From assembly GCA_965368975.1 (NCBI GenBank), contig CBDUPA010000001.1, positions 640,001 to 704,000 on the forward strand: a DNA stretch of 64,000 nucleotides, read 5' to 3'. Origin of the DNA: an uncultured bacterium. Lineage in GTDB: Bacteria > Acidobacteriota > Thermoanaerobaculia > Multivoradales > JAHZIX01. The position numbers were made by a program, and so were the translations under genes. Every line of letters begins with the position of its first letter. Within the stretch, counting starts at the first letter, position 1. Below are positions 1-64,000 of the stretch, piece by piece. The notes under the pieces are model-generated. The model did no database searches. It was given only the letters and a program-made list of their open reading frames with translations, and had not been told where the DNA came from.

Positions 1-337
1 CGGGAGCGGGGCACGGATCACCCCAGTCGACGCGGTAAGCCTCGGGGATCCACATCAGCGGCAACGCCAGCTGCAGCCGGGTAGTACCTCGGCTACGCAG
101 GGTGTAGCGTGGGGTCAGGCTGATCGTGAGGCGCTCAGACGAAGCAGCCTCGAGGTCGATGACGCCGGCATTGACTTCGAGGCTCCAGCGCGACGGACAG
201 GCCTGCACGTCGATGCCGCCGCGCTTGAGGGTCTGCGCTTCAGAGCTTGCCGTGCCGAGCACGACCAGGAGCGCCGCCAGGAGCCGCCGGCATCCGAAGC
301 GGTGCGGGGTCGCACAGAGAAAGGTGGTCTTGCGCAT
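1..337 (-). CDS. Secreted hypothetical protein, partial (runs off window start)
   Basis: ATG at 337 after GGAGG RBS, just downstream of the S8 gene stop. My translation MRKTTFLCATPHRFGCRRLLAALLVVLGTASSEAQTLK... has a signal-peptide-like N-terminus and is open to position 1. Not in the ORF track. Confidence 0.7.
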   Translation of the reverse strand, partial: MRKTTFLCATPHRFGCRRLLAALLVVLGTASSEAQTLKRGGIDVQACPSRWSLEVNAGVIDLEAASSERLTISLTPRYTLRSRGTTRLQLALPLMWIPEAYRVDWGDPCPAP

Positions 338-350
338 GATCTAGACCTCC

Positions 351-2612
351 TCACTGTCCCAGCAGGACGGGACTCTCGGTCGGGCCGTCCTGGGTCATGA
401 AGTGGAGCAGGACGGTGGGACGTCGACCGCCGTGTTGCGCCGCGTCCAACCACTCGTGCCGGATGCCGTGGAAGATCCGGCTGTCACCCGGCTGCAAGGG
501 TGTCGTCAGCGGCAAGGCGATGTACCGGTCGCCAATGCGCAGCGTCGGCGACGTCAGTGGGTACTCAGGGTCCCAGCCGGGGTCGATGTTGACGTGCAGG
601 CTCCACGTCGTCGTCCCGGTTCTAGTCGTCTCAGGACCTCCCGAGCCGTCCGTGTCGACCCACAGGCCGCCGCTCGGTGGGGGCTCCGGCGTCAGGTCGC
701 AGCCCACGCACGGATTGCCCTGCGGCTGCGGTCCCGTCCACGGCCGGGCCCAGATACCGTAGTACTGGCGGAAGGGGCACGGACTGGCCGCCGTCTCTCC
801 GGGTGGATGGTAGAAGTCGCCCGAGCCACAGAATTCGGGCAAGGTGCCCGCCAGCTCGACGACGCCGACGTCCATGCCGCGCGTATGGGTGTGCAAGACC
901 GACAGCTTGGGTCGTTGGGTGTCGGGTGCCGGGCACGAAACTGAGCATTCCGTGTCCCCGTGGGTCGACGCAGGCTCGCAGCCGAGGGCCAGAGCGACCG
1001 CTGGGCAGACGCCGACACGGCGCACCGCCGGAGCCGTCGAGCCCAGGAAGACGTTGGCTCGACGCTCGACGGGGCGGCCCGCTCGTTCGACCAGCTCCAT
1101 GACCTGGTGCCGCGACAGCTCCGGCCGCGTCTGCCAGGCCGCCGCGGCGGCGCTGGCGACGACGGTGGTGGCGACCGACGAACCGGTGAGGAAGGATGCG
1201 CGCGCCCGCGGCTTCGAGGCGTTCGGCTCGGGCGGATGCTCGATCATCGCATGATCGGCATAGGCCACGCGGGCCGGCTCGGACTCGGGACGTGCATTGG
1301 CCAGGGCCAGATCGTTCCCGTGCACTCCCCCCGCTGCGTAGAGCAGGGGCTGGCGCGCCGACTGTGCGTCAAAGGAGCCCTGTGCATCGAAGGAGCCCTG
1401 GTGCTCGGTGCCGAGCAGGCGTTCACAGTCGCGGGCATCCGGCGCCGGACGTCGTTCCCAGGCTGCCGGGAGCAACGGACCGCTCTCGACTTCCGGGCCG
1501 CCGGTGCGGTTGCCGGCCGCGACGACCACCATGGCTCCCTGGCAGCTGGCGATTTCGAGCGTCCGGTAGAGCGTGCGCACCGGTAAGGGCATGTCGCGCA
1601 CGCGCCGCTCCAAGCCGCCGAAGCGCTCACCGACCCAGCCCAGGGACAGGTTGAGCACCAGATGGTCCTCGCCGCCGCGCCGCCAAGCGAGCAGTTCCCC
1701 CCAGACCGCCTGGGCCAGCTGGTCGATGGTGCCGAAGTAGCCGCCGCTGGACCAGTCGAAAGTCGTCTGCGTCGGGTCCGCCCAGTCGAAGGCAGCGATC
1801 GGCATCGCCAGCCGCGTGGTGATCCGGACCGGGCAGCTTGCTCCGGCTTCCGTTCCACCGTCGCAGATCAGCTGGCTGGCGAGCTGCTGCAGCGCGTAGC
1901 CGTGATCCGACCTGCCGCTGGCAGTCAGGTCCGAGGGCTGCGTATCGAGCAGGGCCAGGCGGACGCGCGCCGCCCCGGCTGCCTCGCTGGCTGCCTCGCT
2001 GGCTGCCTCGCTGATTGTCTCGGAACCTGTGAGCCTGTTGACCTCCGGCAGCGACGGCAACGACACCGACTGTGCCTGCTGCCGGAAGTGCGTACCGATT
2101 TCGCGCCACACCGCGGGATCGTGGCCGGCCATCGGTGCCACCGCGGCACAGCCGGATTCCACCTCGCGCAGGCGATCCGCCTGTACTTGCTCTTCGAGGA
2201 AGCGCATCAGCATCGCCCGTGCCGCTTCAGTCGAGACGGTCGGCACGTGCTCAGCGTCGGTGTCTCCCGCTTGCTTCGGGGATATTTGGTAGACGCAGTA
2301 GGGCGACAGTGCCGGTGGCAGGGAGTCGTCATCGGGTTCGAAGAGCGAGCCTCCCGTCCAGGTGAGGCCGGGAATCGCGGGCAGCGACGGGCACGTAGCC
2401 TGCTTCTTTCCCTTGACGGCCACCCAGCGCCAGGCCGGGCAGGCCGCGCGCGTGTCGATCGGCGGATCCGTCGGCAGATCCGGCGGCGGATAGTCCGGGT
2501 ACATCGGTGGCGTGGGGGCGGCGCCCGAGCATTGCGCAGAGGCCGATGGGATGCTGCCGAGAGTGGCGAGAGAGAAGAGTATCCAGGCGGTGAGCTGCTT
2601 CAAGTATCGCAT
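351..2612 (-). CDS. Secreted S8 (subtilase-like) serine peptidase, Cys-rich
   Basis: Signal peptide (MRYLKQLTAWILFSLATLG..ASA). Triad-like motifs LALLDT (Asp), SDHG (His), TGSSVA (Ser), plus LNLSLG and VVVAAGN (oxyanion Asn). Start chosen at ATG 2612 after GGAGGG. Confidence 0.75.
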   Translation of the reverse strand: MRYLKQLTAWILFSLATLGSIPSASAQCSGAAPTPPMYPDYPPPDLPTDPPIDTRAACPAWRWVAVKGKKQATCPSLPAIPGLTWTGGSLFEPDDDSLPPALSPYCVYQISPKQAGDTDAEHVPTVSTEAARAMLMRFLEEQVQADRLREVESGCAAVAPMAGHDPAVWREIGTHFRQQAQSVSLPSLPEVNRLTGSETISEAASEAASEAAGAARVRLALLDTQPSDLTASGRSDHGYALQQLASQLICDGGTEAGASCPVRITTRLAMPIAAFDWADPTQTTFDWSSGGYFGTIDQLAQAVWGELLAWRRGGEDHLVLNLSLGWVGERFGGLERRVRDMPLPVRTLYRTLEIASCQGAMVVVAAGNRTGGPEVESGPLLPAAWERRPAPDARDCERLLGTEHQGSFDAQGSFDAQSARQPLLYAAGGVHGNDLALANARPESEPARVAYADHAMIEHPPEPNASKPRARASFLTGSSVATTVVASAAAAAWQTRPELSRHQVMELVERAGRPVERRANVFLGSTAPAVRRVGVCPAVALALGCEPASTHGDTECSVSCPAPDTQRPKLSVLHTHTRGMDVGVVELAGTLPEFCGSGDFYHPPGETAASPCPFRQYYGIWARPWTGPQPQGNPCVGCDLTPEPPPSGGLWVDTDGSGGPETTRTGTTTWSLHVNIDPGWDPEYPLTSPTLRIGDRYIALPLTTPLQPGDSRIFHGIRHEWLDAAQHGGRRPTVLLHFMTQDGPTESPVLLGQ

Positions 2613-2708
2613 TGGGGAGTCCCTCCATGAGTCGTTCATCTCCCCCTTTGCGACGGCCCCTCATCTTTGACGCTCTATCTGTCGCGGAGCCCCGTCCCCG
2701 GCGGGGAG

Positions 2709-5700
2709 TCAGGGTTCGAGTAGGCGAAAACTCGCCCAGTCGGCCGTCGGTTCCGCGCGTCGCCAGTCGAGCTGCGCCTGGCGCAGGCGCTCGCCCAGGT
2801 TCTTCCCATTCCCGGTATAGAAACGGTGGAACAGGGCTTCCGTGTCGCGATCGCCGACCGGTCGCAAAGAAGCGACAACAGCCGAGGAGCCGGCGACCAG
2901 GAAGGCCTGGGCCAAACCCAGACCGGCGGTTCTCGCGCCGTCTTCGCGCCCACCCGACGGGCCCAGCGCGCGCGCGCTGTCGCAGCCCGACAGCACCACC
3001 CAGGTCGGAGCCTCGGGTAGCGCCAGGACGTCACCCAGGGTCAGGCGACCGTCGTCGGCCAGCAGCAGCGCGCTGTCCCAGCCGAAGCGCCCGGCACGCA
3101 CACTGTGTCCGGCGACGTGCAGGAGGTCGATGTCTTCGAGTCGTCCCTGCAGCGCTGCCAGGGTGGCCTCGTGCTGTTGCAAGCTCTCTACCCGCGTGTA
3201 CCCATGCTCGGTGAGCAACGCAGCCGTGTGCTCGGCCTCGCGTCGCGCCGCTGGCAAGTCGCCGCGCGGATCTCCCACTACCAGGGCTCGCCGTGGTGTC
3301 CTTGGAGAAGCTGGCGCCGTCAAGTCGAGGCTGTAGACCACCGGCAGCGCGGCGAGCACGACGTCGCCGTTCCAGGGCAAGGCGTGGACGTCGACGTCCT
3401 GCAACGGACCGTGAGCCAGGATGCGCAGCCGCCGACTGGCGTCGATGGCGTCGCGGAAGGGCGCCAGCAGCTGGTCCGCGAGTCGCGGTGGATCGGCCAG
3501 GAGCTCGGCGTCCAGGTCGAAGCGGTGGCTTTCTACCGCGGGACGGCCGTCGTTGCCGAGCCGTGCCGCGAACACGACCCAGGGCTGCGCGCCGCGAGCG
3601 TCGGCAGTGTCAGGTTGGACGCCGCGCTGAGCCAGCGGATGAAACGCCAGCACCAGTTCTCCCGCGCGCAAGGGGGGAGGTGGAGCCGGTGGTTGGGTGT
3701 CGAGAACCTGGAAGCTACGGTCGAGCGCTTGCAACGCCTGCTGCTGCCGCGTCGAGTATCGCGCTTCGGCGACGTCGAGCCGGCGGCGCGACAGCGTCCA
3801 GTGCTCGGCCGCGGCGGCCTCGCTCTGCGCGCGTTGCTGCACGTATTCGGCGACGCCGAGGTCCCAGCGTGCCTGCTCTTCAGCGGTCAGTCGCGCGCGG
3901 CGATGCCCCTGGCGCACCGAGTGCAGGACGCGGGCGCGCGAGCGGCGGGCCGCGTCGAAGGCGTCGGCGACCCGGTCTTGGTCCAGCAGCAGGCTGATCT
4001 GCCGCCGCGCGCTCAGCTGGCGGGCGTTGTCGAAGGCGAAGCGTCCCTTGGCCAGCGGTACTAGCAGGCTTTGCTGATCGACCTGTCTCTCGGCCTCGGC
4101 ATAGGCGGTCAGAGCCGCGTCGACGTCACCGAGCAGTTCGTGAGCACCTGCCTGTTGCACTTTGGACCACCAGACCGCTTGCGGGTCGAAGGCTCGCGCG
4201 GCGAGTCGCTCCATGTCGGCATAGGTGTCCAGGGCTTTGAAGCCGTTGCTCTCGAGCAGAGCCAGCCGACCCTCGATATCGAGACGCCACAGGTGGTGCA
4301 GTGCATTGGCCCGCGCTTCGAAGGCCGCGGCCTGGTCCAGTGCTGCGTGGGCTTCCCAGGTCTCGCCGCGCTGCGTGTGGGCGAGGGCGAGGTTCAACCA
4401 CAGATCCAGCGGTAGCCAGCTGTCGCAGTCGCCGCCGCCCGTCGTGCTCGATTCCAAGGCTCGCCGCAGTAGCGGCAGCGGGTCGACCAGGCCTTCGCCG
4501 TCGAACAGCTGTGTCCAGGCGAAGGAGTTGAGCAGTTCCGCTTGCTGACAAGGCGGATGATCGGTATCAGGCCGCTCGGCGAAGGCGCGCACCAACTCCG
4601 CCGCTTCGTCGCGTCGCCCCAGTCGCTGCAGCACCAGCGCCTGCCGGGCCAGCACTGAGTCACGCAGGTGCTGGTTCAGATTCAAGCGGCGGCTCGTCTC
4701 GACGGCGTCCTGGAACACCTCCAGGGCGGTCCGGAAGTCTCCGAGGTCACTGTGTAGCGATCCCTCGTAGTACCCGAGGATGACAGTGGCTTCGCCCGGA
4801 ATGTGGGAAACCGGCAGCTCAGCCAGGCGCGGGCGGATCGTCTCGGCATGCTGCAATCGGCGCACGAAGTCGCGCGATTCGTTGTCGAGCCAGTTCAGGG
4901 TGGCGAAGTCCTGAGCCAGTTGGAGCAAGTTCCCCTGGGTCAGGTGGTGTTCGACGGCGGCTTCGAGCTGTTGTCGCATCTCGTCCCGGGACGGCGCCAG
5001 CTTGGCTTGCAGGCTCAGCACGAAGCCCAGCAGCTCCTCAGGCACCTCGTCGGCGTGTTCGTGCAACAGCCGCCGCGCACGCTCCGGATCTCGCCGCGAC
5101 CACCCGCGCGCCTCGTCCAGCCAGCGTGGCTGATCGGGCTCGACCAGAGCGAGCCGGAAGGTCCGTTCCCGGCCGTCCTCGATAGCGCTGACCCGTATCT
5201 CCATAGCGCCCGAAGCTACGGGGTTCGCCTCGATTGGTAGCGTGAAGCGCCACCCACCGTCGACGCTCTGCGCCACCTCGGACCTCGTGTCGAAGGCGCG
5301 ATCGTCGACCTGCACCCTGAGATCCGTCTCCGGCGCCGAGCGCGCCCAGACGGTTACGGTGGCACTGGGCTCACAGGCCGGTCCCGGTCGCACCTCCCGG
5401 CAGCCGGCGTAGCGCACCTCCAGCGGTACGCCCTCGCCTCCGCCCACCTCGTCCGCGATCCGGAAGGGTACGGTGAGCCACCGCCAGCGGGTGTCGGTGC
5501 CCTCCGTCGCAGCTTGCAGCTCGTCGAGCGTCGCGGCTGCCGGCAGCTCGGCGCCCGCCGGTCCGTAGACGAAGACGAGCCGCCAGGAACCGGGATCGAG
5601 CGCCAGATCTTCACCCACCACGCCGCGTACGCGCACGACACCGCTGGCGGTCACCTCGTCACCGGTCACCTCGTCATCGGCCGGCCAGGGCAGCAAGACA

Positions 5701-6344
5701 CCGTCGTCACTCGCCAGGTACAGGCGGTATGCCGGCTCCAGGTCGTCCTCGGGTTGCAGGGTCAGGTCGAAGGTCGTGCCGAAGGTGAACACCGGCACCT
5801 CTTCGGCGGCACCTCGGGGAGAGCGTGTCGTCGCGGGTGGGTTGCGCCACTTCGCTTCGTAGGAGGCCACTTCGACCACCTGGACGCCTCGGGAACCCTG
5901 CCAGAGAAGACGTCCGGGACCGTTCACCAGCAACCACAGGCCGAGCACCGCGACGGTGAGTCCGGCAGCTGCCGCGAGCCACCATTGTGGGGTCGTGCGA
6001 GGCCGAGCCGTCCAGGGAGAGGAGTCCGGTTCTTCCGCTGTCCGCAGGCCCTGCAGGCGTTCGAGCACGCTGCCGTGAAACTCCTCGCCCAGCGGTCGGA
6101 ACGCCTCGAAGTCCAAGCGTGTCGCATCCGACCGCTCAGCTTCGAGCCGCAACTCTTCGAGCTCGTCGGTGGACAGCTGGCCGCGTGTCAGCCGGTGTAG
6201 ACGCTGGCCGGTGTGCTGTGCGTCCTCGTGCTCGTCCCGGCGCGCCAGCTCCCCGAGCTGCTCGAGCAGGCCGTCTTCTTCGCGGGGCCCGCCGTTCATG
6301 GGGCTGCCGTTCGTGGGCCCACGATCTGTAGGTATGTCGCTCAT
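2709..6344 (-). CDS. Membrane-anchored anti-sigma-like N-terminus fused to TPR repeats and a C-terminal CHAT (caspase-like) domain
   Basis: ATG 6344 overlaps the sigma stop (ATGA). TM helix WWLAAAAGLTVAVLGLWLLV, then a helical TPR-like region, then CHAT motifs DLPAARREA, LLHVAGH (His), VVLSGCDS (Cys), GLAQAFLVAG, WASF. Confidence 0.85.
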   Translation of the reverse strand: MSDIPTDRGPTNGSPMNGGPREEDGLLEQLGELARRDEHEDAQHTGQRLHRLTRGQLSTDELEELRLEAERSDATRLDFEAFRPLGEEFHGSVLERLQGLRTAEEPDSSPWTARPRTTPQWWLAAAAGLTVAVLGLWLLVNGPGRLLWQGSRGVQVVEVASYEAKWRNPPATTRSPRGAAEEVPVFTFGTTFDLTLQPEDDLEPAYRLYLASDDGVLLPWPADDEVTGDEVTASGVVRVRGVVGEDLALDPGSWRLVFVYGPAGAELPAAATLDELQAATEGTDTRWRWLTVPFRIADEVGGGEGVPLEVRYAGCREVRPGPACEPSATVTVWARSAPETDLRVQVDDRAFDTRSEVAQSVDGGWRFTLPIEANPVASGAMEIRVSAIEDGRERTFRLALVEPDQPRWLDEARGWSRRDPERARRLLHEHADEVPEELLGFVLSLQAKLAPSRDEMRQQLEAAVEHHLTQGNLLQLAQDFATLNWLDNESRDFVRRLQHAETIRPRLAELPVSHIPGEATVILGYYEGSLHSDLGDFRTALEVFQDAVETSRRLNLNQHLRDSVLARQALVLQRLGRRDEAAELVRAFAERPDTDHPPCQQAELLNSFAWTQLFDGEGLVDPLPLLRRALESSTTGGGDCDSWLPLDLWLNLALAHTQRGETWEAHAALDQAAAFEARANALHHLWRLDIEGRLALLESNGFKALDTYADMERLAARAFDPQAVWWSKVQQAGAHELLGDVDAALTAYAEAERQVDQQSLLVPLAKGRFAFDNARQLSARRQISLLLDQDRVADAFDAARRSRARVLHSVRQGHRRARLTAEEQARWDLGVAEYVQQRAQSEAAAAEHWTLSRRRLDVAEARYSTRQQQALQALDRSFQVLDTQPPAPPPPLRAGELVLAFHPLAQRGVQPDTADARGAQPWVVFAARLGNDGRPAVESHRFDLDAELLADPPRLADQLLAPFRDAIDASRRLRILAHGPLQDVDVHALPWNGDVVLAALPVVYSLDLTAPASPRTPRRALVVGDPRGDLPAARREAEHTAALLTEHGYTRVESLQQHEATLAALQGRLEDIDLLHVAGHSVRAGRFGWDSALLLADDGRLTLGDVLALPEAPTWVVLSGCDSARALGPSGGREDGARTAGLGLAQAFLVAGSSAVVASLRPVGDRDTEALFHRFYTGNGKNLGERLRQAQLDWRRAEPTADWASFRLLEP

Positions 6345-7003
6345 GGCCGCACCCCCTTGCGCCGACCGGCCTTCGTCGCCGAAGACTCGTCGCGCCGCCT
6401 GCGCTTCGACACCAGCTCGCGACACTTGCGCGCCCGCTTGTAGAGCCGGCTGCGCCACTTGTAGACCGCCGCGACCGTGCGGCCCGAGGCTTCGGCAACG
6501 TGCTCCACCGGGTGCTCGCGCACGAAGAAGAGGTCGAAGAGGTGGAGATCCCCGGCGTGCAAGCCGGCCTGGACACATAGGTAGACCTTGCGCAACTCGT
6601 CCTGGGACAGCGCGTTGTCTTCCGGTGTCCGGCGGACCTCGGCCATCGGCAAGTCCTCGGGCGCGCTGGGCTGCTCCCGCCAGGGACTGCGCCGCGAGCG
6701 CAGTACTTGCGCGGTGCGGATGCGCGCCACGTAGCTGATGAAGCCTTCGAGAGACAGGCGTTCCGGGTCCCAGCGCCGCAGCGTGCGTCCATCGTGCTGG
6801 AACAGCTCGACGAACACCTCCTGCACCATGTCCTCGACCTCCTGCCGTAGATTCCGGCTCGCCGAACTCCCCGTGCGCCAGCGGCGCAACATGCTGGCGA
6901 CGCTCCACTGGATGTCGGGGGTCAGAGCCGCGACGAGCTGCCGCTGCGCGCCTGGATCCCCTTCCAGGGCGAGGTCGACCAGCTCGCGCGTGAGGTCGGG
7001 CAT
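6341..7003 (-). CDS. ECF-type RNA polymerase sigma-70 factor
   Basis: Region 2 (EVEDMVQEVFVELF...LRRWDP) and region 4 (VEHVAEASGRTVAAVYKWRSRL). Confidence 0.85.
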   Translation of the reverse strand: MPDLTRELVDLALEGDPGAQRQLVAALTPDIQWSVASMLRRWRTGSSASRNLRQEVEDMVQEVFVELFQHDGRTLRRWDPERLSLEGFISYVARIRTAQVLRSRRSPWREQPSAPEDLPMAEVRRTPEDNALSQDELRKVYLCVQAGLHAGDLHLFDLFFVREHPVEHVAEASGRTVAAVYKWRSRLYKRARKCRELVSKRRRRDESSATKAGRRKGVRP

Positions 7004-7311
7004 GGAAACGTGACTCCGGAGGCGCTGCTTGGAGATCGGATGCTCCCGGGGTGCGTTCTCCAGGAGACAGACAAGTGGTGTGTGCGGTCTTACGGCGTTA
7101 GTGTACATCATCAGTCTCGGTAGGAGTCGGCGAGTGGCGAAGCCGACCAGTGTCGGCCGTCAGAAGTTCTCTTTGCGGCCAGCTCGAACTTTGGACAGGG
7201 CACGCCCCGGCTCGACGCCTCGGAGCCTCGGAAATGGGCCGTGCAACCGCCCGGACGTCCTCACGTAAGTGGAGAAGACATTCCATTTCTCTCTTGAAAG
7301 GACGACTATCT

Positions 7312-8988
7312 ATGCGTACCTTCTCCTCCTTCATCCTGCTTCTGCTCACCTTGCTGAGCGCCAGCTGGCTCGCTCCCGACGCCGAAGCGCGCTCGCGCAA
7401 CGCCAAGATCCTGGTCGACGGCGCCGACATCGCCGGCACCAACGGCATCGCCGTCGGCCCGGACGGCCAGCTCTACGTGACCAGCGTCAGTGGTCGCGAG
7501 ATCGTGGTGATGGATCGCCGCTCTGGACGCATCCTCGACCGCCTGGGCATGGACCTCGGTGTCGAGACGCCGGACGACGTGGCCTTCGGTCCGGATGGCT
7601 CGCTCTACTGGACGGCCCTGTTCGCCGGCCAGGTCGGCCGCCTGCAACCCGACGGCACGGCGTCGATCGTCGCCACCCTGCCGCCCGGTCCGAACCCGAT
7701 CGCCTTCAACGCTGAAGGACGCTTGTTCGTGGGTCTGGCAGCGTTCGGCGACGGACTCTACGAGATCGATCCCGAGGGCGTGCAGCCGCCGCGGCTGATC
7801 CTGGCGGCGACCGACGGGCTGAACGGTTTCGCCTTCGGTCCCGATGGCTCGCTTTACAGCCCGCAGACCAGGACTGGCTCGATTGTGAAGATCGACGTCG
7901 ATGCGCCGAGCGTGACCGTCGTCGCCACCGGCTTCACACTGCCGGTAGCGCTCGACTTCGACAGCCAGGGGCGACTCTACGTCAACGACACTGCCGTCGA
8001 CCAGATCGTACGCCTCGACCTGGCGACCGGGCAGCGCGAGGTCTTCGCCGAGCTGTCGGACGGTGTCGACAACCTGGCTTTCGACGCCGACGACAACCTC
8101 TACGTGACCAGCTTGCTACAAGGGTCGGTGCGACGTGTCAGCCAGCCGGTGGGGGCCGCCGAGGCGCACGTACGCACCTTGCGACCGGGCGGAATGACGA
8201 CGCCGGGTGGCGTCGCGGTCTTGCCGTCGGTCGTGCCCGGTGGCGAGCGCGAAGAGGTTTGGATCGCCGACTTCTTCAGCCTGCGCGCCTTCGACGACGC
8301 CTCCGGCCAGGAGCGTGTCTTCGAGCCCTCGATCCCCGGCATCTCCGCCATCACCGCGCCCTTCACTGCCGCTCCGGCACCGGGAACCAACGGCGAGCCG
8401 CGCCTGCTGCTCACGTCGTGGTTGCTCAACGCGGTGCAGCTCTATGCCGCTGAGAGCGGGCAGATCGTGCTCAATCTGAACGACTTCGCCGTGCCGCTGA
8501 ACGCGATTCAGTTCCAGGGCGACCTGGTCGTCGCCGAGCTCGGCACCGGCTCGGTCGTGCGCGCCGATGGTGCCGATCCGTCGCAACGCACGACGATCGG
8601 CGCCGGCCTCTTCGTGCCCACCGGCCTGGCCGCGTCGGACGACGACCTGTGGGCCGCCGATTGGGCCACCGGCAGCGTCTTCCAGCTGATCCAGGCAGGC
8701 CAGGTTCTCGCCGCCCCGGTCCTCGTTGCTTCCGGTCTCGCCGGCCCCGAAGGCCTGGCGCTGCTGCCTGACGGCAACCTGGTGGTGGTCGAGGCGCTGG
8801 CCGGCCGGGTCTCGCGCGTCGACGTCGCGACCGGCGCCGTGACACCGGTTGCGATCGACCTCGGCCTCGGCGCGCCGCCGCCGCCCCTGGCGCCACCGAC
8901 CTGGATCTTCAACGGCGTCGCGGTCGGCGCCCGGGGGCGGCTGTACGTCAGCGGTGACGTCGAGAACGTGGTCTACGAGCTGCGTTGA
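7312..8988 (+). CDS. Secreted SMP-30/gluconolactonase/NHL-like double beta-propeller protein
   Basis: Signal peptide MRTFSSFILLLL..AEA. Repeated blades NGIAVGPDGQLYV, DDVAFGPDGSLYW, NGFAFGPDGSLYS, PEGLALLPDGNLVV. Confidence 0.8.
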   Translation: MRTFSSFILLLLTLLSASWLAPDAEARSRNAKILVDGADIAGTNGIAVGPDGQLYVTSVSGREIVVMDRRSGRILDRLGMDLGVETPDDVAFGPDGSLYWTALFAGQVGRLQPDGTASIVATLPPGPNPIAFNAEGRLFVGLAAFGDGLYEIDPEGVQPPRLILAATDGLNGFAFGPDGSLYSPQTRTGSIVKIDVDAPSVTVVATGFTLPVALDFDSQGRLYVNDTAVDQIVRLDLATGQREVFAELSDGVDNLAFDADDNLYVTSLLQGSVRRVSQPVGAAEAHVRTLRPGGMTTPGGVAVLPSVVPGGEREEVWIADFFSLRAFDDASGQERVFEPSIPGISAITAPFTAAPAPGTNGEPRLLLTSWLLNAVQLYAAESGQIVLNLNDFAVPLNAIQFQGDLVVAELGTGSVVRADGADPSQRTTIGAGLFVPTGLAASDDDLWAADWATGSVFQLIQAGQVLAAPVLVASGLAGPEGLALLPDGNLVVVEALAGRVSRVDVATGAVTPVAIDLGLGAPPPPLAPPTWIFNGVAVGARGRLYVSGDVENVVYELR

Positions 8989-8991
8989 TGG

Positions 8992-11900
8992 TCAAGGTCC
9001 CGCGCGCCCGGTCGAGTCCACGGTGATGTCGACATTGCCCTCCTCTTTGACCCCGATCAGGTTGTCCGCCAGATTGCGGTCGATGCGACGCAAGAAGGGG
9101 TCGATCTCGACGTAGCGCGGCAGCTCGGCGACTTCCAGCACCAGCTGGTCGTCGCCGCGCAGCCGATGGTGCTCGACGAGGATGCGTGCCTCGCCGCGAC
9201 CATGAGCGGCCGGGTGATGGCGGTAGAGCGCAAGCTGGATGTCCTCGTCGAAGTCCAGCGGTACCGAGCTTCCGTCGTCGAGCGCGTGGCGAGCCGCGTG
9301 TACATCGAGGGTGAGCCGGTAGCTGCCGTCCGGCAAAGCCTCGGCGCGCGCTTCTCCCAGGCGCAGGTCGTAGAAGACGATGCGGGTGAACCAGTCCTCG
9401 AGCAGCGCCCGCTGCCGCGCCGAGGCATCGCGTTGCAGCTCGTCGATCAGGTGGCGCGAGGTCAGCCGTCGATCCCCGGCGCGTGCCCGGGCGACCAGGC
9501 GCCGCAGCGCCGCCTCGACCGCCGGCCGGCCGAGCAGGTCATCGGCCGCCATCATCACCAGGGCCCCCTTCGAGTAGTAGAGGTAGGGCTGGTTCAGCAC
9601 CTCGAAGAGCGGCACGTCGCCGCGCGAGCGGCTGCCGAGGTAGAAGTTGCGCTCGTTCCTGAGCGCAGCGGTGACGGCGTCGATTCCCTGGCGCTTGTCG
9701 AGGGTGATCAGTTCGCTGTAGCGAGCTGTCGACTCGACCAGGACGCTGGCACCCGGGGCTTCGGCGGGGGTCACCTGGTGCCCCCACCACTGGTGGGCGA
9801 CCTCGTGCGAGATGCGCTTGGTGAGCAGGTCGAGGGGGGCGTCGGCGTCGAGGTCGGTGAGGAAGCCGCGGTCCTCGACCATGAAGATGGTGCCGGGTGT
9901 CGCCAGGCCGGCGCCGCGTTTGAGCAGGCTGGGGGTTTCGATCAAGCGCAGGTGATCGAGTGGGTAGGGCCCGAAGCGGCGCGACAGGTCTTCGAGCGCG
10001 TCGGTCGCGGCGTCCAGCATGTAGCGAGCGTTGCGTGCGTGTGGTGGGTGGTAGTAGACCTCGACCTCGATGTCGCTCTCGGAGCCGTCGGGCTGGGCTG
10101 TGCGCCGCTCGACGGCGTAGCGGCCCGAGGCGTAGGCGAGGAAGGGCACCACGGGTCGTTCGAGGACGAAGCGGGCCCAGCGCCGCACGGCACCGCCTTC
10201 GGCGTGTTCCCCCGTCGCGACGCGGCGACCGGGGCCGAGCGGGATCTGGTCGCCGTCGGTCGAGAGGGTGACGTCGAGCGTCAAGGTTTGGGTGCTATCT
10301 CCCAGCTGGCCGCTGACCATCGCTCCTTCGAGGGTGAGCGCCCGTTGCGACGGTGGCAGGCCCTGCCGGCGACGCTGCACCGGGTCGCGCAGTTCGCGGC
10401 CCGCTTGGTAGCCGAGGCTGACACCGTGTGCGTTCTGGAAGAGAAAAGAACCGTTGGCCAGGATGTCTCGGTCGACGCCGCCCGCCTGCACGCCGCCGCG
10501 CCGTATCTCCAGGTCGACTCGCAGCTCGGCCTCCTCGCCGGGCGGCAGCGGCTGTGCCAGGTCGAAGCGGTGGACGCCGAAGCGCGCGTCCGACGTGCTG
10601 GCTAGTTGCTCACCGTCCAGTGGCCCGCCGTCCGGCTGCTCGTTGAGAGAGGGGCCGGCGAGAACCAGCCGCTCGATGCGAGCGTCGCGCGGCACGGTGA
10701 CCCAGACGGTGTCGATCGGCAGGTCGGTGTCATTGCGCAGCTGGTACTGACTCGCGGTGCTGAAGCGGCGCTGACGTGGGTACAGGTCGATGGTCGCGCT
10801 CAGGTGGACCAGGCTCGGCTGCGGTAGTGCTTCCAGGTGCTGGTAGCGGCGCTCGTAGTCGGCGCGCCAGGTGTGCACGTCGTCCGCCGTTTCGTAGCCG
10901 TGGACGGCGTGGACCTGGTGCCAGATGGCACCGCCGATCAGCAGCCAGGCAGCTGTCAGCGCCAGCGACCAGTAGCGCACAGGCCGGCCGGCAGGCCCGC
11001 GCCAGAGAGCTGGCAACGCGGTCAGGCGAAAGCGCAGGCGAGCGTCGGTGCCGCGCCGCCACAGGCCGGTAGTCACGATGCCGAGCAGGATGGCGAACAG
11101 GCTCCAGTAGGCGGTCAGCCAATGAAAGCTCTCTGTCTCGGGGCCGAAGCCAGCCATCGCCGAGTACGGGACTTCCGGCATGGAGGCGAGCTGCAGCAGC
11201 GGGTGGTTGAGATGGCCGAGGGCGCCGCCGTACCAGACGACGACGGCGGCAGCGGTGAGCAGTAGACCGAGGTAGCGGTTGGCGCTCAGCGTCTGCAGCG
11301 CTACGGCCACCACGCCGACGATCGCCAGCGGCAGCACGGAGAAGTAGAGCTGCGAGGCGTAGACGCCGAGATCGAGGTCGAAGTACCCGGCGCTGAGCTG
11401 AAACGTCACGGCGACCGTCGTTGACACCGCGGTCAGCAGCAGGAGCAGGCAGCTCAGCACGGTGAGCTTCGAAGTCAGGAAGAGAGCGTTGCTCGCCGGT
11501 GTGGCGTCGACGATCGGTGCCATGCCGACGCTACGTTCGCGCCACACCAGCTCGGCACTGAAGAACACCAGCAGCACCAGGCCGATCAACGTCGAGGCTT
11601 CTTGCAAGCGCGCGACCAGCAGGGCGGTGCTGGGGAGTAGGGTAGAGCCGTACTCGGCATGCTGTACGTACTGCTGTATCTCCAGCAGACTGAGGCCCGC
11701 CCACAGCACCAGCAGTGCCAGCAGCGGCCAGCTACGCAGCGTCTGTTGCAGGTCGAGACGCACGGTAGATAGCCAGGCAGCCAGCGAACTAGGCAGCCAA
11801 GCTCGTGCCTGTTCGGGGGCGGGCGGAGGGAGTGTGGGCGTCAGAGATGAGGTTCGGTGTGGGATCGAGGGTGCGGTATCGAGTGTGGCCCGCCGACGCG

Positions 11901-12753
11901 CGCGCTTGGCGGTTCCCGTGATCCGGAAGTGGAAGACTCGGTACACCACCGCCAGCACGCATCCGGCGAGCGCCATCCACAGCAAGCGGTTGCTGAGCAA
12001 GTGGCCGCTGAGCGCGAGCCGCTGGCGGTTGAGTTCGTCGAGCGACCAGGTATGGGTCTGTTCGATCACCGCCGCGAGGCCGAAGGGATCGAGCAGTGCC
12101 GCCCAGGCCAGGCCCTCGGGCGTGGCGGGCGTCGAGGTGGCGATCAGCGGCGAGTTGCCGAGCATCGAGACGGCGAAGTAGAGCATGTAGACCACTACGC
12201 CACCGACATACGTGGCCAGCGTGCTGCGCGACAGCACCGCCAGGGCGAACAGCAGGCTGCCGACGATCAGCAGGTTGGGCACCACCAGCACGACGAAGGA
12301 CCACAGGTAGTCGAAGGCGTGGATCGGGCCGAGCTGGCTGGGATCATGACGGCCGAGGAGCAGGCCGAGGTTGTGCCCGAGCCACTGGCCGAGCGGTACC
12401 CAGGCGAAGATCGCCACCGCGACCAACCACACGGCGGCGAAGCTACCCAGCAGGTAGGTGCCGCGCGTCAGAGCGGTGCTATAGATCACCTCGGTCATGC
12501 GATGGGTGCTGTTGCGCAGCACCGACTGCGCGCACAGCACCGTCAGCGGGAAGACGCTGGCAATCGTCAGCAGCGCCATGCCGTGGGCGATCTGGTACGG
12601 CGAGTTGAGCAAGCTCTCACCCGGCAAGCGGCCGAAGGCGGTGAGGGCGAAGGCGAGGAAGCCGAAGATGACGACGGCGATGGCCGTGGTCGGACGGCGC
12701 AGATGGTAGCGCAGCTCGAAGCTGAGGAAGCCGGGGAATTGTTGGTCGAGCAT
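8992..12753 (-). CDS. ABC-2-type permease fused to an M1 family aminopeptidase domain
   Basis: Two multi-TM permease halves (FELRYHLRR.., ELVWRER..DATP), then HEVAHQWW..E zinc motif and YYSKGALVM. Confidence 0.9.
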   Translation of the reverse strand: MLDQQFPGFLSFELRYHLRRPTTAIAVVIFGFLAFALTAFGRLPGESLLNSPYQIAHGMALLTIASVFPLTVLCAQSVLRNSTHRMTEVIYSTALTRGTYLLGSFAAVWLVAVAIFAWVPLGQWLGHNLGLLLGRHDPSQLGPIHAFDYLWSFVVLVVPNLLIVGSLLFALAVLSRSTLATYVGGVVVYMLYFAVSMLGNSPLIATSTPATPEGLAWAALLDPFGLAAVIEQTHTWSLDELNRQRLALSGHLLSNRLLWMALAGCVLAVVYRVFHFRITGTAKRARRRATLDTAPSIPHRTSSLTPTLPPPAPEQARAWLPSSLAAWLSTVRLDLQQTLRSWPLLALLVLWAGLSLLEIQQYVQHAEYGSTLLPSTALLVARLQEASTLIGLVLLVFFSAELVWRERSVGMAPIVDATPASNALFLTSKLTVLSCLLLLLTAVSTTVAVTFQLSAGYFDLDLGVYASQLYFSVLPLAIVGVVAVALQTLSANRYLGLLLTAAAVVVWYGGALGHLNHPLLQLASMPEVPYSAMAGFGPETESFHWLTAYWSLFAILLGIVTTGLWRRGTDARLRFRLTALPALWRGPAGRPVRYWSLALTAAWLLIGGAIWHQVHAVHGYETADDVHTWRADYERRYQHLEALPQPSLVHLSATIDLYPRQRRFSTASQYQLRNDTDLPIDTVWVTVPRDARIERLVLAGPSLNEQPDGGPLDGEQLASTSDARFGVHRFDLAQPLPPGEEAELRVDLEIRRGGVQAGGVDRDILANGSFLFQNAHGVSLGYQAGRELRDPVQRRRQGLPPSQRALTLEGAMVSGQLGDSTQTLTLDVTLSTDGDQIPLGPGRRVATGEHAEGGAVRRWARFVLERPVVPFLAYASGRYAVERRTAQPDGSESDIEVEVYYHPPHARNARYMLDAATDALEDLSRRFGPYPLDHLRLIETPSLLKRGAGLATPGTIFMVEDRGFLTDLDADAPLDLLTKRISHEVAHQWWGHQVTPAEAPGASVLVESTARYSELITLDKRQGIDAVTAALRNERNFYLGSRSRGDVPLFEVLNQPYLYYSKGALVMMAADDLLGRPAVEAALRRLVARARAGDRRLTSRHLIDELQRDASARQRALLEDWFTRIVFYDLRLGEARAEALPDGSYRLTLDVHAARHALDDGSSVPLDFDEDIQLALYRHHPAAHGRGEARILVEHHRLRGDDQLVLEVAELPRYVEIDPFLRRIDRNLADNLIGVKEEGNVDITVDSTGRAGP

Positions 12754-12754
12754 C

Positions 12755-13648
12755 TCAGGCCGCCTCGAGGACGGAGAAGTAGAGGTCTTCGAGTCCGGGC
12801 TCGGTGGTACGGAACGGTTCGCCGCCCGAGGTGTCGGGCTGCTCGTCGGGGTTGGAGCCATCGGTCAGGACGCGCACGCATGTCTGCCCGGCCTGCAACT
12901 GGGTAGACAGCACGTGGAAGCGCGAACGGTAGGCGTCGAGGGCGGCACGCTCGACTGGCCGGCTCCACACCCTGCCGCGCAGCGCGTCGACCAGCTGCCT
13001 TGGTTCACCCTGGGCAACCACGCGACCTTGGTGCAGGATGGCCATCTGCAGGCACAGCTGGCGCACGTCCTCGACGATGTGGGTCGACAGCACCACCACC
13101 CGCTGCTCGCCGATCTCGGCCAGCAGGTCGTGGAAGCGGTGGCGCTCCTCGGGGTCGAGGCCGGCCGTTGGCTCGTCGACGATCACCAACCGCGGCGCGC
13201 CCAGCAGCGCCTGTGCGATGCCGAAGCGTCGCCGCATGCCGCCGGAGAAGCTGCTTACCGCCTGCTTGCGCTGTGTGTACAGGTTGGTGCGCGCGAGCAG
13301 CGCGTCGACCTGTTCACGCCGTTGCTGGCGGTCGGTGAGGCCCTTGAGTAGCGCCAGGTGATCGAGCAGGTCGAGCGCCGAGACGCCAGGGTAGACGCCG
13401 AATTCCTGCGGCAGGTACCCCAGGCCGCGCCGGTGCTCGCGCGGCTGCGTGAAGATGTCGTGGCCATCGAAGTGGATGTGGCCGGCGTCGGCGGTCTGGA
13501 GCGTCGCCAGGGTGCGCATCAGGGTCGATTTACCCGAGCCGTTGGGGCCGAGCAGGCCGAATAGGCCGGTGTCGATGTCGAGGTCGACGCCGTCGAGGGC
13601 GCGCACGCCGTTGGTGTAGGTCTTGGTCAAGCCACGAATTTCCAGCAT
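12755..13648 (-). CDS. ABC transporter ATP-binding protein
   Basis: Walker A GPNGSGKST, signature FSGGM, Walker B VIVDEP, LSTH. Confidence 0.95.
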   Translation of the reverse strand: MLEIRGLTKTYTNGVRALDGVDLDIDTGLFGLLGPNGSGKSTLMRTLATLQTADAGHIHFDGHDIFTQPREHRRGLGYLPQEFGVYPGVSALDLLDHLALLKGLTDRQQRREQVDALLARTNLYTQRKQAVSSFSGGMRRRFGIAQALLGAPRLVIVDEPTAGLDPEERHRFHDLLAEIGEQRVVVLSTHIVEDVRQLCLQMAILHQGRVVAQGEPRQLVDALRGRVWSRPVERAALDAYRSRFHVLSTQLQAGQTCVRVLTDGSNPDEQPDTSGGEPFRTTEPGLEDLYFSVLEAA

Positions 13649-13754
13649 CGTGTATCTCCTATCGTGAGCACTGCTTCATGAGCATTGGAGGGCATAGCTT
13701 CGCCATCGCCGGCTCAGGACCGGCTGCGGCAAGCGGGTTTTTGTCTGTTGCAGT

Positions 13755-15680
13755 TCAGTCGCCGCGGGCGAGGAGCAGGAAGCTACACAGGCCCGGCAGG
13801 CTCGTCATCAGGGTGATCAGGGTCCAGAGTCGAGTGTCGCGCCGCGATAGACCGCGCCGCCGAGCGAGGCCGAAAGTAGTCCCAGCGGCCAGTAGGGCGA
13901 TCAGCAGCGCGGCGACGAGGATCGGGGTCGGCGGTGGCCGGTGCAGCAGGTCGCGCAGGCGCGCGTGATCGCCGGCCTCGGGCAGCAGTAGTGCGCGCGC
14001 CAGGTCCGCACCGCTTTGCAGCAGTGGTGCCTGGAGGAAGTTCCAGTGGCGCAGCCAGGCTGGTGGCCCAGCGGCCAGCGGCTGGTCGACGACGGTTTCG
14101 AAGCTGCTGCCCATCTCGAAGCTGCTGCCCATCTCGAAGTTGCTGGCCGTCTCGGAGTTCCCGTCGACGTGCAGCACGCCGACGATCTGTCGCGCCGGTC
14201 CCAGGTCGCGCTCGCTCAGCGTGCCGTAGGCGAAGGCGACGACGAAAGCTGGATCTGTTGAGGCTTGTGGGTCCTGGGGGTATGGAGTGATCACCACGTG
14301 CAGCAGGTGCCGTAGCTCTTCCGGCCACGGGACGCTGAGCATCCCGTTCGAGGCTGCGGGCACTAGCAGGTAGAGCGCCCGGTCGGTCAACACGCTGGCG
14401 AAGCCGTCGTGATCGATCAGCGGCGCCACCAGCGTTTCGGCTGCCGGGGCCTCGAAGCGCGTCTCGAAGCGCTGGCGGTCCGAGTCGAAGCTGTAGATCC
14501 GGTGGTCGGTGACCAGTTGAGAGTCACTCCAAACACGCGGCACCTCCTCGAAACGGCCGGCCTCTTCAGGAGTAGCGGCGCGGCCCGCGAGGCCCAGCCA
14601 ACCACGCGACACGTTGTCTCGTAGGTCACGACCGTGGAAGGCACGCTGGTCGTGGCGCAACGTCCAGCTCACGCCGGCCGGGTCGCCCAGTACCTGGTCG
14701 CGGTCCTGGAACGGCGGCTGCTGCCAACGTGACCGCCGCCACCAGCGGACGGCTCGCTGGGCACTCTTGTCTTCGCTGTCGAGTTCCTGATCTGCTGGCT
14801 CCAGCGCGGCTGGCCCCAGCGCGGCGAGCAGCTGACGGCTGCGCGGTGTTTGCTGCAGCCGTAGGCCGTGGACAAGGGCATCCTGGCCATAGAGGTAGGA
14901 GAGCCGGGCGTAGGTGCCGGGTGCGAAGTATTCGTTCCAGCTGTGGCGGGCGAAGCTGCGCCAACCGTGCTCTTGGACCGCGACGACGGTCGCGTAGCTC
15001 AGGTTGCCGGCAAACCAGAGCGCGCCAAAGAGCGCCAGCTGGATCGCCAGCGCTCGGCCGATCAAGGACAGCGCGGAGCGCGGTGGAGCGTCGATCGCCG
15101 GTTGTAGAGCCGAGCGTGCCAGCGCGTAGAGGCCGGCGATCACCGCCAGCAGCACCAGTGCACTCCACCAGCCGGCGGCGGTCAGACTGAGGTAGAGCAG
15201 CGGCAGGGCGATCACCAGGACACCGGCCCGGTGCGCACGCAGGTTCACCAGCAGGCCGAGCAGATAGCAGACCAACACGTGGCAGAACAGCCAGGGCAGC
15301 AGCAGCAAGGTGCGTGTCTCGACGCCCGGGCCGGCGCCGGCTTCGAGGCCCAGGACGACCAGCAGCCAGGGGCCGGCGAGCACGGCTAGCAGCAGCAGGA
15401 CGGCGGCGGTCAGCAACGCGTGCAGTACTTGCACCGGCGTCGAGGGGCGGTGCAGCAGGAAAGGCCACAGCCCCTTGCGGCGGTAGCCGGAAACCTGGGC
15501 GGCACCGAGCAGGGCACCGAGAAGTCCGTAGCTCACGCAGACGGCGAAGAAGGTCTGTCTGTCCGCGCCATCGCCCTTCGACGCGACCGCCGTGATCAGG
15601 ATCGCCAGGTGCGCCAGGCCTGCCCACAGCGCCAGGCGGCGGAAGCGGTACAACTCGGCTTGGACCAGATGCCACATCAC
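13755..15680 (-). CDS. Membrane protein, probable ABC permease with a large extracytoplasmic domain
   Basis: Multiple TM helices and FLLHRP motif; lies between two ABC ATPase genes in the same operon. Confidence 0.75.
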   Translation of the reverse strand: MMWHLVQAELYRFRRLALWAGLAHLAILITAVASKGDGADRQTFFAVCVSYGLLGALLGAAQVSGYRRKGLWPFLLHRPSTPVQVLHALLTAAVLLLLAVLAGPWLLVVLGLEAGAGPGVETRTLLLLPWLFCHVLVCYLLGLLVNLRAHRAGVLVIALPLLYLSLTAAGWWSALVLLAVIAGLYALARSALQPAIDAPPRSALSLIGRALAIQLALFGALWFAGNLSYATVVAVQEHGWRSFARHSWNEYFAPGTYARLSYLYGQDALVHGLRLQQTPRSRQLLAALGPAALEPADQELDSEDKSAQRAVRWWRRSRWQQPPFQDRDQVLGDPAGVSWTLRHDQRAFHGRDLRDNVSRGWLGLAGRAATPEEAGRFEEVPRVWSDSQLVTDHRIYSFDSDRQRFETRFEAPAAETLVAPLIDHDGFASVLTDRALYLLVPAASNGMLSVPWPEELRHLLHVVITPYPQDPQASTDPAFVVAFAYGTLSERDLGPARQIVGVLHVDGNSETASNFEMGSSFEMGSSFETVVDQPLAAGPPAWLRHWNFLQAPLLQSGADLARALLLPEAGDHARLRDLLHRPPPTPILVAALLIALLAAGTTFGLARRRGLSRRDTRLWTLITLMTSLPGLCSFLLLARGD

Positions 15681-15686
15681 GGACTC

Positions 15687-16658
15687 CTAGACGGTGGGGG
15701 AGGAAGGAAAAGACGAGTGGGTGGGGTCGACGGTACGCCCGAGCAGCGCGCGCGCCGCGGCTTCGAAACTGACGGCCTGCCGGCTGACGTCGGTGGCGCC
15801 GAGAGCCGCCAGCTCGGCGGCGAAGTCGTCGCCGCGGTCGAGGACGTGGAATTGCTGGATGCCGTCGAGGTCGCGGGCTTGCAGGACGCCATGCCCCGTG
15901 GGCACCGCCGCGCCGGCCGGCAGCGAGGCGGTCCAGGCGACGACGCGGCGGCACAGCTCGTCCGGCGTCGCCGACAGCAGGTTCTGGCCGCCATCGAGCA
16001 GCCAGACCGAGTCGGCCAGTCGCTCGACGTCGTCCAGCTGGTGGGAGCAATAGACCACGGTGCGTTGGAGGCCGTTCTCGCCGGTGTCGTCGCTGGAGCC
16101 CAGGCTGCCCTCCGGGTCCGCGAACAGCAGCGACTCGACGAAGCTCTGGCGCGCCACCACGTCGAGCCCCAGCATTGGCTCGTCGAGGATCAGCAAGCGC
16201 GGTTTCTGTGCCAGCGCCAACGCCAGCGCCAGCCCGGCGCGCTCACCGCGCGACAGCGCGCCGACGTGTTGCCGGGCGGGGATGTCGAATTGCCCCAGGA
16301 CTTCGGCGCACAAGCGTGGTTGCCAGCCAGCAAAGCTGGCTTCTTGTAGTGCGATCAACTGCTCGACGCGCAACCAGCCGGGCAGCGCGTGCTCTTCGCT
16401 GATCCAACCGATCCGCGCCCGTTGCGCCGGCGTCAGGCGTGTCGAGTCGGTGCCCAGGACCGAGCAGTGGCCGGACGTCGGGTGCAGGAAGCCGAGCAGC
16501 AACTGAAAGAGCGTCGATTTGCCGGCTCCGTTGCGTCCGATCACGGCATGGATGCCGCCTTCCGGGATGCGCATGGACAAGGCTCGCAGGACGGGCTTGC
16601 GGCCGTAGTTCTTGCACAGCGCGTGCGTCTCGACGGCTGCCGTGGGCGTTTCAGGCAT
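15687..16658 (-). CDS. ABC transporter ATP-binding protein (YtrB-like)
   Basis: GRNGAGKST, LSRGE, LILDEP, CSH; directly follows the GntR gene. Confidence 0.93.
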   Translation of the reverse strand: MPETPTAAVETHALCKNYGRKPVLRALSMRIPEGGIHAVIGRNGAGKSTLFQLLLGFLHPTSGHCSVLGTDSTRLTPAQRARIGWISEEHALPGWLRVEQLIALQEASFAGWQPRLCAEVLGQFDIPARQHVGALSRGERAGLALALALAQKPRLLILDEPMLGLDVVARQSFVESLLFADPEGSLGSSDDTGENGLQRTVVYCSHQLDDVERLADSVWLLDGGQNLLSATPDELCRRVVAWTASLPAGAAVPTGHGVLQARDLDGIQQFHVLDRGDDFAAELAALGATDVSRQAVSFEAAARALLGRTVDPTHSSFPSSPTV

Positions 16659-17085
16659 CGTTGCCTCCCTTGCCGGGATGTTCTGGATCTTCGGTTCCTA
16701 CTGGCTCTCGAGGTTTGACCGCCTCGAGTTCCTGTGCCACGCGCTCGAGGATCTCGCCGTCCTCCAAGCTGAGGGGCAGCACCGCGTTGACGAAGTGCCG
16801 GGTCGCTTCCTGCAAACGTCGTTGCCGTTCCTCGTCGTGCAGCATCTGCTTCGGCTCACAGACGAAGACGCCGATGCCCTGGCGCGACTCGATCAACCCC
16901 TCGGCGGACAGCTGTCGGTACGCCTTGGCGACCGTGTTCAGGCTCACCGTCAGCTGTAGCGCCAGTCCGCGCACGCTGGGCAGGCGGCTACCCTGCGCCA
17001 GTTCGCCCGCGGCGATCTTGCGCCGCAGACCTTCGAGGATCTGCTGCGATATCGGGCGCGGGTCTCCGGTGATGATCTGGATCAT
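16651..17085 (-). CDS. GntR family regulator (YtrA subfamily)
   Basis: PISQQI..GSRLPSVRGLA..VSLNTVAKAY..LIESRQGIGVFV; short C-terminal domain; heads an ABC operon. Confidence 0.93.
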   Translation of the reverse strand: MIQIITGDPRPISQQILEGLRRKIAAGELAQGSRLPSVRGLALQLTVSLNTVAKAYRQLSAEGLIESRQGIGVFVCEPKQMLHDEERQRRLQEATRHFVNAVLPLSLEDGEILERVAQELEAVKPREPVGTEDPEHPGKGGNDA

Positions 17086-17128
17086 GGGTTGATGTTCTCG
17101 TTGGACGTCGGTGTGTCGTCCGTATCAG

Positions 17129-17151
17129 GTGTATCAATATGCTTGATACAC
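17129..17151. promoter_or_regulatory. Palindromic operator, probable YtrA/GntR autoregulatory site
   Basis: Perfect inverted repeat GTGTATCAA-N5-TTGATACAC about 45 bp upstream of the gntR start. Confidence 0.7.
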
Positions 17152-17218
17152 TGGCTCGTGTCAAGAGGAAAGATGGAGTGGGTGCAGGAGGTGGCGGGGG
17201 TCGAGGAATGAACGCGGT

Positions 17219-17238
17219 TAGTAACCTTTGTGTTACTA
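17219..17238. promoter_or_regulatory. Palindromic operator of the toxin-antitoxin operon
   Basis: TAGTAAC-N6-GTTACTA overlapping a TACTAT -10-like box immediately before the toxin start. Confidence 0.6.
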
Positions 17239-17248
17239 TTGTCGCGTG

Positions 17249-17586
17249 ATGGAGCTTCGCGAGTTCGTCGACGACCAGGGCGGAGCCCCTTCGCGGATTG
17301 GTTCGATCGGTTGAATGCTCCCGCAGCGGCGAAAGTCGCCACCGCCTTGATCCGAATGGAGCAGGGGAATCTGTCGAACGCGAAGAGCGTTGGCCAAGGG
17401 GTCCTCGAAACGAGGATCGACTTCGGGCCAGGGTACCGAGTCTACTTTGGCAGGGATGGAGACGCCCTGATCATTTTGGTCGCCGGTGGTACCAAGAAGC
17501 GACAGTCCAGCGATATCCAGCAGGCGCAACAGCGGTGGCGGGATTACCGCCGACGCAAGCAGGCTCAACGAAAGAAGGGACGCTAG
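17249..17586 (+). pseudogene. RelE/ParE-family (addiction module killer) toxin with an apparent single-base frameshift near codon 11
   Basis: ATG 17249 gives MELREFVDDQG, which joins RSPFADWFDRL..VGQGVLETRIDFGPGYRVYFG only if one G is added at 17278-17280. Confidence 0.7.
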
Positions 17587-17588
17587 TC

Positions 17589-17921
17589 ATGCCTCTGACC
17601 AAGGACTTCAAGCTAACGATTAAACAGCGCATCCAGGCTGATCCAGCCTTCCGAGAGGAATTGTTCAAGGAAGGTATTCAGTGCTTGCTGACCGGGGACC
17701 TCGAAACAGGAAAGGCGATCTTGAGGGACTACATCAATGGAACCTTGGGTTTTCGAGAACTCAGTTCCCGGACCGGTAAGCCCGTCAAGAGCCTGATGCG
17801 GATGTTCAGTCCGGCAGGCAATCCGCAGGCGCGGAACGTTTTCGAGGTCCTGGGCTGTCTCCAGCGCCGGGAAGGTGTGCAAGTCGAGGTGCGGTTGCAG
17901 CCCGTAGCAACTCAGGTGTAG
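17589..17921 (+). CDS. Antitoxin / HTH regulator of the addiction module
   Basis: MPLTKDF..DPAFREEL..GKAILRDYINGTLGF..KSLMRMFSPAGNP; starts 2 nt after the toxin stop. Confidence 0.85.
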   Translation: MPLTKDFKLTIKQRIQADPAFREELFKEGIQCLLTGDLETGKAILRDYINGTLGFRELSSRTGKPVKSLMRMFSPAGNPQARNVFEVLGCLQRREGVQVEVRLQPVATQV

Positions 17922-17938
17922 TTCAGTTTCTTGCCACT

Positions 17939-19393
17939 TCACGGCACCTGGCTCGACCACTTGGTGAGGTTGCCCGACTCGAAGCCATCGCTGAAGATCC
18001 AGTCCGGAATCAGCGCGTCGGCCAGCTCATTGATGTACTCCTCGATCGCCGTGTATCCGGATGCCATCACCGTCGAGTGATCACTGCCGTTAGCCGGGTC
18101 GAGGCCGTTGTCGCTCTCCCAGGTGTCCGCCATGCCGTCACAATCGAGATCCGTCGGCGGTGTGCCGGGCGTCAGGCCATCGAGCCAGTCCGCTGGCCGC
18201 CGGTTGCCCCAGGCACCGCTGCGCCCTTCGACATCTTCCACGGCCCAACGGTTGACGATGTCTCGTGGAAAGGCGCCAACCTCGCGCAGGATACGCTCCG
18301 TGGTGACGGACGCCGCCTGCGTGCTGACCGGCACGTAGCCAGAGATCCCGCTGAAGTCGAAGAAGCCGGCGGCGTTGAACTGTCCTGAGACGATGCCGCA
18401 GCAGGCGAAGGAGTACTCGCTGGCGAAGTTCGGCGTGGTGTAGGGGTTGTCGACCCGACCGACGAACGTCCCTGGATCCTCGACGTAGTTGTCCCACACC
18501 CAGTAGCGCGTCGGGATCGGCGTCGAGCTGTTCTCGGGGTCGAAGTAGAAGGGGGCCAGCGAGATGCTGGGTCCCTCGAGGAAGACATTGCCCACCAGGT
18601 TGAAGTCGCCACCGGCGATGTTGTGGTGCACGAAGCCCTCGCGGCCGTTGTAGACCACGTTGTTGACCACATCCGCCGGGCCGGTCGACAGTGCTGGTGT
18701 GCGGTTGCGGGCGTGGGCGAAGAGATTGTGGTGGATCGAGATGCGGCCGCCGGGCGGATCGCCGGGGTCGCAGGTGCCGCTGTCTTCACAAGGCCGGTGG
18801 TTGAGGATGCCTTTGTTGTGCGTCCAGCCGTTGCCCGGGTCGTAGATCGGGTAGGTGATCGCCGACCACTGCAGCGTGATGTCGCTGGCACCGCCCCACA
18901 AGTCGATCGTCTCGTCGGCGCCGTGGGAAGCGTCGATGTGATCGAAGATGATCGTATGGTTGGTCGAGAACTGGATCGAGTCGTGCTGGCTGGCCGGCCA
19001 TTCGGCGTCCGGATCGGGTGGCCGGATGCGCAGGTGGCGGATGACGAGGTTGCCGAAAGTAGTGCCGTAGGTGGTGTAGAGGTGCCCGTGGATCGTGATG
19101 CCGGCGCCCGGTGCCGTCTGCCCGGCGATGGTGACGTCGCCGTGCGGAATGTGCACGTCGCCGTCGATGACGCCCGAGACGTCGAAGACGATGATCCGAG
19201 GTCCCGCTTGGTCGAGCGCCCATTGCAGGCTACCCGGGCCGCTGATGGCCAGCGTCGTGACCTTGTAGACGTTGCCGCCACGGCCACCGGTGGCGACGGC
19301 ACCGAAGCCCTCGGCGCCGGGGAAGGCGGGCAACTGCGCGGGGGCAGCCGTGGGTAGAACGCCGAGCGCGAGGATCAAGAGGAAGGCGATCAT
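17939..19393 (-). CDS. Secreted pectate lyase-like (PL1-type) beta-helix protein
   Basis: Signal peptide, LPAFPGAEGFGAVATGGRGG, GPGSL, TIAGQTAPG, RTP, D-D-DGMADTWE, IEEYIN; C-terminal IFSDGFESG. Confidence 0.88.
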   Translation of the reverse strand: MIAFLLILALGVLPTAAPAQLPAFPGAEGFGAVATGGRGGNVYKVTTLAISGPGSLQWALDQAGPRIIVFDVSGVIDGDVHIPHGDVTIAGQTAPGAGITIHGHLYTTYGTTFGNLVIRHLRIRPPDPDAEWPASQHDSIQFSTNHTIIFDHIDASHGADETIDLWGGASDITLQWSAITYPIYDPGNGWTHNKGILNHRPCEDSGTCDPGDPPGGRISIHHNLFAHARNRTPALSTGPADVVNNVVYNGREGFVHHNIAGGDFNLVGNVFLEGPSISLAPFYFDPENSSTPIPTRYWVWDNYVEDPGTFVGRVDNPYTTPNFASEYSFACCGIVSGQFNAAGFFDFSGISGYVPVSTQAASVTTERILREVGAFPRDIVNRWAVEDVEGRSGAWGNRRPADWLDGLTPGTPPTDLDCDGMADTWESDNGLDPANGSDHSTVMASGYTAIEEYINELADALIPDWIFSDGFESGNLTKWSSQVP

Positions 19394-19607
19394 GAGGCAC
19401 TCCTTGAACTGCACGTTGAGCCAGGATCTGAGCAACGATCCTAACCATGACGGACAACCAGTATGATCGCTTGATTCCGAGAAAGCGATACGGATGGACG
19501 AGTCTGAGGCTCTCTGCTGGGGCATTCTGATAATCTCCTAGTCCCCTCTTGTGCCATGTCGCCGCGGTGACTGGAGCCAGCGAACGGGGTCAAACTCAGG
19601 AGCGTCC

Positions 19608-19973
19608 ATGAAGCGATCGGTACGAGCCGATTCGGAGAAGAACATCCTCTACCTGAAATTTAGCGGCTTCCATCAGGCCGAGGACGCGCACGAGAATATC
19701 GCCGCAATCTTACGCGAGGTTCCGAAGCTCCAGCCAGGGTTTGCGGTCATCAACGACATCTCGGACTTCGATGTCGCAGACCTTGAGGCGCAGGAGATTC
19801 TGAAGCAGGGTATGGCCCACCTGCAGTCGATCGGTTGCCGGCGCGTGATCCGCGTGGTGAGCCGGACGTTGGCGATGCACCAATTCTCGAGCGCGTCCCA
19901 AGACGTCGGCTATAAAGCAGATCTGGCACTTTCCGTCGCCGAGGCAGAGCGGATGCTGGCAGAAGGAGCCTGA
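19608..19973 (+). CDS. Small hypothetical protein (STAS/SEC14-like fold possible)
   Basis: AGGAG RBS before ATG; KNILYLKFSGF..VINDISDF..VAEAERML. Confidence 0.7.
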   Translation: MKRSVRADSEKNILYLKFSGFHQAEDAHENIAAILREVPKLQPGFAVINDISDFDVADLEAQEILKQGMAHLQSIGCRRVIRVVSRTLAMHQFSSASQDVGYKADLALSVAEAERMLAEGA

Positions 19974-20038
19974 CCGGTTGCCGATTGGCGATCCTCGACA
20001 GGGTGCCTACCGTATACTGCGGCACCGGAAATACCCTC

Positions 20039-20707
20039 ATGAGTGCACCGTCCTCTCACACCCTGGATCTGACGACCTGGAAGCGGCGCCAGCACTTCGA
20101 ATTCTTCGAGGACTTTGATCGCCCTTTTTGGAACGTCTGCGTGCCGGTCGACGTCACGGGGTTGTACCAGCACTGCCGAGCGGCAGGGATCTCGTTCTTC
20201 GCCGCGACGCTACACCGCTCGTTGATCGCGGCCAACGAGGTCGAGGAATTCCGCTACCGCCTGCGTCGAGGCACTGATGGCAGAGCCGGGGTCGTCGTCC
20301 ACGACGTCGTCCACGGTGGCTCGACGGTGCTGCGCGACGACGAGACTTTCGGCTTCGGGTACTTCGAGTTCGACCGTGACTTTGACTGCTTTGCCCAAGG
20401 CGTCGCCGCGGGGTTGGAGCGTGCGCGCCAGGACTCCTCGCTGGAGCCGAGTTCGGGCAGCGACGACCTGATCCACTATTCGGTGCTGCGCTGGCTCGCC
20501 TTCACCAGCTTCCAGCACGCGCGCCAGCGTTCGGACGACGATTCGATTCCCAAGGTCGTCTTCGGCAAGGTGCACCGGGTGCAGCAGCCGAACGGTACAG
20601 CAGGCTGGAGCATGCCCGTGTCCGTGGAAGTGCATCATGCCTTGGTCGATGGTCTGCATGTGGGACGGTTCTTCGAGAGCTTCGAGGCGTTGCTGGCCAA
20701 GGTCTGA
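20039..20707 (+). CDS. cat: Chloramphenicol acetyltransferase (CatA-like O-acetyltransferase)
   Basis: LDLTTWKRRQHFEFF, EEFRYR, SIPKVVFGK and catalytic HHALVDGLHVGRF motif. Confidence 0.88.
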   Translation: MSAPSSHTLDLTTWKRRQHFEFFEDFDRPFWNVCVPVDVTGLYQHCRAAGISFFAATLHRSLIAANEVEEFRYRLRRGTDGRAGVVVHDVVHGGSTVLRDDETFGFGYFEFDRDFDCFAQGVAAGLERARQDSSLEPSSGSDDLIHYSVLRWLAFTSFQHARQRSDDDSIPKVVFGKVHRVQQPNGTAGWSMPVSVEVHHALVDGLHVGRFFESFEALLAKV

Positions 20708-20802
20708 GCACCGCGGCGACGCTCGAGACGGCGCGCCCCTATGCTAGGCTGCCTGCCACAAGCTGACCCGCATCCACCATCTGCCTCACGGAGTCTCGCG
20801 TC

Positions 20803-21627
20803 ATGAAGAAGCTTTGGATTTGCGCCACCCTGCTCGCTCTTTTCGCAATGCCGGCGCAGGCCGGAGTCGTCTTCGAAGTGGAGACCACGGACCACGGAGG
20901 TTCTTCCCGCGGTACCACCACCACGCAGGCTTACATCGAGGGCAAGAACCTCAGGATAGAGATCGCTGCGGGGCGCGGCAGTTCCGAGAGCGAGGCGCTC
21001 TATCGCGGTGATCGTCGAGAGATGGTCGTCGTCGATCATGGAGACAAGACCTACAGGGTGATCGACCAGCAAACCATGGCCGAAATTGCGGGGCAGGTCA
21101 ATTCCGCGATGAGTCAGATCGAGGAGGCGCTCAAGAACGTACCCGAAGACCAGCGGGCGATGGTCGAGCAGATGATGAAGCAACGGATGCCGCAGGCCGC
21201 GGCGCCTCGCCGCCCTGCCGCGCAACTGCGCCGAACCGGCGAGCGTGCCACGCACGCGGGCTATCCCTGCGTCAAGTACGAGGTGCTGCGGGACGGGCGA
21301 AAGATTCGCGAGATGTGGGTGACGGATTGGAGCAACGTGGAGGGCGGAACTGAGGCCGTCGACGCCTTCGAAGGGATGGCGGAATTCTTCCAGGAGCTGC
21401 TGGATTCGATTCCTGACTTTGGCGGTGGCTCGGGGAGCCCCATGGATGACAACCCCTTCGTGCACATGAGGGATATCGGTGGTTTCCCAGTGGTGACTCG
21501 GGAGTTCGACGAAGATGGTTCTTTGGAGAGCGAATCTACACTGCGTTCCTCCCAGCGCCGGACGCTGGATCCGGCCGAGTTCGAGCCGCCCGCCGGCTAC
21601 AAGCGGCGGGAGATGTTCCCATCTTGA
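20803..21627 (+). CDS. Secreted DUF4412-like protein
   Basis: Signal peptide ..PAQA; TGERATHAGYPCVKY; GFPV; EFEPPAGYK. Confidence 0.8.
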   Translation: MKKLWICATLLALFAMPAQAGVVFEVETTDHGGSSRGTTTTQAYIEGKNLRIEIAAGRGSSESEALYRGDRREMVVVDHGDKTYRVIDQQTMAEIAGQVNSAMSQIEEALKNVPEDQRAMVEQMMKQRMPQAAAPRRPAAQLRRTGERATHAGYPCVKYEVLRDGRKIREMWVTDWSNVEGGTEAVDAFEGMAEFFQELLDSIPDFGGGSGSPMDDNPFVHMRDIGGFPVVTREFDEDGSLESESTLRSSQRRTLDPAEFEPPAGYKRREMFPS

Positions 21628-21806
21628 GGCGAGCCGAGCCGCCGGATAGCACTTCGTGGCTCCCGGGGGGGGTTCCCGTGACGCGTACGAGCGGCTAGAC
21701 TCGACACCTCGCTGTCACAAGAAGCAACCGTGCACAAGCTACCCGCCAGGGCTCATCACCCGGGCTGATCGCGTGGGAGCGGGGAGCCACAACCCAGGGA
21801 GGAAGC

Positions 21807-22484
21807 ATGGCCAAGAGTACGCTCGCTGGCCTGTTCGGCCGTTCGCCGTTCAAGCCGATGCAGGAGCACATGCAGATCGTCACGAACTGCGCCGCCGAGG
21901 TGATCCCATTGATCGACGCCCTGGTGGCCGGGGATCAGTCGGGCGTCGAAGGTTCGAAGCAGCGCATCTTCGAGCTGGAACAGCAGGCGGATGACGCCAA
22001 GAATGCCATTCGCGCCAATTTGCCGCGCAGCCTGCTGATGCCGGTTGATCGCCGGGATCTGCTCGAGATTCTGCACGCGCAGGACTCGATCGCCGACACC
22101 GCCCAAGATGTCGCTGGTCTGTGCGTGATGCGCAAGACGCGCGTGCCGGAGTCGTTCACGCCGCTGCTGCAGGAGTACGTGCGGCGGGTGGTCGACGCGG
22201 TCGAGCAGTGCCGGCGCGTGATCAACGAACTAGACGAGCTGTTGGAGATTGGCTTCCGCGGCCGGCAGGTCGACCAAGTCGAAGACATGATCAACGAATT
22301 GGGCCGCATCGAGACCGAGACGGACGAGCAGGGGATGCGGCTGATGGCGTGCCTGTTCGAGATTGACGAGCAGCTGAGCACCGGTGCCTTCTTCTTCTGG
22401 CACCAGATGATCGAGAACGTGGGAGACATCGCCGATTTCGCCGAAGACGTCGGCGACCGGCTACGCCTGCTGGTGGCCCGCTGA
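21807..22484 (+). CDS. DUF47/TIGR00153 phosphate transport regulator
   Basis: LFGRSPFKPMQEH, LEQQADDAK, MPVDRRDLL..QDSIAD, IADFAEDVGDRL; adjacent to pit. Confidence 0.92.
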   Translation: MAKSTLAGLFGRSPFKPMQEHMQIVTNCAAEVIPLIDALVAGDQSGVEGSKQRIFELEQQADDAKNAIRANLPRSLLMPVDRRDLLEILHAQDSIADTAQDVAGLCVMRKTRVPESFTPLLQEYVRRVVDAVEQCRRVINELDELLEIGFRGRQVDQVEDMINELGRIETETDEQGMRLMACLFEIDEQLSTGAFFFWHQMIENVGDIADFAEDVGDRLRLLVAR

Positions 22485-22499
22485 GGAGCAAAGACGAGG

Positions 22500-23747
22500 A
22501 TGGAATACGCAACGGTTTATCTCACGCTGGCGGTGATCTTCGGCCTCTACATGACCTGGGGCGTTGGTGCCAACGACGTCGCCAACGCCATGGGGACCTC
22601 GGTGGGTTCCGGTGCCATCACCGTCAAGAAGGCGCTGATCATCGCCGCGATCTTCGAGTTCGCGGGTGCCGTGTTGGCCGGAGGCCACGTCACCAGCACG
22701 ATTCGCAAGGGCATCATCAATGCCGACTTCGTGTCGTCGCCCGATGTGCTGGTGCACGGCATGCTGGCCGCGTTGCTGGCCGCTGGCATCTGGCTTATGG
22801 TGGCCAGCTATTTTGGCTGGCCGGTGTCGACCACACACACTATCGTCGGTTCGTTGATCGGCTTCGGCCTTGTTGGCTTGGGCCCCGAAGCGGTGGCTTG
22901 GGACCAGGTGGGCAGCATTGTGGCCAGCTGGCTGATCTCACCGCTGCTGGGAGCGGTGCTCGCTTTCCTGCTCACGCTGTCGGTGCGCAAGTTGATCCTG
23001 GACACCGATGAACCGTTCGAGAACGCCAAGAAGTATGGCCCGGTGTATGTCTTCCTGATGGGCGTCTTGATTGGCTTGGTGACCCTGTTCAAGGGGCTCA
23101 AGCACCTCGACCTGCACCTGACCGGCCTGCAGTCGCTGCTCGTCGCGCTGGCGATCGGCGTCGTGATCAGTCTGGTCGGTCGGCAGCTGATTCGCCGTAT
23201 CGAAGTCGACCGCGAGGCCGAGCGCAAGTTTCACTTCGCCAGCGTCGAGAAGGTGTTCGCGCCGCTGTGCGTGTTCACCGCCTGCGCCATGGCCTTCGCG
23301 CACGGCTCCAACGACGTCGCCAATGGTGTCGGGCCTCTGGCGGCCGTCGTCAGTATCGTTTCCAGCGGTGAAGTGGTGCAGAAGTCTGCACTGCCGATCT
23401 GGATCCTGCTGCTCGGTGGTGCCGGCATCGTCATCGGCCTGGGCACGCTAGGGTACCGGGTGATGAAGACAGTGGGCAAGAAGATCACCGAGCTGACCCC
23501 CAGCCGCGGCTTCTGCGCCGAGCTGGCGGCCGCGGCGACGGTGGTGCTGGCATCACGCCTCGGCCTGCCGGTGTCGACCACCCACATCATCGTCGGTGCC
23601 GTGATGGGCGTTGGCCTGGCGCGCGGCATCGCGGCCATCGACCTGCGGGTCGTCGGCGGCATCATCACCTCGTGGATCGTCACGCTACCGATCGGCGCCG
23701 CCCTGGCCAGCTTCTTCTACTTCTTCTTCAAGGGCGTCTTCGGCTAG
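22500..23747 (+). CDS. pit: Inorganic phosphate transporter, PiT family
   Basis: Both PiT signatures GANDVANAMGTSVGS and HGSNDVANGVGPL; PVSTTH twice. Confidence 0.95.
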   Translation: MEYATVYLTLAVIFGLYMTWGVGANDVANAMGTSVGSGAITVKKALIIAAIFEFAGAVLAGGHVTSTIRKGIINADFVSSPDVLVHGMLAALLAAGIWLMVASYFGWPVSTTHTIVGSLIGFGLVGLGPEAVAWDQVGSIVASWLISPLLGAVLAFLLTLSVRKLILDTDEPFENAKKYGPVYVFLMGVLIGLVTLFKGLKHLDLHLTGLQSLLVALAIGVVISLVGRQLIRRIEVDREAERKFHFASVEKVFAPLCVFTACAMAFAHGSNDVANGVGPLAAVVSIVSSGEVVQKSALPIWILLLGGAGIVIGLGTLGYRVMKTVGKKITELTPSRGFCAELAAAATVVLASRLGLPVSTTHIIVGAVMGVGLARGIAAIDLRVVGGIITSWIVTLPIGAALASFFYFFFKGVFG

Positions 23748-23792
23748 GGCGAGGCCCCATCGTCACACATCGCCGCCAACGGATGCAGCGCA

Positions 23793-24779
23793 TCAAGCCG
23801 TTGCCGGTAGGGCAGTCGGCGCCGGTCGCGGCGTCGGCTTGTTGGTCAGCACCAGGTAGCCGCCGACGATGATCACCGCGATGCCGAGCCAGAAGCGCAC
23901 GTCGACTTCCGACCAGGTCGTCTCACCGGCGCTCATGACATAAAAGCTGTTGACCACCGGTGCCCCGGCGAAGACCAGTGGCATGACGATCGACGGGCCA
24001 CCCTTGACGTAGCGATTGCCGAAGACGATGCCCCAGGCTCCGAGGGTGGTGATCAGGCCGGCAATCAGGCCGCGGTTGAAGCCCGGCCAGTTGAAGGTGG
24101 CGGTGCTGTCGAAGCCGAGGCCGAAGACCGAGATGGCGACGAGCGCCACCGCGACGTAGGCCAGGCTGAGCGCGATCATGGCTCGGATGCCGCTCTTCTT
24201 GAAGCCTTCGATGGCGCTGTGCACCTGCACACCGTACTTGCCCCAGCACACCCACACGACGGCGACGGCCGGTAGGAACCACCAGTTCATTTCGAGATCC
24301 GCGTGGTGCTCAGCTGGGCGATACCACAAGGTCGTCACGACACCCAGGATCAGCAGCACGACGCCGAGCGCGAAGCCGCGCTTGGGCGGGCTCTTGAGGT
24401 GCAGGCAGGTGAAGACAGTGTTGCCCAACTGGACACCGCCGAAGAGCAGCGGCATGACGACTTCGGGCCGGTGGTAGAGCGTCAGCGCGACGATCAATGC
24501 CAGGTTCCCGCCGGCGCCCAGCAAGCCGGCGGCGAAGCCCTTGCGCATGCCGTCTCGAGTCCAGGCGCCGTTGTCCGTCACCAGGCCGGTCTTGAGCAGC
24601 GCGAAGCCACCGAGGACGCCCTCGAGACCGTAGCCGAGGCCGATCAACGCCAGCGCGAGCGCCGTCGAGCCGCCGAGCATGGCGTTGGCCTGCCCCAGGA
24701 TCGGCCCATAGGTGCCCCAGCACAGCATCGCCAGAAGCGGGAAAATCAAGGCAAGTTGGAACATGTCAGATCGCTTCAC
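23793..24779 (-). CDS. Internally duplicated multi-TM membrane protein (DMT/EamA-like)
   Basis: Two homologous halves: CWGTYG..VMPLLFGG and CWGKYG..VMPLVFAG. Confidence 0.75.
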   Translation of the reverse strand: MKRSDMFQLALIFPLLAMLCWGTYGPILGQANAMLGGSTALALALIGLGYGLEGVLGGFALLKTGLVTDNGAWTRDGMRKGFAAGLLGAGGNLALIVALTLYHRPEVVMPLLFGGVQLGNTVFTCLHLKSPPKRGFALGVVLLILGVVTTLWYRPAEHHADLEMNWWFLPAVAVVWVCWGKYGVQVHSAIEGFKKSGIRAMIALSLAYVAVALVAISVFGLGFDSTATFNWPGFNRGLIAGLITTLGAWGIVFGNRYVKGGPSIVMPLVFAGAPVVNSFYVMSAGETTWSEVDVRFWLGIAVIIVGGYLVLTNKPTPRPAPTALPATA

Positions 24780-24866
24780 GTGTTGGGCTCCTCGTGGGTT
24801 TGTCGTCGTCCGCCTACCTTATCGCTTCTCTCTTTCGGGGTCAGGCTCTGATAATATCTGCCCAAC

Positions 24867-25226
24867 ATGGCATCCATATTATTAGTTGAAGATGACAATT
24901 TGATCAGTCGCATGATTACGCTGCGCTTGCAACTTCGTGGGCACACCGTGGATCTGGCGCGAGATGGCCACGAGGGTGTGGAGAAAGCCCTTGCAGGCGA
25001 CTTCGATTTGGTTCTGATGGACATGCACATGCCGAAGATGGATGGGCACGAGGCGGTCCAGCATCTACGTGGCCAGGGCTTCGATACGACGATCGTCGCG
25101 GTGACTGCTTCAGCCACCAGTCGTGACAGCGAGGCAGCGCTCGAGTCTGGCTGCGACAGCTTCATCAGCAAGCCGATCGGCGACGATTTCGAGGACCGTG
25201 TCGACGCGATCCTGGCCGAGTCCTGA
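24867..25226 (+). CDS. Single-domain response regulator (CheY/DivK-like)
   Basis: ILLVEDD, DLVLMDMHMPKMDG, VAVTA, FISKP. Confidence 0.93.
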   Translation: MASILLVEDDNLISRMITLRLQLRGHTVDLARDGHEGVEKALAGDFDLVLMDMHMPKMDGHEAVQHLRGQGFDTTIVAVTASATSRDSEAALESGCDSFISKPIGDDFEDRVDAILAES

Positions 25227-25247
25227 GGCGGAGCCGGGGCGCAGCCG

Positions 25248-26447
25248 ATGCAGATACCACCAAGGCTGCCCAACGAGGCCGAGCGACTGCGAGCCTTGCG
25301 CTTGCTCGGCGTTCTCGACACGCTCCCGGAGCGGCGCTTCGACCGGCTGACGCGCTTGGCTTGCCGGCTGTTCGATGTACCGATTGCGCTGGTCAGCTTG
25401 GTCGACCGCGATCGGCAGTGGTTCAAGTCGCGTCAGGGACTCGAAGTCTGCGAGACCGCGCGGGATGTTTCGTTCTGCAGTCACGCCATCGTGGATGCTG
25501 GCATCTTGCAGGTTTCGGACGCCACCAAGGATTCTCGTTTTGCCGACAATCCCTTGGTCACCGGGGCACCGGACGTCCGCTTCTACGCGGGGGCGCCACT
25601 GTTGACTCGAGATGGCCACCGGGTAGGGACGTTGTGCATCATCGATCGCCAACCTCGGTACCTCGAGGCGCAGCAACTCGACGATCTGCGCGATCTCGCC
25701 GATTGCGTGCAAGACGAGCTCGGCAGGGCCGACCTGATCGAAGCCAAGGAGAGGGCTGAAGAGACGAATCGTCTGAAGGACGAGTTCCTCAACATGATCA
25801 GCCACGAGCTGCGCACGCCGTTGACCGTGCTCTTGGGCTATCTGCCGCTGCTGCAGGAAGTCGAGGCCTTGCCTCCGGCCGAGCTGATCGCCGAGATGGC
25901 GGGAGACATGCGGCAGGCAGGGGATCATCTGTTGCAGGTGATCAACGACTTGCTCGATCTATCGCGGATCGAGAGCGGCAAGCTGGATTTGCACATGGAA
26001 GACGTGGACACCAGCGACATCGCGCAGACCGTCTTTCGACAGCTCAAGGGCAAGGCGGACGAAAAGGGCCTGCTGCTGGAGAACCGGGTGACCTCGAGCG
26101 TGATCCACTGCGACCCCTTGCGCTTGCGCCAGATTCTGATCAACTTGGTGGGCAACGCCATCAAGTTCACGGACGAGGGCAGCATCCTCATCGAGAGCCG
26201 CGAGACCGAAGATGGCACTGAGCTGTCCGTGGTGGACAGTGGGATCGGTATCGCCAAGGAAGACTTACCCAAGATCTTCGACCACTTTCGCCAAGTCGAC
26301 AGCACGAGCACCCGCAAGGTCGGCGGCTCGGGCCTGGGGCTGGCCATCACCCGCCGGTTGGTCGAGCTGCACGGTGGCTCGATCGCCGTCGGGAGCCGCT
26401 TGAGTGAGGGCTCGACATTCACCGTGAAGCTACCGGAGAGACCGTGA
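25248..26447 (+). CDS. GAF-domain sensor histidine kinase
   Basis: NEAERLRAL..FDRLT..SFCSHAI..RFYAGAPL GAF domain; SHELRTPL; NLVGNAIKFT, DSGIGI, GSGLGL. Confidence 0.95.
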   Translation: MQIPPRLPNEAERLRALRLLGVLDTLPERRFDRLTRLACRLFDVPIALVSLVDRDRQWFKSRQGLEVCETARDVSFCSHAIVDAGILQVSDATKDSRFADNPLVTGAPDVRFYAGAPLLTRDGHRVGTLCIIDRQPRYLEAQQLDDLRDLADCVQDELGRADLIEAKERAEETNRLKDEFLNMISHELRTPLTVLLGYLPLLQEVEALPPAELIAEMAGDMRQAGDHLLQVINDLLDLSRIESGKLDLHMEDVDTSDIAQTVFRQLKGKADEKGLLLENRVTSSVIHCDPLRLRQILINLVGNAIKFTDEGSILIESRETEDGTELSVVDSGIGIAKEDLPKIFDHFRQVDSTSTRKVGGSGLGLAITRRLVELHGGSIAVGSRLSEGSTFTVKLPERP

Positions 26448-28093
26448 CCGAACGCAGAGAAGCCGGAACCGGGCAGGAGATCGAGGCCCTCAGAGCCGAG
26501 TTCTCCGACTTGCTGAGCAGTCGCTTGCAGGTCATCGAGCAGCTGTGGCGAGGCCTGACGTGCGAGGAGTGGGATGAGGAGAAGGTGCGGCAGCTGAAGC
26601 GCGCGGTGCACACGCTGAGCGGTTCCGCGAGTACCTTTGGCTTTCCCGCCCTGGGGCAGATCGCTCTGTCTCTGGAGGGGCAGCTGCAGCCATGGTGCGA
26701 GACGGAAGCAGGAATCCCGGCCGGTGAAGAACTACAGGACCTGGCCGCTCTGATCGATGAACTGCGCGGTAGCGCCTCGTTGCCGCGCACGACGCTACGC
26801 GACAGCGCACTGACTCTCGGCTGTGATCTGCGGCAAGGCTGCCTGGTCTACCTGGTCGAAGACGACGCCACCTTGGCGAGCGAGCTGCAGCAGCAGCTCG
26901 GCAGCTTCGGGTATGAAGTCGAGGTCTTCGGACGCTGTCACCGAGTCGTCGAAGCGGTCGCGGAGCGCCGTCCGGACGCACTGATCGTCGACATCGTACT
27001 CACGGAAGGGGATGAGGCCGGCATCGACCTGGTGAGACAACTGCGACGCCAGTTCGATCTGCAGGTTCCGATGTTGTTCATCACTGCACGCACGGATGTC
27101 CAGGCCCGGCTCGCGGCGGTGCGCTGTGGCTGCGACGCGTATCTGGCCAAGCCTCTGGATGTCATCGCCCTGGTCGATCGACTCAACCAGCTGATGCGTC
27201 CGAAGGGGGCCGAGTCCTATCGAATCCTGATCGTGGACGACGACGTGACGCTCAGCAGGTACTACGCTCAAGTCCTGGAGCAAGCAGGGATGAAGGTCTC
27301 GGTGCTCAACGAGCCGCTCGGCATCATCGAACAGCTCGATCGGGGTTTACCCGATCTGATCCTGATGGATATCAACATGCCACAGTGTTCGGGCACCGAG
27401 CTGGTCAAGATCCTGCGCCAGTTCGACCGCTACACCGGCCTGTCCATTGTCTACCTGTCTTCTGAGAGCGAACTCGAGCGCCAGCTGGCGGCGTTGCGGT
27501 TCGGTGGTGACGACTTCCTGACCAAGCCCCTGAGCGATGCGCACTTGCTGGCCGCGGTCGCCATGCGTGCGGAGCGGAGCCGCAGGCTGCGGGCGTTGAT
27601 GAACCAGGACAGTCTCACGGGTCTGGTCTCGCATGTGGCCCTCAAGGAGCGGCTCGCGTCGGAGCTAGAACTGGCTCGGCACTACGGTGCCGAGCTGGCT
27701 TTCGCCATGCTCGATCTCGACAGCTTCAAGCAGGTCAACGATTGGTACGGGCACCTGGTGGGTGACTCGGTGCTGCGCACCCTGGCGGACTTGCTGCGTC
27801 AGCGGGTGCGCCAGTGCGACGTTGTCGGGCGTTACGGCGGCGAGGAGTTCGGCATCGTGCTGCCGAATTGCGGGCTGCAGGACGCCGTCGGGTTGGTGGA
27901 GCGGCTGCGCCGAGCGTTCAGTCGCATCGGCTTCTATCCTGAGGACGAGCGGGTCACCGTCACCTTCAGCTCGGGCGTGGCGTCGACGCAGGAGCCGATG
28001 AGCGTCGAGGGGCTGATCGCGCGCGCCGACCAGGCTCTTTACCGAGCCAAGACGGAAGGTGGCAACCGGGTGCTCCCGGCAGTGCCGGAATGA
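26444..28093 (+). CDS. Hpt-REC-REC-GGDEF diguanylate cyclase
   Basis: Hpt HTLSGSASTFGF, two receiver domains, DSLTGL, DLDSFKQVND.YGH..GD, RYGGEEF with RxxD I-site (RQCD). Confidence 0.93.
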   Translation: MTERREAGTGQEIEALRAEFSDLLSSRLQVIEQLWRGLTCEEWDEEKVRQLKRAVHTLSGSASTFGFPALGQIALSLEGQLQPWCETEAGIPAGEELQDLAALIDELRGSASLPRTTLRDSALTLGCDLRQGCLVYLVEDDATLASELQQQLGSFGYEVEVFGRCHRVVEAVAERRPDALIVDIVLTEGDEAGIDLVRQLRRQFDLQVPMLFITARTDVQARLAAVRCGCDAYLAKPLDVIALVDRLNQLMRPKGAESYRILIVDDDVTLSRYYAQVLEQAGMKVSVLNEPLGIIEQLDRGLPDLILMDINMPQCSGTELVKILRQFDRYTGLSIVYLSSESELERQLAALRFGGDDFLTKPLSDAHLLAAVAMRAERSRRLRALMNQDSLTGLVSHVALKERLASELELARHYGAELAFAMLDLDSFKQVNDWYGHLVGDSVLRTLADLLRQRVRQCDVVGRYGGEEFGIVLPNCGLQDAVGLVERLRRAFSRIGFYPEDERVTVTFSSGVASTQEPMSVEGLIARADQALYRAKTEGGNRVLPAVPE

Positions 28094-28120
28094 GCCGTGC
28101 CGCGGCTCACCGACGGTGGG

Positions 28121-30985
28121 CTAGCCGGGGCAGAACTCGCCATAGGCCACACAGCTGAGAGCGGCAGCTTCACCGGTACGCCCCTGCTCTACCAGGAAGC
28201 CAGCAAGGGCCAGAGTCGCCTCACGGACGGCGTCGGAGGTTGGTGTCATCGTGGCACGGCAGAGGTCGAGCGCGCGCCGGTAGAGGGACTCGGCGGCATC
28301 CAGGTCGCCGCGGCGGTCGAGCATGCCGGCCAGCAGGAGCAGAGGCTCGGTGAGCGGCGTGCCGTGTGGACCGAAAATCGATTCGAAATGCTCGACGCTG
28401 CGGCGCAAGGGGGCTTCGGCCTCAGCGTCTCGACCCTGGGCCAGCAGGGCCTGGCCGAGAGAATAGAGAGTGTAGCCGTGCTGCTGGTGTGACGGTTCCA
28501 GGATCTCGTGTTGCAGCCGCTGTAGCTCGCGCAACTCCTGCTCGGCGCCCTGCGGGTCGCCCTGCTCGAGGCGGAAGGTGGCGAGGTTGTAGCGAATGCG
28601 CGTGCTGTCGGCGGACGGACGTCCGCCGAGGGTGGCTTCAGTTGTGATCAGGGCTTGGCGCAGCAGGCGCGTCGCTTCTTCGACGTCACCCTGTTGGTAA
28701 AGGCTGATCGCCAGGTTCTGGCGCTCGCTGGCGACTGCCAGGCTGTCCGGACCAAAGCGCAGCTCCAGGACGCGCAGTGCCTCGCGGAAGAGCGGCGCCG
28801 CCGCCACGTGGTCGCCCTGCATGCCGTAGCTGCGCGCCAGGTCGGCAGCCGCGTAGGCGACCAGCGTGTGGTCCGGTCCGCCAACGCGGCGCGTCATCTC
28901 TAGCGCTCGCTGCAGGAAGCCGCGGGCGGTGTCAGTCTCGCCCTGGGCTTGCCGGAAGCCGGCCAGGCGCGAGAGCACCCAGGCATGCTCGAAAGAGTCA
29001 CCATCGCCGAGTGCCACGTGCACTTCACGGGCCGCTTCCAACTCACCTTCGGCGTCCTCGTAGCGCCCCTGGTACAAGAGCAGGTTGGCCAGCCCGGCGT
29101 GGCCGATAGCGACCTGGGTATGCGCGTGGCCGTAGAGCTGCTGGTAGAGGGCGAGGGACTGGCGCAGCGGAGCCTCAGCCGCGTCCAGGCGCCGCATACC
29201 GACGTACAGATCACCCAGGGCACGCAGGCTCTCGGCGATTTCCTGTGGCTCGCCTGCCGCCTGCTGACGTAGCTCCAACGCTTCTACCAGCAGCGGCTGG
29301 GCGCGTTCGAAGAGCTCCAGGCGTCGATAGATCTCGCCCGTGATGTGCTGCATCTTGGCCTGCACCAAGGGTTGGCCAGGGAAGGCATCCGCTTGCAGCT
29401 TGGCGACACCTTGATCCAAGAGCTCGCGCGCCGTCAGGTCGAGTTCGGGCTGCGACATGTAGGGATCTGAGCCCCACAGCAGGCCGCTCAGGAACAGCGC
29501 GACTTGCTCGGTTTCCTGGCGCTTGCGCTCGGCCCGTTCGGCTTGCTGGCGTGTCTGGTCGCGCTCGCGGGCCAGACGCCAGGTGAAGGCGCTGAGCAGG
29601 GCCGCGAGGGTCGTCAGCGCCAGCACGGTTGCGGCCACCGCCGCCCGGTGCCGGCGTACGAACTTGCCCAGCCGATAGCGCAGAGTATCCGGCTGGGCCG
29701 AGACAGGCATGCCATTCAGGTAGCGGTGCAAGTCGAGGCGCAGCTGCTCGACGGAGCCGTAGCGCCGCTCCGGTTCCTTGTGCAGCGCCTTGAGCACGAT
29801 GGTGTCGAGATCACCCCGAATGGCATAGGTTCTCGATCCGGGCGCGGAAGCGCTAGCCAGCGCACTGGGGCGCACCGGTTGCTCTTGGCAGACCTTGCGC
29901 TCGGCCTCGGCGGCGCTCAGACCGGAGAGCCGGTAGGGCCGGCAGCCGGCGATCAGCTCATAGGCGATCAGGCCTAACTGGTAGACGTCCGAAGCGACCG
30001 TGATCACCTCGCCGCGCACCTGCTCCGGACTGGCGTACTGCGGCGTCAGGAAGTGGCCGGCGGTGATCGGTGCCGCTCGGCCGTGAGCGTCACCGATCGC
30101 CGAGGCCCGGTCCGCATCGAGCAGCTTGGCGATCCCGAAGTCGAGTAGCTTGACCGCACCCTCGCGGGTGACCAGGATGTTCGAGGGTTTGAGGTCGCGG
30201 TGTACGATCAGCTGTCGGTGCGCCGCCTCGACCGCGCCGCACACCTCGACCAGCAGTTCGACGCGCTGGCGCAGGTTCAGGCCGTCTTGCTCGCAGTACT
30301 CGTCGAGCGGTACGCCGTCGACGTACTCCATTACCAGGTAGGGCATGACCAAGGCTGGCATCTTTCTGCGGGGCTGCCCGTCCCCGTCGACCGCGTCACT
30401 GACGCCGCCGTCGATCAAGCGGGCGATGCGCGGGTGCTCCAGGTCAGCCAGGATCTGGCGCTCGCGGCGGAAACGGTCGAGTGCCGCGTCGTCGGCCCAG
30501 CTGGTCATCACTTTCAGCGCCACTTGCTGTTCGAACGCACCGTCGGCGCGCTCGGCCAAGAAGACAACACCCATGCCGCCGCGGCCGATCTCTCGCAGCA
30601 ACCGGTAGCGTCCGATCTCGCGGCCGGGCTGCAGACCGCTTTGTTCCAACGGCGGCCGGGCGTTGGCGTAGACCTCGGGTTGGCGCAGATCCTCCAGCAA
30701 GCCCGCGCCAGCAGCGCCTCCCGGACGCAGTAGCGGATCCGTCTGCTCGGCGCTGTCGAGCAGTGCCTGCACCTGCTGGAACAGTTGCAGATCTTCGCCG
30801 CAAGCTTGGGCCAGGTGCCGCCGCCGCTGCTCGGGCGGCACGTCCAGCAGCTGACAGAACAAGTCGTCGACGCGGGCCGTCGCGGCGGCAGGTGCCTTCG
30901 CGGTCGGTGCAGTTGCGGTCGGTGCGGTTACGGTCGGTACGGTCGCGGTCGGTGCCGTCGTTGTGGATCGTGCGTGAGGCTTCAT
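28121..30985 (-). CDS. Hanks-type Ser/Thr kinase with TM helix and extracytoplasmic TPR array
   Basis: IGRGGMGVV, VALK, HRDLKPSN, DFG, TPQYASPE, DVYQLG; TM helix then TPR repeats. Confidence 0.95.
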   Translation of the reverse strand: MKPHARSTTTAPTATVPTVTAPTATAPTAKAPAAATARVDDLFCQLLDVPPEQRRRHLAQACGEDLQLFQQVQALLDSAEQTDPLLRPGGAAGAGLLEDLRQPEVYANARPPLEQSGLQPGREIGRYRLLREIGRGGMGVVFLAERADGAFEQQVALKVMTSWADDAALDRFRRERQILADLEHPRIARLIDGGVSDAVDGDGQPRRKMPALVMPYLVMEYVDGVPLDEYCEQDGLNLRQRVELLVEVCGAVEAAHRQLIVHRDLKPSNILVTREGAVKLLDFGIAKLLDADRASAIGDAHGRAAPITAGHFLTPQYASPEQVRGEVITVASDVYQLGLIAYELIAGCRPYRLSGLSAAEAERKVCQEQPVRPSALASASAPGSRTYAIRGDLDTIVLKALHKEPERRYGSVEQLRLDLHRYLNGMPVSAQPDTLRYRLGKFVRRHRAAVAATVLALTTLAALLSAFTWRLARERDQTRQQAERAERKRQETEQVALFLSGLLWGSDPYMSQPELDLTARELLDQGVAKLQADAFPGQPLVQAKMQHITGEIYRRLELFERAQPLLVEALELRQQAAGEPQEIAESLRALGDLYVGMRRLDAAEAPLRQSLALYQQLYGHAHTQVAIGHAGLANLLLYQGRYEDAEGELEAAREVHVALGDGDSFEHAWVLSRLAGFRQAQGETDTARGFLQRALEMTRRVGGPDHTLVAYAAADLARSYGMQGDHVAAAPLFREALRVLELRFGPDSLAVASERQNLAISLYQQGDVEEATRLLRQALITTEATLGGRPSADSTRIRYNLATFRLEQGDPQGAEQELRELQRLQHEILEPSHQQHGYTLYSLGQALLAQGRDAEAEAPLRRSVEHFESIFGPHGTPLTEPLLLLAGMLDRRGDLDAAESLYRRALDLCRATMTPTSDAVREATLALAGFLVEQGRTGEAAALSCVAYGEFCPG

Positions 30986-31221
30986 GTCGAACTCCTGGAC
31001 GTGAGCCCCACGTCCGCGGGGCCTCAGGAAGACTTTCGAGATGACACGGGCGCCTCTGACGGTTTGCCGTACGGAGCTCCAGCAGGTCAACCGGGTTCTA
31101 ATCGAGAATGATGTATAGTTGGCGCTTCGTGAAGTCGCGCAAGTTCATTGAAGTGACTTTGAGAGTTGATGGAATTTCATGCAGTGCAATGTTTCTGCGG
31201 GGAGTCAACCTAGGAGGAAGG

Positions 31222-32235
31222 ATGCAGAAACTGGCGATTGTGATCTGCTACTTTGGGTCTTGGCCGAGGTGGATGCACCTGTTCATGGAGAGTTGTCGTC
31301 TCAATCCGACGGTCGACTTTGTCCTGGTGACCGACTGCGGAGCTTGCGACTCGAGCTGCGACAATGTCAAGAGGATCGAGATGACGCTGGCGAGCTTCCA
31401 GGAGCTTGCCGTCGAGCGCCTCGGGATCGAGCTCGAGATCGCAGATCCCTACAAGCTGTCGGACTACAAGCCCTTTTATGGTGTCCTCTTCGAGGAGGTT
31501 CTGCGAGGCTATGACTTCTGGGCCTATGCGGATCTGGATGTGATCTACGGCGACATTCGGAGCTTTCTCACCGACGACGTGCTCCACCGATACGATGTGA
31601 TTTCCAGTCGCCCCGAATTCACCGCGGGACACTTCACTCTGTGGCGCAATACCCCTGAGCTGAGCCGCCTCTTCGAGCAGAGCAAGAACTGGCGCCGCGT
31701 TCTTCAGTTGCCGAATGTCTGCAGCTTCGGTGAGTGCGGCAAAGGGTTGCAGGGCCCTCTGATCTATGGCCACAGCTGGGAGAAGGTAGCTCCGATGACG
31801 GAAGTCGACAGCATCATGCATGTGCTCGACCGCAATCCGGACATTCGGGTCTTGAAGACGATGCTGTGTGAAGAGCAGATCGATCTGTCCCGCCGCTACT
31901 GGGACAAGCTGAGTTGGGAGATGCGCTGGGACAAAGGCAAGATGGTCGACGTCCAGACGTCACGCGAGGTGATGTACTTCCATCTCCAGTTCTGCAAGGC
32001 GCTGCCGTCCTTCTTTGTGCCTCCCTGGGACGAGGTTCCTGAGACCTACCGCTTGACGCGCAATGGAGCGGCCCGCGTGACACCGGATTTGCTCGTCACC
32101 CGCCTGCAGCTACTCGGTCAACGCAGCTGCTTCTATGCGAAGACGGTCTTCAAGATGTCTCGGCGATTCGTCGGGCGACTGTGGGAGCGGCTGCCCGTCG
32201 GGAGGAGCGCCCCCGTGCGGCCGGCGCAAGCCTGA
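31222..32235 (+). CDS. DUF6625-like protein (putative glycosyltransferase-related)
   Basis: AGGAGG RBS; ICYFGSWP..SCRLNP, PYKLSDYKPFYG, YDFWAYADLDVIYG (DxD), GHFTL, YFHLQ. Confidence 0.8.
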   Translation: MQKLAIVICYFGSWPRWMHLFMESCRLNPTVDFVLVTDCGACDSSCDNVKRIEMTLASFQELAVERLGIELEIADPYKLSDYKPFYGVLFEEVLRGYDFWAYADLDVIYGDIRSFLTDDVLHRYDVISSRPEFTAGHFTLWRNTPELSRLFEQSKNWRRVLQLPNVCSFGECGKGLQGPLIYGHSWEKVAPMTEVDSIMHVLDRNPDIRVLKTMLCEEQIDLSRRYWDKLSWEMRWDKGKMVDVQTSREVMYFHLQFCKALPSFFVPPWDEVPETYRLTRNGAARVTPDLLVTRLQLLGQRSCFYAKTVFKMSRRFVGRLWERLPVGRSAPVRPAQA

Positions 32236-32251
32236 GACGAGCGTTTGCGGT

Positions 32252-32968
32252 TCAACTCTCGGCAGCTGGGGCCTTCTGAGCTGGGGGCCCCAGCTTCTGC
32301 CGCAGCCAACCCTTGGCGCGCAGCCAGTCTCGGTGCACCGTACGCACCGAAACTTGTAGCGCCTCTGCCGTCTCCTCTTTCGAGTAGCCGGCAAAGAATT
32401 GACACTCGACCACCTGGCACATGCGCTCATCCAGCGCGCGCAGTTGCTCCAGCGCCTGATCGACCGCCAGCACGTTCGCTGCGTGCTCCTCATGGGCTAC
32501 CAGTGACCGCGTTAGCTGATCCTCTGCGATCCGGGCCTCCTCCAGCGGCTCGGGCCGCTGTCCGGCGCCCTTCTTCAGGCTCAATCTCCGCCGTGCGGCA
32601 TCCACCAAGATGTGCCGCATCGCCTTGGCGGACGCGGCCAGGAAGTGGGCTCGATCTTTCCAGCCCTTCTGCTGGTGCGCGAGTTTGACGAACGCTTCGT
32701 GCACCAAGCCGGTGGTGTTCAGCGTCTCCCACGGCTTCAAGCGCCGCAGCTCGAAGTGGGCCAGCCGCCGTAGATCCTGGTAGAGGAGAGCTACCGCCTG
32801 ATCTAGCGCGGATGCATCGCCACCTCGGTGCGCGTCCAGGAGGCGCGTGATCGAGCTGCCGGTCGTCTGAAAGGGCAGAGATGTCTGAGAGGGCGAAGAC
32901 TCGCTACCGGCGGGGGAGCCAGCCGAGAGGTCACGAGGCCGGGGGGATTCAGGAGGAGGCTTGGACAT
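32252..32968 (-). CDS. ECF sigma factor, kinase-associated (TIGR02999/ECF43-like)
   Basis: ITRLL..LYQDLRRLA..TLNTTGLVHEAF..DRAHFL..MRHILVDAARRR..FFAG..SVRTVHRDW. Confidence 0.92.
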   Translation of the reverse strand: MSKPPPESPRPRDLSAGSPAGSESSPSQTSLPFQTTGSSITRLLDAHRGGDASALDQAVALLYQDLRRLAHFELRRLKPWETLNTTGLVHEAFVKLAHQQKGWKDRAHFLAASAKAMRHILVDAARRRLSLKKGAGQRPEPLEEARIAEDQLTRSLVAHEEHAANVLAVDQALEQLRALDERMCQVVECQFFAGYSKEETAEALQVSVRTVHRDWLRAKGWLRQKLGPPAQKAPAAES

Positions 32969-33025
32969 TGCGCCTGGAGTCTCGTCCCGTCGGATTCGGT
33001 AGCACGGGTCGTGCGGGACAGTACG

Positions 33026-34141
33026 TCAGCCGCGACCGCGTATCGCCTTGAAGCCGACGAGCTTGCCGGCCTCTTCATCCCACAGCTTGAGCCCGGCACA
33101 CTTCAGGCTCTCGAGCAAGGTAAACCTGGTCACGTGCTGGAGTTCCGGGTTCTCTTCCATGCAGCGCTTCAGGTAGTAGTTGGGGATGCGGCTCGAGAGG
33201 TGGTGGATGTGATGGTAGCCGATGTTGCCGGTAAACCAGTGCATCACCGGGTGCAGGTCGAAGAACGAGCTTCCTTCGGCGCCGGCGCGGTGGAAATCCC
33301 ATTCCGGGTGGCGTTCCCAGTAGGTGTCCTCGAACTGGTGCTGGACGTAGAACAGCCAGATGCCGAAGGCGCCGCCGATCAGCACGATCGGGCCGTGCAC
33401 CATGAGGCCAGCCTGCAGGCCGATGGTGAAGTACATCACGGTGCCCGCGGCCACCAGCGCCACATTGGTCCACAGCACGCTGCTCCATTCCTTCTTCCAC
33501 TTGAAAGGGATGTCGAGCGGCAGGCGGTGCTTGATCACGAACTGAAAGAGCGGGCCGATGGCCAACAGAACGAACATGTTCCGGTACAGCCGGTAGCCCA
33601 GGCGTCCCATGGGGCTGCGGGCGAGGTACTCGTTCACCGTCAAGGTGCGGATGTCGCCGTACTCCCGGTGATCGAGATCACCAGCGGTGGCGTGATGGAT
33701 GGCATGCGTGCGGCGCCAGTACTGGTAGGGGAAGAAGGTGATCACGCCGAGCACGAAGCCGACCGCATTGTTGAGCCGGGCGGACGGGAAGAAGGCACCG
33801 TGGCCGCAATCGTGCTGGAAGATGAACAGCCGCGTATAGAGGCCGGCCGCGGGTAGCGCCAGCAGCAGCGTCAACCAGTAGCTGACACCTAGGCTGAGGT
33901 ACATCAGCCACCAGTTGGCCGCGAACAGCGCCAGAGTGCTGCCCAGCTGCCAGCTGGCAGGTCCCCAGGCTGCCTTCTTGTAAGGGCCGAGGATCTGAGC
34001 CCAGGTCCGCGCCGTGGTCGGTGCCTCGGCGGTGCTTTGGCGAGCTGTTGGAGCGCTGGGGGCCTTACCGGCCGGGCCGGAAGCGATGCTGGGCCCAGCT
34101 GGCGCGACGGAAGCGGGTGTTGCAGTCAAGGTCGTGTCCAA
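33026..34141 (-). CDS. Membrane fatty acid desaturase (Des-like)
   Basis: Three His boxes HDCGH, HAIHH and HHIHH; FYVQHQF. Confidence 0.92.
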
Positions 34142-34304
34142 GAGAATCCCTTCGATAGCGATGGTGGGCTGGGTACCCAGCGCGAACTTCGCACCGGCTA
34201 CAGGACTACCCTAGCCGTAATCTCTGTCGTTTTCCGTCAGGCCTTGGTCAGAAACGTCACGGACGCCCAGATTTCAGCTCCAAGAAGCCCGCGGCGCCAG
34301 GGTT

Positions 34305-35555
34305 TCAAGCAGCCGTTCGCTGGTGGGCTCGTAGCTGGTTCTCGAAGCGGCGAGCGTAGATCCGCTTCATCGCCTTCAGCTTCAGTGTCTGCCAGCGATA
34401 CCGTTTGGGGCTGAGTTCGGCACATTCTTCGGGCAGCATGACCAGGCTGACGTGGACGTTGGGGGCACAGCCGATCGGCAGGCCACGTTCCATGCAGGCC
34501 TCGTAGAGGCGGCGAAAGACCGGCACGATGTCCTCGGTGCGCGGGGGTTCGCGATCTTCCAGGTCGGTCCCTTGGAGCGGGCGGAAGACGCACACTGTTG
34601 GGATGCCACCCACGGAAGTGATCCAGTCGATCGCGCGCATCGAGGACTCCGCCGGCTCCAGTCCGGCGATGATCTCGCCGTTCGACACCCAGGGCTCGTC
34701 GCGGGGGCCGCGCTTGCCGAGGTCGGCGCAGTAGCGGATCGCCTCCAGATAGTGGTCGAGGCCATACTCGCGGTGCTTGCCAGGGCAGATCTCTTCGAAC
34801 AGCTGTCGATCGAAGATCTCGAAGCAGAACGAAACCCGGTTGACGCCGATCTCGCGCAGCTGGTCGTAGCGCTTCAGGTCTCGGTGTGGTGGCGTTTGGA
34901 CCCCCACCAGCAGCCCCAATTCCTGCTTGATACGCACGATGTAGGGTTCGAGCAGATCCAGGTAGGTGTCGCCCGCGTAGTGGCCCGTGTTGAAGTCGAC
35001 ATAGGTGATCCCAGACTCTTCGCGCGCCGTCCGGATCACTTCGAGCACTTCTTCGACAGACTTGTCGTCGCTGTCGTCGACGCCCAGGTTGAGCCCCACC
35101 GAGCAGAACTTGCAGTTGACCCGCTGCGGTTTCTCGGTCCAGTACTCGCACACCTTCGCCTGGTAGATGCCGAGGTAGGTGCCTTGCAGCGTGCCGATAC
35201 GCGTCATCAGCTTGCCGGAGCTGGTCTTGGCGTCGTACCAGGCCGGACGAGGCGATAGCTGGGGCTCGGTGACGAACTCGCCGTTCCAGTTGAGCTGGTA
35301 GCGGCCATCTTGGCTGCGCTGCAACAAGTACGGGGAGTCCGCGGCGAAGAACTCGGTCACCGGGGCGTTGGTCCACAGACCGTCGCCGCGGCGTCGCGGC
35401 AAGATCAGCTCCAGGCCGCTGCCAAGACCGGCGCGGGTGCGCAGAATCGGCCGGCCACCGTCGTCGGTGACGTAGCAGGAGTCGTCGAGGCGTAAGCCCT
35501 TGCAGTAGAGATCGAGCTTGAGCAGGGCGGGGTTGGTGCGCAGGTCGCTGAGCAT
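34305..35555 (-). CDS. Radical SAM protein with extended CX11CX2C motif
   Basis: CEYWTEKPQRVNCKFC; RTRAGLGSG; IIAGLEP; VFRPLQGT. Resembles MSMEG_0568-type radical SAMs; substrate unknown. Confidence 0.82.
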   Translation of the reverse strand: MLSDLRTNPALLKLDLYCKGLRLDDSCYVTDDGGRPILRTRAGLGSGLELILPRRRGDGLWTNAPVTEFFAADSPYLLQRSQDGRYQLNWNGEFVTEPQLSPRPAWYDAKTSSGKLMTRIGTLQGTYLGIYQAKVCEYWTEKPQRVNCKFCSVGLNLGVDDSDDKSVEEVLEVIRTAREESGITYVDFNTGHYAGDTYLDLLEPYIVRIKQELGLLVGVQTPPHRDLKRYDQLREIGVNRVSFCFEIFDRQLFEEICPGKHREYGLDHYLEAIRYCADLGKRGPRDEPWVSNGEIIAGLEPAESSMRAIDWITSVGGIPTVCVFRPLQGTDLEDREPPRTEDIVPVFRRLYEACMERGLPIGCAPNVHVSLVMLPEECAELSPKRYRWQTLKLKAMKRIYARRFENQLRAHQRTAA

Positions 35556-35601
35556 GGGGGATCTCCTTATCGATCCGTGGCGGGCCGCACTGGCTTCTAG
35601 T

Positions 35602-37461
35602 CTACTCCTCGCGCTGTCCCTCGGGGGCCGGGTAGTCGAAGAAGAGCCGCTGGCGATCGGGCACATCCAGCACTTCGCTGCGTTGACCTCCCAGCCACAC
35701 GACCGAGACCTCGGTGGTCGTGTCTGCGCTCACGGTGCCCAGACCGAAGAGAAGTTCCGGAGCATGGCCGGACGCGAAGGAAACGTCGGCGCCCCACCAG
35801 GCGATCTGGCGCCGACCGCCGTGGACGACTTCGACGCGTGCGCCAAAGGTACGAGCCGCCGGGCCGCGCAGGCGCACGGCGAGCCAGCTGTGGTCGTGGG
35901 CCAGATCATTGCGCAGCAGCAGCGGCTGCCCGCGATTGACCGCCACCGCCAGGTCGACATCACCATCGCCGTCATAGTCCGCGGCGGCCAGGCCGCGGGC
36001 GACGTGCGGCTGGGTCAGCGCGGGGCCGGCTCGCGATGCCAGGTCGGCGAAGCCGTCGCCGGTATTCCAGAAGACGAAGAGCGGCTGCGGCACGAGTCGA
36101 GGTGGTGATGGGGCTGGTGCCCCGGTTTCCAGGGTGCTGCCGTTGGCGACCACCAGATCTCGACGCCCGTCCAGGTCGAGGTCGACGAAAGCACAACCCC
36201 AGCCGACGCGACTGGTGGAGATCTCACCCAAGCCCAGGGACCGCGTCTTGTCGCGGTACTCCAGGCCCTTGGCGCCGATCCGCAGCGCTTGGTACAGGGC
36301 GTTCTCCTGCGCGACCCAATGGGTGACGAAGAGGTCGGGCAGGCCGTCGCCGCCGGCCTCCCCGTGCGCCAGGTCGGTGACCGAGATGCCCATCGAGCCG
36401 CGGGGATCGGCGGTGCCGGTATAGGAGCTGGCATCCTCGAACAGGGCCTCGCCGAGGCGGGCGCCGAGGTTGAGCAGCAGGGCGTTGGGCGAGACGTCGT
36501 TGGCGATGTACAGGTCCAGCCAGCCGTCCCCGTCGAGGTCGACGGCGGTGGCCGCCAGGCTGCGGCCGCCGGGGTTGCTGGCGCCGCTCTCCAACGCGAC
36601 ATCCTCGAACCCTCCGGCTGGCAGCTGGCGGTAGAGGCGGTTGGGCTGGGCGCTGAAGGCATTCGGGTTGAGGCTCAGCGGAATGCCCTGCCAGTTCGGG
36701 TCGTCGCCGGTCAGCTCGCGCATCCTGGTGCCGATGTCGGTACCGATGTCGACGTAGTTGGCCACGTACAGATCGAGGAGGCCATCGCGGTCGAAGTCAC
36801 CCCAGGTGACACCGACGGACCATCGTGGGTCGTCAATGCCGAGTTCGCTGGCAACTTCTTCGAAGGTGCCGTCGCCGCGGTTGCGAAACAGGCGATTGGG
36901 GCCCCAGTTGGTGACGTAGAGGTCGAGGTCGCCGTCGTCGTCGAAATCGGCGAAGCTGGCACCCATGCCGAAGCCCAGGGGGTCGGCGGTGCCGCTGGCC
37001 CTGGTGACGTCGGTGAAGCTCGTACCATCGTTGCGGTAGAGCCGGTTCCAGTCGGTGCCACCGTCAGCGTTGGCCTGGCCGGCGGCATCTGGGCTTTGTA
37101 GCTTCGGATCCCCGGGGAAGTTGACCACGTAGAGATCGAAGTCGCCGTCGCCGTCGATGTCGCCCCAGGCCAGACCGGAGCCGGTATCTTCCGGCAGAAT
37201 GCGGCTGCGCTCGCCGGCGCCGTGCCGCATCCGGATCGCGAGTTCGGCGGCGGCATCGTGAAAGGTCAGCGCCGGCGCGTCGTCTGGGATCTCGGCCACG
37301 GACGAGACGGTCACCGCGTCGCGCGTGTCCAGCAATTCGGCCTGCCGGGCCTGTTGCAGCCAGTAGCCGCCCAACGCCACCACGGCCAGGCCGGCTGCGC
37401 TCAGTGCGAGCGAGAACCGGATGCGCCGCTGGCGGCGGCTGAGCGCGGGGCGGGGCGACAC
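35602..37461 (-). CDS. CRTAC1-like FG-GAP repeat protein with ASPIC/UnbV domain, membrane-anchored
   Basis: Repeated D-x-D-G-D-G-x-x-D-L-Y-V blades, NRLYRN, RGLAAADYDGDGDVD, and C-terminal LLFGLG..V.W. Start GTG 37461 is uncertain. Confidence 0.88.
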   Translation of the reverse strand: MSPRPALSRRQRRIRFSLALSAAGLAVVALGGYWLQQARQAELLDTRDAVTVSSVAEIPDDAPALTFHDAAAELAIRMRHGAGERSRILPEDTGSGLAWGDIDGDGDFDLYVVNFPGDPKLQSPDAAGQANADGGTDWNRLYRNDGTSFTDVTRASGTADPLGFGMGASFADFDDDGDLDLYVTNWGPNRLFRNRGDGTFEEVASELGIDDPRWSVGVTWGDFDRDGLLDLYVANYVDIGTDIGTRMRELTGDDPNWQGIPLSLNPNAFSAQPNRLYRQLPAGGFEDVALESGASNPGGRSLAATAVDLDGDGWLDLYIANDVSPNALLLNLGARLGEALFEDASSYTGTADPRGSMGISVTDLAHGEAGGDGLPDLFVTHWVAQENALYQALRIGAKGLEYRDKTRSLGLGEISTSRVGWGCAFVDLDLDGRRDLVVANGSTLETGAPAPSPPRLVPQPLFVFWNTGDGFADLASRAGPALTQPHVARGLAAADYDGDGDVDLAVAVNRGQPLLLRNDLAHDHSWLAVRLRGPAARTFGARVEVVHGGRRQIAWWGADVSFASGHAPELLFGLGTVSADTTTEVSVVWLGGQRSEVLDVPDRQRLFFDYPAPEGQREE

Positions 37462-37469
37462 CGGTGCCC

Positions 37470-39575
37470 TCAACCCCCGCTGGCCGCGGCGTCGCGCGTG
37501 TGCGGTGCGTCCGGCAAGCTCAGGGTACGACTGGCTTCGGCTTGTGTGACGGTGGGTTGGAACACGCCCGTGCTCTCTTCCAGGCCGGGCAAGACGAGGT
37601 CCAGAAACTCCTGCCGGTAGCGCCGGTAGTTCAGCTTCGCCACCAGCGTGATCGGACCGGTCGCGTCGCGAGGGAGTGCCAGTTGGTAGACGTGGGAGTC
37701 CGAGTAGGCCGGGAAAACGACGCGTGTTCCTTTGCCTCCAGCCTTGTTCCACAGCTCGTGCCGCTTGAGAACGTTGCCGGCTTCGTCGACCGGCAAGGAC
37801 TCGAGCACCAGGGTGTCGGGGGCGTCGATGTCGTGCTCGCGCCCGCCCGTGCCCAGAATACGGCGGCTCTCCGGGTCGATTGCCCCCCACTCCGCCAGCA
37901 CCTGTCCGTTGCCGTCGAGGGCGCGCAGGTGCACCCACGAGCGGATGAAGTCGAGCGGGCCGGTGATGAAGTTGTGTCCCGCCTTGCGGTTGGTGACCAG
38001 CACCCGCACCTCGACGCTCTGGCCCGCTGCTGCCTGCTCGGGCGCCACGATCTGCAGTCCGACGACGGGTCCTGCCGGCCACAGGTGGGCGATCTCCGGC
38101 AGTACGTTTTCGCCGCGCACCCATTGTTCGGTCAGTTGAACTTGCTCCTGCCACTGTGGCAGACGCAACAGCGCCGGCATGAAGTTGTTGGTGGCGATGA
38201 AGCCGTGATGGCGATGAGCGCCATCGTCGGCGCCACGCCGCCGGTCCTCGGCTTCACCGTGACTGGGGTCGCGCGAGTCGTAGACCAGCCGCATGTGGCA
38301 GTCGCGACAGGCCAAGTCGGTTTCCGGGTCGTCGCTGTGCCAGTGGCTGTTCTTCCACTCGTCGTACTGGTTCTGACCGCTGACCAGGCCGAAGCGGTTG
38401 AGCGCTTCCGGGATGAACTGCTTGTGGCAAGCACCACAGTACTCCGGGGTTCGCAAGACACCCCGGTCGTAATCCTCCAAGTGCTGGCGAGGATACGCAC
38501 GGATCAGAAAGTCAGCCACGATCTTGTCCCAGCCGCGACCTAGCTCTCCCAGGTACTTGACTGGTGGCGTCAGCACATAGTCCGCGTTGCCCCGCTGGTC
38601 GACCTGCGAAATGGCGTGGCACGCCACGCACGAGATGCCTTCGTTGACGCCGGGTGCCGACAGGCTCTGGTTGCTCATGTCCTTGGCACCGGCGAAGAGT
38701 GAGATGGGATCGTGGCAGCCCGCGCAGTAGCGCGTCTCCGTGGCTTCTCGCTGCTCGGCGAAGAGCTTCTGGACCGCCTGGAACGGTGGATTCATCGCGG
38801 CGAAGCGGTGAGCGCTGGGCTCCCACTCGGCGAGAATCTCCTCATGGCAGCCGGAACTGCCGCAGGAAGCGGAGCCGGCCAGCAGCGCCGGCTCGACCAG
38901 TTGCAGGCTCTCGGTGCGGGCGTAGGTGGGGGCGAAGGGATTGCCCCGGTACTCGTCGAATTGCTGGGCGTACGTTGGCAGGCTGTAGTCTTCCGGCACC
39001 GCATGCTGAAAGTTGTGCCGTGGCCACCACAGGACCGTGGCCCCGAGGATCGCCAGCACCACCACCAACTGGACGCTGCTTCGTCGCGGCAGCGCCAGCA
39101 GCGCAGCGCGCAACGGCATGTCCCGTCGTGCTGCCGGCCAGCGGCGCAGGAAAGCGAGCAGTACGTGGCCGATCGTCAAGGCCGTCACCGCGAGGCCGGA
39201 GACCAGGTGGACGAGATCCCAGAATGCGGACAGGCGGGGGCCAAAAGCTGCATTCGCGGCGTTGACCAGGCCGCTGACCAAGGCTACGAGTACGCCCGCC
39301 AGCAGCACATAGCCGAGAACCATCTCGGCCGTCGCCTTCTGCCGCCACCAGTCACCCACATGACGCCACAGGTAGCGAGGCACGAGCAGGACGATCAGCA
39401 ACCCGACCGCGGTGTGGATCAGCACCAGGAGCTGTGAGAACACCGAGAAAGGGCCGAGAAACAGCCACAGGCCGGAGACACCGAGCAGTACCAGGGCCGC
39501 GCTGATGGCGGCGGCGAGCCACCAGCTCCAACCTCGCAGCGCCAGATCTCGTGCTGTCCGTTGCTCGTTGCCCAT
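37470..39575 (-). CDS. Membrane-bound multiheme c-type cytochrome
   Basis: About 5 N-terminal TM helices with intramembrane His residues; CxxCH motifs CAGCH, CVACH, CGACH, CRDCH plus CGSSGCH; AGHNFITG. Confidence 0.88.
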   Translation of the reverse strand: MGNEQRTARDLALRGWSWWLAAAISAALVLLGVSGLWLFLGPFSVFSQLLVLIHTAVGLLIVLLVPRYLWRHVGDWWRQKATAEMVLGYVLLAGVLVALVSGLVNAANAAFGPRLSAFWDLVHLVSGLAVTALTIGHVLLAFLRRWPAARRDMPLRAALLALPRRSSVQLVVVLAILGATVLWWPRHNFQHAVPEDYSLPTYAQQFDEYRGNPFAPTYARTESLQLVEPALLAGSASCGSSGCHEEILAEWEPSAHRFAAMNPPFQAVQKLFAEQREATETRYCAGCHDPISLFAGAKDMSNQSLSAPGVNEGISCVACHAISQVDQRGNADYVLTPPVKYLGELGRGWDKIVADFLIRAYPRQHLEDYDRGVLRTPEYCGACHKQFIPEALNRFGLVSGQNQYDEWKNSHWHSDDPETDLACRDCHMRLVYDSRDPSHGEAEDRRRGADDGAHRHHGFIATNNFMPALLRLPQWQEQVQLTEQWVRGENVLPEIAHLWPAGPVVGLQIVAPEQAAAGQSVEVRVLVTNRKAGHNFITGPLDFIRSWVHLRALDGNGQVLAEWGAIDPESRRILGTGGREHDIDAPDTLVLESLPVDEAGNVLKRHELWNKAGGKGTRVVFPAYSDSHVYQLALPRDATGPITLVAKLNYRRYRQEFLDLVLPGLEESTGVFQPTVTQAEASRTLSLPDAPHTRDAAASGG

Positions 39576-39624
39576 GTCGTTGCTCCTGTGTTGTCTAGGT
39601 TGCGAGTGAGCGCTTGGGCTCCGG

Positions 39625-40224
39625 TCAGAAGGCGTTCAGCACCAGCGCCAGATCCTCGCCGATGGCGCGCAAGTTGCGGTTCATCAGCTCGACGTAGCCA
39701 CCACCGCCCAGACCCACGCCCGAGCGTCGTTCCTGCGTGATGCGCAGCAGCACCGCACCGGAACGCCCGTCCTTGACCACGATGCTCAGCTTGGTGCGCG
39801 CGGCTCCAGCGCCAAACCCGGCCCAGTAGCGCGCGGCCCGCGAACCTGGGTCGCATTCCAGAACGATGGTCTCGACCACCAATCCGTCGCGCCCCTTGCC
39901 TTGCTCGATCGTCACGCCTTCCATTTCTTCGCGCAAGCCGCGAACCAGCGAGGGCTCCGGACTCGCCAGCACCTGCAGCACCGGTTCGTAGGTGTTGTCA
40001 TCTTCTTCAGGTAGCTCGGTTTCCGATGAGTCGAACTTGGCGATGTAGATCTTGGGGTAGTCGGACATCGAGAAGGTCTGGACGATTTCCAGTTGATCGA
40101 TGTCTCCCTTCCAATCTTCGTACTCGCCCGGCTCCGTGCTCGCGCGCTTGCGCCGGGCATCGGCGGCGGCAGGGAGCACCAGAGCCAGCACCAGCAAGGC
40201 AACAACAGATCGGTGCAGCTTCAT
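39625..40224 (-). CDS. Secreted DUF4410-like protein
   Basis: Signal peptide; DPGSRAARYWAGFGAG motif. Confidence 0.78.
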   Translation of the reverse strand: MKLHRSVVALLVLALVLPAAADARRKRASTEPGEYEDWKGDIDQLEIVQTFSMSDYPKIYIAKFDSSETELPEEDDNTYEPVLQVLASPEPSLVRGLREEMEGVTIEQGKGRDGLVVETIVLECDPGSRAARYWAGFGAGAARTKLSIVVKDGRSGAVLLRITQERRSGVGLGGGGYVELMNRNLRAIGEDLALVLNAF

Positions 40225-40368
40225 CGGAAATCTCCTTCGTCAAGATGTCTGTGGATGAGATCCCAGTTTACCTCAGTCAGGTTTGGGATGTCCTCCCTCT
40301 CAGTCCACGAACCGGAGTTTGTCCCGCCACGGCTCTGGTATCTTCATTTTGGACCTGAGGAGACTGCC

Positions 40369-40695
40369 ATGCCCTACGACGAAGGCCTTGCCCAACGCAT
40401 CCGCGAAACTCTCGACCCTCCCGGCCTCACCGAGAAGAAGATGTTCGGCGGTCTCTGCTTCCTCCTGCACGGCAATATGTGCGTGGGGGTCACCGGTGAG
40501 GAGCTGATGGTGCGCGTCGGCCCCGGCGCCTACGCCGAGTCCCTGGCGCAGCCACACGCGCGCGAGATGGACTTCACCGGCAAGCCGCTCAAAGGCTTCG
40601 TGTTTGTCGCGCCGGAGGGCTTCGAAGACGATGAAGACCTACGAGCCTGGATTGAGCGTGGGGCTGCCTTTGCTTTGTCTCTGCCCGAGAAGTAG
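40369..40695 (+). CDS. TfoX/Sxy N-terminal domain protein
   Basis: MPYDEGLAQRIR..EKKMFGGLCFLLHGNM..LMVRV..MDFTGKPLKGFVFV..SLPEK; GAGG RBS. Confidence 0.88.
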   Translation: MPYDEGLAQRIRETLDPPGLTEKKMFGGLCFLLHGNMCVGVTGEELMVRVGPGAYAESLAQPHAREMDFTGKPLKGFVFVAPEGFEDDEDLRAWIERGAAFALSLPEK

Positions 40696-40709
40696 CGTAC
40701 TGGACGAAG

Positions 40710-41072
40710 ATGGATCGGGACAAGAACCGAGAGGTGGGCGGGAAGAAAGGAAGCCAACACCTGATCTTCGGCGCGCTCGACGGGCAGCCCATCGAGCCCA
40801 CGCTGGAGAAGGTGCAGCAGATGCACGCCGTGGCGCTCGAGCTGCGCGGGACGCTGTTCGAGGTCCCGGCCGGCTGGAAGATGGTGCCGGTGCCGACGGA
40901 TTCGCGTTTGCTGAGGGTCAAAGTGCCTCACGGTGAGACCTGGATCTGGGATCCGAGGGCACCGGAAGCGCCGACCCTAGCGCGGTGGATGGGCGGGGTC
41001 GGGATCTACCCAGATGAAGACGAGGGGCTGTTCCTGCACGTCGACGCGCGGGGGTTCAGAGCTGACTGGTGA
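40710..41072 (+). CDS. Hypothetical protein
   Basis: 120-aa ORF 14 nt after the tfoX-like gene; C-terminal GGVGIY..FLHVDARG resembles peptidase M15-like tails (weak). Confidence 0.55.
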   Translation: MDRDKNREVGGKKGSQHLIFGALDGQPIEPTLEKVQQMHAVALELRGTLFEVPAGWKMVPVPTDSRLLRVKVPHGETWIWDPRAPEAPTLARWMGGVGIYPDEDEGLFLHVDARGFRADW

Positions 41073-41087
41073 GGTCGGGGCTTCTGA

Positions 41088-41993
41088 TTACTCAGAAGGT
41101 TCGCAGGGCCAGTGATCTGGGCGGGGCAGACCTTCGGGAAGTTTGGTTTCTTCGTCACCACAGGCAGAGTCTAGTTGTACCTGAGTGAGGTCATAGGCCC
41201 CGCGCAGGTCCGCAGATCTCAGGTTCGCCTCACCCAGGTCCGCCCCGCTCAGGTTCGCCCCGCCCAGATCCGCCAAGACCAAGTCCGCCCCGTTCAGAGT
41301 CACCTCGCCCAGGTCCGCCAAGACCAAGTCCGCCCCGAGCAGGTTCGCCTCTCTCAGGTCCGCCCCGATCAAGTCCGCCCCGTTCAGAGTCACCCCGCCC
41401 AGGTCTGCCCCGCGCAGGTCTGTCCCGATCAGGTACGCCCCGTCCAGGTCCGCCTGGCTCAGGTCTGTCCCGATCAGGGTCGCCCCGCTAAGGGCCGCCC
41501 CTACCAGGGTCGCCTCGCCCAGGTCCGCCTCGCTCAGGTCCGCCGCCATCAGGTTCGGCCGAACCCCTCGCCCCTGCTCAATTTCGACGAACGCCAACAC
41601 TGCTTCTTGCCGAGCCCGGACAGTCGCCTTCGGCCTGCACTCGGTCCGCTCTGCCTCGCCTACCGCTAGCGCCCCAGCCGGACTCGAAGAGGCATCGCAG
41701 ATTTCGCCGTAGATGATGGCAATCAGCTGCGCGCGCCGAACGATCAACGTGTCCGGCTTCTGCTCGTTAATCTCTTCTCGCTGCTGGCGGACCTGAGTTT
41801 GTGTCTGCCAGCTCTGCACCACAAGGACAAGGAAGCCCAGTGCAGCAACCACCGTTGCTCCCAGCTCTACATAGAACTGCCTCTTCACGGCCCGCGCCTG
41901 CTCGGTCTGGAGCAGGCGGATCGCCGCTTCAAACGCTTCTCGCGTTACGGCCTCCACGGACTGCGCCGCCTCAGGCCTGAACAGCTTCCTCAA
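41088..41993 (-). CDS. Pentapeptide repeat protein with TM helix; possibly the 3' part of a gene broken by an in-frame stop
   Basis: More than 20 A(D/N/T)Lxx repeats; C-terminal LTQVQLDSACGDEETKLP; upstream ORF 42003-42269 is in the same frame. Confidence 0.8.
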   Translation of the reverse strand: MRKLFRPEAAQSVEAVTREAFEAAIRLLQTEQARAVKRQFYVELGATVVAALGFLVLVVQSWQTQTQVRQQREEINEQKPDTLIVRRAQLIAIIYGEICDASSSPAGALAVGEAERTECRPKATVRARQEAVLAFVEIEQGRGVRPNLMAADLSEADLGEATLVGAALSGATLIGTDLSQADLDGAYLIGTDLRGADLGGVTLNGADLIGADLREANLLGADLVLADLGEVTLNGADLVLADLGGANLSGADLGEANLRSADLRGAYDLTQVQLDSACGDEETKLPEGLPRPDHWPCEPSE

Positions 41994-42331
41994 GAGAATA
42001 GTTTAGTTAGTTACCAGCTCTGCAAGCTTCACTGCCGCTCCTAGTTGGCCACTTCGACGACGTCGGGCTGTGAAGTAGAGATAGGTCACCTCCTGTACCT
42101 CTGCTAGGATTCCGTCCCAACCTTTAGAATAGGCGGAGTATCTCATGGACCTAGTAATCTGGATTCTCCTGAGTCTGTTCCCGCCCGACACCACCGCCAA
42201 GGCGTCCGCAGCTATTGTCCCGAATGGGGCGTCGGCGATGATTGATCCGAACGGGCTCTCATCCGCCATCGATCCGGACGGCCGATAGCGCCAGGCCTTT
42301 CGACCCGTGCTACACCTCCTTTAGATGAAGA

Positions 42332-42358
42332 AGGTAGAATTCATGGTAGATTCTACCT
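42332..42358. promoter_or_regulatory. Inverted repeat operator upstream of vapBC
   Basis: AGGTAGAAT-N9-ATTCTACCT, containing a nested GGTAGA-T-TCTACC palindrome, directly before the AGGAGG RBS. Confidence 0.65.
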
Positions 42359-42370
42359 AGGAGGTGCGTT

Positions 42371-42625
42371 GTGGCTTTGAGCTTGAAGAATCCGAGGGCT
42401 GAGCAGTTGGCCCGAGTCGTTGCCGCGGAAGCCGGTGAGACCCTGACTCAGGCGGTGATCCACGCCTTGGAAGAGCGCTTACAGCGACTCAAGGGGCGCC
42501 GCACGGCACCGGATACTCTGCAGTCCATTCTCGCGATTTCCGCACGCTGCAGTAGTTTGCCGGATCTTGACGAGCGCAGCATGGACGAGATCTTGGGATA
42601 TGACGAATCCGGTGCTTTCGGCTGA
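42371..42625 (+). CDS. vapB: VapB antitoxin (Rv0623-like)
   Basis: MALSLKNPRAEQLAR..GETLTQAVIHALEERL..DEILGYDESG. Confidence 0.9.
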   Translation: MALSLKNPRAEQLARVVAAEAGETLTQAVIHALEERLQRLKGRRTAPDTLQSILAISARCSSLPDLDERSMDEILGYDESGAFG

Positions 42626-43017
42626 TGGTGATCGATGCTTCGGCGCTGGTGGCGATTCTCCTGAGTGAGCCGGAAGCCGAGACCTTTGCCCGAAGTATCG
42701 CGACGGACCCCCGACGTCTGGTGGGGGGAGTGTCAGTCTTGGAAGCTTCGATTGTGCTTCGAACACGCAAAGGTCCGGCGGGTGTGCGTGAACTCGACCT
42801 GTTGATGCACGAGACGGGGATGGAGGTGGTCAGCTTGGACCTACAGCAGGTCCAGTTGGCGCGGGCTGCCTACGAGAAGTTCGGCAAGGGCCGGCACCGG
42901 GCTGCACTAAATCTGGGTGACTGCTGCAGTTATGCACTCTGCCGCGTTTCCGGAGAGTCCCTGTTGTGCAAGGGTAATGACTTCCCGTTGACAGATCTCC
43001 CGATGGTTGTGAGTTGA
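42625..43017 (+). CDS. vapC: VapC PIN-domain toxin
   Basis: MVIDASALVAIL..EPE..E..KFGKGRHRAALNLGDCCSYA..LLCKGNDF; TGATG overlap with vapB. Confidence 0.93.
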   Translation: MVIDASALVAILLSEPEAETFARSIATDPRRLVGGVSVLEASIVLRTRKGPAGVRELDLLMHETGMEVVSLDLQQVQLARAAYEKFGKGRHRAALNLGDCCSYALCRVSGESLLCKGNDFPLTDLPMVVS

Positions 43018-43065
43018 CGGCGTCTATCCGAGTCCGCCCGTTTCCCGGCATTCAGTTCTAGCATT

Positions 43066-45525
43066 TCAGTCTGCTCGCAGCGCCACCAGCGGATCGACGC
43101 GCGTCGCCCGCCGGGCCGGAATCAAGCAGGCGAAGACAGCGGCGACCAGGATGGCAAGGGCGGCGGTAGCGAAGGCACTGAGGGACGTCGGCGCTGTGTC
43201 GAAAAGCATGGCCTGGATCAGGCGGCTGAGGCCGAGGGCGGCGAGCAGGCCGAGGACGATGCCGTAGCCGGCCAGGCGCAGGCCCTGGTGCAGGATCAGG
43301 CGGAGGGTGGCACCGGCATCGGCGCCGAGGGCTTGGCGGATGCCGATCTCGTGCGTGCGCTGGGCGACGGTGTAGGACATGACGCCGTAGATGCCGACGA
43401 CCGCGAGTGCTAGCGCTAGTGCGGCGAACAGGCCGAGCAGCAAGGTGCTGAAGCGGCGGGCGGCGAGGTTGCCGGCCATCAGGTCGGCCATGGTGCGCAG
43501 GTCGGAAATTGGCTGCTCGGGATTGAGGGCCAGAATCTCGCGCCGTACCAGGGGACCGTAGCTGGCGGGATTACCGCTGGTGCGCACCACCCAGGCGGTG
43601 GGGAAGAGGTCGGCGAGGAAGCCGGTGGTGCCGTCGGAGGCTTGAGTGTCGGCGGTGAAGACGGTGGGAGTCGGGGGACGGTCGAGCGCCAGTTCGCTGA
43701 CGTCGCCGACCACGCCGACGATCAGGTCGGGCGGCGTGTCCGAGCCCGGTGGACCGGTGAGGAGACGACGGCCGATGGGGTTCTCGTCGGGGAAGTACTG
43801 CTCGGCCAGCGCCTCATTGACGACCACCACCGTTGGTGCGTCGAGAGAATCGTGGCTGTCGAAGGTGCGCCCGCGCAGCAGGGGGATTCCCATGGTGTGG
43901 AAGTAGTCGGCCGAGATCTGACGCCACTGGCCGCGACCTTGACGCGTTGCAGCATCTGCGGGCTCGCGGCCTTCGACGTCGAAAATGTACATCAGGCCGT
44001 GTTCGAGCGGCAGCATGGAAACAGTGGCGGCAGCTTCGATGCCAGGGTTCTGCAGCAGGCGCTCGACGGCGCGCTCGGTGAACCGGGTCACCTGAGACGT
44101 CGTCAGGCTGGCGGTTTCACCCTGCCTCTCGGGGGTGGGCGACATCTTGAAGGTCAGGATCTGCTCGTAGTCATAGCCCGGGTCGAGGGCGGTGACCTTG
44201 AGGAAGCTCTGCACCAGGAGTAGGGCCCCGACCAGGAGCACCAGGGCCAGTGCGACCTCGGCGACGACCAGGGCGCCCCGTCCTCGGCTACGCTGCCCGC
44301 CGGTGCCCTGGGCGCTCTTGAGCGCCGCTTGCAGATCGGCTTTGGAGCCGTGCCAGGCGGGGATCAGGCCGAACAGGATGCCGGTCAGTAGGGTGACGGC
44401 GAAGGTGAAGCCGATCACCAAGACATCGATCTCAATGCCGTCGAGACGCGGCAGGCCGCTCGGCGTCCAGCGCACCAGGACGCCCATGCCAGCGCGCGCT
44501 AGGAGCAGACCGAGGGCGCCGCCGGTCAGTGCCAAGACCAGGCTTTCGACCAGCAGCTGGCGTAGCAGCTGCATTCGGCTGGCACCTAGCGATGCGCGCA
44601 CGGCGATCTCGCGGCGGCGGCCACGGGCCCGCGCCAGCAGAAGGTTGGCGACGTTGGCGCAGGCGATCAGCAAGACGAGGCCGACGGCGCCGAGGAGCAT
44701 CAACAGTGCCGGCCGCACGTTACCGACGAGTTGATCGAGGTAAGGGCGTACGAAGATGCTGACGCCGTCGCGCAGCAGCTGTGGGTGCTCGGCGCGCAGC
44801 GATTCGGCGATGGCGGCCATCTCCGAGCGTGCTGCGTCGACGGAACGGTCCGGATGCAGGCGGGCGAGCGTGTAGTAAACGGCGGCGCCGCCTTGTGGAT
44901 TGAACTCGAGGTGCAGCGGTGTCCAGACATCGGCGTGGTTGATGAAGTCGAAGCCGTTCGCCATCACGCCGACCACGGTGTGTTCCTCGCCGCTCAGGCG
45001 GATCGGTCGGCCGACGATGGCGGGGTCGGCGGCGAAGCGCCGGCGCCACAGGCCATCGCTGATCATCGCCACCTTGGCGGCCCCGGGTTCGCCGTCCGCC
45101 TCGGTGAAGTCGCGTCCGACTTGTGGCGGCACGCCCAGGACGCGGAAGAAGGACGGCGAGACGCCCAGGCTGGCTACGCGCTCTGGGCGGTCACCAGCTG
45201 CCAGTTCTCCGGGCACCAGGTTGAGCCCGCCGCCGCGGCCTTCATACAGGGCCATGTCGCTGAAGCAGCCATTGTGCTCACGCCAGTAGAGGTACTGGCT
45301 GATCGTCACCGCATTGGACTGGCCGGCGGGCAACTGGCGGCCGATCTGCAGCAACTCTTCCGGTTGTGCGTAGGGCAGGGGGTCGAGGAGGACGCGATCA
45401 AGCACGCTGAACAGCGCGGTATTGGCGCCGATGCCGAGCGCCAGCACGGTCACGGCGACGGCGGTGAAGCCACGGTTCTTGGTCATCGATCGCAGGGCGT
45501 GGCGCAGATCCCGGGTGAAGCTCAT
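43066..45525 (-). CDS. ADOP-type duplicated ABC permease (MacB/FtsX-like)
   Basis: DLRHALRS..LALGIGANTALFS, LLIACANVANLLLAR..EIAVRASLGA, GIYGVMSY..RTHEIGIR.ALGA, PARRATRVDPLVALR. Confidence 0.93.
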   Translation of the reverse strand: MSFTRDLRHALRSMTKNRGFTAVAVTVLALGIGANTALFSVLDRVLLDPLPYAQPEELLQIGRQLPAGQSNAVTISQYLYWREHNGCFSDMALYEGRGGGLNLVPGELAAGDRPERVASLGVSPSFFRVLGVPPQVGRDFTEADGEPGAAKVAMISDGLWRRRFAADPAIVGRPIRLSGEEHTVVGVMANGFDFINHADVWTPLHLEFNPQGGAAVYYTLARLHPDRSVDAARSEMAAIAESLRAEHPQLLRDGVSIFVRPYLDQLVGNVRPALLMLLGAVGLVLLIACANVANLLLARARGRRREIAVRASLGASRMQLLRQLLVESLVLALTGGALGLLLARAGMGVLVRWTPSGLPRLDGIEIDVLVIGFTFAVTLLTGILFGLIPAWHGSKADLQAALKSAQGTGGQRSRGRGALVVAEVALALVLLVGALLLVQSFLKVTALDPGYDYEQILTFKMSPTPERQGETASLTTSQVTRFTERAVERLLQNPGIEAAATVSMLPLEHGLMYIFDVEGREPADAATRQGRGQWRQISADYFHTMGIPLLRGRTFDSHDSLDAPTVVVVNEALAEQYFPDENPIGRRLLTGPPGSDTPPDLIVGVVGDVSELALDRPPTPTVFTADTQASDGTTGFLADLFPTAWVVRTSGNPASYGPLVRREILALNPEQPISDLRTMADLMAGNLAARRFSTLLLGLFAALALALAVVGIYGVMSYTVAQRTHEIGIRQALGADAGATLRLILHQGLRLAGYGIVLGLLAALGLSRLIQAMLFDTAPTSLSAFATAALAILVAAVFACLIPARRATRVDPLVALRAD

Positions 45526-45691
45526 CAGCGTCTCCTTTCGGCCAGTAACCAGTGCCGGTAGCCAGGTTCTATCGTTTCCATACGGCGCGCGCGGCGGAGG
45601 GTTCTCTCTCGCGCCCGTCCTGGGGTGATTGCCGGGGACACGGTATGATCACCGCCTGTGGCAACTCAGGACGATTTCGCGAGGAGGCGAT

Positions 45692-47479
<1,788 letters not shown>

Positions 47480-47567
47480 CGGGAGCCGCGGCGAGGGTTA
47501 CAATCGCTGCGAGACTTCGAATCTGGTACGATCTGCAGGTTCCGACGTTCCCAGCGAGGTATCGACC

Positions 47568-48209
47568 GTGACCCCAAGCCCGGAATTGCATCTGCGGCCG
47601 CTCTTCCCGACCCTGCTCGGGCAGGCGGATTTTGCGGCGGCCGCGGACCTCAATCCGCAATTGGCAGCGTATCTCCTGCAATGCGAGCAGGCCGAAGTGG
47701 GCGTTGCGCCTCGCACCACCGTGCGTCACGGTTGGCAGAGTGAGCTGGGTTTTCTCGACCGAGACCTGGAAGAGCTGGCGCCGCTGCGCGCCTTCTTCAA
47801 TCGCTCGATCGAAGCCTGGTTGGCCGAGCACGGCCGCTTCACACCCAGCAGTCCGGCGCCCGCGGGGTGGACGTACAGCTACCAGGGTTGGGCGGTGGTT
47901 CTGCGCCAGGGTGGCTTCCAGCACCAGCATGTCCACACGCGCACCGACCTGGTCGGTGTCTACTGCGTTGCGACTCCTTGGCGGCAGGGAGAGGCCGCTT
48001 CCGGCCACCTGACCCTGATCGATCCACGCGGTGGTCGGCTGGCGAATCGGCTGGCCTGGGAGGCGGACCGAATCGAGATCGAGCCGGTACCGGGGCGTTT
48101 GCTCCTGTTCCCGAGCTTCTTGCCGCACCGCGTGGAAGAGGTTCGTCAGCCGGGAGCGCGGATCACCATCAACTTCGACGTCACCATTCAGCCGAACACA
48201 AGGAGATGA
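47568..48209 (+). CDS. Putative 2OG-Fe(II) oxygenase (TIGR02466-like)
   Basis: LFPT, GWQS, WAVV, HxH (HVH), LVGVY, DPR, LLLFPSFLPHRV, RITINFD. Confidence 0.87.
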   Translation: MTPSPELHLRPLFPTLLGQADFAAAADLNPQLAAYLLQCEQAEVGVAPRTTVRHGWQSELGFLDRDLEELAPLRAFFNRSIEAWLAEHGRFTPSSPAPAGWTYSYQGWAVVLRQGGFQHQHVHTRTDLVGVYCVATPWRQGEAASGHLTLIDPRGGRLANRLAWEADRIEIEPVPGRLLLFPSFLPHRVEEVRQPGARITINFDVTIQPNTRR

Positions 48210-48212
48210 ACC

Positions 48213-48734
48213 ATGCCAGTGTTCCGTGATGCCAAGGGCAACCACTACGAGATCAGTGACCAAGACCTGGAGCGCTTCAAGATCGAAGGCGCTCCGGAGC
48301 AGGCCGCGGGGCACCAAGTCGCGGCCTACAACTACGCTCCCGCCGCTGGTGCCGCCTACAACTACGCTGCCGGCGCCAACGCTGCTGGCACCAACGCTGC
48401 TGGCACCCCCCAGGGAGCTGCGTACAACTATGCCGGCGCCGCTCCGGGTGCTGCGTACAACTATGCTGCCAATCCAGCGTACTTCTGGGACCACCGCGCC
48501 CCGCAGCAGCAGGGAGCTGCCTACAACTACGCTGCCAATCCAGCGTATTTCTGGGATCACCGTGCGCCGCAACAGCAGGGAGCTGCGTACAACTACGCCG
48601 GCGCCGCTCCGGGAGCTGCCTACAACTATGCTCCCGCCGCTGGTGCCGCGTACAACTATGCAGCCCCCGACGTAGCGGCCTACAACTACGAAGGTGCCGC
48701 TGCGAAGCCGGATGACGCCGACAGCGAGGGCTGA
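48213..48734 (+). CDS. Putative multi-core RiPP precursor peptide (9x AAYNY, 2x YFW)
   Basis: AAGGAG RBS; charged ~35-aa leader MPVFRDAKGNHYEISDQDLERFKIEG; repeats vary at synonymous positions (tac aac tac/tat); flanked by oxygenase and P450. Confidence 0.85.
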   Translation: MPVFRDAKGNHYEISDQDLERFKIEGAPEQAAGHQVAAYNYAPAAGAAYNYAAGANAAGTNAAGTPQGAAYNYAGAAPGAAYNYAANPAYFWDHRAPQQQGAAYNYAANPAYFWDHRAPQQQGAAYNYAGAAPGAAYNYAPAAGAAYNYAAPDVAAYNYEGAAAKPDDADSEG

Positions 48735-49986
48735 GATCCGCGGGGGACGTGGGGCCCCGGGTGCGCTGAGCTTCTTCACCGAACTGCGCAGCCAGGGGGC
48801 CATCGCCAGCTTTGTTTGGCAGGGGCGGCCCGCCCGCCTGCTCAACGAGCCCTCGATCATCGAGCACGTGCTGGGAGACGGGCGGGGCAACTACCTCAAC
48901 CCGCCCCATGAGTATGCCGACCTGCAGCCGATCCTGACGCCGGCCGGCCGGCTGCTGCTGGGGCTGCACGGCCGTTCGCCGGCGCTCGCTGCTGCCGGCG
49001 AGCACTCGGCGGCGCGGGCGGAGTTCGAACGGTTGCTGCTACAGGCGGGCGACGACCTGTGCGAGCGCTTGCTACCCACTGTGCGGCCCGGCGCTGCGTC
49101 AGAGGGGCTGGTGCCGGATGCCCTCGAGCCACTGAAGGTCTCGATGCTGCAGTTCTTCACTCGCCTGCTGTTCGACGTCGAGGTCGACGACGGTGCCGCG
49201 ATAGCCTGCCAGCGGGCGGCCGCTTGGCTGGAGATCGAAAGCGTACGCCAGCGGGCCGGAGCTGCTCCTCGGCCAGGGGTGGAGCTGGCGGAGCGTCAGC
49301 AGCTGGAGTTCGCGTCGCTGGTGCTGGCCCAGCGCTTGCGGCAAGTTGGGCGACCCGTGGCCGCGGCCACGCAGGAGTTCGGGAGTTCCACCAGACGAGC
49401 GGTGATCCGCACGCTTCTCAATGGCTACAACGCAATGGCGACGACCCTGGCTTGGACCTGCGTCTTGCTGGCCGCGCATCCCGAGACCCAGGCTCGCTTG
49501 GTCTCGCAGGCGCGAGGGACCTTGCCGCGCCGGCGACCGGCGCTCCGCGATGTGGCGAGCTTGACGGAAGTCCGCTACGCGATCCAAGAAGCGGAACGGC
49601 TCTACCCGTCTGCTTGGCTCTTGGGGCGTACGGCGCTGCGCGACGAGAGCTTCGGCCGCTGGCATGTGCCGGCTGGGGCCCTGGTCTACATCTGCCCCTT
49701 CGCTCTGCACCGCGACCCGCGCTTCTGGCAGCAGCCAGACGCCTTCCTGCCGCTACGCTTCGCTGCTCCTGGAACTGCGCGTCCGCGGGGGACGTTCCTA
49801 CCGTTTGGTAGCGGACCTCGTCGATGTCCTGCCAGGTCGCTCAGTCAAGCGATGCTGGTGCTGCTACTCGCCGCTTTGTTGGCTCGCTACCAGCTTCGAG
49901 AGGTACCGGGGACGCAGGTGGTGCCGTGGCCGCTGATCTCTCTCCGGCCGCACCCCTCCGTGCCGCTGCGCCTGCTGCCACGGTAG
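48712..49986 (+). CDS. Cytochrome P450
   Basis: ExxR (EAERLYP), LHRDP.FW.PDAFLPLRF, heme motif FLPFGSGPRRCPA; I-helix LLNGYNAMATT. Start ATG 48712 overlaps the precursor by 23 nt (alternative GTG 48694). Confidence 0.92.
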   Translation: MTPTARAEIRGGRGAPGALSFFTELRSQGAIASFVWQGRPARLLNEPSIIEHVLGDGRGNYLNPPHEYADLQPILTPAGRLLLGLHGRSPALAAAGEHSAARAEFERLLLQAGDDLCERLLPTVRPGAASEGLVPDALEPLKVSMLQFFTRLLFDVEVDDGAAIACQRAAAWLEIESVRQRAGAAPRPGVELAERQQLEFASLVLAQRLRQVGRPVAAATQEFGSSTRRAVIRTLLNGYNAMATTLAWTCVLLAAHPETQARLVSQARGTLPRRRPALRDVASLTEVRYAIQEAERLYPSAWLLGRTALRDESFGRWHVPAGALVYICPFALHRDPRFWQQPDAFLPLRFAAPGTARPRGTFLPFGSGPRRCPARSLSQAMLVLLLAALLARYQLREVPGTQVVPWPLISLRPHPSVPLRLLPR

Positions 49987-49987
49987 T

Positions 49988-50083
49988 GCGAGCGCTTCGA
50001 CGTGCACGTGTTCCACGACGTCGTGCTGTGGAACGGCTCGATTCCGCTGTCGGTATTGGAGGTGGAGATCGATCGCCCTATCG
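49988..50083 (+). repeat. Direct repeat copy 2 (degenerate DUF885 3'-end remnant)
   Basis: Translates [29 protein letters not shown] versus [29 protein letters not shown]; separated from the P450 stop by 1 nt. Confidence 0.9.
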
Positions 50084-50193
50084 AGACCTCGGAGAAAGAG
50101 GCGACCACCGGCCCTGCCTGTGAGAAGGAGAGGGAGAGACGGAAAAGCCGGGGTCGCCGCAGAGGAGATGTCAGTGGAAGAAAAGCCCGGTCG

Positions 50194-51342
50194 TCAGAAC
50201 GACCAAGCGAGGCTGACGATGCTGAGCTCCGTCTCGACGGGGTCGTCGAGGATGATGCTGAGCGGGATGCTCTCAACCTGGCTGTATCCCTCGAACCACT
50301 GGTGCTCGAGCTTCGCTGTCAAGTTGGGTAGCACGTCGTAGCGTAGGCCGATCGTCTTGACCTCTTCCAGGGATTCCTCGAAGACGGTCAGAAACGGGAT
50401 CTCGAAGCGAAGATCGGCGTTCTCGTACCTCGCGGCAGCGTGCAACCGGTCGGTGAGGCGTACGTCGACTTCGGCGTACCAAGGAGTGAATCGACCACCA
50501 GCCCACGATCGCTGGGAGTACTCGATCCGAACCGTCCAGGGATCGAAGGCTGCGTCTACAGATGCGTAGAGCGTCTCCTCAGTGATGTCTTCGCCTCGCC
50601 GTAGAATCGTGTCCTGGACCTCCAGATGGTTGGCGCCAAGGCCGATTCGTAGACCCTCGACCGGAGTGTTGATCCAGAGCCAAGCTCCGATGGCGTTCTT
50701 GATGTCAGCTGTGGTGTAGTCGAGCGTAGCGTTGGCGAACTCAATACGTTCCCATTCGCCGTAGTAGAGGTGTCCGTCGAAGCTCCAGTCCCCGGTCGCT
50801 GCGCTCTCGTAGGTCAGGACGATCCCGTCGACCGAATCACTGGTCCAGGTTCCGTCACCATAGAAGGAGCCGGAAGGGCGGTAGAAGGGGAGCAGGGTGC
50901 CGACGTCCTTGATCTCGTTGTAGATACCGATGGGCAGTGGGACTCGGCCGACGCGCACTGAGAACTCGTCGGACAGAACCCGCCGGTAGAAGAGCCAGTC
51001 GATTTCGATGTCGTCGCGAAGCTCGTTCGAAGGACTCGTACCGACGGAATCGTTGGCCAGTTGCAGAACCAGCTCATTTCGATCAGCGAGAGCGAGCCGG
51101 AACTGCAGTGCGACGGTATGGAGGTCAGCCGTTCCGTTCTCGGAGACACCGCTGTAGTCGAAGTTCTCCGAGACGCCGTAGCCCCAGTTGATGAAGCCGA
51201 AGAAGTCGAAGTCGACCTGGTATTTCTCCGTGGCTGGCGGCGCCTCGGCCTCTGAGGTCATCGAAGTCTGAGCTACGACGGGGATCGATGGGGAGATTAG
51301 GCATAGAAAGCCCAAAATGAGCGATAATTGTATGTATCTCAT
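50194..51342 (-). CDS. Outer-membrane beta-barrel porin-like protein (paralog 1)
   Basis: Signal peptide, amphipathic strands, RVGRVPLPIGIYNEIKDVG, C-terminal LAWSF. Confidence 0.82.
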   Translation of the reverse strand: MRYIQLSLILGFLCLISPSIPVVAQTSMTSEAEAPPATEKYQVDFDFFGFINWGYGVSENFDYSGVSENGTADLHTVALQFRLALADRNELVLQLANDSVGTSPSNELRDDIEIDWLFYRRVLSDEFSVRVGRVPLPIGIYNEIKDVGTLLPFYRPSGSFYGDGTWTSDSVDGIVLTYESAATGDWSFDGHLYYGEWERIEFANATLDYTTADIKNAIGAWLWINTPVEGLRIGLGANHLEVQDTILRRGEDITEETLYASVDAAFDPWTVRIEYSQRSWAGGRFTPWYAEVDVRLTDRLHAAARYENADLRFEIPFLTVFEESLEEVKTIGLRYDVLPNLTAKLEHQWFEGYSQVESIPLSIILDDPVETELSIVSLAWSF

Positions 51343-51376
51343 GTCTGCTCCTGAGTGAATGTAGAAAGCCCGTTCG

Positions 51377-52534
51377 TCAGAACGACCAAGCGAGGCTGAC
51401 GATGCTGAGCTCCGTCTCAACGGGATCGTCGAAGAAGATGTTCAGCGGCTGATCTTCGATCTGACCGAACCCCTCGAACCATTGGTATTCGGCCTTGACC
51501 ACCAACTCTGGCAGGATCGCGTAGCGCAGGCCGACGCTGTAGAGGTCTTCGATCGTGCCGTCGAAGGTGGCGAAGAAGGGGACTTCGAAGTAGAGGTCGG
51601 CGGTCTCGAAGCGGCCCGCCAGGTTCAGGCGGTCGGTGAGCTTGACGTCGATCTCTGCGTACCAGGGAGTCCAGTCGCCGCCGGTGAAGGATCGCCGGGA
51701 ATACTCGACGCGCACGCTCACGGGGTCGAAGTTGGCGTCGATCGAGACGTAGCGCGTCTCCTCCGAGTCGGTCACGCCGGGCGCCAGGAACACGCCGCCC
51801 GTGGCGTGGAAGTGGTTGTACCCGAGGCCCACGCGCAGTCCGTCGACGGGCGTGTTGATCCAAGTCCAGATGCCGCCAGCGTCCTCGATGTCGGCCACGT
51901 CGAAGGAAAGGTCGCCGCCCGACGTCTCGATGCGCTCCCACTCTCCGTAGTAGAGATGCGTGTCGAAGCTCCAGTCGCGGGTGCGGTCGGACTCGTAAGT
52001 GAAGACGATGCCGTCGACAGAGTCGCTGGTCCAAGTGCCGTCACCGTAGTAGACGCCCGAGGCACGGTAGAACGGCAGCAGGGTGCCGACGTCCTTGACC
52101 TCGTTGTAGATGCCGATCGGCAGGGGAACACGACCGACCCGGAAGTACGCATGATCGCTCAGCGTTCGACGGTAGTAGAGCCAGTCGAGTTCCAGGTCAT
52201 CGCGCAGCTCGTTCGACGGGCTCGTGCCGACGCGTTCATTGGCGAGTTGGAGTACGAATTCGTCCTTGTTGGTCGGGTTCAGCCGAAACTGCAGGGCGAC
52301 GGTGTGAAGATCGGCGGTGCCGTCTTCGGGGACGCCTCGATAGGCATGACCATCGGCGATGCCGTAGCCCCAGTTGATGAAGCCGAAGAAGCTGAAGGCG
52401 ACCTTGGAGCCTGCCTGAACCGGGTCGGCAGAGTCGTCCAGACTGGCCGGGTTTTGGGCGCTGCTCGGGACCACGGCCAGCACGGTCGCGAGGGACGTGA
52501 GAATCACGATGAGAGCGGACTTCTGACAGATCAT
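51377..52534 (-). CDS. Outer-membrane beta-barrel porin-like protein (paralog 2)
   Basis: GGAGG RBS, signal peptide, same motifs as paralog 1, identical C-terminus DDPVETELSIVSLAWSF. Confidence 0.82.
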   Translation of the reverse strand: MICQKSALIVILTSLATVLAVVPSSAQNPASLDDSADPVQAGSKVAFSFFGFINWGYGIADGHAYRGVPEDGTADLHTVALQFRLNPTNKDEFVLQLANERVGTSPSNELRDDLELDWLYYRRTLSDHAYFRVGRVPLPIGIYNEVKDVGTLLPFYRASGVYYGDGTWTSDSVDGIVFTYESDRTRDWSFDTHLYYGEWERIETSGGDLSFDVADIEDAGGIWTWINTPVDGLRVGLGYNHFHATGGVFLAPGVTDSEETRYVSIDANFDPVSVRVEYSRRSFTGGDWTPWYAEIDVKLTDRLNLAGRFETADLYFEVPFFATFDGTIEDLYSVGLRYAILPELVVKAEYQWFEGFGQIEDQPLNIFFDDPVETELSIVSLAWSF

Positions 52535-52600
52535 GACGCCTCCTGTTTGGGCGATAGAAAGGATCAAACAATGAAAGTAGGCACACGACTCCCGCATGGG

Positions 52601-52668
52601 TGACATTGTCAACCATCGAATTGGTTTCGAGGCGCACCAACTTCCAGCCACTAGAGCACTTGTGCTCT
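52601..52668. promoter_or_regulatory. Two palindromes in the AT-rich region upstream of the porin pair
   Basis: TGACA-T-TGTCA (52601-52611) and AGAGCAC-TT-GTGCTCT (52653-52668). Confidence 0.4.
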
Positions 52669-52927
52669 GACTGCTACCTCTTCCTATGAAATCTAGAATG
52701 GAAATCAGGACAGGTGTGAATTGGGATGACCTGCCTGAGTTGAGTCAAAGGCTAGCATGATGTAGCCACCTTCGCAAGGATAATGTTGAATGCGGCAAAG
52801 ATTAAATGATAGATATGAAAGGAGTTTTCTATTGCTGTATTTTAGTTGTTTTGAGGCTCGAGGATGAAGAGATTGCGATGTATTCTTCGAGGCGCAGCGC
52901 CGGAGGCGGCGAACCAGGTGGCGGTCG

Positions 52928-54976
52928 TTACCACCAGATCTCGGAATCCGGGTTCATCCACTGTTCGCGGGAGAATTGTTCCGGGCCCGTGCGGCGATGG
53001 AAGGTACCGTCTTCTCGGGCCTGAGCGGCGATCCGGTCGAGCTCCTGGTGAATCTGGTCGAGTTCCTGGTCCGTCAAGGGGCCGGTGCCGGGTGGCGGTG
53101 CAGTGGCACCGCTGGGAGGTGGCGGCCCGGTGTCTGGATCGCTGGCTGGTGGCGGGGTACTTGGTGGCGGAGTACCTGGTGGCGGGGTACCTGGCGGTGG
53201 GGCGCTGGGAGGAGGAGAGCTGGAATCGCTGCTCGGGTCAGGTGGCGGCGGTGGGCAGTGGGCGGGAGGGGTCTCGATCAGGGCTTCGAGGACGGTGATC
53301 TGCTGCTGCAGGAAGTGGTGGTTGCGGTCGGCGTCGGCGGCGACGGTCGGGGCTTCCCGGTCGAATTCGCCGGCCGAGGTGAAGCGACGGGTCGCTTGTT
53401 GCCACAGATCCAGGGTCCGGCTCAGGTCGCAGTCCTGGGGATCACGCTCAGCGACGCCCCACAGGAAGAGTGCGACGCCGTCGTTGAAGTGGGCTTCGGC
53501 CAGGCGCGGGGCCAGTTGCAGGGTCTCTTGGTAGAGATCGTGGGCCTCGGAATAGCGACCGTCGAGCGTCGCCGAGCGGGCCAGGTTGTAGCTCGGGATC
53601 TCGGGCTGAATCTCGTAGGCCAGGCTACGATGGTAGTGCACCGCGGCTTCGCTATGCTCGCTGGCGTCGTCGCGCTCGATACCCCGTTCGTTCTCGATGT
53701 AGGCCTGCCAGGCGTCGTCGCTGCAGCCCAAGCCGAGCACGAGCAGGAGCAAGCCGGCGAAGGGAGGGGTGGTAGATGCGCGCCGCGTTCCTAGACGCTC
53801 GATCTCGAAGCGAGACCGTAGGCGCCGACCGAGGTGGCCGATCACCAGGGTGTCGAGCAGGACGATGGCCAGGACCAGCAGGAGTGGAGTTCTGCCCAGG
53901 TCCTCGGCGGCGGCTTCGCTGTCACCTTCCGAGTTCTCGCTGTCGCCTGTGGAGCTGAACTGGGTCTGGGAGATCCGGCGCTGAGCGGGACGCTCGCGGA
54001 TCGTTGTGGCCAGCGCGTTGGCCAAGACGTCCGGTGTGCCGTCTCCCAGGTCGCTACCGTCGGTGCGGTAGAAATCGCCGTCGGTGCGGTTGGCGATGCG
54101 ACGGAAGTGCTCGTCTTCGCGCCGCGACGTGTACTCGACCAGCACACGGCGCTCGTCGGGTTCCTTGCCGTCGACGACGTCGCGGTAGTCGTAGAGTTTG
54201 TGCCAGCGGCCGTCCGTGCCGCCGATCGCCACCGCATGCACCGGGACACCTCGGCGCGCCAGGGCGTCGAGTGAGGCCGCGTAGTCGAGCTCGAAGGGCA
54301 ATTCACCATCTCCCAGAAACACCACCTGTAAGTCGCCGCTGCGCTCGTCTTCGTGGCCGGCGAAAGGCAGGATGGCGTCGAGGGCGCTGGCCAGGTTGGA
54401 GCCGGAGTTCTGGTACATCGTGTACCACTCGACGGTGCGCAGCGCTTCGCTCAAGGCCACGCGGTCGTCGGTGATCGGTAGCAGGATGGTGGCGGTACCG
54501 CTGTAGCTGAGCATGCCGAAGTGGTGGTTCGGCAGCTCGGCGGTGAGACGCTGGCCGAGGTAGCGGGCGAGTTCGAAGCGGTCCCACTCCTCGATCTCTT
54601 CGCTACCGTCCACGGCCTCGCTGGTTTCCGCAAGCTCGGGGCCGAGCCCCGGCGGCAGGTCTAGATCCTCGGAGGTCATGCTGTGCGAGGCGTCGAAGAC
54701 GAGCAGCACGCGTCCATTCGCCGCCTCGGCTTCGATCTCACCCAACCGCTTGGGGCCGGCAGCGGCGTAGATGAGCAGCACGCCGGCGAGGAGCAACAGC
54801 CACAGGTGTGCCCGCAGCGAGCCGCGGCCGTGGACGGTCAGCGCACGGCGGAAGCGGGGGGACACGTGGAGGTGCAGCCAGTCGACGGACCGTCGCTGCT
54901 GGCGGCCGAACCACCAGGCGCCGAGCAGCCAGGGGACAAGCAGCCACAGCAATTCCGGACGTTCGAGGACGGTCAT
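52928..54976 (-). CDS. VWA + TPR protein (BatB/BatC-like fusion) with Pro-rich tail
   Basis: N-terminal TM helices, MIDAS DASHSM, PITDD, GDGE; TPR (YNLAR, AHFNDG); PPPGT repeats; ends in WW. Confidence 0.85.
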   Translation of the reverse strand: MTVLERPELLWLLVPWLLGAWWFGRQQRRSVDWLHLHVSPRFRRALTVHGRGSLRAHLWLLLLAGVLLIYAAAGPKRLGEIEAEAANGRVLLVFDASHSMTSEDLDLPPGLGPELAETSEAVDGSEEIEEWDRFELARYLGQRLTAELPNHHFGMLSYSGTATILLPITDDRVALSEALRTVEWYTMYQNSGSNLASALDAILPFAGHEDERSGDLQVVFLGDGELPFELDYAASLDALARRGVPVHAVAIGGTDGRWHKLYDYRDVVDGKEPDERRVLVEYTSRREDEHFRRIANRTDGDFYRTDGSDLGDGTPDVLANALATTIRERPAQRRISQTQFSSTGDSENSEGDSEAAAEDLGRTPLLLVLAIVLLDTLVIGHLGRRLRSRFEIERLGTRRASTTPPFAGLLLLVLGLGCSDDAWQAYIENERGIERDDASEHSEAAVHYHRSLAYEIQPEIPSYNLARSATLDGRYSEAHDLYQETLQLAPRLAEAHFNDGVALFLWGVAERDPQDCDLSRTLDLWQQATRRFTSAGEFDREAPTVAADADRNHHFLQQQITVLEALIETPPAHCPPPPPDPSSDSSSPPPSAPPPGTPPPGTPPPSTPPPASDPDTGPPPPSGATAPPPGTGPLTDQELDQIHQELDRIAAQAREDGTFHRRTGPEQFSREQWMNPDSEIWW

Positions 54977-54989
54977 CTGAGGCGCCTTG

Positions 54990-55040
54990 TCATCGTAGAG
55001 GTCGTCTCATCGTAGAGGTCGCCTCATCGTAGAGGCCGGC
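54990..55040. repeat. Three tandem 17-bp copies of the batA-like gene 3' end including its stop codon
   Basis: tcatcgtagaggtcgtc / tcatcgtagaggtcgcc / tcatcgtagaggccggc. Confidence 0.8.
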
Positions 55041-56082
55041 GTAGCACGATGCCGGTCAGCAGCAGGTAGAGGGTAAAGAGCGGCAACGCGGCGAGCGCCA
55101 GCCAGCGGCGGTACGACCGACGGATCTCGACCGTCGTGACCTCCAGCGGTGCGCTCTCCAGCCGCGACAGATGACCGAAGATGGTTTCCAGGGCACCGGC
55201 GTCGGTGGCGCGGAAGTAGTGGCCGTCGGCCAGCTCGGCGATGCGTTGCAGCTGGGCTTCGTCGAGCGAGGTGAGGTAGGGATCGTCCTCGCCGCCGAGC
55301 TTGTCGCCTTCGAACATGACCTCCATGGGCTCGTCGCCACCCAACCCGATGGTGTAGAGGCGGATCTGCAGATGGTGCACGAAGCGAGCGGCCAGCTCAG
55401 GCTCGATCCCTTCGTTGGACTCGCCGTCGGTGATCAGGATCAGTGCCTGGTCACGCTGTGGCCGGCGTGCGCGTTCGAGCAGCTGGGCGCCGGCCAGCAG
55501 TGCGTCGCCAATGGCGGTGCCGCCGCTCTTGCTCGGTGAGATGGTGTGCACGGTGACACCGCCGAGCAGCGCGCGCAGCGACGGACGGTCGGTGGTCAGC
55601 GGGCTCTGGACATAGGCGTCCTTACCGAAGATCAGCAGGCCGATGCGGTGGCCACTGGCACGGTCGAGGAAGTCACCGGCGATGCGGCGCAGGGCTTCCA
55701 TGCGGTTGGGCGGGAAGTCTTCGGCCAGCATGCTGAGGGAGACATCGAGCACCAGCAGGACGTCGATGCCTTCGTTTTCCATTAGCTCCAGCTCGGTCGA
55801 ACGGTGCGGCCCGGCGATACCCAGGATCAGGGCTGCGAGGAGCAGAACCTCGACGGCCAAGCTGAGGGAAGGCAGACCTCGGTGTCGCATCAACCACAGC
55901 GGGCCTGGAGGTCGAGAAGAGGGCCCTGCAGCCTGCAGTTGCAGCGCGCCGTATGGTAGCTGGTCGCGCCGCCGCAGCCGCCAGCGCTGCCAGGCGTAGA
56001 GTGGCAGTAAGAGCAGAACCCAGAGCCAGCGCGGATCGTCGAGTTGGAGCTCGAACGGCAGACCGAGGATGCCTGGGGCCAT
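55024..56082 (-). CDS. batA: BatA-like VWA domain membrane protein
   Basis: EGIDVLLVLDVSLSMLAEDF.PNR, SPLTTD, GTAIGDAL, LITDGESN, LYTIG, YFRATD. Confidence 0.88.
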   Translation of the reverse strand: MAPGILGLPFELQLDDPRWLWVLLLLPLYAWQRWRLRRRDQLPYGALQLQAAGPSSRPPGPLWLMRHRGLPSLSLAVEVLLLAALILGIAGPHRSTELELMENEGIDVLLVLDVSLSMLAEDFPPNRMEALRRIAGDFLDRASGHRIGLLIFGKDAYVQSPLTTDRPSLRALLGGVTVHTISPSKSGGTAIGDALLAGAQLLERARRPQRDQALILITDGESNEGIEPELAARFVHHLQIRLYTIGLGGDEPMEVMFEGDKLGGEDDPYLTSLDEAQLQRIAELADGHYFRATDAGALETIFGHLSRLESAPLEVTTVEIRRSYRRWLALAALPLFTLYLLLTGIVLRRPLR

Positions 56083-56678
56083 CACGAGGTCTCCTCGGCG
56101 TCCTGAGTGGAGGACCGGCGTCCGCGCTGGCCTTCGACCAGCCAGCGGGCGTCGCGGCAGATCCCGCGGAAGGCGCGTGGACTGGGCTCGTCGCGGCCGA
56201 ATTGCAAGCCGGCCAGCTGCAAGAGGAGCTTGGCGATCTTGCCATCTCCCAGGCGGCTGCCGATCTCTCGTGCCGTCAAGTGGTCGAGACGTTCGCGGCG
56301 GTCCGCCTCGAAGTGGTCGCGTAACATGGCGGCCAGCTGGTGGCAGCCCTGGCGCGGGTCGGCCGTGAACTCTTCGGCCAGCGCTTCGATACGGCTGCCG
56401 ATGCCACCGGCGCGTGCTCGCGGAGGCGGCGGTGGTTTGGCGGCGCGCGGCTTGGCTTTGACTCGCTTGCCCAGCCGGTAGAGTCCCCAGAGCACCAGCA
56501 GCACGGCGAGCAGCAGCAAGACGAGGCAACCGCATCCGACCATCCAGGGCGCGACGGCCTTGGGCAGATGCAGTGGGTCGGCCAGGCCCGCGGGAAGTTC
56601 CGGTGGCGCGTCTGGTGCCAGCGGGGGGTTCGATGTGGTCAGGGCGTTCGGTGTTGTCAGGATGTTTAGGGCCATCAT
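56082..56678 (-). CDS. Single-TM membrane protein of the MoxR/Bat operon (DUF4381-like)
   Basis: One TM helix followed by a Pro/Arg linker and LT..EI motif; overlapping start/stop junctions with neighbours. Confidence 0.7.
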   Translation of the reverse strand: MMALNILTTPNALTTSNPPLAPDAPPELPAGLADPLHLPKAVAPWMVGCGCLVLLLLAVLLVLWGLYRLGKRVKAKPRAAKPPPPPRARAGGIGSRIEALAEEFTADPRQGCHQLAAMLRDHFEADRRERLDHLTAREIGSRLGDGKIAKLLLQLAGLQFGRDEPSPRAFRGICRDARWLVEGQRGRRSSTQDAEETS

Positions 56679-57658
56679 CGTGGCCGCCGTACCCGTCGGC
56701 GCTGCTTGCGGTGCAGCAGGGTGCGCAGGGTCGTGGTGACCGGTACCTTGGTGGAGCAGGAGGCGAAGTCGAGGCCGAGCGTCATGCTGCGCTGGCGCAG
56801 GAAGTCTTGCATCTCGTGCAGGGCGCCGGCGTCGCCGGGACGCACCCCGCGTCGCGAGGCCGCACGTTCCGTTTCCGGGCCTTCGGGCGAGACACCGGTG
56901 AAGCGCACGGGCGCGGGCACCACTCCGTCCGCGCCGAGCTGCCCAGGAAGCTCAACGGGGTCGTAGACATGCAGCAGCGTGACGTCGTGGCGCGGCCGGA
57001 AGTAGCGCAGGTCGTCGGGGACGTCGAGGTCGATGAAGTCAGAAATCAGGAAGACGACGAAGCGGCCGCGACGGTGGCGCTCGATGGCGTGTACCGCGGT
57101 GCGCGGGTCCGAGACTTCGACCGGCCGCTGCCACGGTGCGGTGTGGTGCAGCAGTGCGCGCAACACCTGGAACAGCTGTCGCTGGCCCCCGCGCGGACGG
57201 CTCTCGGCAAGCACCTGATCGGCGAACAGGACGTACCCGACGCGGTCACCGCTGTCGACCGCCGCCAAGCTGAGGGTTGCCGCCAGCTCGACGGCGTGCT
57301 CGAGCTTGGTCTTGTCCTGGAAGCCCAGGTGCATCGACGGGCTGACGTCGAGGCCGATCCAGACATCCCGCCGCCGCTCTTCCTCGTGCACCTTCACGTA
57401 GGGCTCGCCGAGGCGTGCGGTGACGTTCCATTCGATGCTGCGCGCCGGCTCACCCGGCACGTACTTGCGGGTTTCGTAGTAGACCAATCCTTGGCCGCGC
57501 ACCGACGTTTCGTAGTCGCCACTGGTCAGGCCGGCAGCATTGTGGCGTGCCACCATCTCGAGCTGCTGAATGCGTCGCAGCAGCGTATCGAAGTCGGCGC
57601 TTTGCAGCGCCGCGGACGTGGACGCCGAGGGTGTCGTCGACGAGGGGGGAGCAGCCAC
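56675..57658 (-). CDS. DUF58 family protein
   Basis: G.Y.TSVRGQG..YETRKYVPGE..RSIEWNVTAR, EEER, DVSPSM, LISDF. Confidence 0.92.
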   Translation of the reverse strand: MAAPPSSTTPSASTSAALQSADFDTLLRRIQQLEMVARHNAAGLTSGDYETSVRGQGLVYYETRKYVPGEPARSIEWNVTARLGEPYVKVHEEERRRDVWIGLDVSPSMHLGFQDKTKLEHAVELAATLSLAAVDSGDRVGYVLFADQVLAESRPRGGQRQLFQVLRALLHHTAPWQRPVEVSDPRTAVHAIERHRRGRFVVFLISDFIDLDVPDDLRYFRPRHDVTLLHVYDPVELPGQLGADGVVPAPVRFTGVSPEGPETERAASRRGVRPGDAGALHEMQDFLRQRSMTLGLDFASCSTKVPVTTTLRTLLHRKQRRRVRRPR

Positions 57659-57681
57659 GTATCGGCCTCCTAAGTGTCGCC

Positions 57682-58671
57682 TCAGGGCACCGGAACGGTG
57701 CTCAAGACTTCGTCGATCACCTGGTCACTGGTCACGCCTTCGGCTTCCGCGTAGTAGGTGGTCAGGATACGGTGTCGCAGGACGTCGTGGGCCACCGCCT
57801 TGACGTCGTCGGGCAGAGTCGCGTCGCGACCCTCGATCAGCGCCGTCGCGCGTGCCGCCTGGGCCAGGGCGATCGAGGCGCGCGGCGAGGCGCCGAGCTC
57901 GACGAAGCGGCCCAAGGTCAAGCTGTTCTGTGGCGTACTCCCGTCCGGCTGTTGGTGCTGCGCCTTGCGCGTCGCTTGCACCAGGTCGGCAGCGTAGCGG
58001 ATCACCCGGTCTTCGATGAACACCTCACGTGTTTCGGCCTGCAGGTGTAGCACCTGCTCGTGGGTGATCTGTGTCCTTGGTTCGGGAAGCTGTTGTTCAT
58101 TGAGCACCAGCCGGACGATCTCTGGTTCTGCCTCGGGGGCTGGGTAGCCGACGACCAACTTGAGCAAGAAGCGGTCGAGCTGCGCTTCTGGCAGCGGGTA
58201 GGTGCCCTCTTGTTCGACCGGGTTCTGCGTCGCGAAGACCAGGAATGGCGGCGGCACCGGGTAGCTGGTCTGGCCGATCGTCACCTGCCGCTCCTGCATG
58301 GTCTCGAGCAACGCCGACTGCACCTTGGCCGGTGCGCGGTTGATCTCGTCGGCCAGTAGCACGTTGGTGAACACGGGGCCTTGGACGGTCTCGAAGGTCG
58401 CCGAGTGCTGGTTGTAGACGCGCGTGCCGATGATGTCCGCCGGTAGCAGGTCGGGGGTGAACTGGACGCGGCGGAACTGCAGGTGGCAGGCGCGCGCCAG
58501 CAGGTTGACGGCACGCGTCTTGGCCAGACCCGGCACGCCTTCGATCAGCACGTGACCGCCGGCCACCAGGGCCACCAGCAAGCCCCGGATGAGCCCTTCC
58601 TGGCCGACGATGCCGCGCCGGATCTCGGTTTCCAGCTGACGCAGGATCGGATGAGGAGAAGATGTTGTCAT
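57682..58671 (-). CDS. moxR: MoxR family AAA+ ATPase
   Basis: GHVLIEGVPGLAKT, RVQFTPDLLPADIIG, LADEINRAPAKVQSALLE, TQNP.EQEGTYPLPEAQLDRF, GASPRA. Confidence 0.96.
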   Translation of the reverse strand: MTTSSPHPILRQLETEIRRGIVGQEGLIRGLLVALVAGGHVLIEGVPGLAKTRAVNLLARACHLQFRRVQFTPDLLPADIIGTRVYNQHSATFETVQGPVFTNVLLADEINRAPAKVQSALLETMQERQVTIGQTSYPVPPPFLVFATQNPVEQEGTYPLPEAQLDRFLLKLVVGYPAPEAEPEIVRLVLNEQQLPEPRTQITHEQVLHLQAETREVFIEDRVIRYAADLVQATRKAQHQQPDGSTPQNSLTLGRFVELGASPRASIALAQAARATALIEGRDATLPDDVKAVAHDVLRHRILTTYYAEAEGVTSDQVIDEVLSTVPVP

Positions 58672-58701
58672 GGTGGGCGTATCTTACTCTGCTGGAGGGG
58701 A

Positions 58702-61011
58702 TCAGCGACGCGCGAGCCAGGGGGGCGTGTCGTCGACGCGCCACAGGTCCGCTTCCAGTCGCTGGATGCTGGCGAACAGCACAGAGCCGTCGAGTGGGTG
58801 CACCGCGAGGCCCGGCACCAAGCGTGGCGTGCCGAGCTGGCCCAGGTGCTCGGGGACGCCATCGGCGGGCTGGCGCCACAATTCGATGCCGTCGTTACCG
58901 CGTGCCAGCCAGGTGAGGGTGTCGCCATCGAGGGTCCAGAAGGCGGAGCCGATCAGGTTCTCCGTACCCGCCACCGCTGTCGTGACGCCTCGACTCAGGG
59001 TATGTCGGAACAGGCCGGCGGTCCCGTAGCGGGTCAGGAAGAGGGTGTCACCATCGCTCGCTGCCAGCGCCATGTAGCCGCCCTCGTGGGTGACCTGCTC
59101 GCTCGGGTGGTTCTGTGCCTCCTCGGTGCTGGCGGGGCGGCGCCAGATCTGCCAGCTGCCGGTGCGGTTGGAGCCGAAGTAGATCCACTTGCCGTCCGGG
59201 GAGTAAGAGGGCTGCAGGTCGTTGTCGGGGTCGCGGGAGAGTCGCTCCAGATGCTGCGGCTGTGCTGGCTCGTCCTGACGGTCTTGGACCGCGTCGAGAC
59301 GCAGGCGGTAGATGTCCGCCTGGCCGTCGAGACGCGCATCGAAAACCAGGGCGGTGCCGTCGGGCGACCAACGTGGGCTGCCGTTGTAGGCGCCGTGCAG
59401 GGCGGTCAACTGGGTCAGGCGGTACGAGCTGGACGTATTGCCGTCCGCTGCGGCGAGCCAGATCTCGAAGTGTCCCGAGCAGTTGGAGCTGAAGGCGAGC
59501 CGGTGGCCGTCAGGCGAGACATGGGGGTCGAGGTCTTCGCAGGGGCGGGGTGTCCATGTGGCTTCTATCGACTGGGCTTCGACCGAGGTGCCTTCGATCG
59601 AGGCGCCTTCGATCGAGGCGCCTGGCGTCCAGCGTTGGATGCCGGCTTCCACTACCCGGCGCTCGAACAGCAGCGGCCCACCGCGTCGCCCGAGGGTAGG
59701 ACGCCAGGCGTGATCGACGGCGAGCGGGATCCAGCTGGGACCTGCCTCGGCTGTAGGGTCGAGCGGGAACGTCCACAGGCCGCGCGCGCCGGTGCGCCGC
59801 GACGACACTACGAGACCGCTGCCATCGGGCAGCCAGACGTGACCGCGAATCGCCCGGCCGTCGCGCGTGATGGGAACTTCCGGGCCGCCTGCCAAGGCGA
59901 TGCGGAAGATATCCTGCGTGTCCATGCTGACACCACGCGTGAAGGCCAGTTGCAGACCATCGGGCGAGAAACTAGGGTTGCTGTCGCCCCAATGCTGGCC
60001 GTCGGGTGCCACCAGCTTGCGGCGCCTGCCATCGACGGTGGAGAGCAGGAAGATACCGTAGGGTTCGTCGTTGCGCTCGCGGTCGGAGAAGGCCAGCCAC
60101 TGACCATCCGGAGACCAGGCCAGGTCGGCGGTGACGTTGGCTCCGCACGAACCGAGACGGCGTTCCACGTTGCCGCCGCCGGCGAGCGAGACTTCGAGGA
60201 TCGTGCAGCGTTCCTCCGCTACATCGGCTTCGTCGGTGTACCGCAGGAAGGCGAGCCGCCGGCCATCCGGAGACCAGGTGGCGCCGAGGTCGGGTGCTGG
60301 ATGCGTGGTCAGGCGCTGCGGCGGGGTGGAGCCGGCGGCGTCGGCAGGCAGGATGTAGATGTCGGTGTTGCCGCGGTCGTCTGAGAGGTGGCTCTGCGAC
60401 GAGTCGCCTTGCCAAGAGAAGGCGACTCGACTGCCGTCGGGTGAGGCTTCGGCATGGGTCTCGAAACCGGCGTAGGCGGTCAGCGGCGCAGCGGACAGCG
60501 GAGCTGCGGCGCGGGGTGCCGCTCCTCTCGTTGCCGGGCGCTCGGCTCGACTCTGGCCGCGCTGGAGCACGAGTGGTGTCGAGACGGCGATGATCAGCGC
60601 GGCCGCCAGCAACCACGGACCGCCGTGCCACGCCAGGCGGCTCTCCGCAGCTGTCGACCTTTCAGCCTGGGGCAGCTCGGGCTGGGCTTCTTCGGGTTGG
60701 AGTAAGAGCCGGTAGCCGACCTTGGGGATCGTTTCGATAAAGCGCGGCGCACGCCGGTCGTCGCCCAGCGCGGCGCGCAGGTCCGAGATGGCGCGCGTGA
60801 CGACCTCGTCGCTGATGTGCGTGTCCGGCCACACGGCGTCCAGCAGGCTTTCGCGGCTCACGACCTGGCCGGCCTGCCGGCTCAGGTGCAGCAGCACATC
60901 CATGGCCTTGGGGGTCAGGTGGCGCACCTCACCGTCCTGGTGCAGGCGATGCAATCGCGGTTCGACCTGCCAGGGGCCGAGGCGGAACGGGCTTTCGACG
61001 GCGGATTCCAT
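58702..61011 (-). CDS. CadC/ToxR-like winged-helix membrane regulator with extracytoplasmic PD40/TolB-like propellers
   Basis: LTPKAMDVL..VSRESLLDAVW..ISDLRAALGD..IETIPKVGYRL; TM helix; multiple (W/F)SPDG repeats. Confidence 0.92.
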   Translation of the reverse strand: MESAVESPFRLGPWQVEPRLHRLHQDGEVRHLTPKAMDVLLHLSRQAGQVVSRESLLDAVWPDTHISDEVVTRAISDLRAALGDDRRAPRFIETIPKVGYRLLLQPEEAQPELPQAERSTAAESRLAWHGGPWLLAAALIIAVSTPLVLQRGQSRAERPATRGAAPRAAAPLSAAPLTAYAGFETHAEASPDGSRVAFSWQGDSSQSHLSDDRGNTDIYILPADAAGSTPPQRLTTHPAPDLGATWSPDGRRLAFLRYTDEADVAEERCTILEVSLAGGGNVERRLGSCGANVTADLAWSPDGQWLAFSDRERNDEPYGIFLLSTVDGRRRKLVAPDGQHWGDSNPSFSPDGLQLAFTRGVSMDTQDIFRIALAGGPEVPITRDGRAIRGHVWLPDGSGLVVSSRRTGARGLWTFPLDPTAEAGPSWIPLAVDHAWRPTLGRRGGPLLFERRVVEAGIQRWTPGASIEGASIEGTSVEAQSIEATWTPRPCEDLDPHVSPDGHRLAFSSNCSGHFEIWLAAADGNTSSSYRLTQLTALHGAYNGSPRWSPDGTALVFDARLDGQADIYRLRLDAVQDRQDEPAQPQHLERLSRDPDNDLQPSYSPDGKWIYFGSNRTGSWQIWRRPASTEEAQNHPSEQVTHEGGYMALAASDGDTLFLTRYGTAGLFRHTLSRGVTTAVAGTENLIGSAFWTLDGDTLTWLARGNDGIELWRQPADGVPEHLGQLGTPRLVPGLAVHPLDGSVLFASIQRLEADLWRVDDTPPWLARR

Positions 61012-61131
61012 GAGCGGGAGGATTCTCTCATCTTTTTCTCAGGCCTCGGCAGCCCGCCTCGCTTAGCGTTGGTCGTACTGATGATCGGCCGAGGTCAGTC
61101 CCCACACCCACTCACTCCCAGGAGATTCGAT

Positions 61132-62361
61132 ATGTCCCGAAATTCGTACTGGTCCAGGAACCCCGCGGCAGCCCGCTGCCTCCTCGCTTCTTCGTTGCTG
61201 GCCGCTCTGCTGTTCGGTGCAGCACTGTGGTTCTCGTCGGCGGTCGCGGCACAAGAAGCAGCACCGGCGATCCAGTTCTCGGGGATGCGCTGGCAGACCA
61301 ACGGCGACGTCAAGGTAGAAGAGTTCGCGGGCCGCGAGGCGTTGCGGGTGCGGGGTGGAGGAGCTGCGCTCCTGGGGACCGCCCTGGGCGAAGACGGCTT
61401 GCAGAACGGCCCCGTCTTCCAGAATGGGATCATCGAAGTCGACGTGCGTACCACCGGCCACCGCTCGTTCTTCGGCGTCGGCTTCCGCATGGAGGGTCCC
61501 CATCGGGAGGACTTCTACCTGCGACCGCACCAGAGTGGACGGTTCGACGCTCTGCAATACCAACCGATCTACAACAGCGTCGCTGCCTGGCAGCTGTATC
61601 CGGAGCACAATGCGCAGATCGAGCTCCCGCCCGACCGCTGGATGCACGTCAAGCTGGTCGTTGCCGGTCCACGCCTGGAGGTCTTCGTCGACGGTGCTGA
61701 CCGGCCCGTGATGGTCGTCGAGCGCCTGGAGCGCGGGGACACCCGCGGCGGTATCTTGCTCTGGGGAGGCTTCCCGGGCGGCCAGCCAGGGGAGCTCTAT
61801 CCCAACGCCTTCTCGAATTTTCGCTTCCAGACGGACGAGCGTCAGGTGCCGATTCCGCCCGCGCCGCGCCCGGCGGCGGACTCCGGCTTGATCGATGCCT
61901 GGGCGGTGTCAGCGGTGTATCCCGAGCCAGAGGACCTGGCGATCTTGCCGACCCTGTCGGCGCACGGTCCGTGGAAGGTGTGGTCGGTAGATGACGAGGG
62001 GCGGCTGAACCTGGCCATGACGGCGGCGCTGCCGGGGGGCCGTGAGCGCGGCACGGTGCTGGCGCGGGTGATCCTGCGCTCGGATGCCGCACGCACAGTA
62101 CGCCTGGGCTACGGCTTCAGCGACCAGGGCACCGTCTTTCTCAACGGCGCGCCGGTGCTGCAGTCGGACAATTCCTACCGTGCGCGCTCGGAGCGCTACT
62201 TGGGGGTCATGCGCGTGGACCGCGACACCCTCTACCTGCCGCTGCGCGCGGGCGACAACGAGCTGGTGTTCGCGGTCACCGAAGCCTTCGGTGGTTGGGG
62301 CGTCACCGGACGCTTGCTCGACCGAGAAGGCGTCCAGGTGACGGCACCCTTGCCGGACTGA
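61132..62361 (+). CDS. Secreted protein with DUF1080/ConA-like beta-sandwich domain(s)
   Basis: AGGAG RBS, signal peptide; FQNGIIEVD, EDFYLRPH, ALQYQP..WQLY, W.HVKLVV.G, GYGFSD, L.AGDNEL..FGGWG. Confidence 0.75.
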   Translation: MSRNSYWSRNPAAARCLLASSLLAALLFGAALWFSSAVAAQEAAPAIQFSGMRWQTNGDVKVEEFAGREALRVRGGGAALLGTALGEDGLQNGPVFQNGIIEVDVRTTGHRSFFGVGFRMEGPHREDFYLRPHQSGRFDALQYQPIYNSVAAWQLYPEHNAQIELPPDRWMHVKLVVAGPRLEVFVDGADRPVMVVERLERGDTRGGILLWGGFPGGQPGELYPNAFSNFRFQTDERQVPIPPAPRPAADSGLIDAWAVSAVYPEPEDLAILPTLSAHGPWKVWSVDDEGRLNLAMTAALPGGRERGTVLARVILRSDAARTVRLGYGFSDQGTVFLNGAPVLQSDNSYRARSERYLGVMRVDRDTLYLPLRAGDNELVFAVTEAFGGWGVTGRLLDREGVQVTAPLPD

Positions 62362-62397
62362 TACCGGCGTCAGGTTGCTACGGCCTACGTAGGGGCT

Positions 62398-64000
62398 CTA
62401 CTTCTTGCGTTTCTTCTTGCCCTCTTGCAGGTATTTCTTCTTTTTTCCCTTGAGCTTGGCATGACGCAACTTGGAGCCGTCAGGCCCGCGACGCTTGCCG
62501 CGCTTCGGTCCTGGACGGTCGTCGCCTTCGCGCTGCGGTCCGTGTTCGCCATCGGTCTGCTGCCCGTACCGGGGCTGGTCTCCGGATCGCTGGTGTCCGG
62601 AAGGCTGGCGATCGTCGCGCGGTCCGCCGTAGCCGCCGCCGGGTGGTCCCTCGTCGGCACGGATGCGCAGCTCCTGACCCATCACCTGTACGCCCTTGAG
62701 GTGCTTGAGGATCTCACGCGGCATGCCGGCTGGCAGGTCGACGAGGCTGAAGCCGTCGAACAGGCGGATCTGCCCGATGTGGCGACCGTCGAGACCAGAC
62801 TCGTTGGCCAGCGCGCCGACGATGTTGCCCGGCTGCACGCCGTGGTCGCGGCCCACTTCGATGCGATAGCGTTGCATGCGGACGTCCGCATCCTGGCCGC
62901 GGGGCGGACGGTCGCGCGGTCGCTCCTGCCGCTCCTGCCGGTCTGGCCGATCGCGAGGACCTCCGTCGGGGCGCCACTCGTGAGCTGGTCGGTCTCTCTG
63001 GCGCTGCGACTGCTTCTTTTCCGGCGGCGGCAGCAGGGGACGATCCTTCTGCACCAGGTAGGTCAGGGCGGCAGCGAGGGTCGAGATGTCGGTGTCCAAC
63101 TCGCGCACGAAGCCGTCGGCAACTTGCTCGAAGAACTGCAACTCCTCGCTCTCGATCGTCTCGCCCAGCGTCTGCTGCAATTGCGCCACGCGACGGTTGA
63201 CCACGTCTTGACGGCTGGGCAGCTGCATCGCCTCGATACGCTGGCGCGTGACGCGCTCGATGGTGTACAGCATGCGCCGCTCGCGCGGTGACACGAAGAG
63301 GATCGCCTTGCCCTCGCGGCCGGCGCGCGCGGTACGGCCGATCCGGTGGACGTAGGCTTCGACGTCGTAGGGGATGTCGTAGTTGACCACGTGGCTGATG
63401 CGGTCGACGTCGAGCCCACGGGCGGCGACATCGGTTGCCACGACGATGTCGAGTTTGCCGTTCTTCAGCCGCTCGACCGCACGCTCGCGCAGTGCCTGGT
63501 TCATGTCACCGTTGAGCGCCGCGCAGGCGAAGCCGCGCGCTTCGAGCTTCTCCGCCAGCTCGACCGTCGCCACCTTGGTGCGCACGAAGATCAGCATGGC
63601 GTCGAAATCTTCGACTTCCAGGATCCGCGTCAGCGCGTCCAGCTTGTTCATGCCGCTGACCGGCCAGTAGTGCTGCGACACGGTCGACACGGTCGCCGTC
63701 TTGGTCGTGATGTGGACGTCGACCGGATCGCGCAGGTAGTTCTTGGCGACGTGCTGGATGCCTGGCGGCATGGTGGCAGAGAACAGGGCGACCTGCTTTT
63801 CCTCTGGCGTCTGCTTGAGGATCTCTTCGACTTCCTCCTGGAAGCCCATGCGCAGCATCTCGTCGGCCTCGTCCAGCACCACGGCCTGTAGCTGCGACAG
63901 GTCGAGAGTGCGGCGCCGCAGGTGGTCCTGGATGCGTCCCGGCGTGCCGACGACCACGTGCACCCCGCGCCGCAAGTGGCGCAGCTGGGTCTCGATGTTC
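62398..64000 (-). CDS. deaD: DEAD-box RNA helicase DeaD/CsdA (5' end outside window)
   Basis: GTPGR, LDEADEML, FSAT, ATDVAARGLD, HRIGRTAR; DbpA RNA-binding domain (YRIEVGR.HGVQPGNIVGA); basic tail. Confidence 0.95.
   Translation of the reverse strand, partial: NIETQLRHLRRGVHVVVGTPGRIQDHLRRRTLDLSQLQAVVLDEADEMLRMGFQEEVEEILKQTPEEKQVALFSATMPPGIQHVAKNYLRDPVDVHITTKTATVSTVSQHYWPVSGMNKLDALTRILEVEDFDAMLIFVRTKVATVELAEKLEARGFACAALNGDMNQALRERAVERLKNGKLDIVVATDVAARGLDVDRISHVVNYDIPYDVEAYVHRIGRTARAGREGKAILFVSPRERRMLYTIERVTRQRIEAMQLPSRQDVVNRRVAQLQQTLGETIESEELQFFEQVADGFVRELDTDISTLAAALTYLVQKDRPLLPPPEKKQSQRQRDRPAHEWRPDGGPRDRPDRQERQERPRDRPPRGQDADVRMQRYRIEVGRDHGVQPGNIVGALANESGLDGRHIGQIRLFDGFSLVDLPAGMPREILKHLKGVQVMGQELRIRADEGPPGGGYGGPRDDRQPSGHQRSGDQPRYGQQTDGEHGPQREGDDRPGPKRGKRRGPDGSKLRHAKLKGKKKKYLQEGKKKRKK

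Follow-up and report, generated by a model that had tools for sequence, protein, structure and literature searches.

A three-gene cassette encoding a repeat peptide, a cytochrome P450 and an iron oxygenase as a candidate undescribed family of P450-modified ribosomal peptides

The window, the whole 64,000-nucleotide stretch of bacterial DNA analysed here, carries a compact cassette of three co-oriented genes coding for a putative oxygenase, a peptide made of a leader followed by aromatic repeats, and a cytochrome P450 (Table 1). The cassette probably represents an undescribed family of P450-dependent ribosomal peptides, a reading given a probability of roughly 70%, in which the P450 would close rings between aromatic residues at positions i and i+2 while the oxygenase would carry out a second oxidation. 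The three genes are linked in unrelated bacteria, the peptides form a conserved family with strictly spaced aromatic residues, two of the genes are fused in two lineages, and scars of insertion flank the window copy. What we infer in this explanation are all chemical steps, which enzyme recognises the leader, and what form the final product takes.

Gene order and spacing in the window are those proposed in a sequence-only reading of this DNA. Three nucleotides (48210-48212) separate the stop codon of the oxygenase gene from the ATG of the peptide gene, whose end is overlapped by the P450 gene over 23 nt. This overlap holds for a P450 start at ATG 48712, where the alignment of homologous P450s begins; the alternative in-frame GTG at 48694 would yield a protein of 430 amino acids and an overlap of 41 nt. 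Direct reading of the sequence likewise bore out the peptide described earlier, with its leader, nine Tyr-Asn-Tyr motifs and two Tyr-Phe-Trp motifs. The promoter match found upstream of the oxygenase gene (CTGACG-17-TACAAT) agrees at 9 of 12 positions, one such site being present against 0.2 expected in shuffled sequences.

Table 1. Features of the cassette and of its borders in the window (positions are those of the window)
Feature	Position	Strand	Description
Left 96-nt direct repeat copy	47364..47459	+	True 3' end of the DUF885 gene (45629-47479)
Sigma-70-like promoter match (weak evidence)	47476..47504	+	Between the DUF885 stop codon and the oxygenase start
Oxygenase gene	47568..48209	+	213 aa; putative Fe(II)/2-oxoglutarate oxygenase of PF13759/TIGR02466 type
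Shine-Dalgarno sequence AAGGAG	48200..48205	+	Inside the end of the oxygenase gene; 7 nt ahead of the peptide ATG
Precursor peptide, whole reading frame	48213..48734	+	173 aa
Precursor leader, residues 1-35 (MPVFRDAKGNHYEISDQDLERFKIEG...)	48213..48317	+	Contains residues invariant in aligned relatives
Precursor repeat (core) region and stop codon	48318..48734	+	9 Tyr-Asn-Tyr and 2 Tyr-Phe-Trp
Cytochrome P450	48712..49986	+	424 aa from ATG 48712; identified by Pfam, alignment and PDB profile search
Right 96-nt direct repeat copy	49988..50083	+	Remnant of a DUF885 3' end, 2 nt past the P450 stop codon

The window precursor is built of nine AAYNY(A/E) units and two AYFWD units, that is 11 motifs, and all 22 Tyr and Trp residues of its core region sit in aromatic-x-aromatic motifs. 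Within A-A-Y-N-Y the nine units differ at synonymous sites only, and two tandem copies of 66 nt (48446-48511 and 48512-48577) have eight base differences, all of them synonymous. A chance open reading frame in GC-rich DNA was rejected because of this synonymous-only variation and of the conservation of the leader across loci of 43-73% GC. The AAGGAG Shine-Dalgarno sequence ahead of the gene and the relatives that share its leader in other organisms also set the peptide apart from a chance reading frame. In all leader-bearing relatives an amino-terminal leader of about 35 residues (MPxFRDxxGNxYxIP...) precedes the variable repeats, with residues M1, F4, R5, D6, G9 and L19 invariant in 34 aligned relatives. 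The leader is hydrophilic, lacks a hydrophobic amino terminus and displays no signal peptide to inspection by eye.

A profile of the peptide, searched against 1.84 billion representatives at a threshold of E<=1e-3, gave 32 matches of which 28 have the leader motif. Three matches without the leader (P0021, P0032 and P0034) are fragments or have different amino termini, and the weak match P0031 was rejected as a false positive, being an Ig/PKD-repeat protein. In 38 leader-bearing peptides, a set with some redundancy (L005 is the same as P0005, and L003 nearly matches P0011), 568 of the 596 Tyr and Trp residues that follow the leader lie in [Y/W/H]-x-[Y/W] motifs. YNY occurs 171 times, YNW 34 times, YFW 21 times and YTW 10 times. 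The repeat motif thus broadens to Tyr/His-x-Tyr/Trp across relatives, its middle position is taken by N, F, T, L, I, H, Q, R and others, and some representative peptides (P0013, P0017, P0018, P0023 and P0028) lack Asn. The number of motifs per precursor ranges from 1 to about 23 and the length from 58 to 467 amino acids; many members have just 58-110 residues, and those of L008 (399 residues) and L007 (467 residues) are unusually long for RiPP precursors.

Linkage was assessed in 13 loci, 10 metagenomic and three genomic, fetched with a profile of the oxygenase. The repeat peptide adjoins the oxygenase in nine of them (L002, L003, L005, L007-L010, L012 and L013). A check proposed in the earlier reading, whether a peptide of this leader and repeat design also accompanies homologues of the enzymes elsewhere, gave a positive outcome: a P450 is encoded in all eight peptide-bearing loci that reach past the peptide gene (9/9 when the window is included). 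These P450s match that of the window with tblastn E values of 6.6e-6 to 4e-59, and the order oxygenase-peptide-P450 is kept in seven of the eight loci, L013 being rearranged. A separate locus search with the precursor alignment confirmed none of 35 genome-contig and 484 metagenome-contig pattern matches.

Oxygenase and peptide are joined in a single open frame in L009 and P0024, which belong to two lineages. The fused proteins are 74% identical over 319 amino acids, showing that the fused form has persisted. Pfam scans found different flanking genes in every locus, which defines the trio as the conserved unit, and in the same flank scans no gene for a protease, exporter or transporter, recognition (RRE) protein or redox partner recurred alongside the cassette. 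The product of the DUF885 gene next to the window cassette was considered as a conserved peptidase of the cluster and rejected since it is absent from every other locus. Two features of P450-crosslinked RiPPs, a precursor gene linked to a P450 gene and aromatic residues at i and i+2 in the core, are both present.

The favoured explanation is a self-contained pathway of three genes leading to a ribosomally made and post-translationally modified peptide. The precursor would provide a conserved leader of about 35 residues, followed by a varying number of Tyr(or His)-x-Tyr(or Trp) motifs in series. The P450 would oxidatively couple both aromatic side chains of each motif (i, i+2), forming one ring with a mass change of -2 Da each time, and the TIGR02466-type oxygenase would act on the same peptide in a second oxidation that is most likely the hydroxylation of a motif residue. 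Host peptidases might then trim the Ala/Gly/Pro-rich linkers and release small ring units, for example cyclo-linked Tyr-Asn-Tyr, which is the favoured product form. The most complete version of this proposal is a new RiPP class in which a single P450 makes a ring in every motif of a leader-bearing precursor, up to about 23 in all, alongside a peptide-modifying oxygenase of the TIGR02466 family that is sometimes fused to its substrate, and in which OF4949-like products are trimmed out; it is put forward tentatively, at somewhat less than even odds.

The same enzymology could also leave the product uncut, as a single long peptide with small rings in series, comparable to the many-ringed cyclophane peptides. 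This form is a possible, though not the preferred, outcome and nearly as likely as the trimmed units. Each peptide has a single leader, no protease is conserved, and relatives share a common ending in which the last motif is often YNYE (12/38), all of which would suit an uncut product. Against it, the linkers are less conserved than the motifs, as expected of discarded spacers: in nine close pairs identity amounts to 63% in the linkers (734/1167) and 87% for the motif aromatics (157/180), the leader having 262 identical residues out of 315. The number of repeats is moreover free to vary between close relatives, as in L002 (200 amino acids) versus L012 (274 amino acids), and natural products with this kind of ring are tripeptides as far as known from the literature portions covered.

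The window P450 matches PF00067 with an E value of 5.7e-38 and its best PDB profile match is 7wzl (E 2e-61). It features the Cys ligand motif FGSGPRRCPA, the ExxR motif as EAER and the I-helix sequence NGYNAMATT. It is the only P450 match in its genome at E<=1e-10, and a word-based search for homologues returned only its own protein and one protein with 38% identity. The cassette P450s are 32-40% identical to each other, with the Cys ligand and ExxR intact. With all six cassette P450s compared, the ApyO model of NCBIfam gave a match (best E 1.5e-29); it is the only RiPP-named model matched. The window protein reaches 85 bits with this model (NF050147), far below its cut-off of 525 bits, and is not an ApyO equivalog. 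Its match to a terpene-oxidising CYP170-type model is higher (116 bits), so that the resemblance to ApyO denotes broad kinship and not a shared function.

The oxygenase passes the gathering cut-off of Pfam PF13759 (2OG-FeII_Oxy_5) with 52.6 bits against 27 and covers positions 2-200 of the 201 of NCBIfam TIGR02466 with 56.7 bits, just below the cut-off of 62.5. It is a divergent TIGR02466 relative, and with these scores the earlier label 'TIGR02466-like' is a fair one. Residues H121, H123, H187 and R198 are invariant in the alignment of 17 oxygenases (17/17) and match the His, His, His and Arg of PDB 2rg4. The protein was also aligned to PDB 3bvc, and both the fold and the His-x-His...His...Arg positions agree with the two structures. 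The second putative metal-ligand position is occupied by His, not by Asp/Glu, and dependence on 2-oxoglutarate is putative. PDB 2rg4 and 3bvc, the solved PF13759/TIGR02466 members, are 'uncharacterized protein' entries. Searches of literature, structures and clusters found no member of the family with a described function, and the portions covered of the papers that name the family give none. The middle residue of the motifs varies (N, F, T, L, I, H, Q and others), hence the target of the oxygenase is not readable from sequence, and since residues other than Asn also occur there, the motifs do not point to a hydroxylase specific for Asn.

In the oxygenase tree the peptide-linked enzymes form a clade set apart by a long branch with 100/100 support from the homologues of L004, L006 and L014, which have neither peptide nor P450 and group in a separate clade. 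The homologue P0040 was placed among PF13759 clusters in the Atlas both by features and by structure; one of the nearest Atlas clusters is 62% viral (Uroviricota). The position of the peptide-linked clade on one side of the 100/100 branch would be compatible with swapped roles, in which a leader-guided oxygenase makes the key change in the aromatic motifs and the P450 is a secondary tailoring hydroxylase. It is also the oxygenase gene that is fused to the peptide gene in two lineages, and in the window the two are translationally coupled through the 3-nt gap and the Shine-Dalgarno sequence in the 3' end of the oxygenase gene. The P450 is however equally conserved (8/8 assessable loci), and coupling of aromatic residues at i/i+2 is documented for P450s while the literature portions covered yielded no such report for PF13759 enzymes, which makes the exchange of roles unlikely.

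Least probable of all is that the peptide is a Tyr-rich structural or adhesive protein, for instance of a spore coat or matrix, hardened by the oxidases through intermolecular dityrosine or DOPA-type chemistry: the 399-467 residues of some members, linkers rich in Ala, Gly and Pro, the lack of a linked protease or exporter and a carrier from Archangium, a spore-forming myxobacterial genus, go in this direction, but the amino terminus is a conserved hydrophilic leader instead of a hydrophobic segment, the strict i/i+2 spacing of nearly all aromatic residues suits intramolecular rings, many members are very short, and the rare and patchy distribution resembles that of an accessory cassette.

Crosslinking of the type assigned here to the cassette P450 has precedents, since RiPPs with aromatic residues coupled at i/i+2 by bacterial P450s are established in the literature portions covered. 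Biarylitides (BytA/BytO) and cittilins (CitA/CitB) resemble the cassette in their minimal set of a peptide gene and a P450 gene without a dedicated protease, and they are crosslinked between the aromatic first and third residues of a tripeptide unit, as stated in the parts of their descriptions that were covered. The cassette differs from both by its additional conserved oxygenase. The biarylitide precursor, as given in those parts, has five residues (MxYxH type), no leader and one core, whereas the cassette precursors are 58-467 residues long, start with the leader and contain as many as about 23 motifs, and none of them is a leaderless peptide of some five residues. In triceptides, the radical-SAM three-residue cyclophane peptides, a radical SAM maturase is found beside a many-motif precursor, and no radical SAM family was detected by Pfam in either the cassette or the flanking genes. 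Borosins have an enzyme fused amino-terminally to its own substrate peptide, these enzymes being methyltransferases that modify the backbone. Enzyme and substrate peptide are separate in some members, the split borosins, in the covered part of their literature. The cassette family shows the same alternation of fused and split members, but its fused enzyme is an iron oxygenase instead of a backbone methyltransferase.

The dominant cassette motif Tyr-Asn-Tyr has the sequence of OF4949, described in the literature portions covered as a fungal ether-linked tripeptide that inhibits aminopeptidase B and is closed into a ring through its first and third residues. There are OF4949 congeners in which the Asn is hydroxylated and an O-methyl group is present. 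In the L009 locus an O-methyltransferase gene follows the P450 gene, and such congeners would fit an oxygenase combined with this O-methyltransferase. The fungal OF4949 pathway reportedly makes its aryl coupling with a copper-dependent oxidase; it differs in this from the cassette, which has only a P450 and an iron oxygenase. K-13, renieramide and eurypamide are further tripeptides with rings between residues 1 and 3, whose biosynthesis is stated to be unresolved in the covered part of PMC13703928.

Aminopyruvatides are ribosomal peptides in which a P450 couples both aromatic residues of a Tyr-x-Tyr motif, the chemistry that the cassette would share. In the portions covered of Nguyen et al. 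2024 (PMC11117315) and Padhi et al. 2026 (PMC13703928), ApyO makes a C-C bond between both Tyr of the YLY motif in ApyA and tolerates Trp for Tyr, and the class is defined by an MNIO enzyme that acts with a B12-radical SAM enzyme and a methyltransferase. The single carboxyl-terminal YLY of ApyA contrasts with the 11 motifs of the window precursor. The Pfam scans found no MNIO family in the cassette or its flanks, and the cassette has no B12-radical SAM enzyme or methyltransferase. The proposal that a repeat precursor, a P450 and a 2OG oxygenase together correspond to no described class agrees with the literature search, which found no description of the combination, nor any P450 RiPP with such a leader, many Tyr-x-Tyr repeats or a PF13759/TIGR02466 partner, supplementary tables from genome mining for P450 RiPPs being a place where the family could be listed as an uncharacterised group. 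Neither repeats nor tandem cores nor 2OG enzymes turned up in word searches of the reviews or surveys PMC11659900, PMC10124130 and PMC13417212.

The window cassette is bracketed by 96-nt direct repeats that correspond to the end of a DUF885 gene (Pfam E 8e-178), one copy on either side, which are 86% identical and constitute its insertion scars. The right copy reads in translation as ...RFDVHVFHDVVLWNGSIPLSVLEVEIDR... It is proposed that the cassette is horizontally mobile and entered this locus at the 3' end of a DUF885 gene. With no more than 60% identity, the DUF885 orthologues of relatives are too distant for rebuilding the empty insertion site. Neither an Rfam search of positions 45000-52000 nor a tRNA scan of the window returned a match; no tRNA-type integration site is evident, and a tblastn search of plasmids with the oxygenase gave no match. 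The cassette occurs in unrelated bacteria with a rare and patchy distribution. The peptide was found in one of 401 genomes of the window's phylum, the window's own genome, and the oxygenase in none of five genomes of the same family. One carrier of the cassette is an Archangium MAG, and among 301 genomes of its order the peptide was found in this MAG alone.

If the favoured reading is correct, the ring-forming peptides of P450s, whose described members are single-core in the literature portions covered, would gain a leader-dependent branch with many motifs, and the PF13759/TIGR02466 oxygenases would gain their first functional setting. The cassette would also open a short path of three genes to Tyr-x-Tyr/Trp ring tripeptides, a scaffold whose known members inhibit aminopeptidase B and ACE in the reports as far as covered. 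The natural diversity of middle residues and of repeat numbers forms a ready substrate panel for biocatalysis. In the most complete version of the proposal, the trimmed products would be bacterial counterparts of the fungal OF4949, and such cassettes would be candidate sources of K-13 and of the sponge compounds renieramide and eurypamide, suggesting a place to search for the biosynthesis of these three.

Three adjacent genes of the window code for a putative 2OG-Fe(II) oxygenase, a leader-bearing repeat peptide and a cytochrome P450. Their linkage, a natural fusion between two of them and the conservation of the leader and motifs of the peptide argue, with a probability of roughly 70%, that the trio is a biosynthetic pathway, whose chemistry we infer from sequence. 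The sequence-only reading had described three co-oriented genes with a 3-nt gap, a 23-nt overlap and repeats, and ORF analysis with Pfam and NCBIfam searches confirms this description. The oxygenase matches NCBIfam TIGR02466 over almost its full length with 56.7 bits, slightly below the cut-off of 62.5. An AAGGAG Shine-Dalgarno sequence is found 7 nt upstream of the peptide start, within the final codons of the oxygenase gene. Homologue alignments of the P450 begin at ATG 48712, which gives the 23-nt overlap with the peptide gene; the alternative in-frame GTG at 48694 would extend it to 41 nt.

Features of the cassette, of its surroundings and of other loci carrying the oxygenase
Sequence	Feature	Coordinates	Strand	Remarks
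Window	multihaem cytochrome-like gene	37470-39575		
Window	MacB/FtsX-type permease gene	43066-45525		
Window	left 96-nt direct repeat	47364-47459		true 3' end of DUF885 gene
Window	oxygenase gene	47568-48209	+	213 aa; Pfam PF13759 "putative 2OG-Fe(II) oxygenase", 52.6 bits (cut-off 27)
Window	repeat peptide ORF	48213-48734	+	173 aa; begins 3 bases past oxygenase stop
Window	P450 gene	48712-49986	+	PF00067, E 5.7e-38
Window	P450 I-helix	49420-49445		
Window	right 96-nt direct repeat	49988-50083		leftover DUF885 end; begins 2 nt past P450 stop
Window	tandem paralogues	50194-51420; 51377-52651	-	about 410-420 aa
Window	BatA/VWA, DUF58, MoxR (AAA_3) gene set	52928-58671	-	downstream of cassette
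L009	O-methyltransferase gene	2547-3539		PF00891, E 1.8e-45; directly 3' of P450
L012	second P450 gene	2584-3828	-	PF00067, E 4.4e-35; unrelated to cassette P450
L013	Peptidase_M1 aminopeptidase with HEAT repeats, MatE exporter	2400-6588		adjoin cassette in this locus only
L014	second PF13759 oxygenase clade	6995-9445		
L006	second PF13759 oxygenase clade	36-2467		

The window peptide has no match in Pfam or NCBIfam scans. Its first 35 residues form a hydrophilic head, after which come nine AAYNY(A/E) and two AYFWD units. All eight base differences between two 66-nt tandem copies are synonymous, and within A-A-Y-N-Y the nine units vary at synonymous sites only, which shows the frame to be under selection.

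A profile of the oxygenase, whose close relatives (46-73% identical) form 17 clusters, retrieved 13 loci, ten metagenomic and three genomic. The repeat peptide adjoins the oxygenase in nine of them. The leader is present in the peptides of L002, L003, L005, L007, L008, L010 and L012 and, fused to the oxygenase, in L009, while only C-terminal SYNY repeats are visible at the contig end of L013. L011 breaks off within the oxygenase and counts neither for nor against the linkage. Both peptide and P450 are missing beside the oxygenases of L004, L006 and L014; in a maximum-likelihood tree a branch of length 1.16 with 100/100 support separates them from all peptide-linked oxygenases, so that the link holds for one clade. 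Leaving out L002, whose contig stops 133 nt past the peptide, a P450 matching that of the window is found in all eight other peptide-bearing loci (tblastn E 6.6e-6 to 4e-59), the weakest match being that of L005 with 61 P450 residues left on the contig. Gene order and orientation are those of the window in seven of the eight; in L013 peptide and P450 lie on the opposite strand. P450 homologues lacking any linked repeat peptide, which the sequence-only reading named as evidence against itself, were not seen among the loci fetched via the oxygenase.

The second PF13759 clade (GWRS...ITINxDV), present in L014 and L006, is followed by a gene for a protein of ~600 aa in which TPR repeats are combined with another PF13759 domain. 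The two genes look like a separate two-gene unit.

In L009 a single open frame spans oxygenase and peptide, joined by a linker of ~20 residues, and the independent database representative P0024 has the same fused architecture. The two fused proteins are 74% identical over 319 aa, hence the fusion was kept through substantial divergence. Internal initiation at the peptide Met within the fused frame is possible. Of all the evidence, the fusion argues most strongly for a direct action of the oxygenase on the peptide.

A word-indexed search with the window peptide gave four relatives, and a profile of these five sequences was run against 1.84 billion cluster representatives. At E<=1e-3 it matched 32 proteins, of which 13 remained at E<=1e-10 and three at E<=1e-30. 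A common N-terminal leader (consensus MPLFRDxxGNFYDIPxExLxRYxVxGELPE) is found in 28 of the 32; three are fragments or proteins with different N-termini and one, an Ig/PKD protein, is a false positive. Past the leader, length (58-467 aa) and repeat architecture vary freely, aromatic-x-aromatic motifs being the one retained feature. In a pool of 38 leader-bearing peptides (window, database proteins and locus translations, including some near-duplicates), 568 of 596 post-leader Tyr/Trp residues fall within [Tyr/Trp/His]-x-[Tyr/Trp]. YNY dominates (171), followed by YNW (34), YFW (21), YTW (10), HNY (9), YLW, HHY and YIW (7 each) and rarer forms; Asn is the middle residue in 214 of 291 counted motifs. 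Across nine close-relative pairs, with gaps scored as mismatches, identity is 262/315 in the leader, 157/180 at aromatic motif positions and 734/1167 in the linkers. Conservation of leader and modification motifs while spacers drift is the signature expected of a RiPP precursor. Divergent repeats occur in the database peptides P0017, P0018, P0019 and P0028 (seven HHYPPAVG, seven YTW(N/P), three YLYCYWY and six YIW units); they suggest predicted His-Tyr and Tyr-Trp rings, possibly overlapping.

Residues H121, H123, H187 and R198 are invariant in the 17 aligned oxygenases and correspond to His, His, His and Arg in the alignment to 2rg4 and 3bvc, solved family members annotated as "uncharacterized". 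The Atlas model of the homologue P0040 (pTM 0.87) falls only among PF13759 clusters. Literature, PDB and Atlas searches gave no function for the PF13759/TIGR02466 family.

The six cassette P450s share 32-40% identity with that of the window, and both ExxR and the Cys ligand loop (FGxGxRRCPA) are intact. Their profile matches best in the PDB, over the full length, the "putative cytochrome P450" 7wzl (E 2e-61), of which a full-text literature search found no mention; CYP170A1 and CYP3A-type enzymes follow. In the I-helix all six have N-A where 7wzl has the usual acid-alcohol pair E-T (NGYNA(T/M)ATT versus AGHETTAT in the cassette and PDB profile alignments). All six match the NCBIfam models of albaflavenone monooxygenase and ApyO, both far below cut-off. 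According to the available text of PMC11117315 and PMC13703928, ApyO couples both Tyr of a Tyr-Leu-Tyr motif and forms Trp-Tyr C-N or Tyr-Tyr C-O links on substituted substrates. It offers a useful analogy for what the cassette P450 might do, with no evidence of orthology. The cassette P450 is the sole P450-profile match at E<=1e-10 in the 7.1-Mb genome of the window, which thus apparently lacks any further close P450 and a linked redox partner.

The surroundings of the trio differ between loci: the window has DUF885 and outer-membrane genes, L005 a citrate synthase, L008 a sensor kinase, L009 genes for an O-methyltransferase and a WD40 protein, L010 genes for ferritin-like and GMC oxidoreductase proteins, and L012 (Archangium MAG) a SLOG/SLATT gene and second P450 upstream of the cassette. 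Across the examined flanks, no conserved gene for a protease, exporter, recognition protein or redox partner accompanies the trio. As all other neighbours vary, the trio is the conserved unit. The O-methyltransferase of L009 may provide a tailoring step, and the aminopeptidase and MatE exporter of L013 could have a role in maturation, export or self-protection. In the window, the tandem paralogues both end ...VETELSIVSLAWSF and resemble outer-membrane barrels from an unnamed family, just one having a Pfam match, a weak one to OmpA_membrane. The BatA/VWA-DUF58-MoxR set, the multihaem cytochrome-like gene and the permease gene are found at none of the other cassette loci.

The direct repeats bracketing the trio are 86% identical, and the right one suggests that the three genes were inserted into the DUF885 gene at its end. 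Their pattern is the expected remains of single-crossover integration of a DNA circle or of site-specific insertion into a gene end. The GC content of the cassette does not stand out, and neither a tRNA scan of the window nor an Rfam scan over 45000-52000 gave a feature near it. The peptide is present in one of 401 genomes sampled from the phylum, that of the window itself, and in one of 301 from the order of the Archangium MAG, again the MAG itself; none of five same-family genomes (82-99% complete) has the oxygenase. Source-named carriers include Thermoanaerobaculia MAG proteins, the Archangium MAG and an uncultured bacterium, and the GC content of cassette-bearing loci ranges from 43% to 73%. 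Flanking repeats, genome counts, carriers and GC range therefore indicate a rare, patchy and horizontally spread cassette.

As judged from sequence-testable features, on every one of which it fits, the cassette would belong to the broad kind of P450-crosslinked RiPPs. By the definitions in the source text available, it falls outside the biarylitides by precursor type and outside the aminopyruvatides, having no MNIO and a P450 below the ApyO cut-off. Tyr-Asn-Tyr, its dominant motif, is also the sequence of OF4949, described in the accessible text as an ether-bridged tripeptide inhibitor of aminopeptidase B from Penicillium rugulosum. Some OF4949 congeners carry hydroxylated Asn and an O-methyl group, decorations that would be consistent with an oxygenase and with the L009 methyltransferase. 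Aminopeptidase B is an M1-family member; the M1-family aminopeptidase and MatE genes next to the cassette in L013 are known from this one locus and offer no more than a lead. The fungal pathway reportedly uses a copper-dependent oxidase; the cassette, with its P450 and iron oxygenase, falls outside it on the accessible description. In the consulted part of Zdouc et al. "biarylicin YNY" is proposed as a name for OF4949, and the biosynthesis of K-13, renieramide and eurypamide is stated as unresolved in that of PMC13703928. Searches of the open full-text literature and of three reviews or surveys turned up neither this leader nor a many-repeat P450 RiPP precursor, nor any role for a PF13759/TIGR02466 enzyme in making RiPPs; an unnamed entry for the family in a genome-mining table is possible. 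The earlier view that this is not a described class thus agrees with the open full-text literature, supplements and subscription papers aside.

Only the two aromatics are conserved throughout the cores, which makes these residues or their neighbours the expected sites of action of both enzymes. Within each motif the P450 would couple the first residue to the third, and the oxygenase would hydroxylate a motif residue. An Asn-specific role of the latter is possible for most members, though not implied, since the middle residue is not always Asn. The product may remain one many-ringed peptide. Release is slightly favoured: as no protease is linked to the cassette, host peptidases are proposed to trim the poorly conserved linkers, which would yield protease-resistant rings.

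Follow-up and report, generated by a model that had tools for sequence, protein, structure and literature searches.

A repetitive precursor gene between oxygenase and P450 genes

In the window (the whole stretch of DNA analyzed, 64,000 nucleotides), three genes follow one another on the plus strand: a gene for a 213-aa 2OG-Fe(II) oxygenase, PF13759/TIGR02466-like by profile match (47568..48209), a precursor ORF of 173 aa plus stop, which has a family of homologs (48213..48734), and a gene for a 424-aa cytochrome P450 (48712..49986; Pfam PF00067, E 5.7e-38). The oxygenase stop codon is 3 nt upstream of the precursor ATG, the Shine–Dalgarno sequence AAGGAG (48200..48205, plus strand), read directly from the sequence, lies 7 nt 5′ of the same ATG, and the P450 start, either ATG 48712 or the alternative GTG 48694, gives an overlap with the precursor 3′ end of 23 or 41 nt, respectively; judging by the sequence, the three genes appear to be translationally coupled. 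Ahead of this cassette, a consensus scan found the promoter-like site CTGACG-17-TACAAT (47476..47504, plus strand), which is the sole match in 45300–50400 (mean of 0.3 in shuffled sequences) and a pattern match alone.

Among 10 nearby ORFs scanned against Pfam, the genes adjoining the precursor are only those of the 2OG oxygenase and the P450. A DUF885 protein (Pfam) is encoded upstream of the cassette in the window; it was rejected as a cassette gene, being found in the window only and having the promoter-like site in between. An ADOP permease was rejected as a dedicated exporter, as it is also encoded beside one other precursor locus (L004) and is absent from the other loci; this permease family has many paralogs in Acidobacteria. 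The genome has a GC content of 66%, and there are numerous long spurious ORFs overlapping this region, e.g., a 663-aa minus-strand ORF at 46899–48890.

The architecture given in the original prediction, namely, the leader MPVFRDAKGNHYEISDQDLERFKIEG, nine AAYNY units, two 22-aa units, and an acidic tail, is exact in the translation of 48213–48734. The leader (residues 1–36, MPVFRDAKGNHYEISDQDLERFKIEGAPEQAAGHQV; 48213..48320, plus strand) follows the consensus of 54 leaders and scores 64.1 bits with a leader HMM that includes this same sequence. The core region (48321..48692, plus strand) comprises AAYNY[A/E] units with nine start positions (48321, 48351, 48417, 48450, 48516, 48582, 48615, 48645, and 48675), along with a pair of AYFWDHR units (48477 and 48543), all on the plus strand; eight of the former are AAYNYA and one is AAYNYE, with G or V preceding each. 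Two tandem 66-nt units (48447..48578, plus strand; nucleotides 48447–48512 and 48513–48578) encode an identical stretch of 22 aa (GAAYNYAANPAYFWDHRAPQQQ) and have GAAYNYAGAAP on both sides of the pair. Repeat analysis of the DNA also identified a 15-nt tandem repeat of 2.9 copies, which encodes the NAAGT spacer (48364..48407, plus strand). The protein closes with the acidic C-terminal tail GAAAKPDDADSEG (48693..48731, plus strand), ending in KPDDADSEG. No signal peptide or hydrophobic segment was seen in the translation by eye, and a look-up of the precursor in the ESM Atlas gave no usable match.

The 66-nt units are 88% identical at the DNA level, and each of their eight mismatches is a synonymous change of the third codon position; the other two pairs of units with identical peptides have one and two mismatches, all silent. 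The earlier suggestion that selection acts on the peptide is thus upheld by 11 synonymous differences out of 11 between identical peptide units, and, taken together with the ribosome-binding site and the homologs, these differences point to a real, selected gene. The near-mirror order of the units, also proposed at the outset, holds for the peptide but not for the DNA, where repeat analysis revealed direct repeats, with 2.3 copies of a 66-nt unit in tandem and a second repeat, of 60 nt, at a distance of 165 nt, and found no inverted repeats in the precursor gene. Since the DNA repeats are only direct, the mirror order is a by-product of nested direct duplications, and its interpretation as a functional palindrome was rejected. 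The precursor gene is present in a single copy in the genome. A public contig of 295 nt, which may come from the source sample, is identical (100%) to 48540–48834 and covers part of the repeats; no RNA runs with the region were listed in a search of public sequencing runs.

The leader family and the aromatic triads

Judged by profile searches, the precursor family is rare and unannotated: a search of 1.84 billion proteins yielded 40 cluster representatives at E<=1e-3, and none of eight members scanned matched any Pfam or NCBIfam model. Homologs reach E 4.5e-11 when searched for with the single sequence and 5e-54 when searched for with a profile. Inspection of all 40 representatives showed that 38 start with the leader, while two are N-terminally truncated core fragments; of the leader-bearing ones, 28 have at least three triads of the form [Y/H]-x-[Y/W], six have one or two, and four have none. 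The leader consensus is M-[PA]-[LIV]-FRD-x-x-G-N-[FLH]-[YF]-x-IP...L..[YF][RK]V.GELPE. As originally expected, the leader is kept among homologs, positions M1, F4, R5, D6, G9, and L19 being common to 54 sequences, about a quarter of which were retrieved by patterns that themselves demand these residues. The family thereby combines features by which RiPP precursors are recognized, that is, a kept leader joined to a hypervariable core, with modifying enzymes (P450, 2OG oxygenase, or radical SAM and S8 proteins) encoded next to it.

Loci of the repeat type occur in Acidobacteriota, Myxococcota, Cyanobacteria, and Alphaproteobacteria, and leader-bearing repeat precursors were found in four phyla besides that of the window, adjoining a P450 in three of them. 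Within the class, the leader HMM identified three convincing genomes out of 401, the window's own included, and 12 further matches with E 0.003–0.05 in longer ORFs. A search of genome contigs with the first precursor alignment gave five pattern matches, none of them confirmed. The first degenerate DNA pattern retrieved 12 stretches, 11 of which are real leaders and one a chance match (L031, 7.4 bits); the second retrieved 30, comprising nine already known, two new (L060 with 56.6 bits and the borderline L049 with 27.6 bits), and 19 at chance level (at most 22.4 bits, in short or unrelated ORFs).

Relatives of the leader are also present in four MAGs of Desulfobacterota, where they score 33–34.5 bits with an HMM built without them (vs. 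7.4 for the chance match). The three of these loci covered by the neighbor scan adjoin genes of radical SAM enzymes and S8 subtilases; the fourth, L034, sits at the end of a short contig. This use of the leader beside radical SAM enzymes and S8 proteases points to a processed peptide. The S8 subtilases are limited to the loci of the radical-SAM-type relatives: Pfam neighbor scans of eight repeat-type loci revealed no dedicated protease near the precursor, and the P450-type loci likewise have no exporter, immunity gene, or RiPP recognition element as a conserved neighbor.

In the repeat-type members, nearly every aromatic residue of the core falls into a [Y/H]-x-[Y/W] triad, of which there are 3 to 23 per protein, and in many members all core Tyr and Trp do so, e.g., P0027 (seven Y, seven W, seven YTW) and P0038 (six Y, six W, six YIW). 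The core of the window precursor has 11 triads, nine YNY and two YFW, vs. 3.7 expected from 500 core shuffles (z 4.5), and across the family the enrichment reaches z 9.6; a three-residue aromatic motif of the cyptide type is hence enriched in nearly all repeat members. The rest of the core varies widely. Residues between and around the triads change among homologs, and the spacers are free in length and sequence across approximately 55 family members, while the triad and the preceding Ala or Ser are kept and Pro is also frequent near the triads. The number of repeats varies even in close relatives, as in L026 and L027, of 467 and 399 aa, respectively.

The partner enzymes

The proposal that the flanking oxygenase and P450 are partners of the precursor agrees with the gene neighborhoods. 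A P450 gene is located directly downstream of the precursor in all 13 repeat-type loci that have downstream sequence (window, L004, L005, L023–L027, L030, L032, L037, L038/L041, and L060; L028 stops at the contig end), and a PF13759 gene adjoins the precursor or lies within 3.3 kb in nine out of nine loci with Tyr-Asn-Tyr/Trp triads. The precursor and the P450 are paired and co-conserved, as is characteristic of cyptide-type systems. PF13759 genes were found beside none of the four Y-x-W loci without Asn and not beside the single His-Asn-Tyr locus, and one database protein (P0037) is an in-frame fusion of the oxygenase and the precursor. No PF13759 gene is present on the precursor contig of Roseovarius, though all its triads contain Asn, which weakens the idea of Asn hydroxylation.

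The window P450 contains the motifs EAERLYP and FGSGPRRCP, seen in the alignment, and is the only P450 detected with the family model in the 7.1-Mb genome; in Roseovarius, the precursor-linked P450 is the best of three matches to this model (249.9 vs. 173.1 and 140.6 bits). In a scan of nine family P450s against NCBIfam, the ApyO model (NF050147) ranks first for four and second or third for the remaining five, at 85.2 bits for the window P450 and 74–135 bits over the family, far short of the equivalog cut-off of 525 bits; a model of terpene P450s (CYP170-type) outscores it in five cases out of nine, including that of the window. The best solved relatives of the window P450 are 7wzl, CYP170A1, and CYP3A4. 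As these are not known peptide cross-linkers, the family P450 could, judging from its relatives, hydroxylate rather than couple. A tree of 12 P450s resolved only three close pairs and none of the deep branches that would bear on co-descent of the P450 with the core type. The predicted complex of the P450, heme, and precursor residues 1–52 scored 0.14, below the mark of 0.32, a value that speaks neither for nor against it.

The window oxygenase scores 52.6 bits with Pfam PF13759 (cut-off 27) and 56.7 bits with TIGR02466, which is under the cut-off of 62.5, while its ortholog from L025 reaches 75.1 bits. An alignment of 21 homologs shows no variation at H119, H121, H123, D152, H187, and R198; the profile matches and these candidate metal and 2OG ligands together mark the protein as a member of the PF13759/TIGR02466 oxygenases. 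Its AF2 model (pLDDT 86.7) has the double-stranded beta-helix fold, the nearest folds being the uncharacterized proteins 3bvc and 2rg4, followed by protein prolyl hydroxylases. Oxygenases of PF13759/TIGR02466 are widespread, being frequent in marine bacteria and cyanophages as well; we know of no characterized member of PF13759.

Proposed product and its relation to known systems

We consider it probable that the ORF is the precursor gene of a compact RiPP-type cassette, in which the P450 would cross-link the triads and the oxygenase would hydroxylate. What the sequences show is the gene with its family and its linked neighbors, the conserved leader, and the triad rule; from these we infer the leader dependence, every chemical step, and the fate of the product as follows. 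The “FRD” leader would mark the peptide for the modifying enzymes, and the P450 would move along the core, where oxidative coupling of the paired aromatic side chains within every [Tyr/His]-x-[Tyr/Trp] triad would give a three-residue biaryl or aryl-ether cyclophane, 11 of them in the window protein. The PF13759 oxygenase would hydroxylate the peptide, most plausibly at the middle Asn of the Tyr-Asn-Tyr/Trp triads, and the Ala/Gly/Pro spacers would be expendable linkers. With a slight lean, we expect that general peptidases trim these spacers, yielding many small cross-linked units and a second, YFWD-type unit; nearly as plausibly, the product would be one long multi-ring peptide. Weighing against this reading are the frequency of Pro near the triads, together with the closeness of the oxygenase fold to prolyl hydroxylases, and the finding that P450-type loci share no protease, exporter, immunity gene, or recognition element. 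The spacers had been proposed to be recognition or cleavage sites, but they vary freely in length and sequence across homologs, and such hypervariable stretches are unlikely to be specific recognition sites. The prediction of two product types remains plausible, since YNY and YFW motifs recur together in several homologs.

Of the known systems, cyptides are similar in that a ribosomal precursor adjoins a P450 and the unit is aromatic-x-aromatic (YPW, YxY, YxYW; PMC12288599, PMC11659900, PMC12797325). Three-residue Y-x-W and Y-x-Y biaryl cyclophanes are established products of P450s there (PMC12288599, PMC11659900), and known cyptide systems include cittilin, the YPW peptides of MciB/SlpB/MpoB, KwwB, and AscB. 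The examples described in these sources come from actinobacteria and carry a single short core at the C-terminus, whereas the family considered here has 3–23 repeats in proteins of 92–467 aa, as well as another leader, often a 2OG oxygenase, and a distribution over four different phyla or classes. By its profile and PDB matches, the P450 looks like an E-class enzyme and may well differ from those of the cyptide clusters C01–C08 (PMC12797325). Published mining pipelines limited ORFs to 5–60 aa or demanded C-terminal aromatics (PMC11659900), and long repetitive precursors would therefore be missed.

ApyO, whose model tops the NCBIfam matches for four out of nine family P450s, joins the two Tyr residues of YLY and forms Trp–Tyr and C–O links in variants as well (PMC13703928). 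Its substrate ApyA (aminopyruvatide, Burkholderia) has a single C-terminal YLYD, and its cluster also encodes a radical SAM enzyme and an MNIO, whereas no such gene flanks the window precursor among the 10 nearby ORFs scanned. In the WprA/WprB system, too, the precursor repeats a three-residue motif and a single enzyme cross-links every copy, and many radical SAM cyclophane clusters have no protease and no known mature product (PMC12957482). Unlike the family P450, WprB is a radical SAM enzyme making aryl-to-aliphatic links, and WprA has one or three repeats and an unrelated leader.

The resemblance to cyanobactins and fungal dikaritins, on which the original prediction drew, is that one gene encodes many copies of a short core. 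In those precursors, conserved recognition or cleavage sequences accompany each core and are served by dedicated proteases or Kex2 sites. The analogy does not extend this far, as the spacers are not conserved in about 55 family members and no linked protease was found at the eight loci scanned; since P450-type loci have no conserved protease or exporter, excision into separate cores is no more than a possibility. NHLP and Nif11-type leaders provide another parallel, in which one conserved leader is combined with hypervariable cores and different maturases. The “FRD” leader is similarly found beside a P450 with or without a 2OG oxygenase, or beside a radical SAM enzyme and an S8 protease, but has no sequence relation to them (no Pfam or NCBIfam match in eight family members). 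More tentatively, the “FRD leader” could define a RiPP superfamily not yet described: with no recognizable RiPP recognition element, one leader would serve two or more unrelated enzyme systems (a P450, with PF13759 or on its own; radical SAM with S8), the P450 branch installing up to 23 biaryl rings per polypeptide and PF13759 hydroxylating the bridging Asn.

A true multi-core precursor, whose AAYNY and AYFWD units are cut at defined flanks by a dedicated protease to give two small products, is in our opinion rather unlikely. The presence of 3 to 23 repeats of the same motif, varying between close relatives, fits the dosage of small units, two motif types occur together in several homologs, a DUF885 protein is encoded upstream in the window, and the S9 protease WprP2 (PMC12957482) sets a precedent, as it cleaves repeated three-residue cyclophane motifs uniformly. 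However, the homolog spacers, conserved neither in sequence nor in length, offer no recognizable cleavage signal, no protease is conserved at P450-type loci, and the DUF885 gene is confined to the window, behind the promoter-like site. It is improbable that the enzymes only hydroxylate (Tyr to DOPA; Pro or Asn), producing a ring-free peptide rich in catechols that serves in metal binding, adhesion, or redox reactions: although the best profile and structure matches of the P450 are hydroxylating enzymes and the oxygenase fold is closest to prolyl hydroxylases, the strict i/i+2 pairing of aromatics and the replacement of one Tyr by Trp or His would be left unexplained, and ApyO-like similarity is seen in all nine P450s scanned.

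Plant extensins are secreted, glycosylated wall proteins that form isodityrosine and involve a prolyl-4-hydroxylase-type 2OG oxygenase and peroxidase cross-linking. Their YxY motifs (PMC4769139, PMC4510346), together with the P4H-type oxygenase and oxidative Tyr coupling, make them a chemical analogy only, as the window precursor lacks a signal peptide and is paired with a P450. The same parallel, a repetitive Tyr-x-Tyr protein with a P4H-like 2OG oxygenase and an oxidative coupling enzyme, would suit a structural or storage polypeptide with Tyr cross-links between molecules, as in extensins or dityrosine spore walls, but this we regard as very unlikely, given the missing signal peptide and hydrophobic segment, the cytoplasmic action of the P450, and the conserved leader, which elsewhere lies beside radical SAM enzymes and S8 proteases and indicates a processed peptide. 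A chance open frame or assembly artifact in a GC-rich, low-complexity stretch deserves next to no weight. The 66% GC, the long spurious overlapping ORFs, and the coverage of 295 nt only by the independent contig would allow for it, but the silent-only repeat differences, the ribosome-binding site, the 40 database representatives, and the leader-bearing precursors in four other phyla, P450-adjoining in three, speak against it, and the conservation of both the peptide and its gene neighbors across phyla effectively refutes it.

The cross-linked peptide of a RiPP-type cassette is thus the preferred reading, and the precursor most likely yields a peptide natural product whose family has not been described before. 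No description of the precursor family was found in the literature searched, the scope of which did not extend to the supplements of mining papers and the 2023 JACS/Angewandte mining papers, where such precursors could be listed; the words repeat, multicore, tandem, and Acidobacter are absent from the searched text of the 2024 review (PMC11659900), and the GpeC preprint has no repeat or multicore terms.

If the tentative superfamily reading is true, its P450 branch would be the first many-core or many-ring P450 system and the first such system known beyond Actinobacteria and Burkholderia, and PF13759/TIGR02466 proteins would gain their first function. Biaryl peptides made by P450s attract interest as rigid, protease-resistant scaffolds, e.g., with darobactin-like or arylomycin-like chemistry, and aminopyruvatide reportedly inhibits proteases. 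The family would add a directly searchable leader, a P450 possibly capable of many rounds of action on a single substrate, and a first functional handle on the PF13759/TIGR02466 oxygenases, while the middle and flanking positions, which vary naturally, would map enzyme tolerance. Two carriers of the family, Microseira wollei NIES-4236 and Roseovarius aestuarii KCTC 22174, are cultured, making it directly testable.

Architecture of the precursor and its family

Translation of 48213-48734 (+) yields a protein of 173 aa organized exactly as the original prediction described: a charged leader (MPVFRDAKGNHYEISDQDLERFKIEG), a core with nine AAYNY units, two identical 22-aa units (GAAYNYAANPAYFWDHRAPQQQ) in the middle, with GAAYNYAGAAP on either side, and an acidic C-terminal tail. 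The ORF is single-copy in its genome; AAGGAG is located 7 nt 5' of the ATG, and the stop codon of the upstream gene, 3 nt 5' of it. The synonymous codon differences between copies, also predicted, were confirmed: the two 66-nt units share 88% identity, with eight out of eight differences being third-position and synonymous, and three further differences, again all synonymous, are spread over two more pairs of units with identical peptide sequence. Since 11 out of 11 differences are silent, comparison of the repeats argues for selection at the peptide level, as opposed to recent slippage or assembly collapse. The predicted "mirror" arrangement of the units holds for the peptide; the DNA, however, contains direct repeats only and no inverted ones, and thus we read this order as a probable by-product of nested direct duplications.

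A single-sequence search retrieved six relatives of the precursor; a profile retrieved 12 from a word-indexed collection and 40 family representatives (E ≤ 1e-3) among 1.84 billion cluster representatives. ESM Atlas yielded nothing for the precursor, and no Pfam or NCBIfam model matched any of the eight family members scanned. The conserved N-terminal segment, the FRD leader, opens 38 out of 40 representatives, the remaining two being N-terminally truncated core fragments. Its consensus over 54 leaders is M-[PA]-[LIV]-F-R-D-x-[ED]-G-N-[FLH]-[YF]-x-I-P-x-[ED]-x-L-x-x-[YF]-[RK]-V-x-G-E-L-P-E, about one quarter of these leaders having been retrieved by patterns that forced F4, R5, D6, G9, I14, and L19.

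Past the leader, the cores are wholly divergent save for one rule, the i/i+2 pairing of aromatic residues, with triads YNY, YNW, HNY, YFW, YIW, YLW, YTW, YQW, YEW, HHY, and YLY/YCY/YWY seen in the family. At least three triads are present in 28 of the 38 leader-bearing representatives, one or two in six, and none in four; enrichment relative to composition-preserving shuffles is as high as z 9.6, and in several proteins all core Tyr and Trp lie inside triads. Complete precursors examined contain 3 to 23 copies in 92 to 467 aa, and spacers between triads show no conservation across the family.

Genomic linkage of the cassette

In the window, the precursor is preceded by a gene for a 213-aa 2OG-Fe(II) oxygenase (47568-48209; PF13759, 52.6 bits), which is TIGR02466-like with a score slightly under the TIGR02466 cut-off, and followed by a cytochrome P450 gene (from 48712 or 48694 to 49986) overlapping the precursor end. 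A promoter-like site lies immediately 5' of the oxygenase gene, and the unit ends at a convergent gene that carries a terminator-like hairpin. Searched with a model of the family's own P450s, the 7.1-Mb genome yields no P450 other than that of the cassette.

Loci were collected from a metagenome scan, whole-genome searches, stretches fetched by place, and two degenerate-pattern scans covering 185,579 species genomes. In 13 out of 13 repeat-type loci (those with repetitive-core precursors) whose sequence extends past the precursor, the next gene 3' of it is a P450 of the same kind: the window, two Thermoanaerobaculia MAGs from its taxonomic order (L004, L005), five metagenome contigs (L023-L027), two Pyrinomonadaceae MAGs (L030, L032), an Archangium MAG (L037), Roseovarius aestuarii KCTC 22174 (L038/L041), and Microseira wollei NIES-4236 (L060). 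This count leaves aside a fourteenth locus, from a cyanobacterial MAG (L028), which is cut off by the end of its contig.

The PF13759 oxygenase is found in nine out of nine loci with Tyr-Asn-Tyr/Trp triads, immediately upstream in eight; in Microseira it lies 1.9 kb past the P450 on the opposite strand, beyond two inserted ORFs without Pfam matches. These ORFs (226 and 256 aa; L060 2667-4151) may be an insertion disrupting the usual gene order. Adjacent PF13759 genes are absent from all four Tyr-x-Trp loci without Asn, and from the Roseovarius His-Asn-Tyr locus, where such genes occur on other contigs only. One database protein (P0037, 354 aa) joins the PF13759 oxygenase in frame to an FRD-leader precursor with nine YNYE units, and may be either a genuine fusion of enzyme and substrate or a read-through in gene calling.

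The outer flanks vary by locus (citrate synthase, patatin, ferritin-like, histidine kinase, integrase with TIR genes); therefore, these two or three genes form a small mobile cassette. In the window, neither the more distant upstream DUF885 gene nor the downstream genes are conserved partners. The cassette is rare, occurring in three out of 401 genomes of the class, the window's own included, and in none of five other genomes of the same taxonomic family.

In Roseovarius, the pair resides on an apparent island (L041 5746-14435), the 271-aa precursor having 17 His-Asn/Asp-Tyr triads, with a tyrosine integrase upstream and, downstream, a TIR and FGE-sulfatase-domain protein, an SLOG-cluster2 protein, and a second TIR protein; the TIR/SLOG-cluster2 genes resemble a defence system. 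The DUF885 protein of the window (45629-47479 (+), 593.8 bits), absent beside the cassette at other loci, has an HEAVPGHH motif and, by eye, a lipoprotein-like N-terminal hydrophobic stretch followed by Cys. ADOP-family duplicated ABC permeases are encoded less than 3 kb from the cassette in the window (43066-45525 (-); TIGR03434, 905 bits) and directly 3' of the P450 in L004 (10096-12624 (-)); this family has many paralogs in Acidobacteria, and hence the proximity could be coincidental. Two ORFs convergent with the cassette (50194-51420 (-), 408 aa; 51377-52651 (-), 424 aa) match nothing in Pfam or NCBIfam at E ≤ 0.001. The window also contains an aerotolerance-operon-type BatA/VWA/TPR cluster (52928-56535 (-)) and a 301-aa pentapeptide-repeat protein (41088-41993 (-)).

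Proposed roles of the two enzymes

The most economical reading of the cassette is a RiPP-type pathway, in which the FRD leader would deliver the peptide to the enzymes, the P450 would cross-link [Y/H]-x-[Y/W] triads one by one, and the oxygenase would hydroxylate the peptide. The window P450 carries the ExxR and Cys-ligand motifs, and its closest solved relatives are 7wzl, CYP170A1, and CYP3A4. Of nine family P450s scanned, four have the NCBIfam ApyO model as their top hit and five as their second or third, in all cases with scores far under the cut-off. A P450 tree of 12 sequences resolved three close pairs but not the deep branches. ApyO is reported to couple both Tyr of a YLY motif, to form Trp-Tyr C-N and Tyr-Tyr C-O links in altered substrates, and to require only the last 10 substrate residues (PMC13703928). 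Three-residue biaryl rings formed by P450s at YPW, YxY, and YxYW are established for "cyptides" (PMC12288599; PMC11659900).

The predicted oxygenase structure is a double-stranded beta-helix (pLDDT 86.7), closest to two uncharacterised PF13759 structures (3bvc, 2rg4) and then to the protein-acting prolyl hydroxylases PHD2, EF-Tu-modifying Pseudomonas P4H, and Dictyostelium PHD; His119, His121, His123, Asp152, His187, and Arg198 do not vary among 21 homologs. Our first guess for the hydroxylated residue is Asn, because of the co-occurrence of the oxygenase with Asn triads (9/9 vs. 0/4). The Roseovarius locus is a counter-example, and Pro is the alternative target.

Three rival explanations are less likely. 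The enzymes might hydroxylate the peptide only, without cross-linking, a reading against which the aromatic pairing in the cores and the ApyO similarity speak; the precursor might be an extensin-like cross-linked structural protein; or the ORF might be spurious, against which stand the silent repeat differences and the recurrent P450 linkage. In the RiPP-type reading, the rings may afterwards be cut apart: hypervariable linkers and repeat numbers differing even among close relatives suggest dosage of a small unit, whereas no protease is linked to the P450-type cassette, which speaks against small-unit excision. Many radical SAM cyclophane clusters are reported likewise to have no linked protease, their products being not yet known (PMC12957482).

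The literature searched gave no description of the FRD leader, of repetitive P450 substrates, or of a peptide-modification role of PF13759, although supplementary lists and some key mining papers may still contain such precursors. Mining schemes outlined in PMC11659900 accepted only precursors of 5-60 aa or with C-terminal aromatic motifs, and in one case covered actinobacterial genomes only. We class the cassette as a variant of P450-modified RiPPs.

The leader in Desulfobacterota

FRD-leader peptides with non-repetitive cores were found in four Desulfobacterota MAGs (Syntrophobacteraceae, Desulfobacca, Syntrophorhabdus): L033 1053-1394 and 1415-1672; L036 6494-6835 and about 6216-6473 (-); L035 2919-3218; L034 1500-1799. 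In the Syntrophobacteraceae loci, they form two tandem copies. The leaders score 33-34.5 bits, vs. 7.4 bits for a chance pattern match, with an HMM built before these sequences were known. At the three loci with enough flank (L033, L035, L036), the neighbours are radical SAM enzymes of the HxsC-like and B12-dependent types, along with S8 subtilases and either a methyltransferase or a glycosyltransferase-like protein. Such radical SAM/S8 surroundings are a typical RiPP setting, and the recurrence of the FRD leader there supports the precursor N-terminus being a leader combined with different maturases. The Desulfobacterota loci look like a separate, undescribed RiPP cluster type with a common leader.

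A borderline relative of the leader (27.6 bits), whose membership in the family is uncertain, occurs in a Dehalococcoidia MAG (L049 about 2150-2401 (+)); its tail is proline-rich and non-repetitive, and a large AAA_16 ATPase-domain protein is encoded 3' of it.
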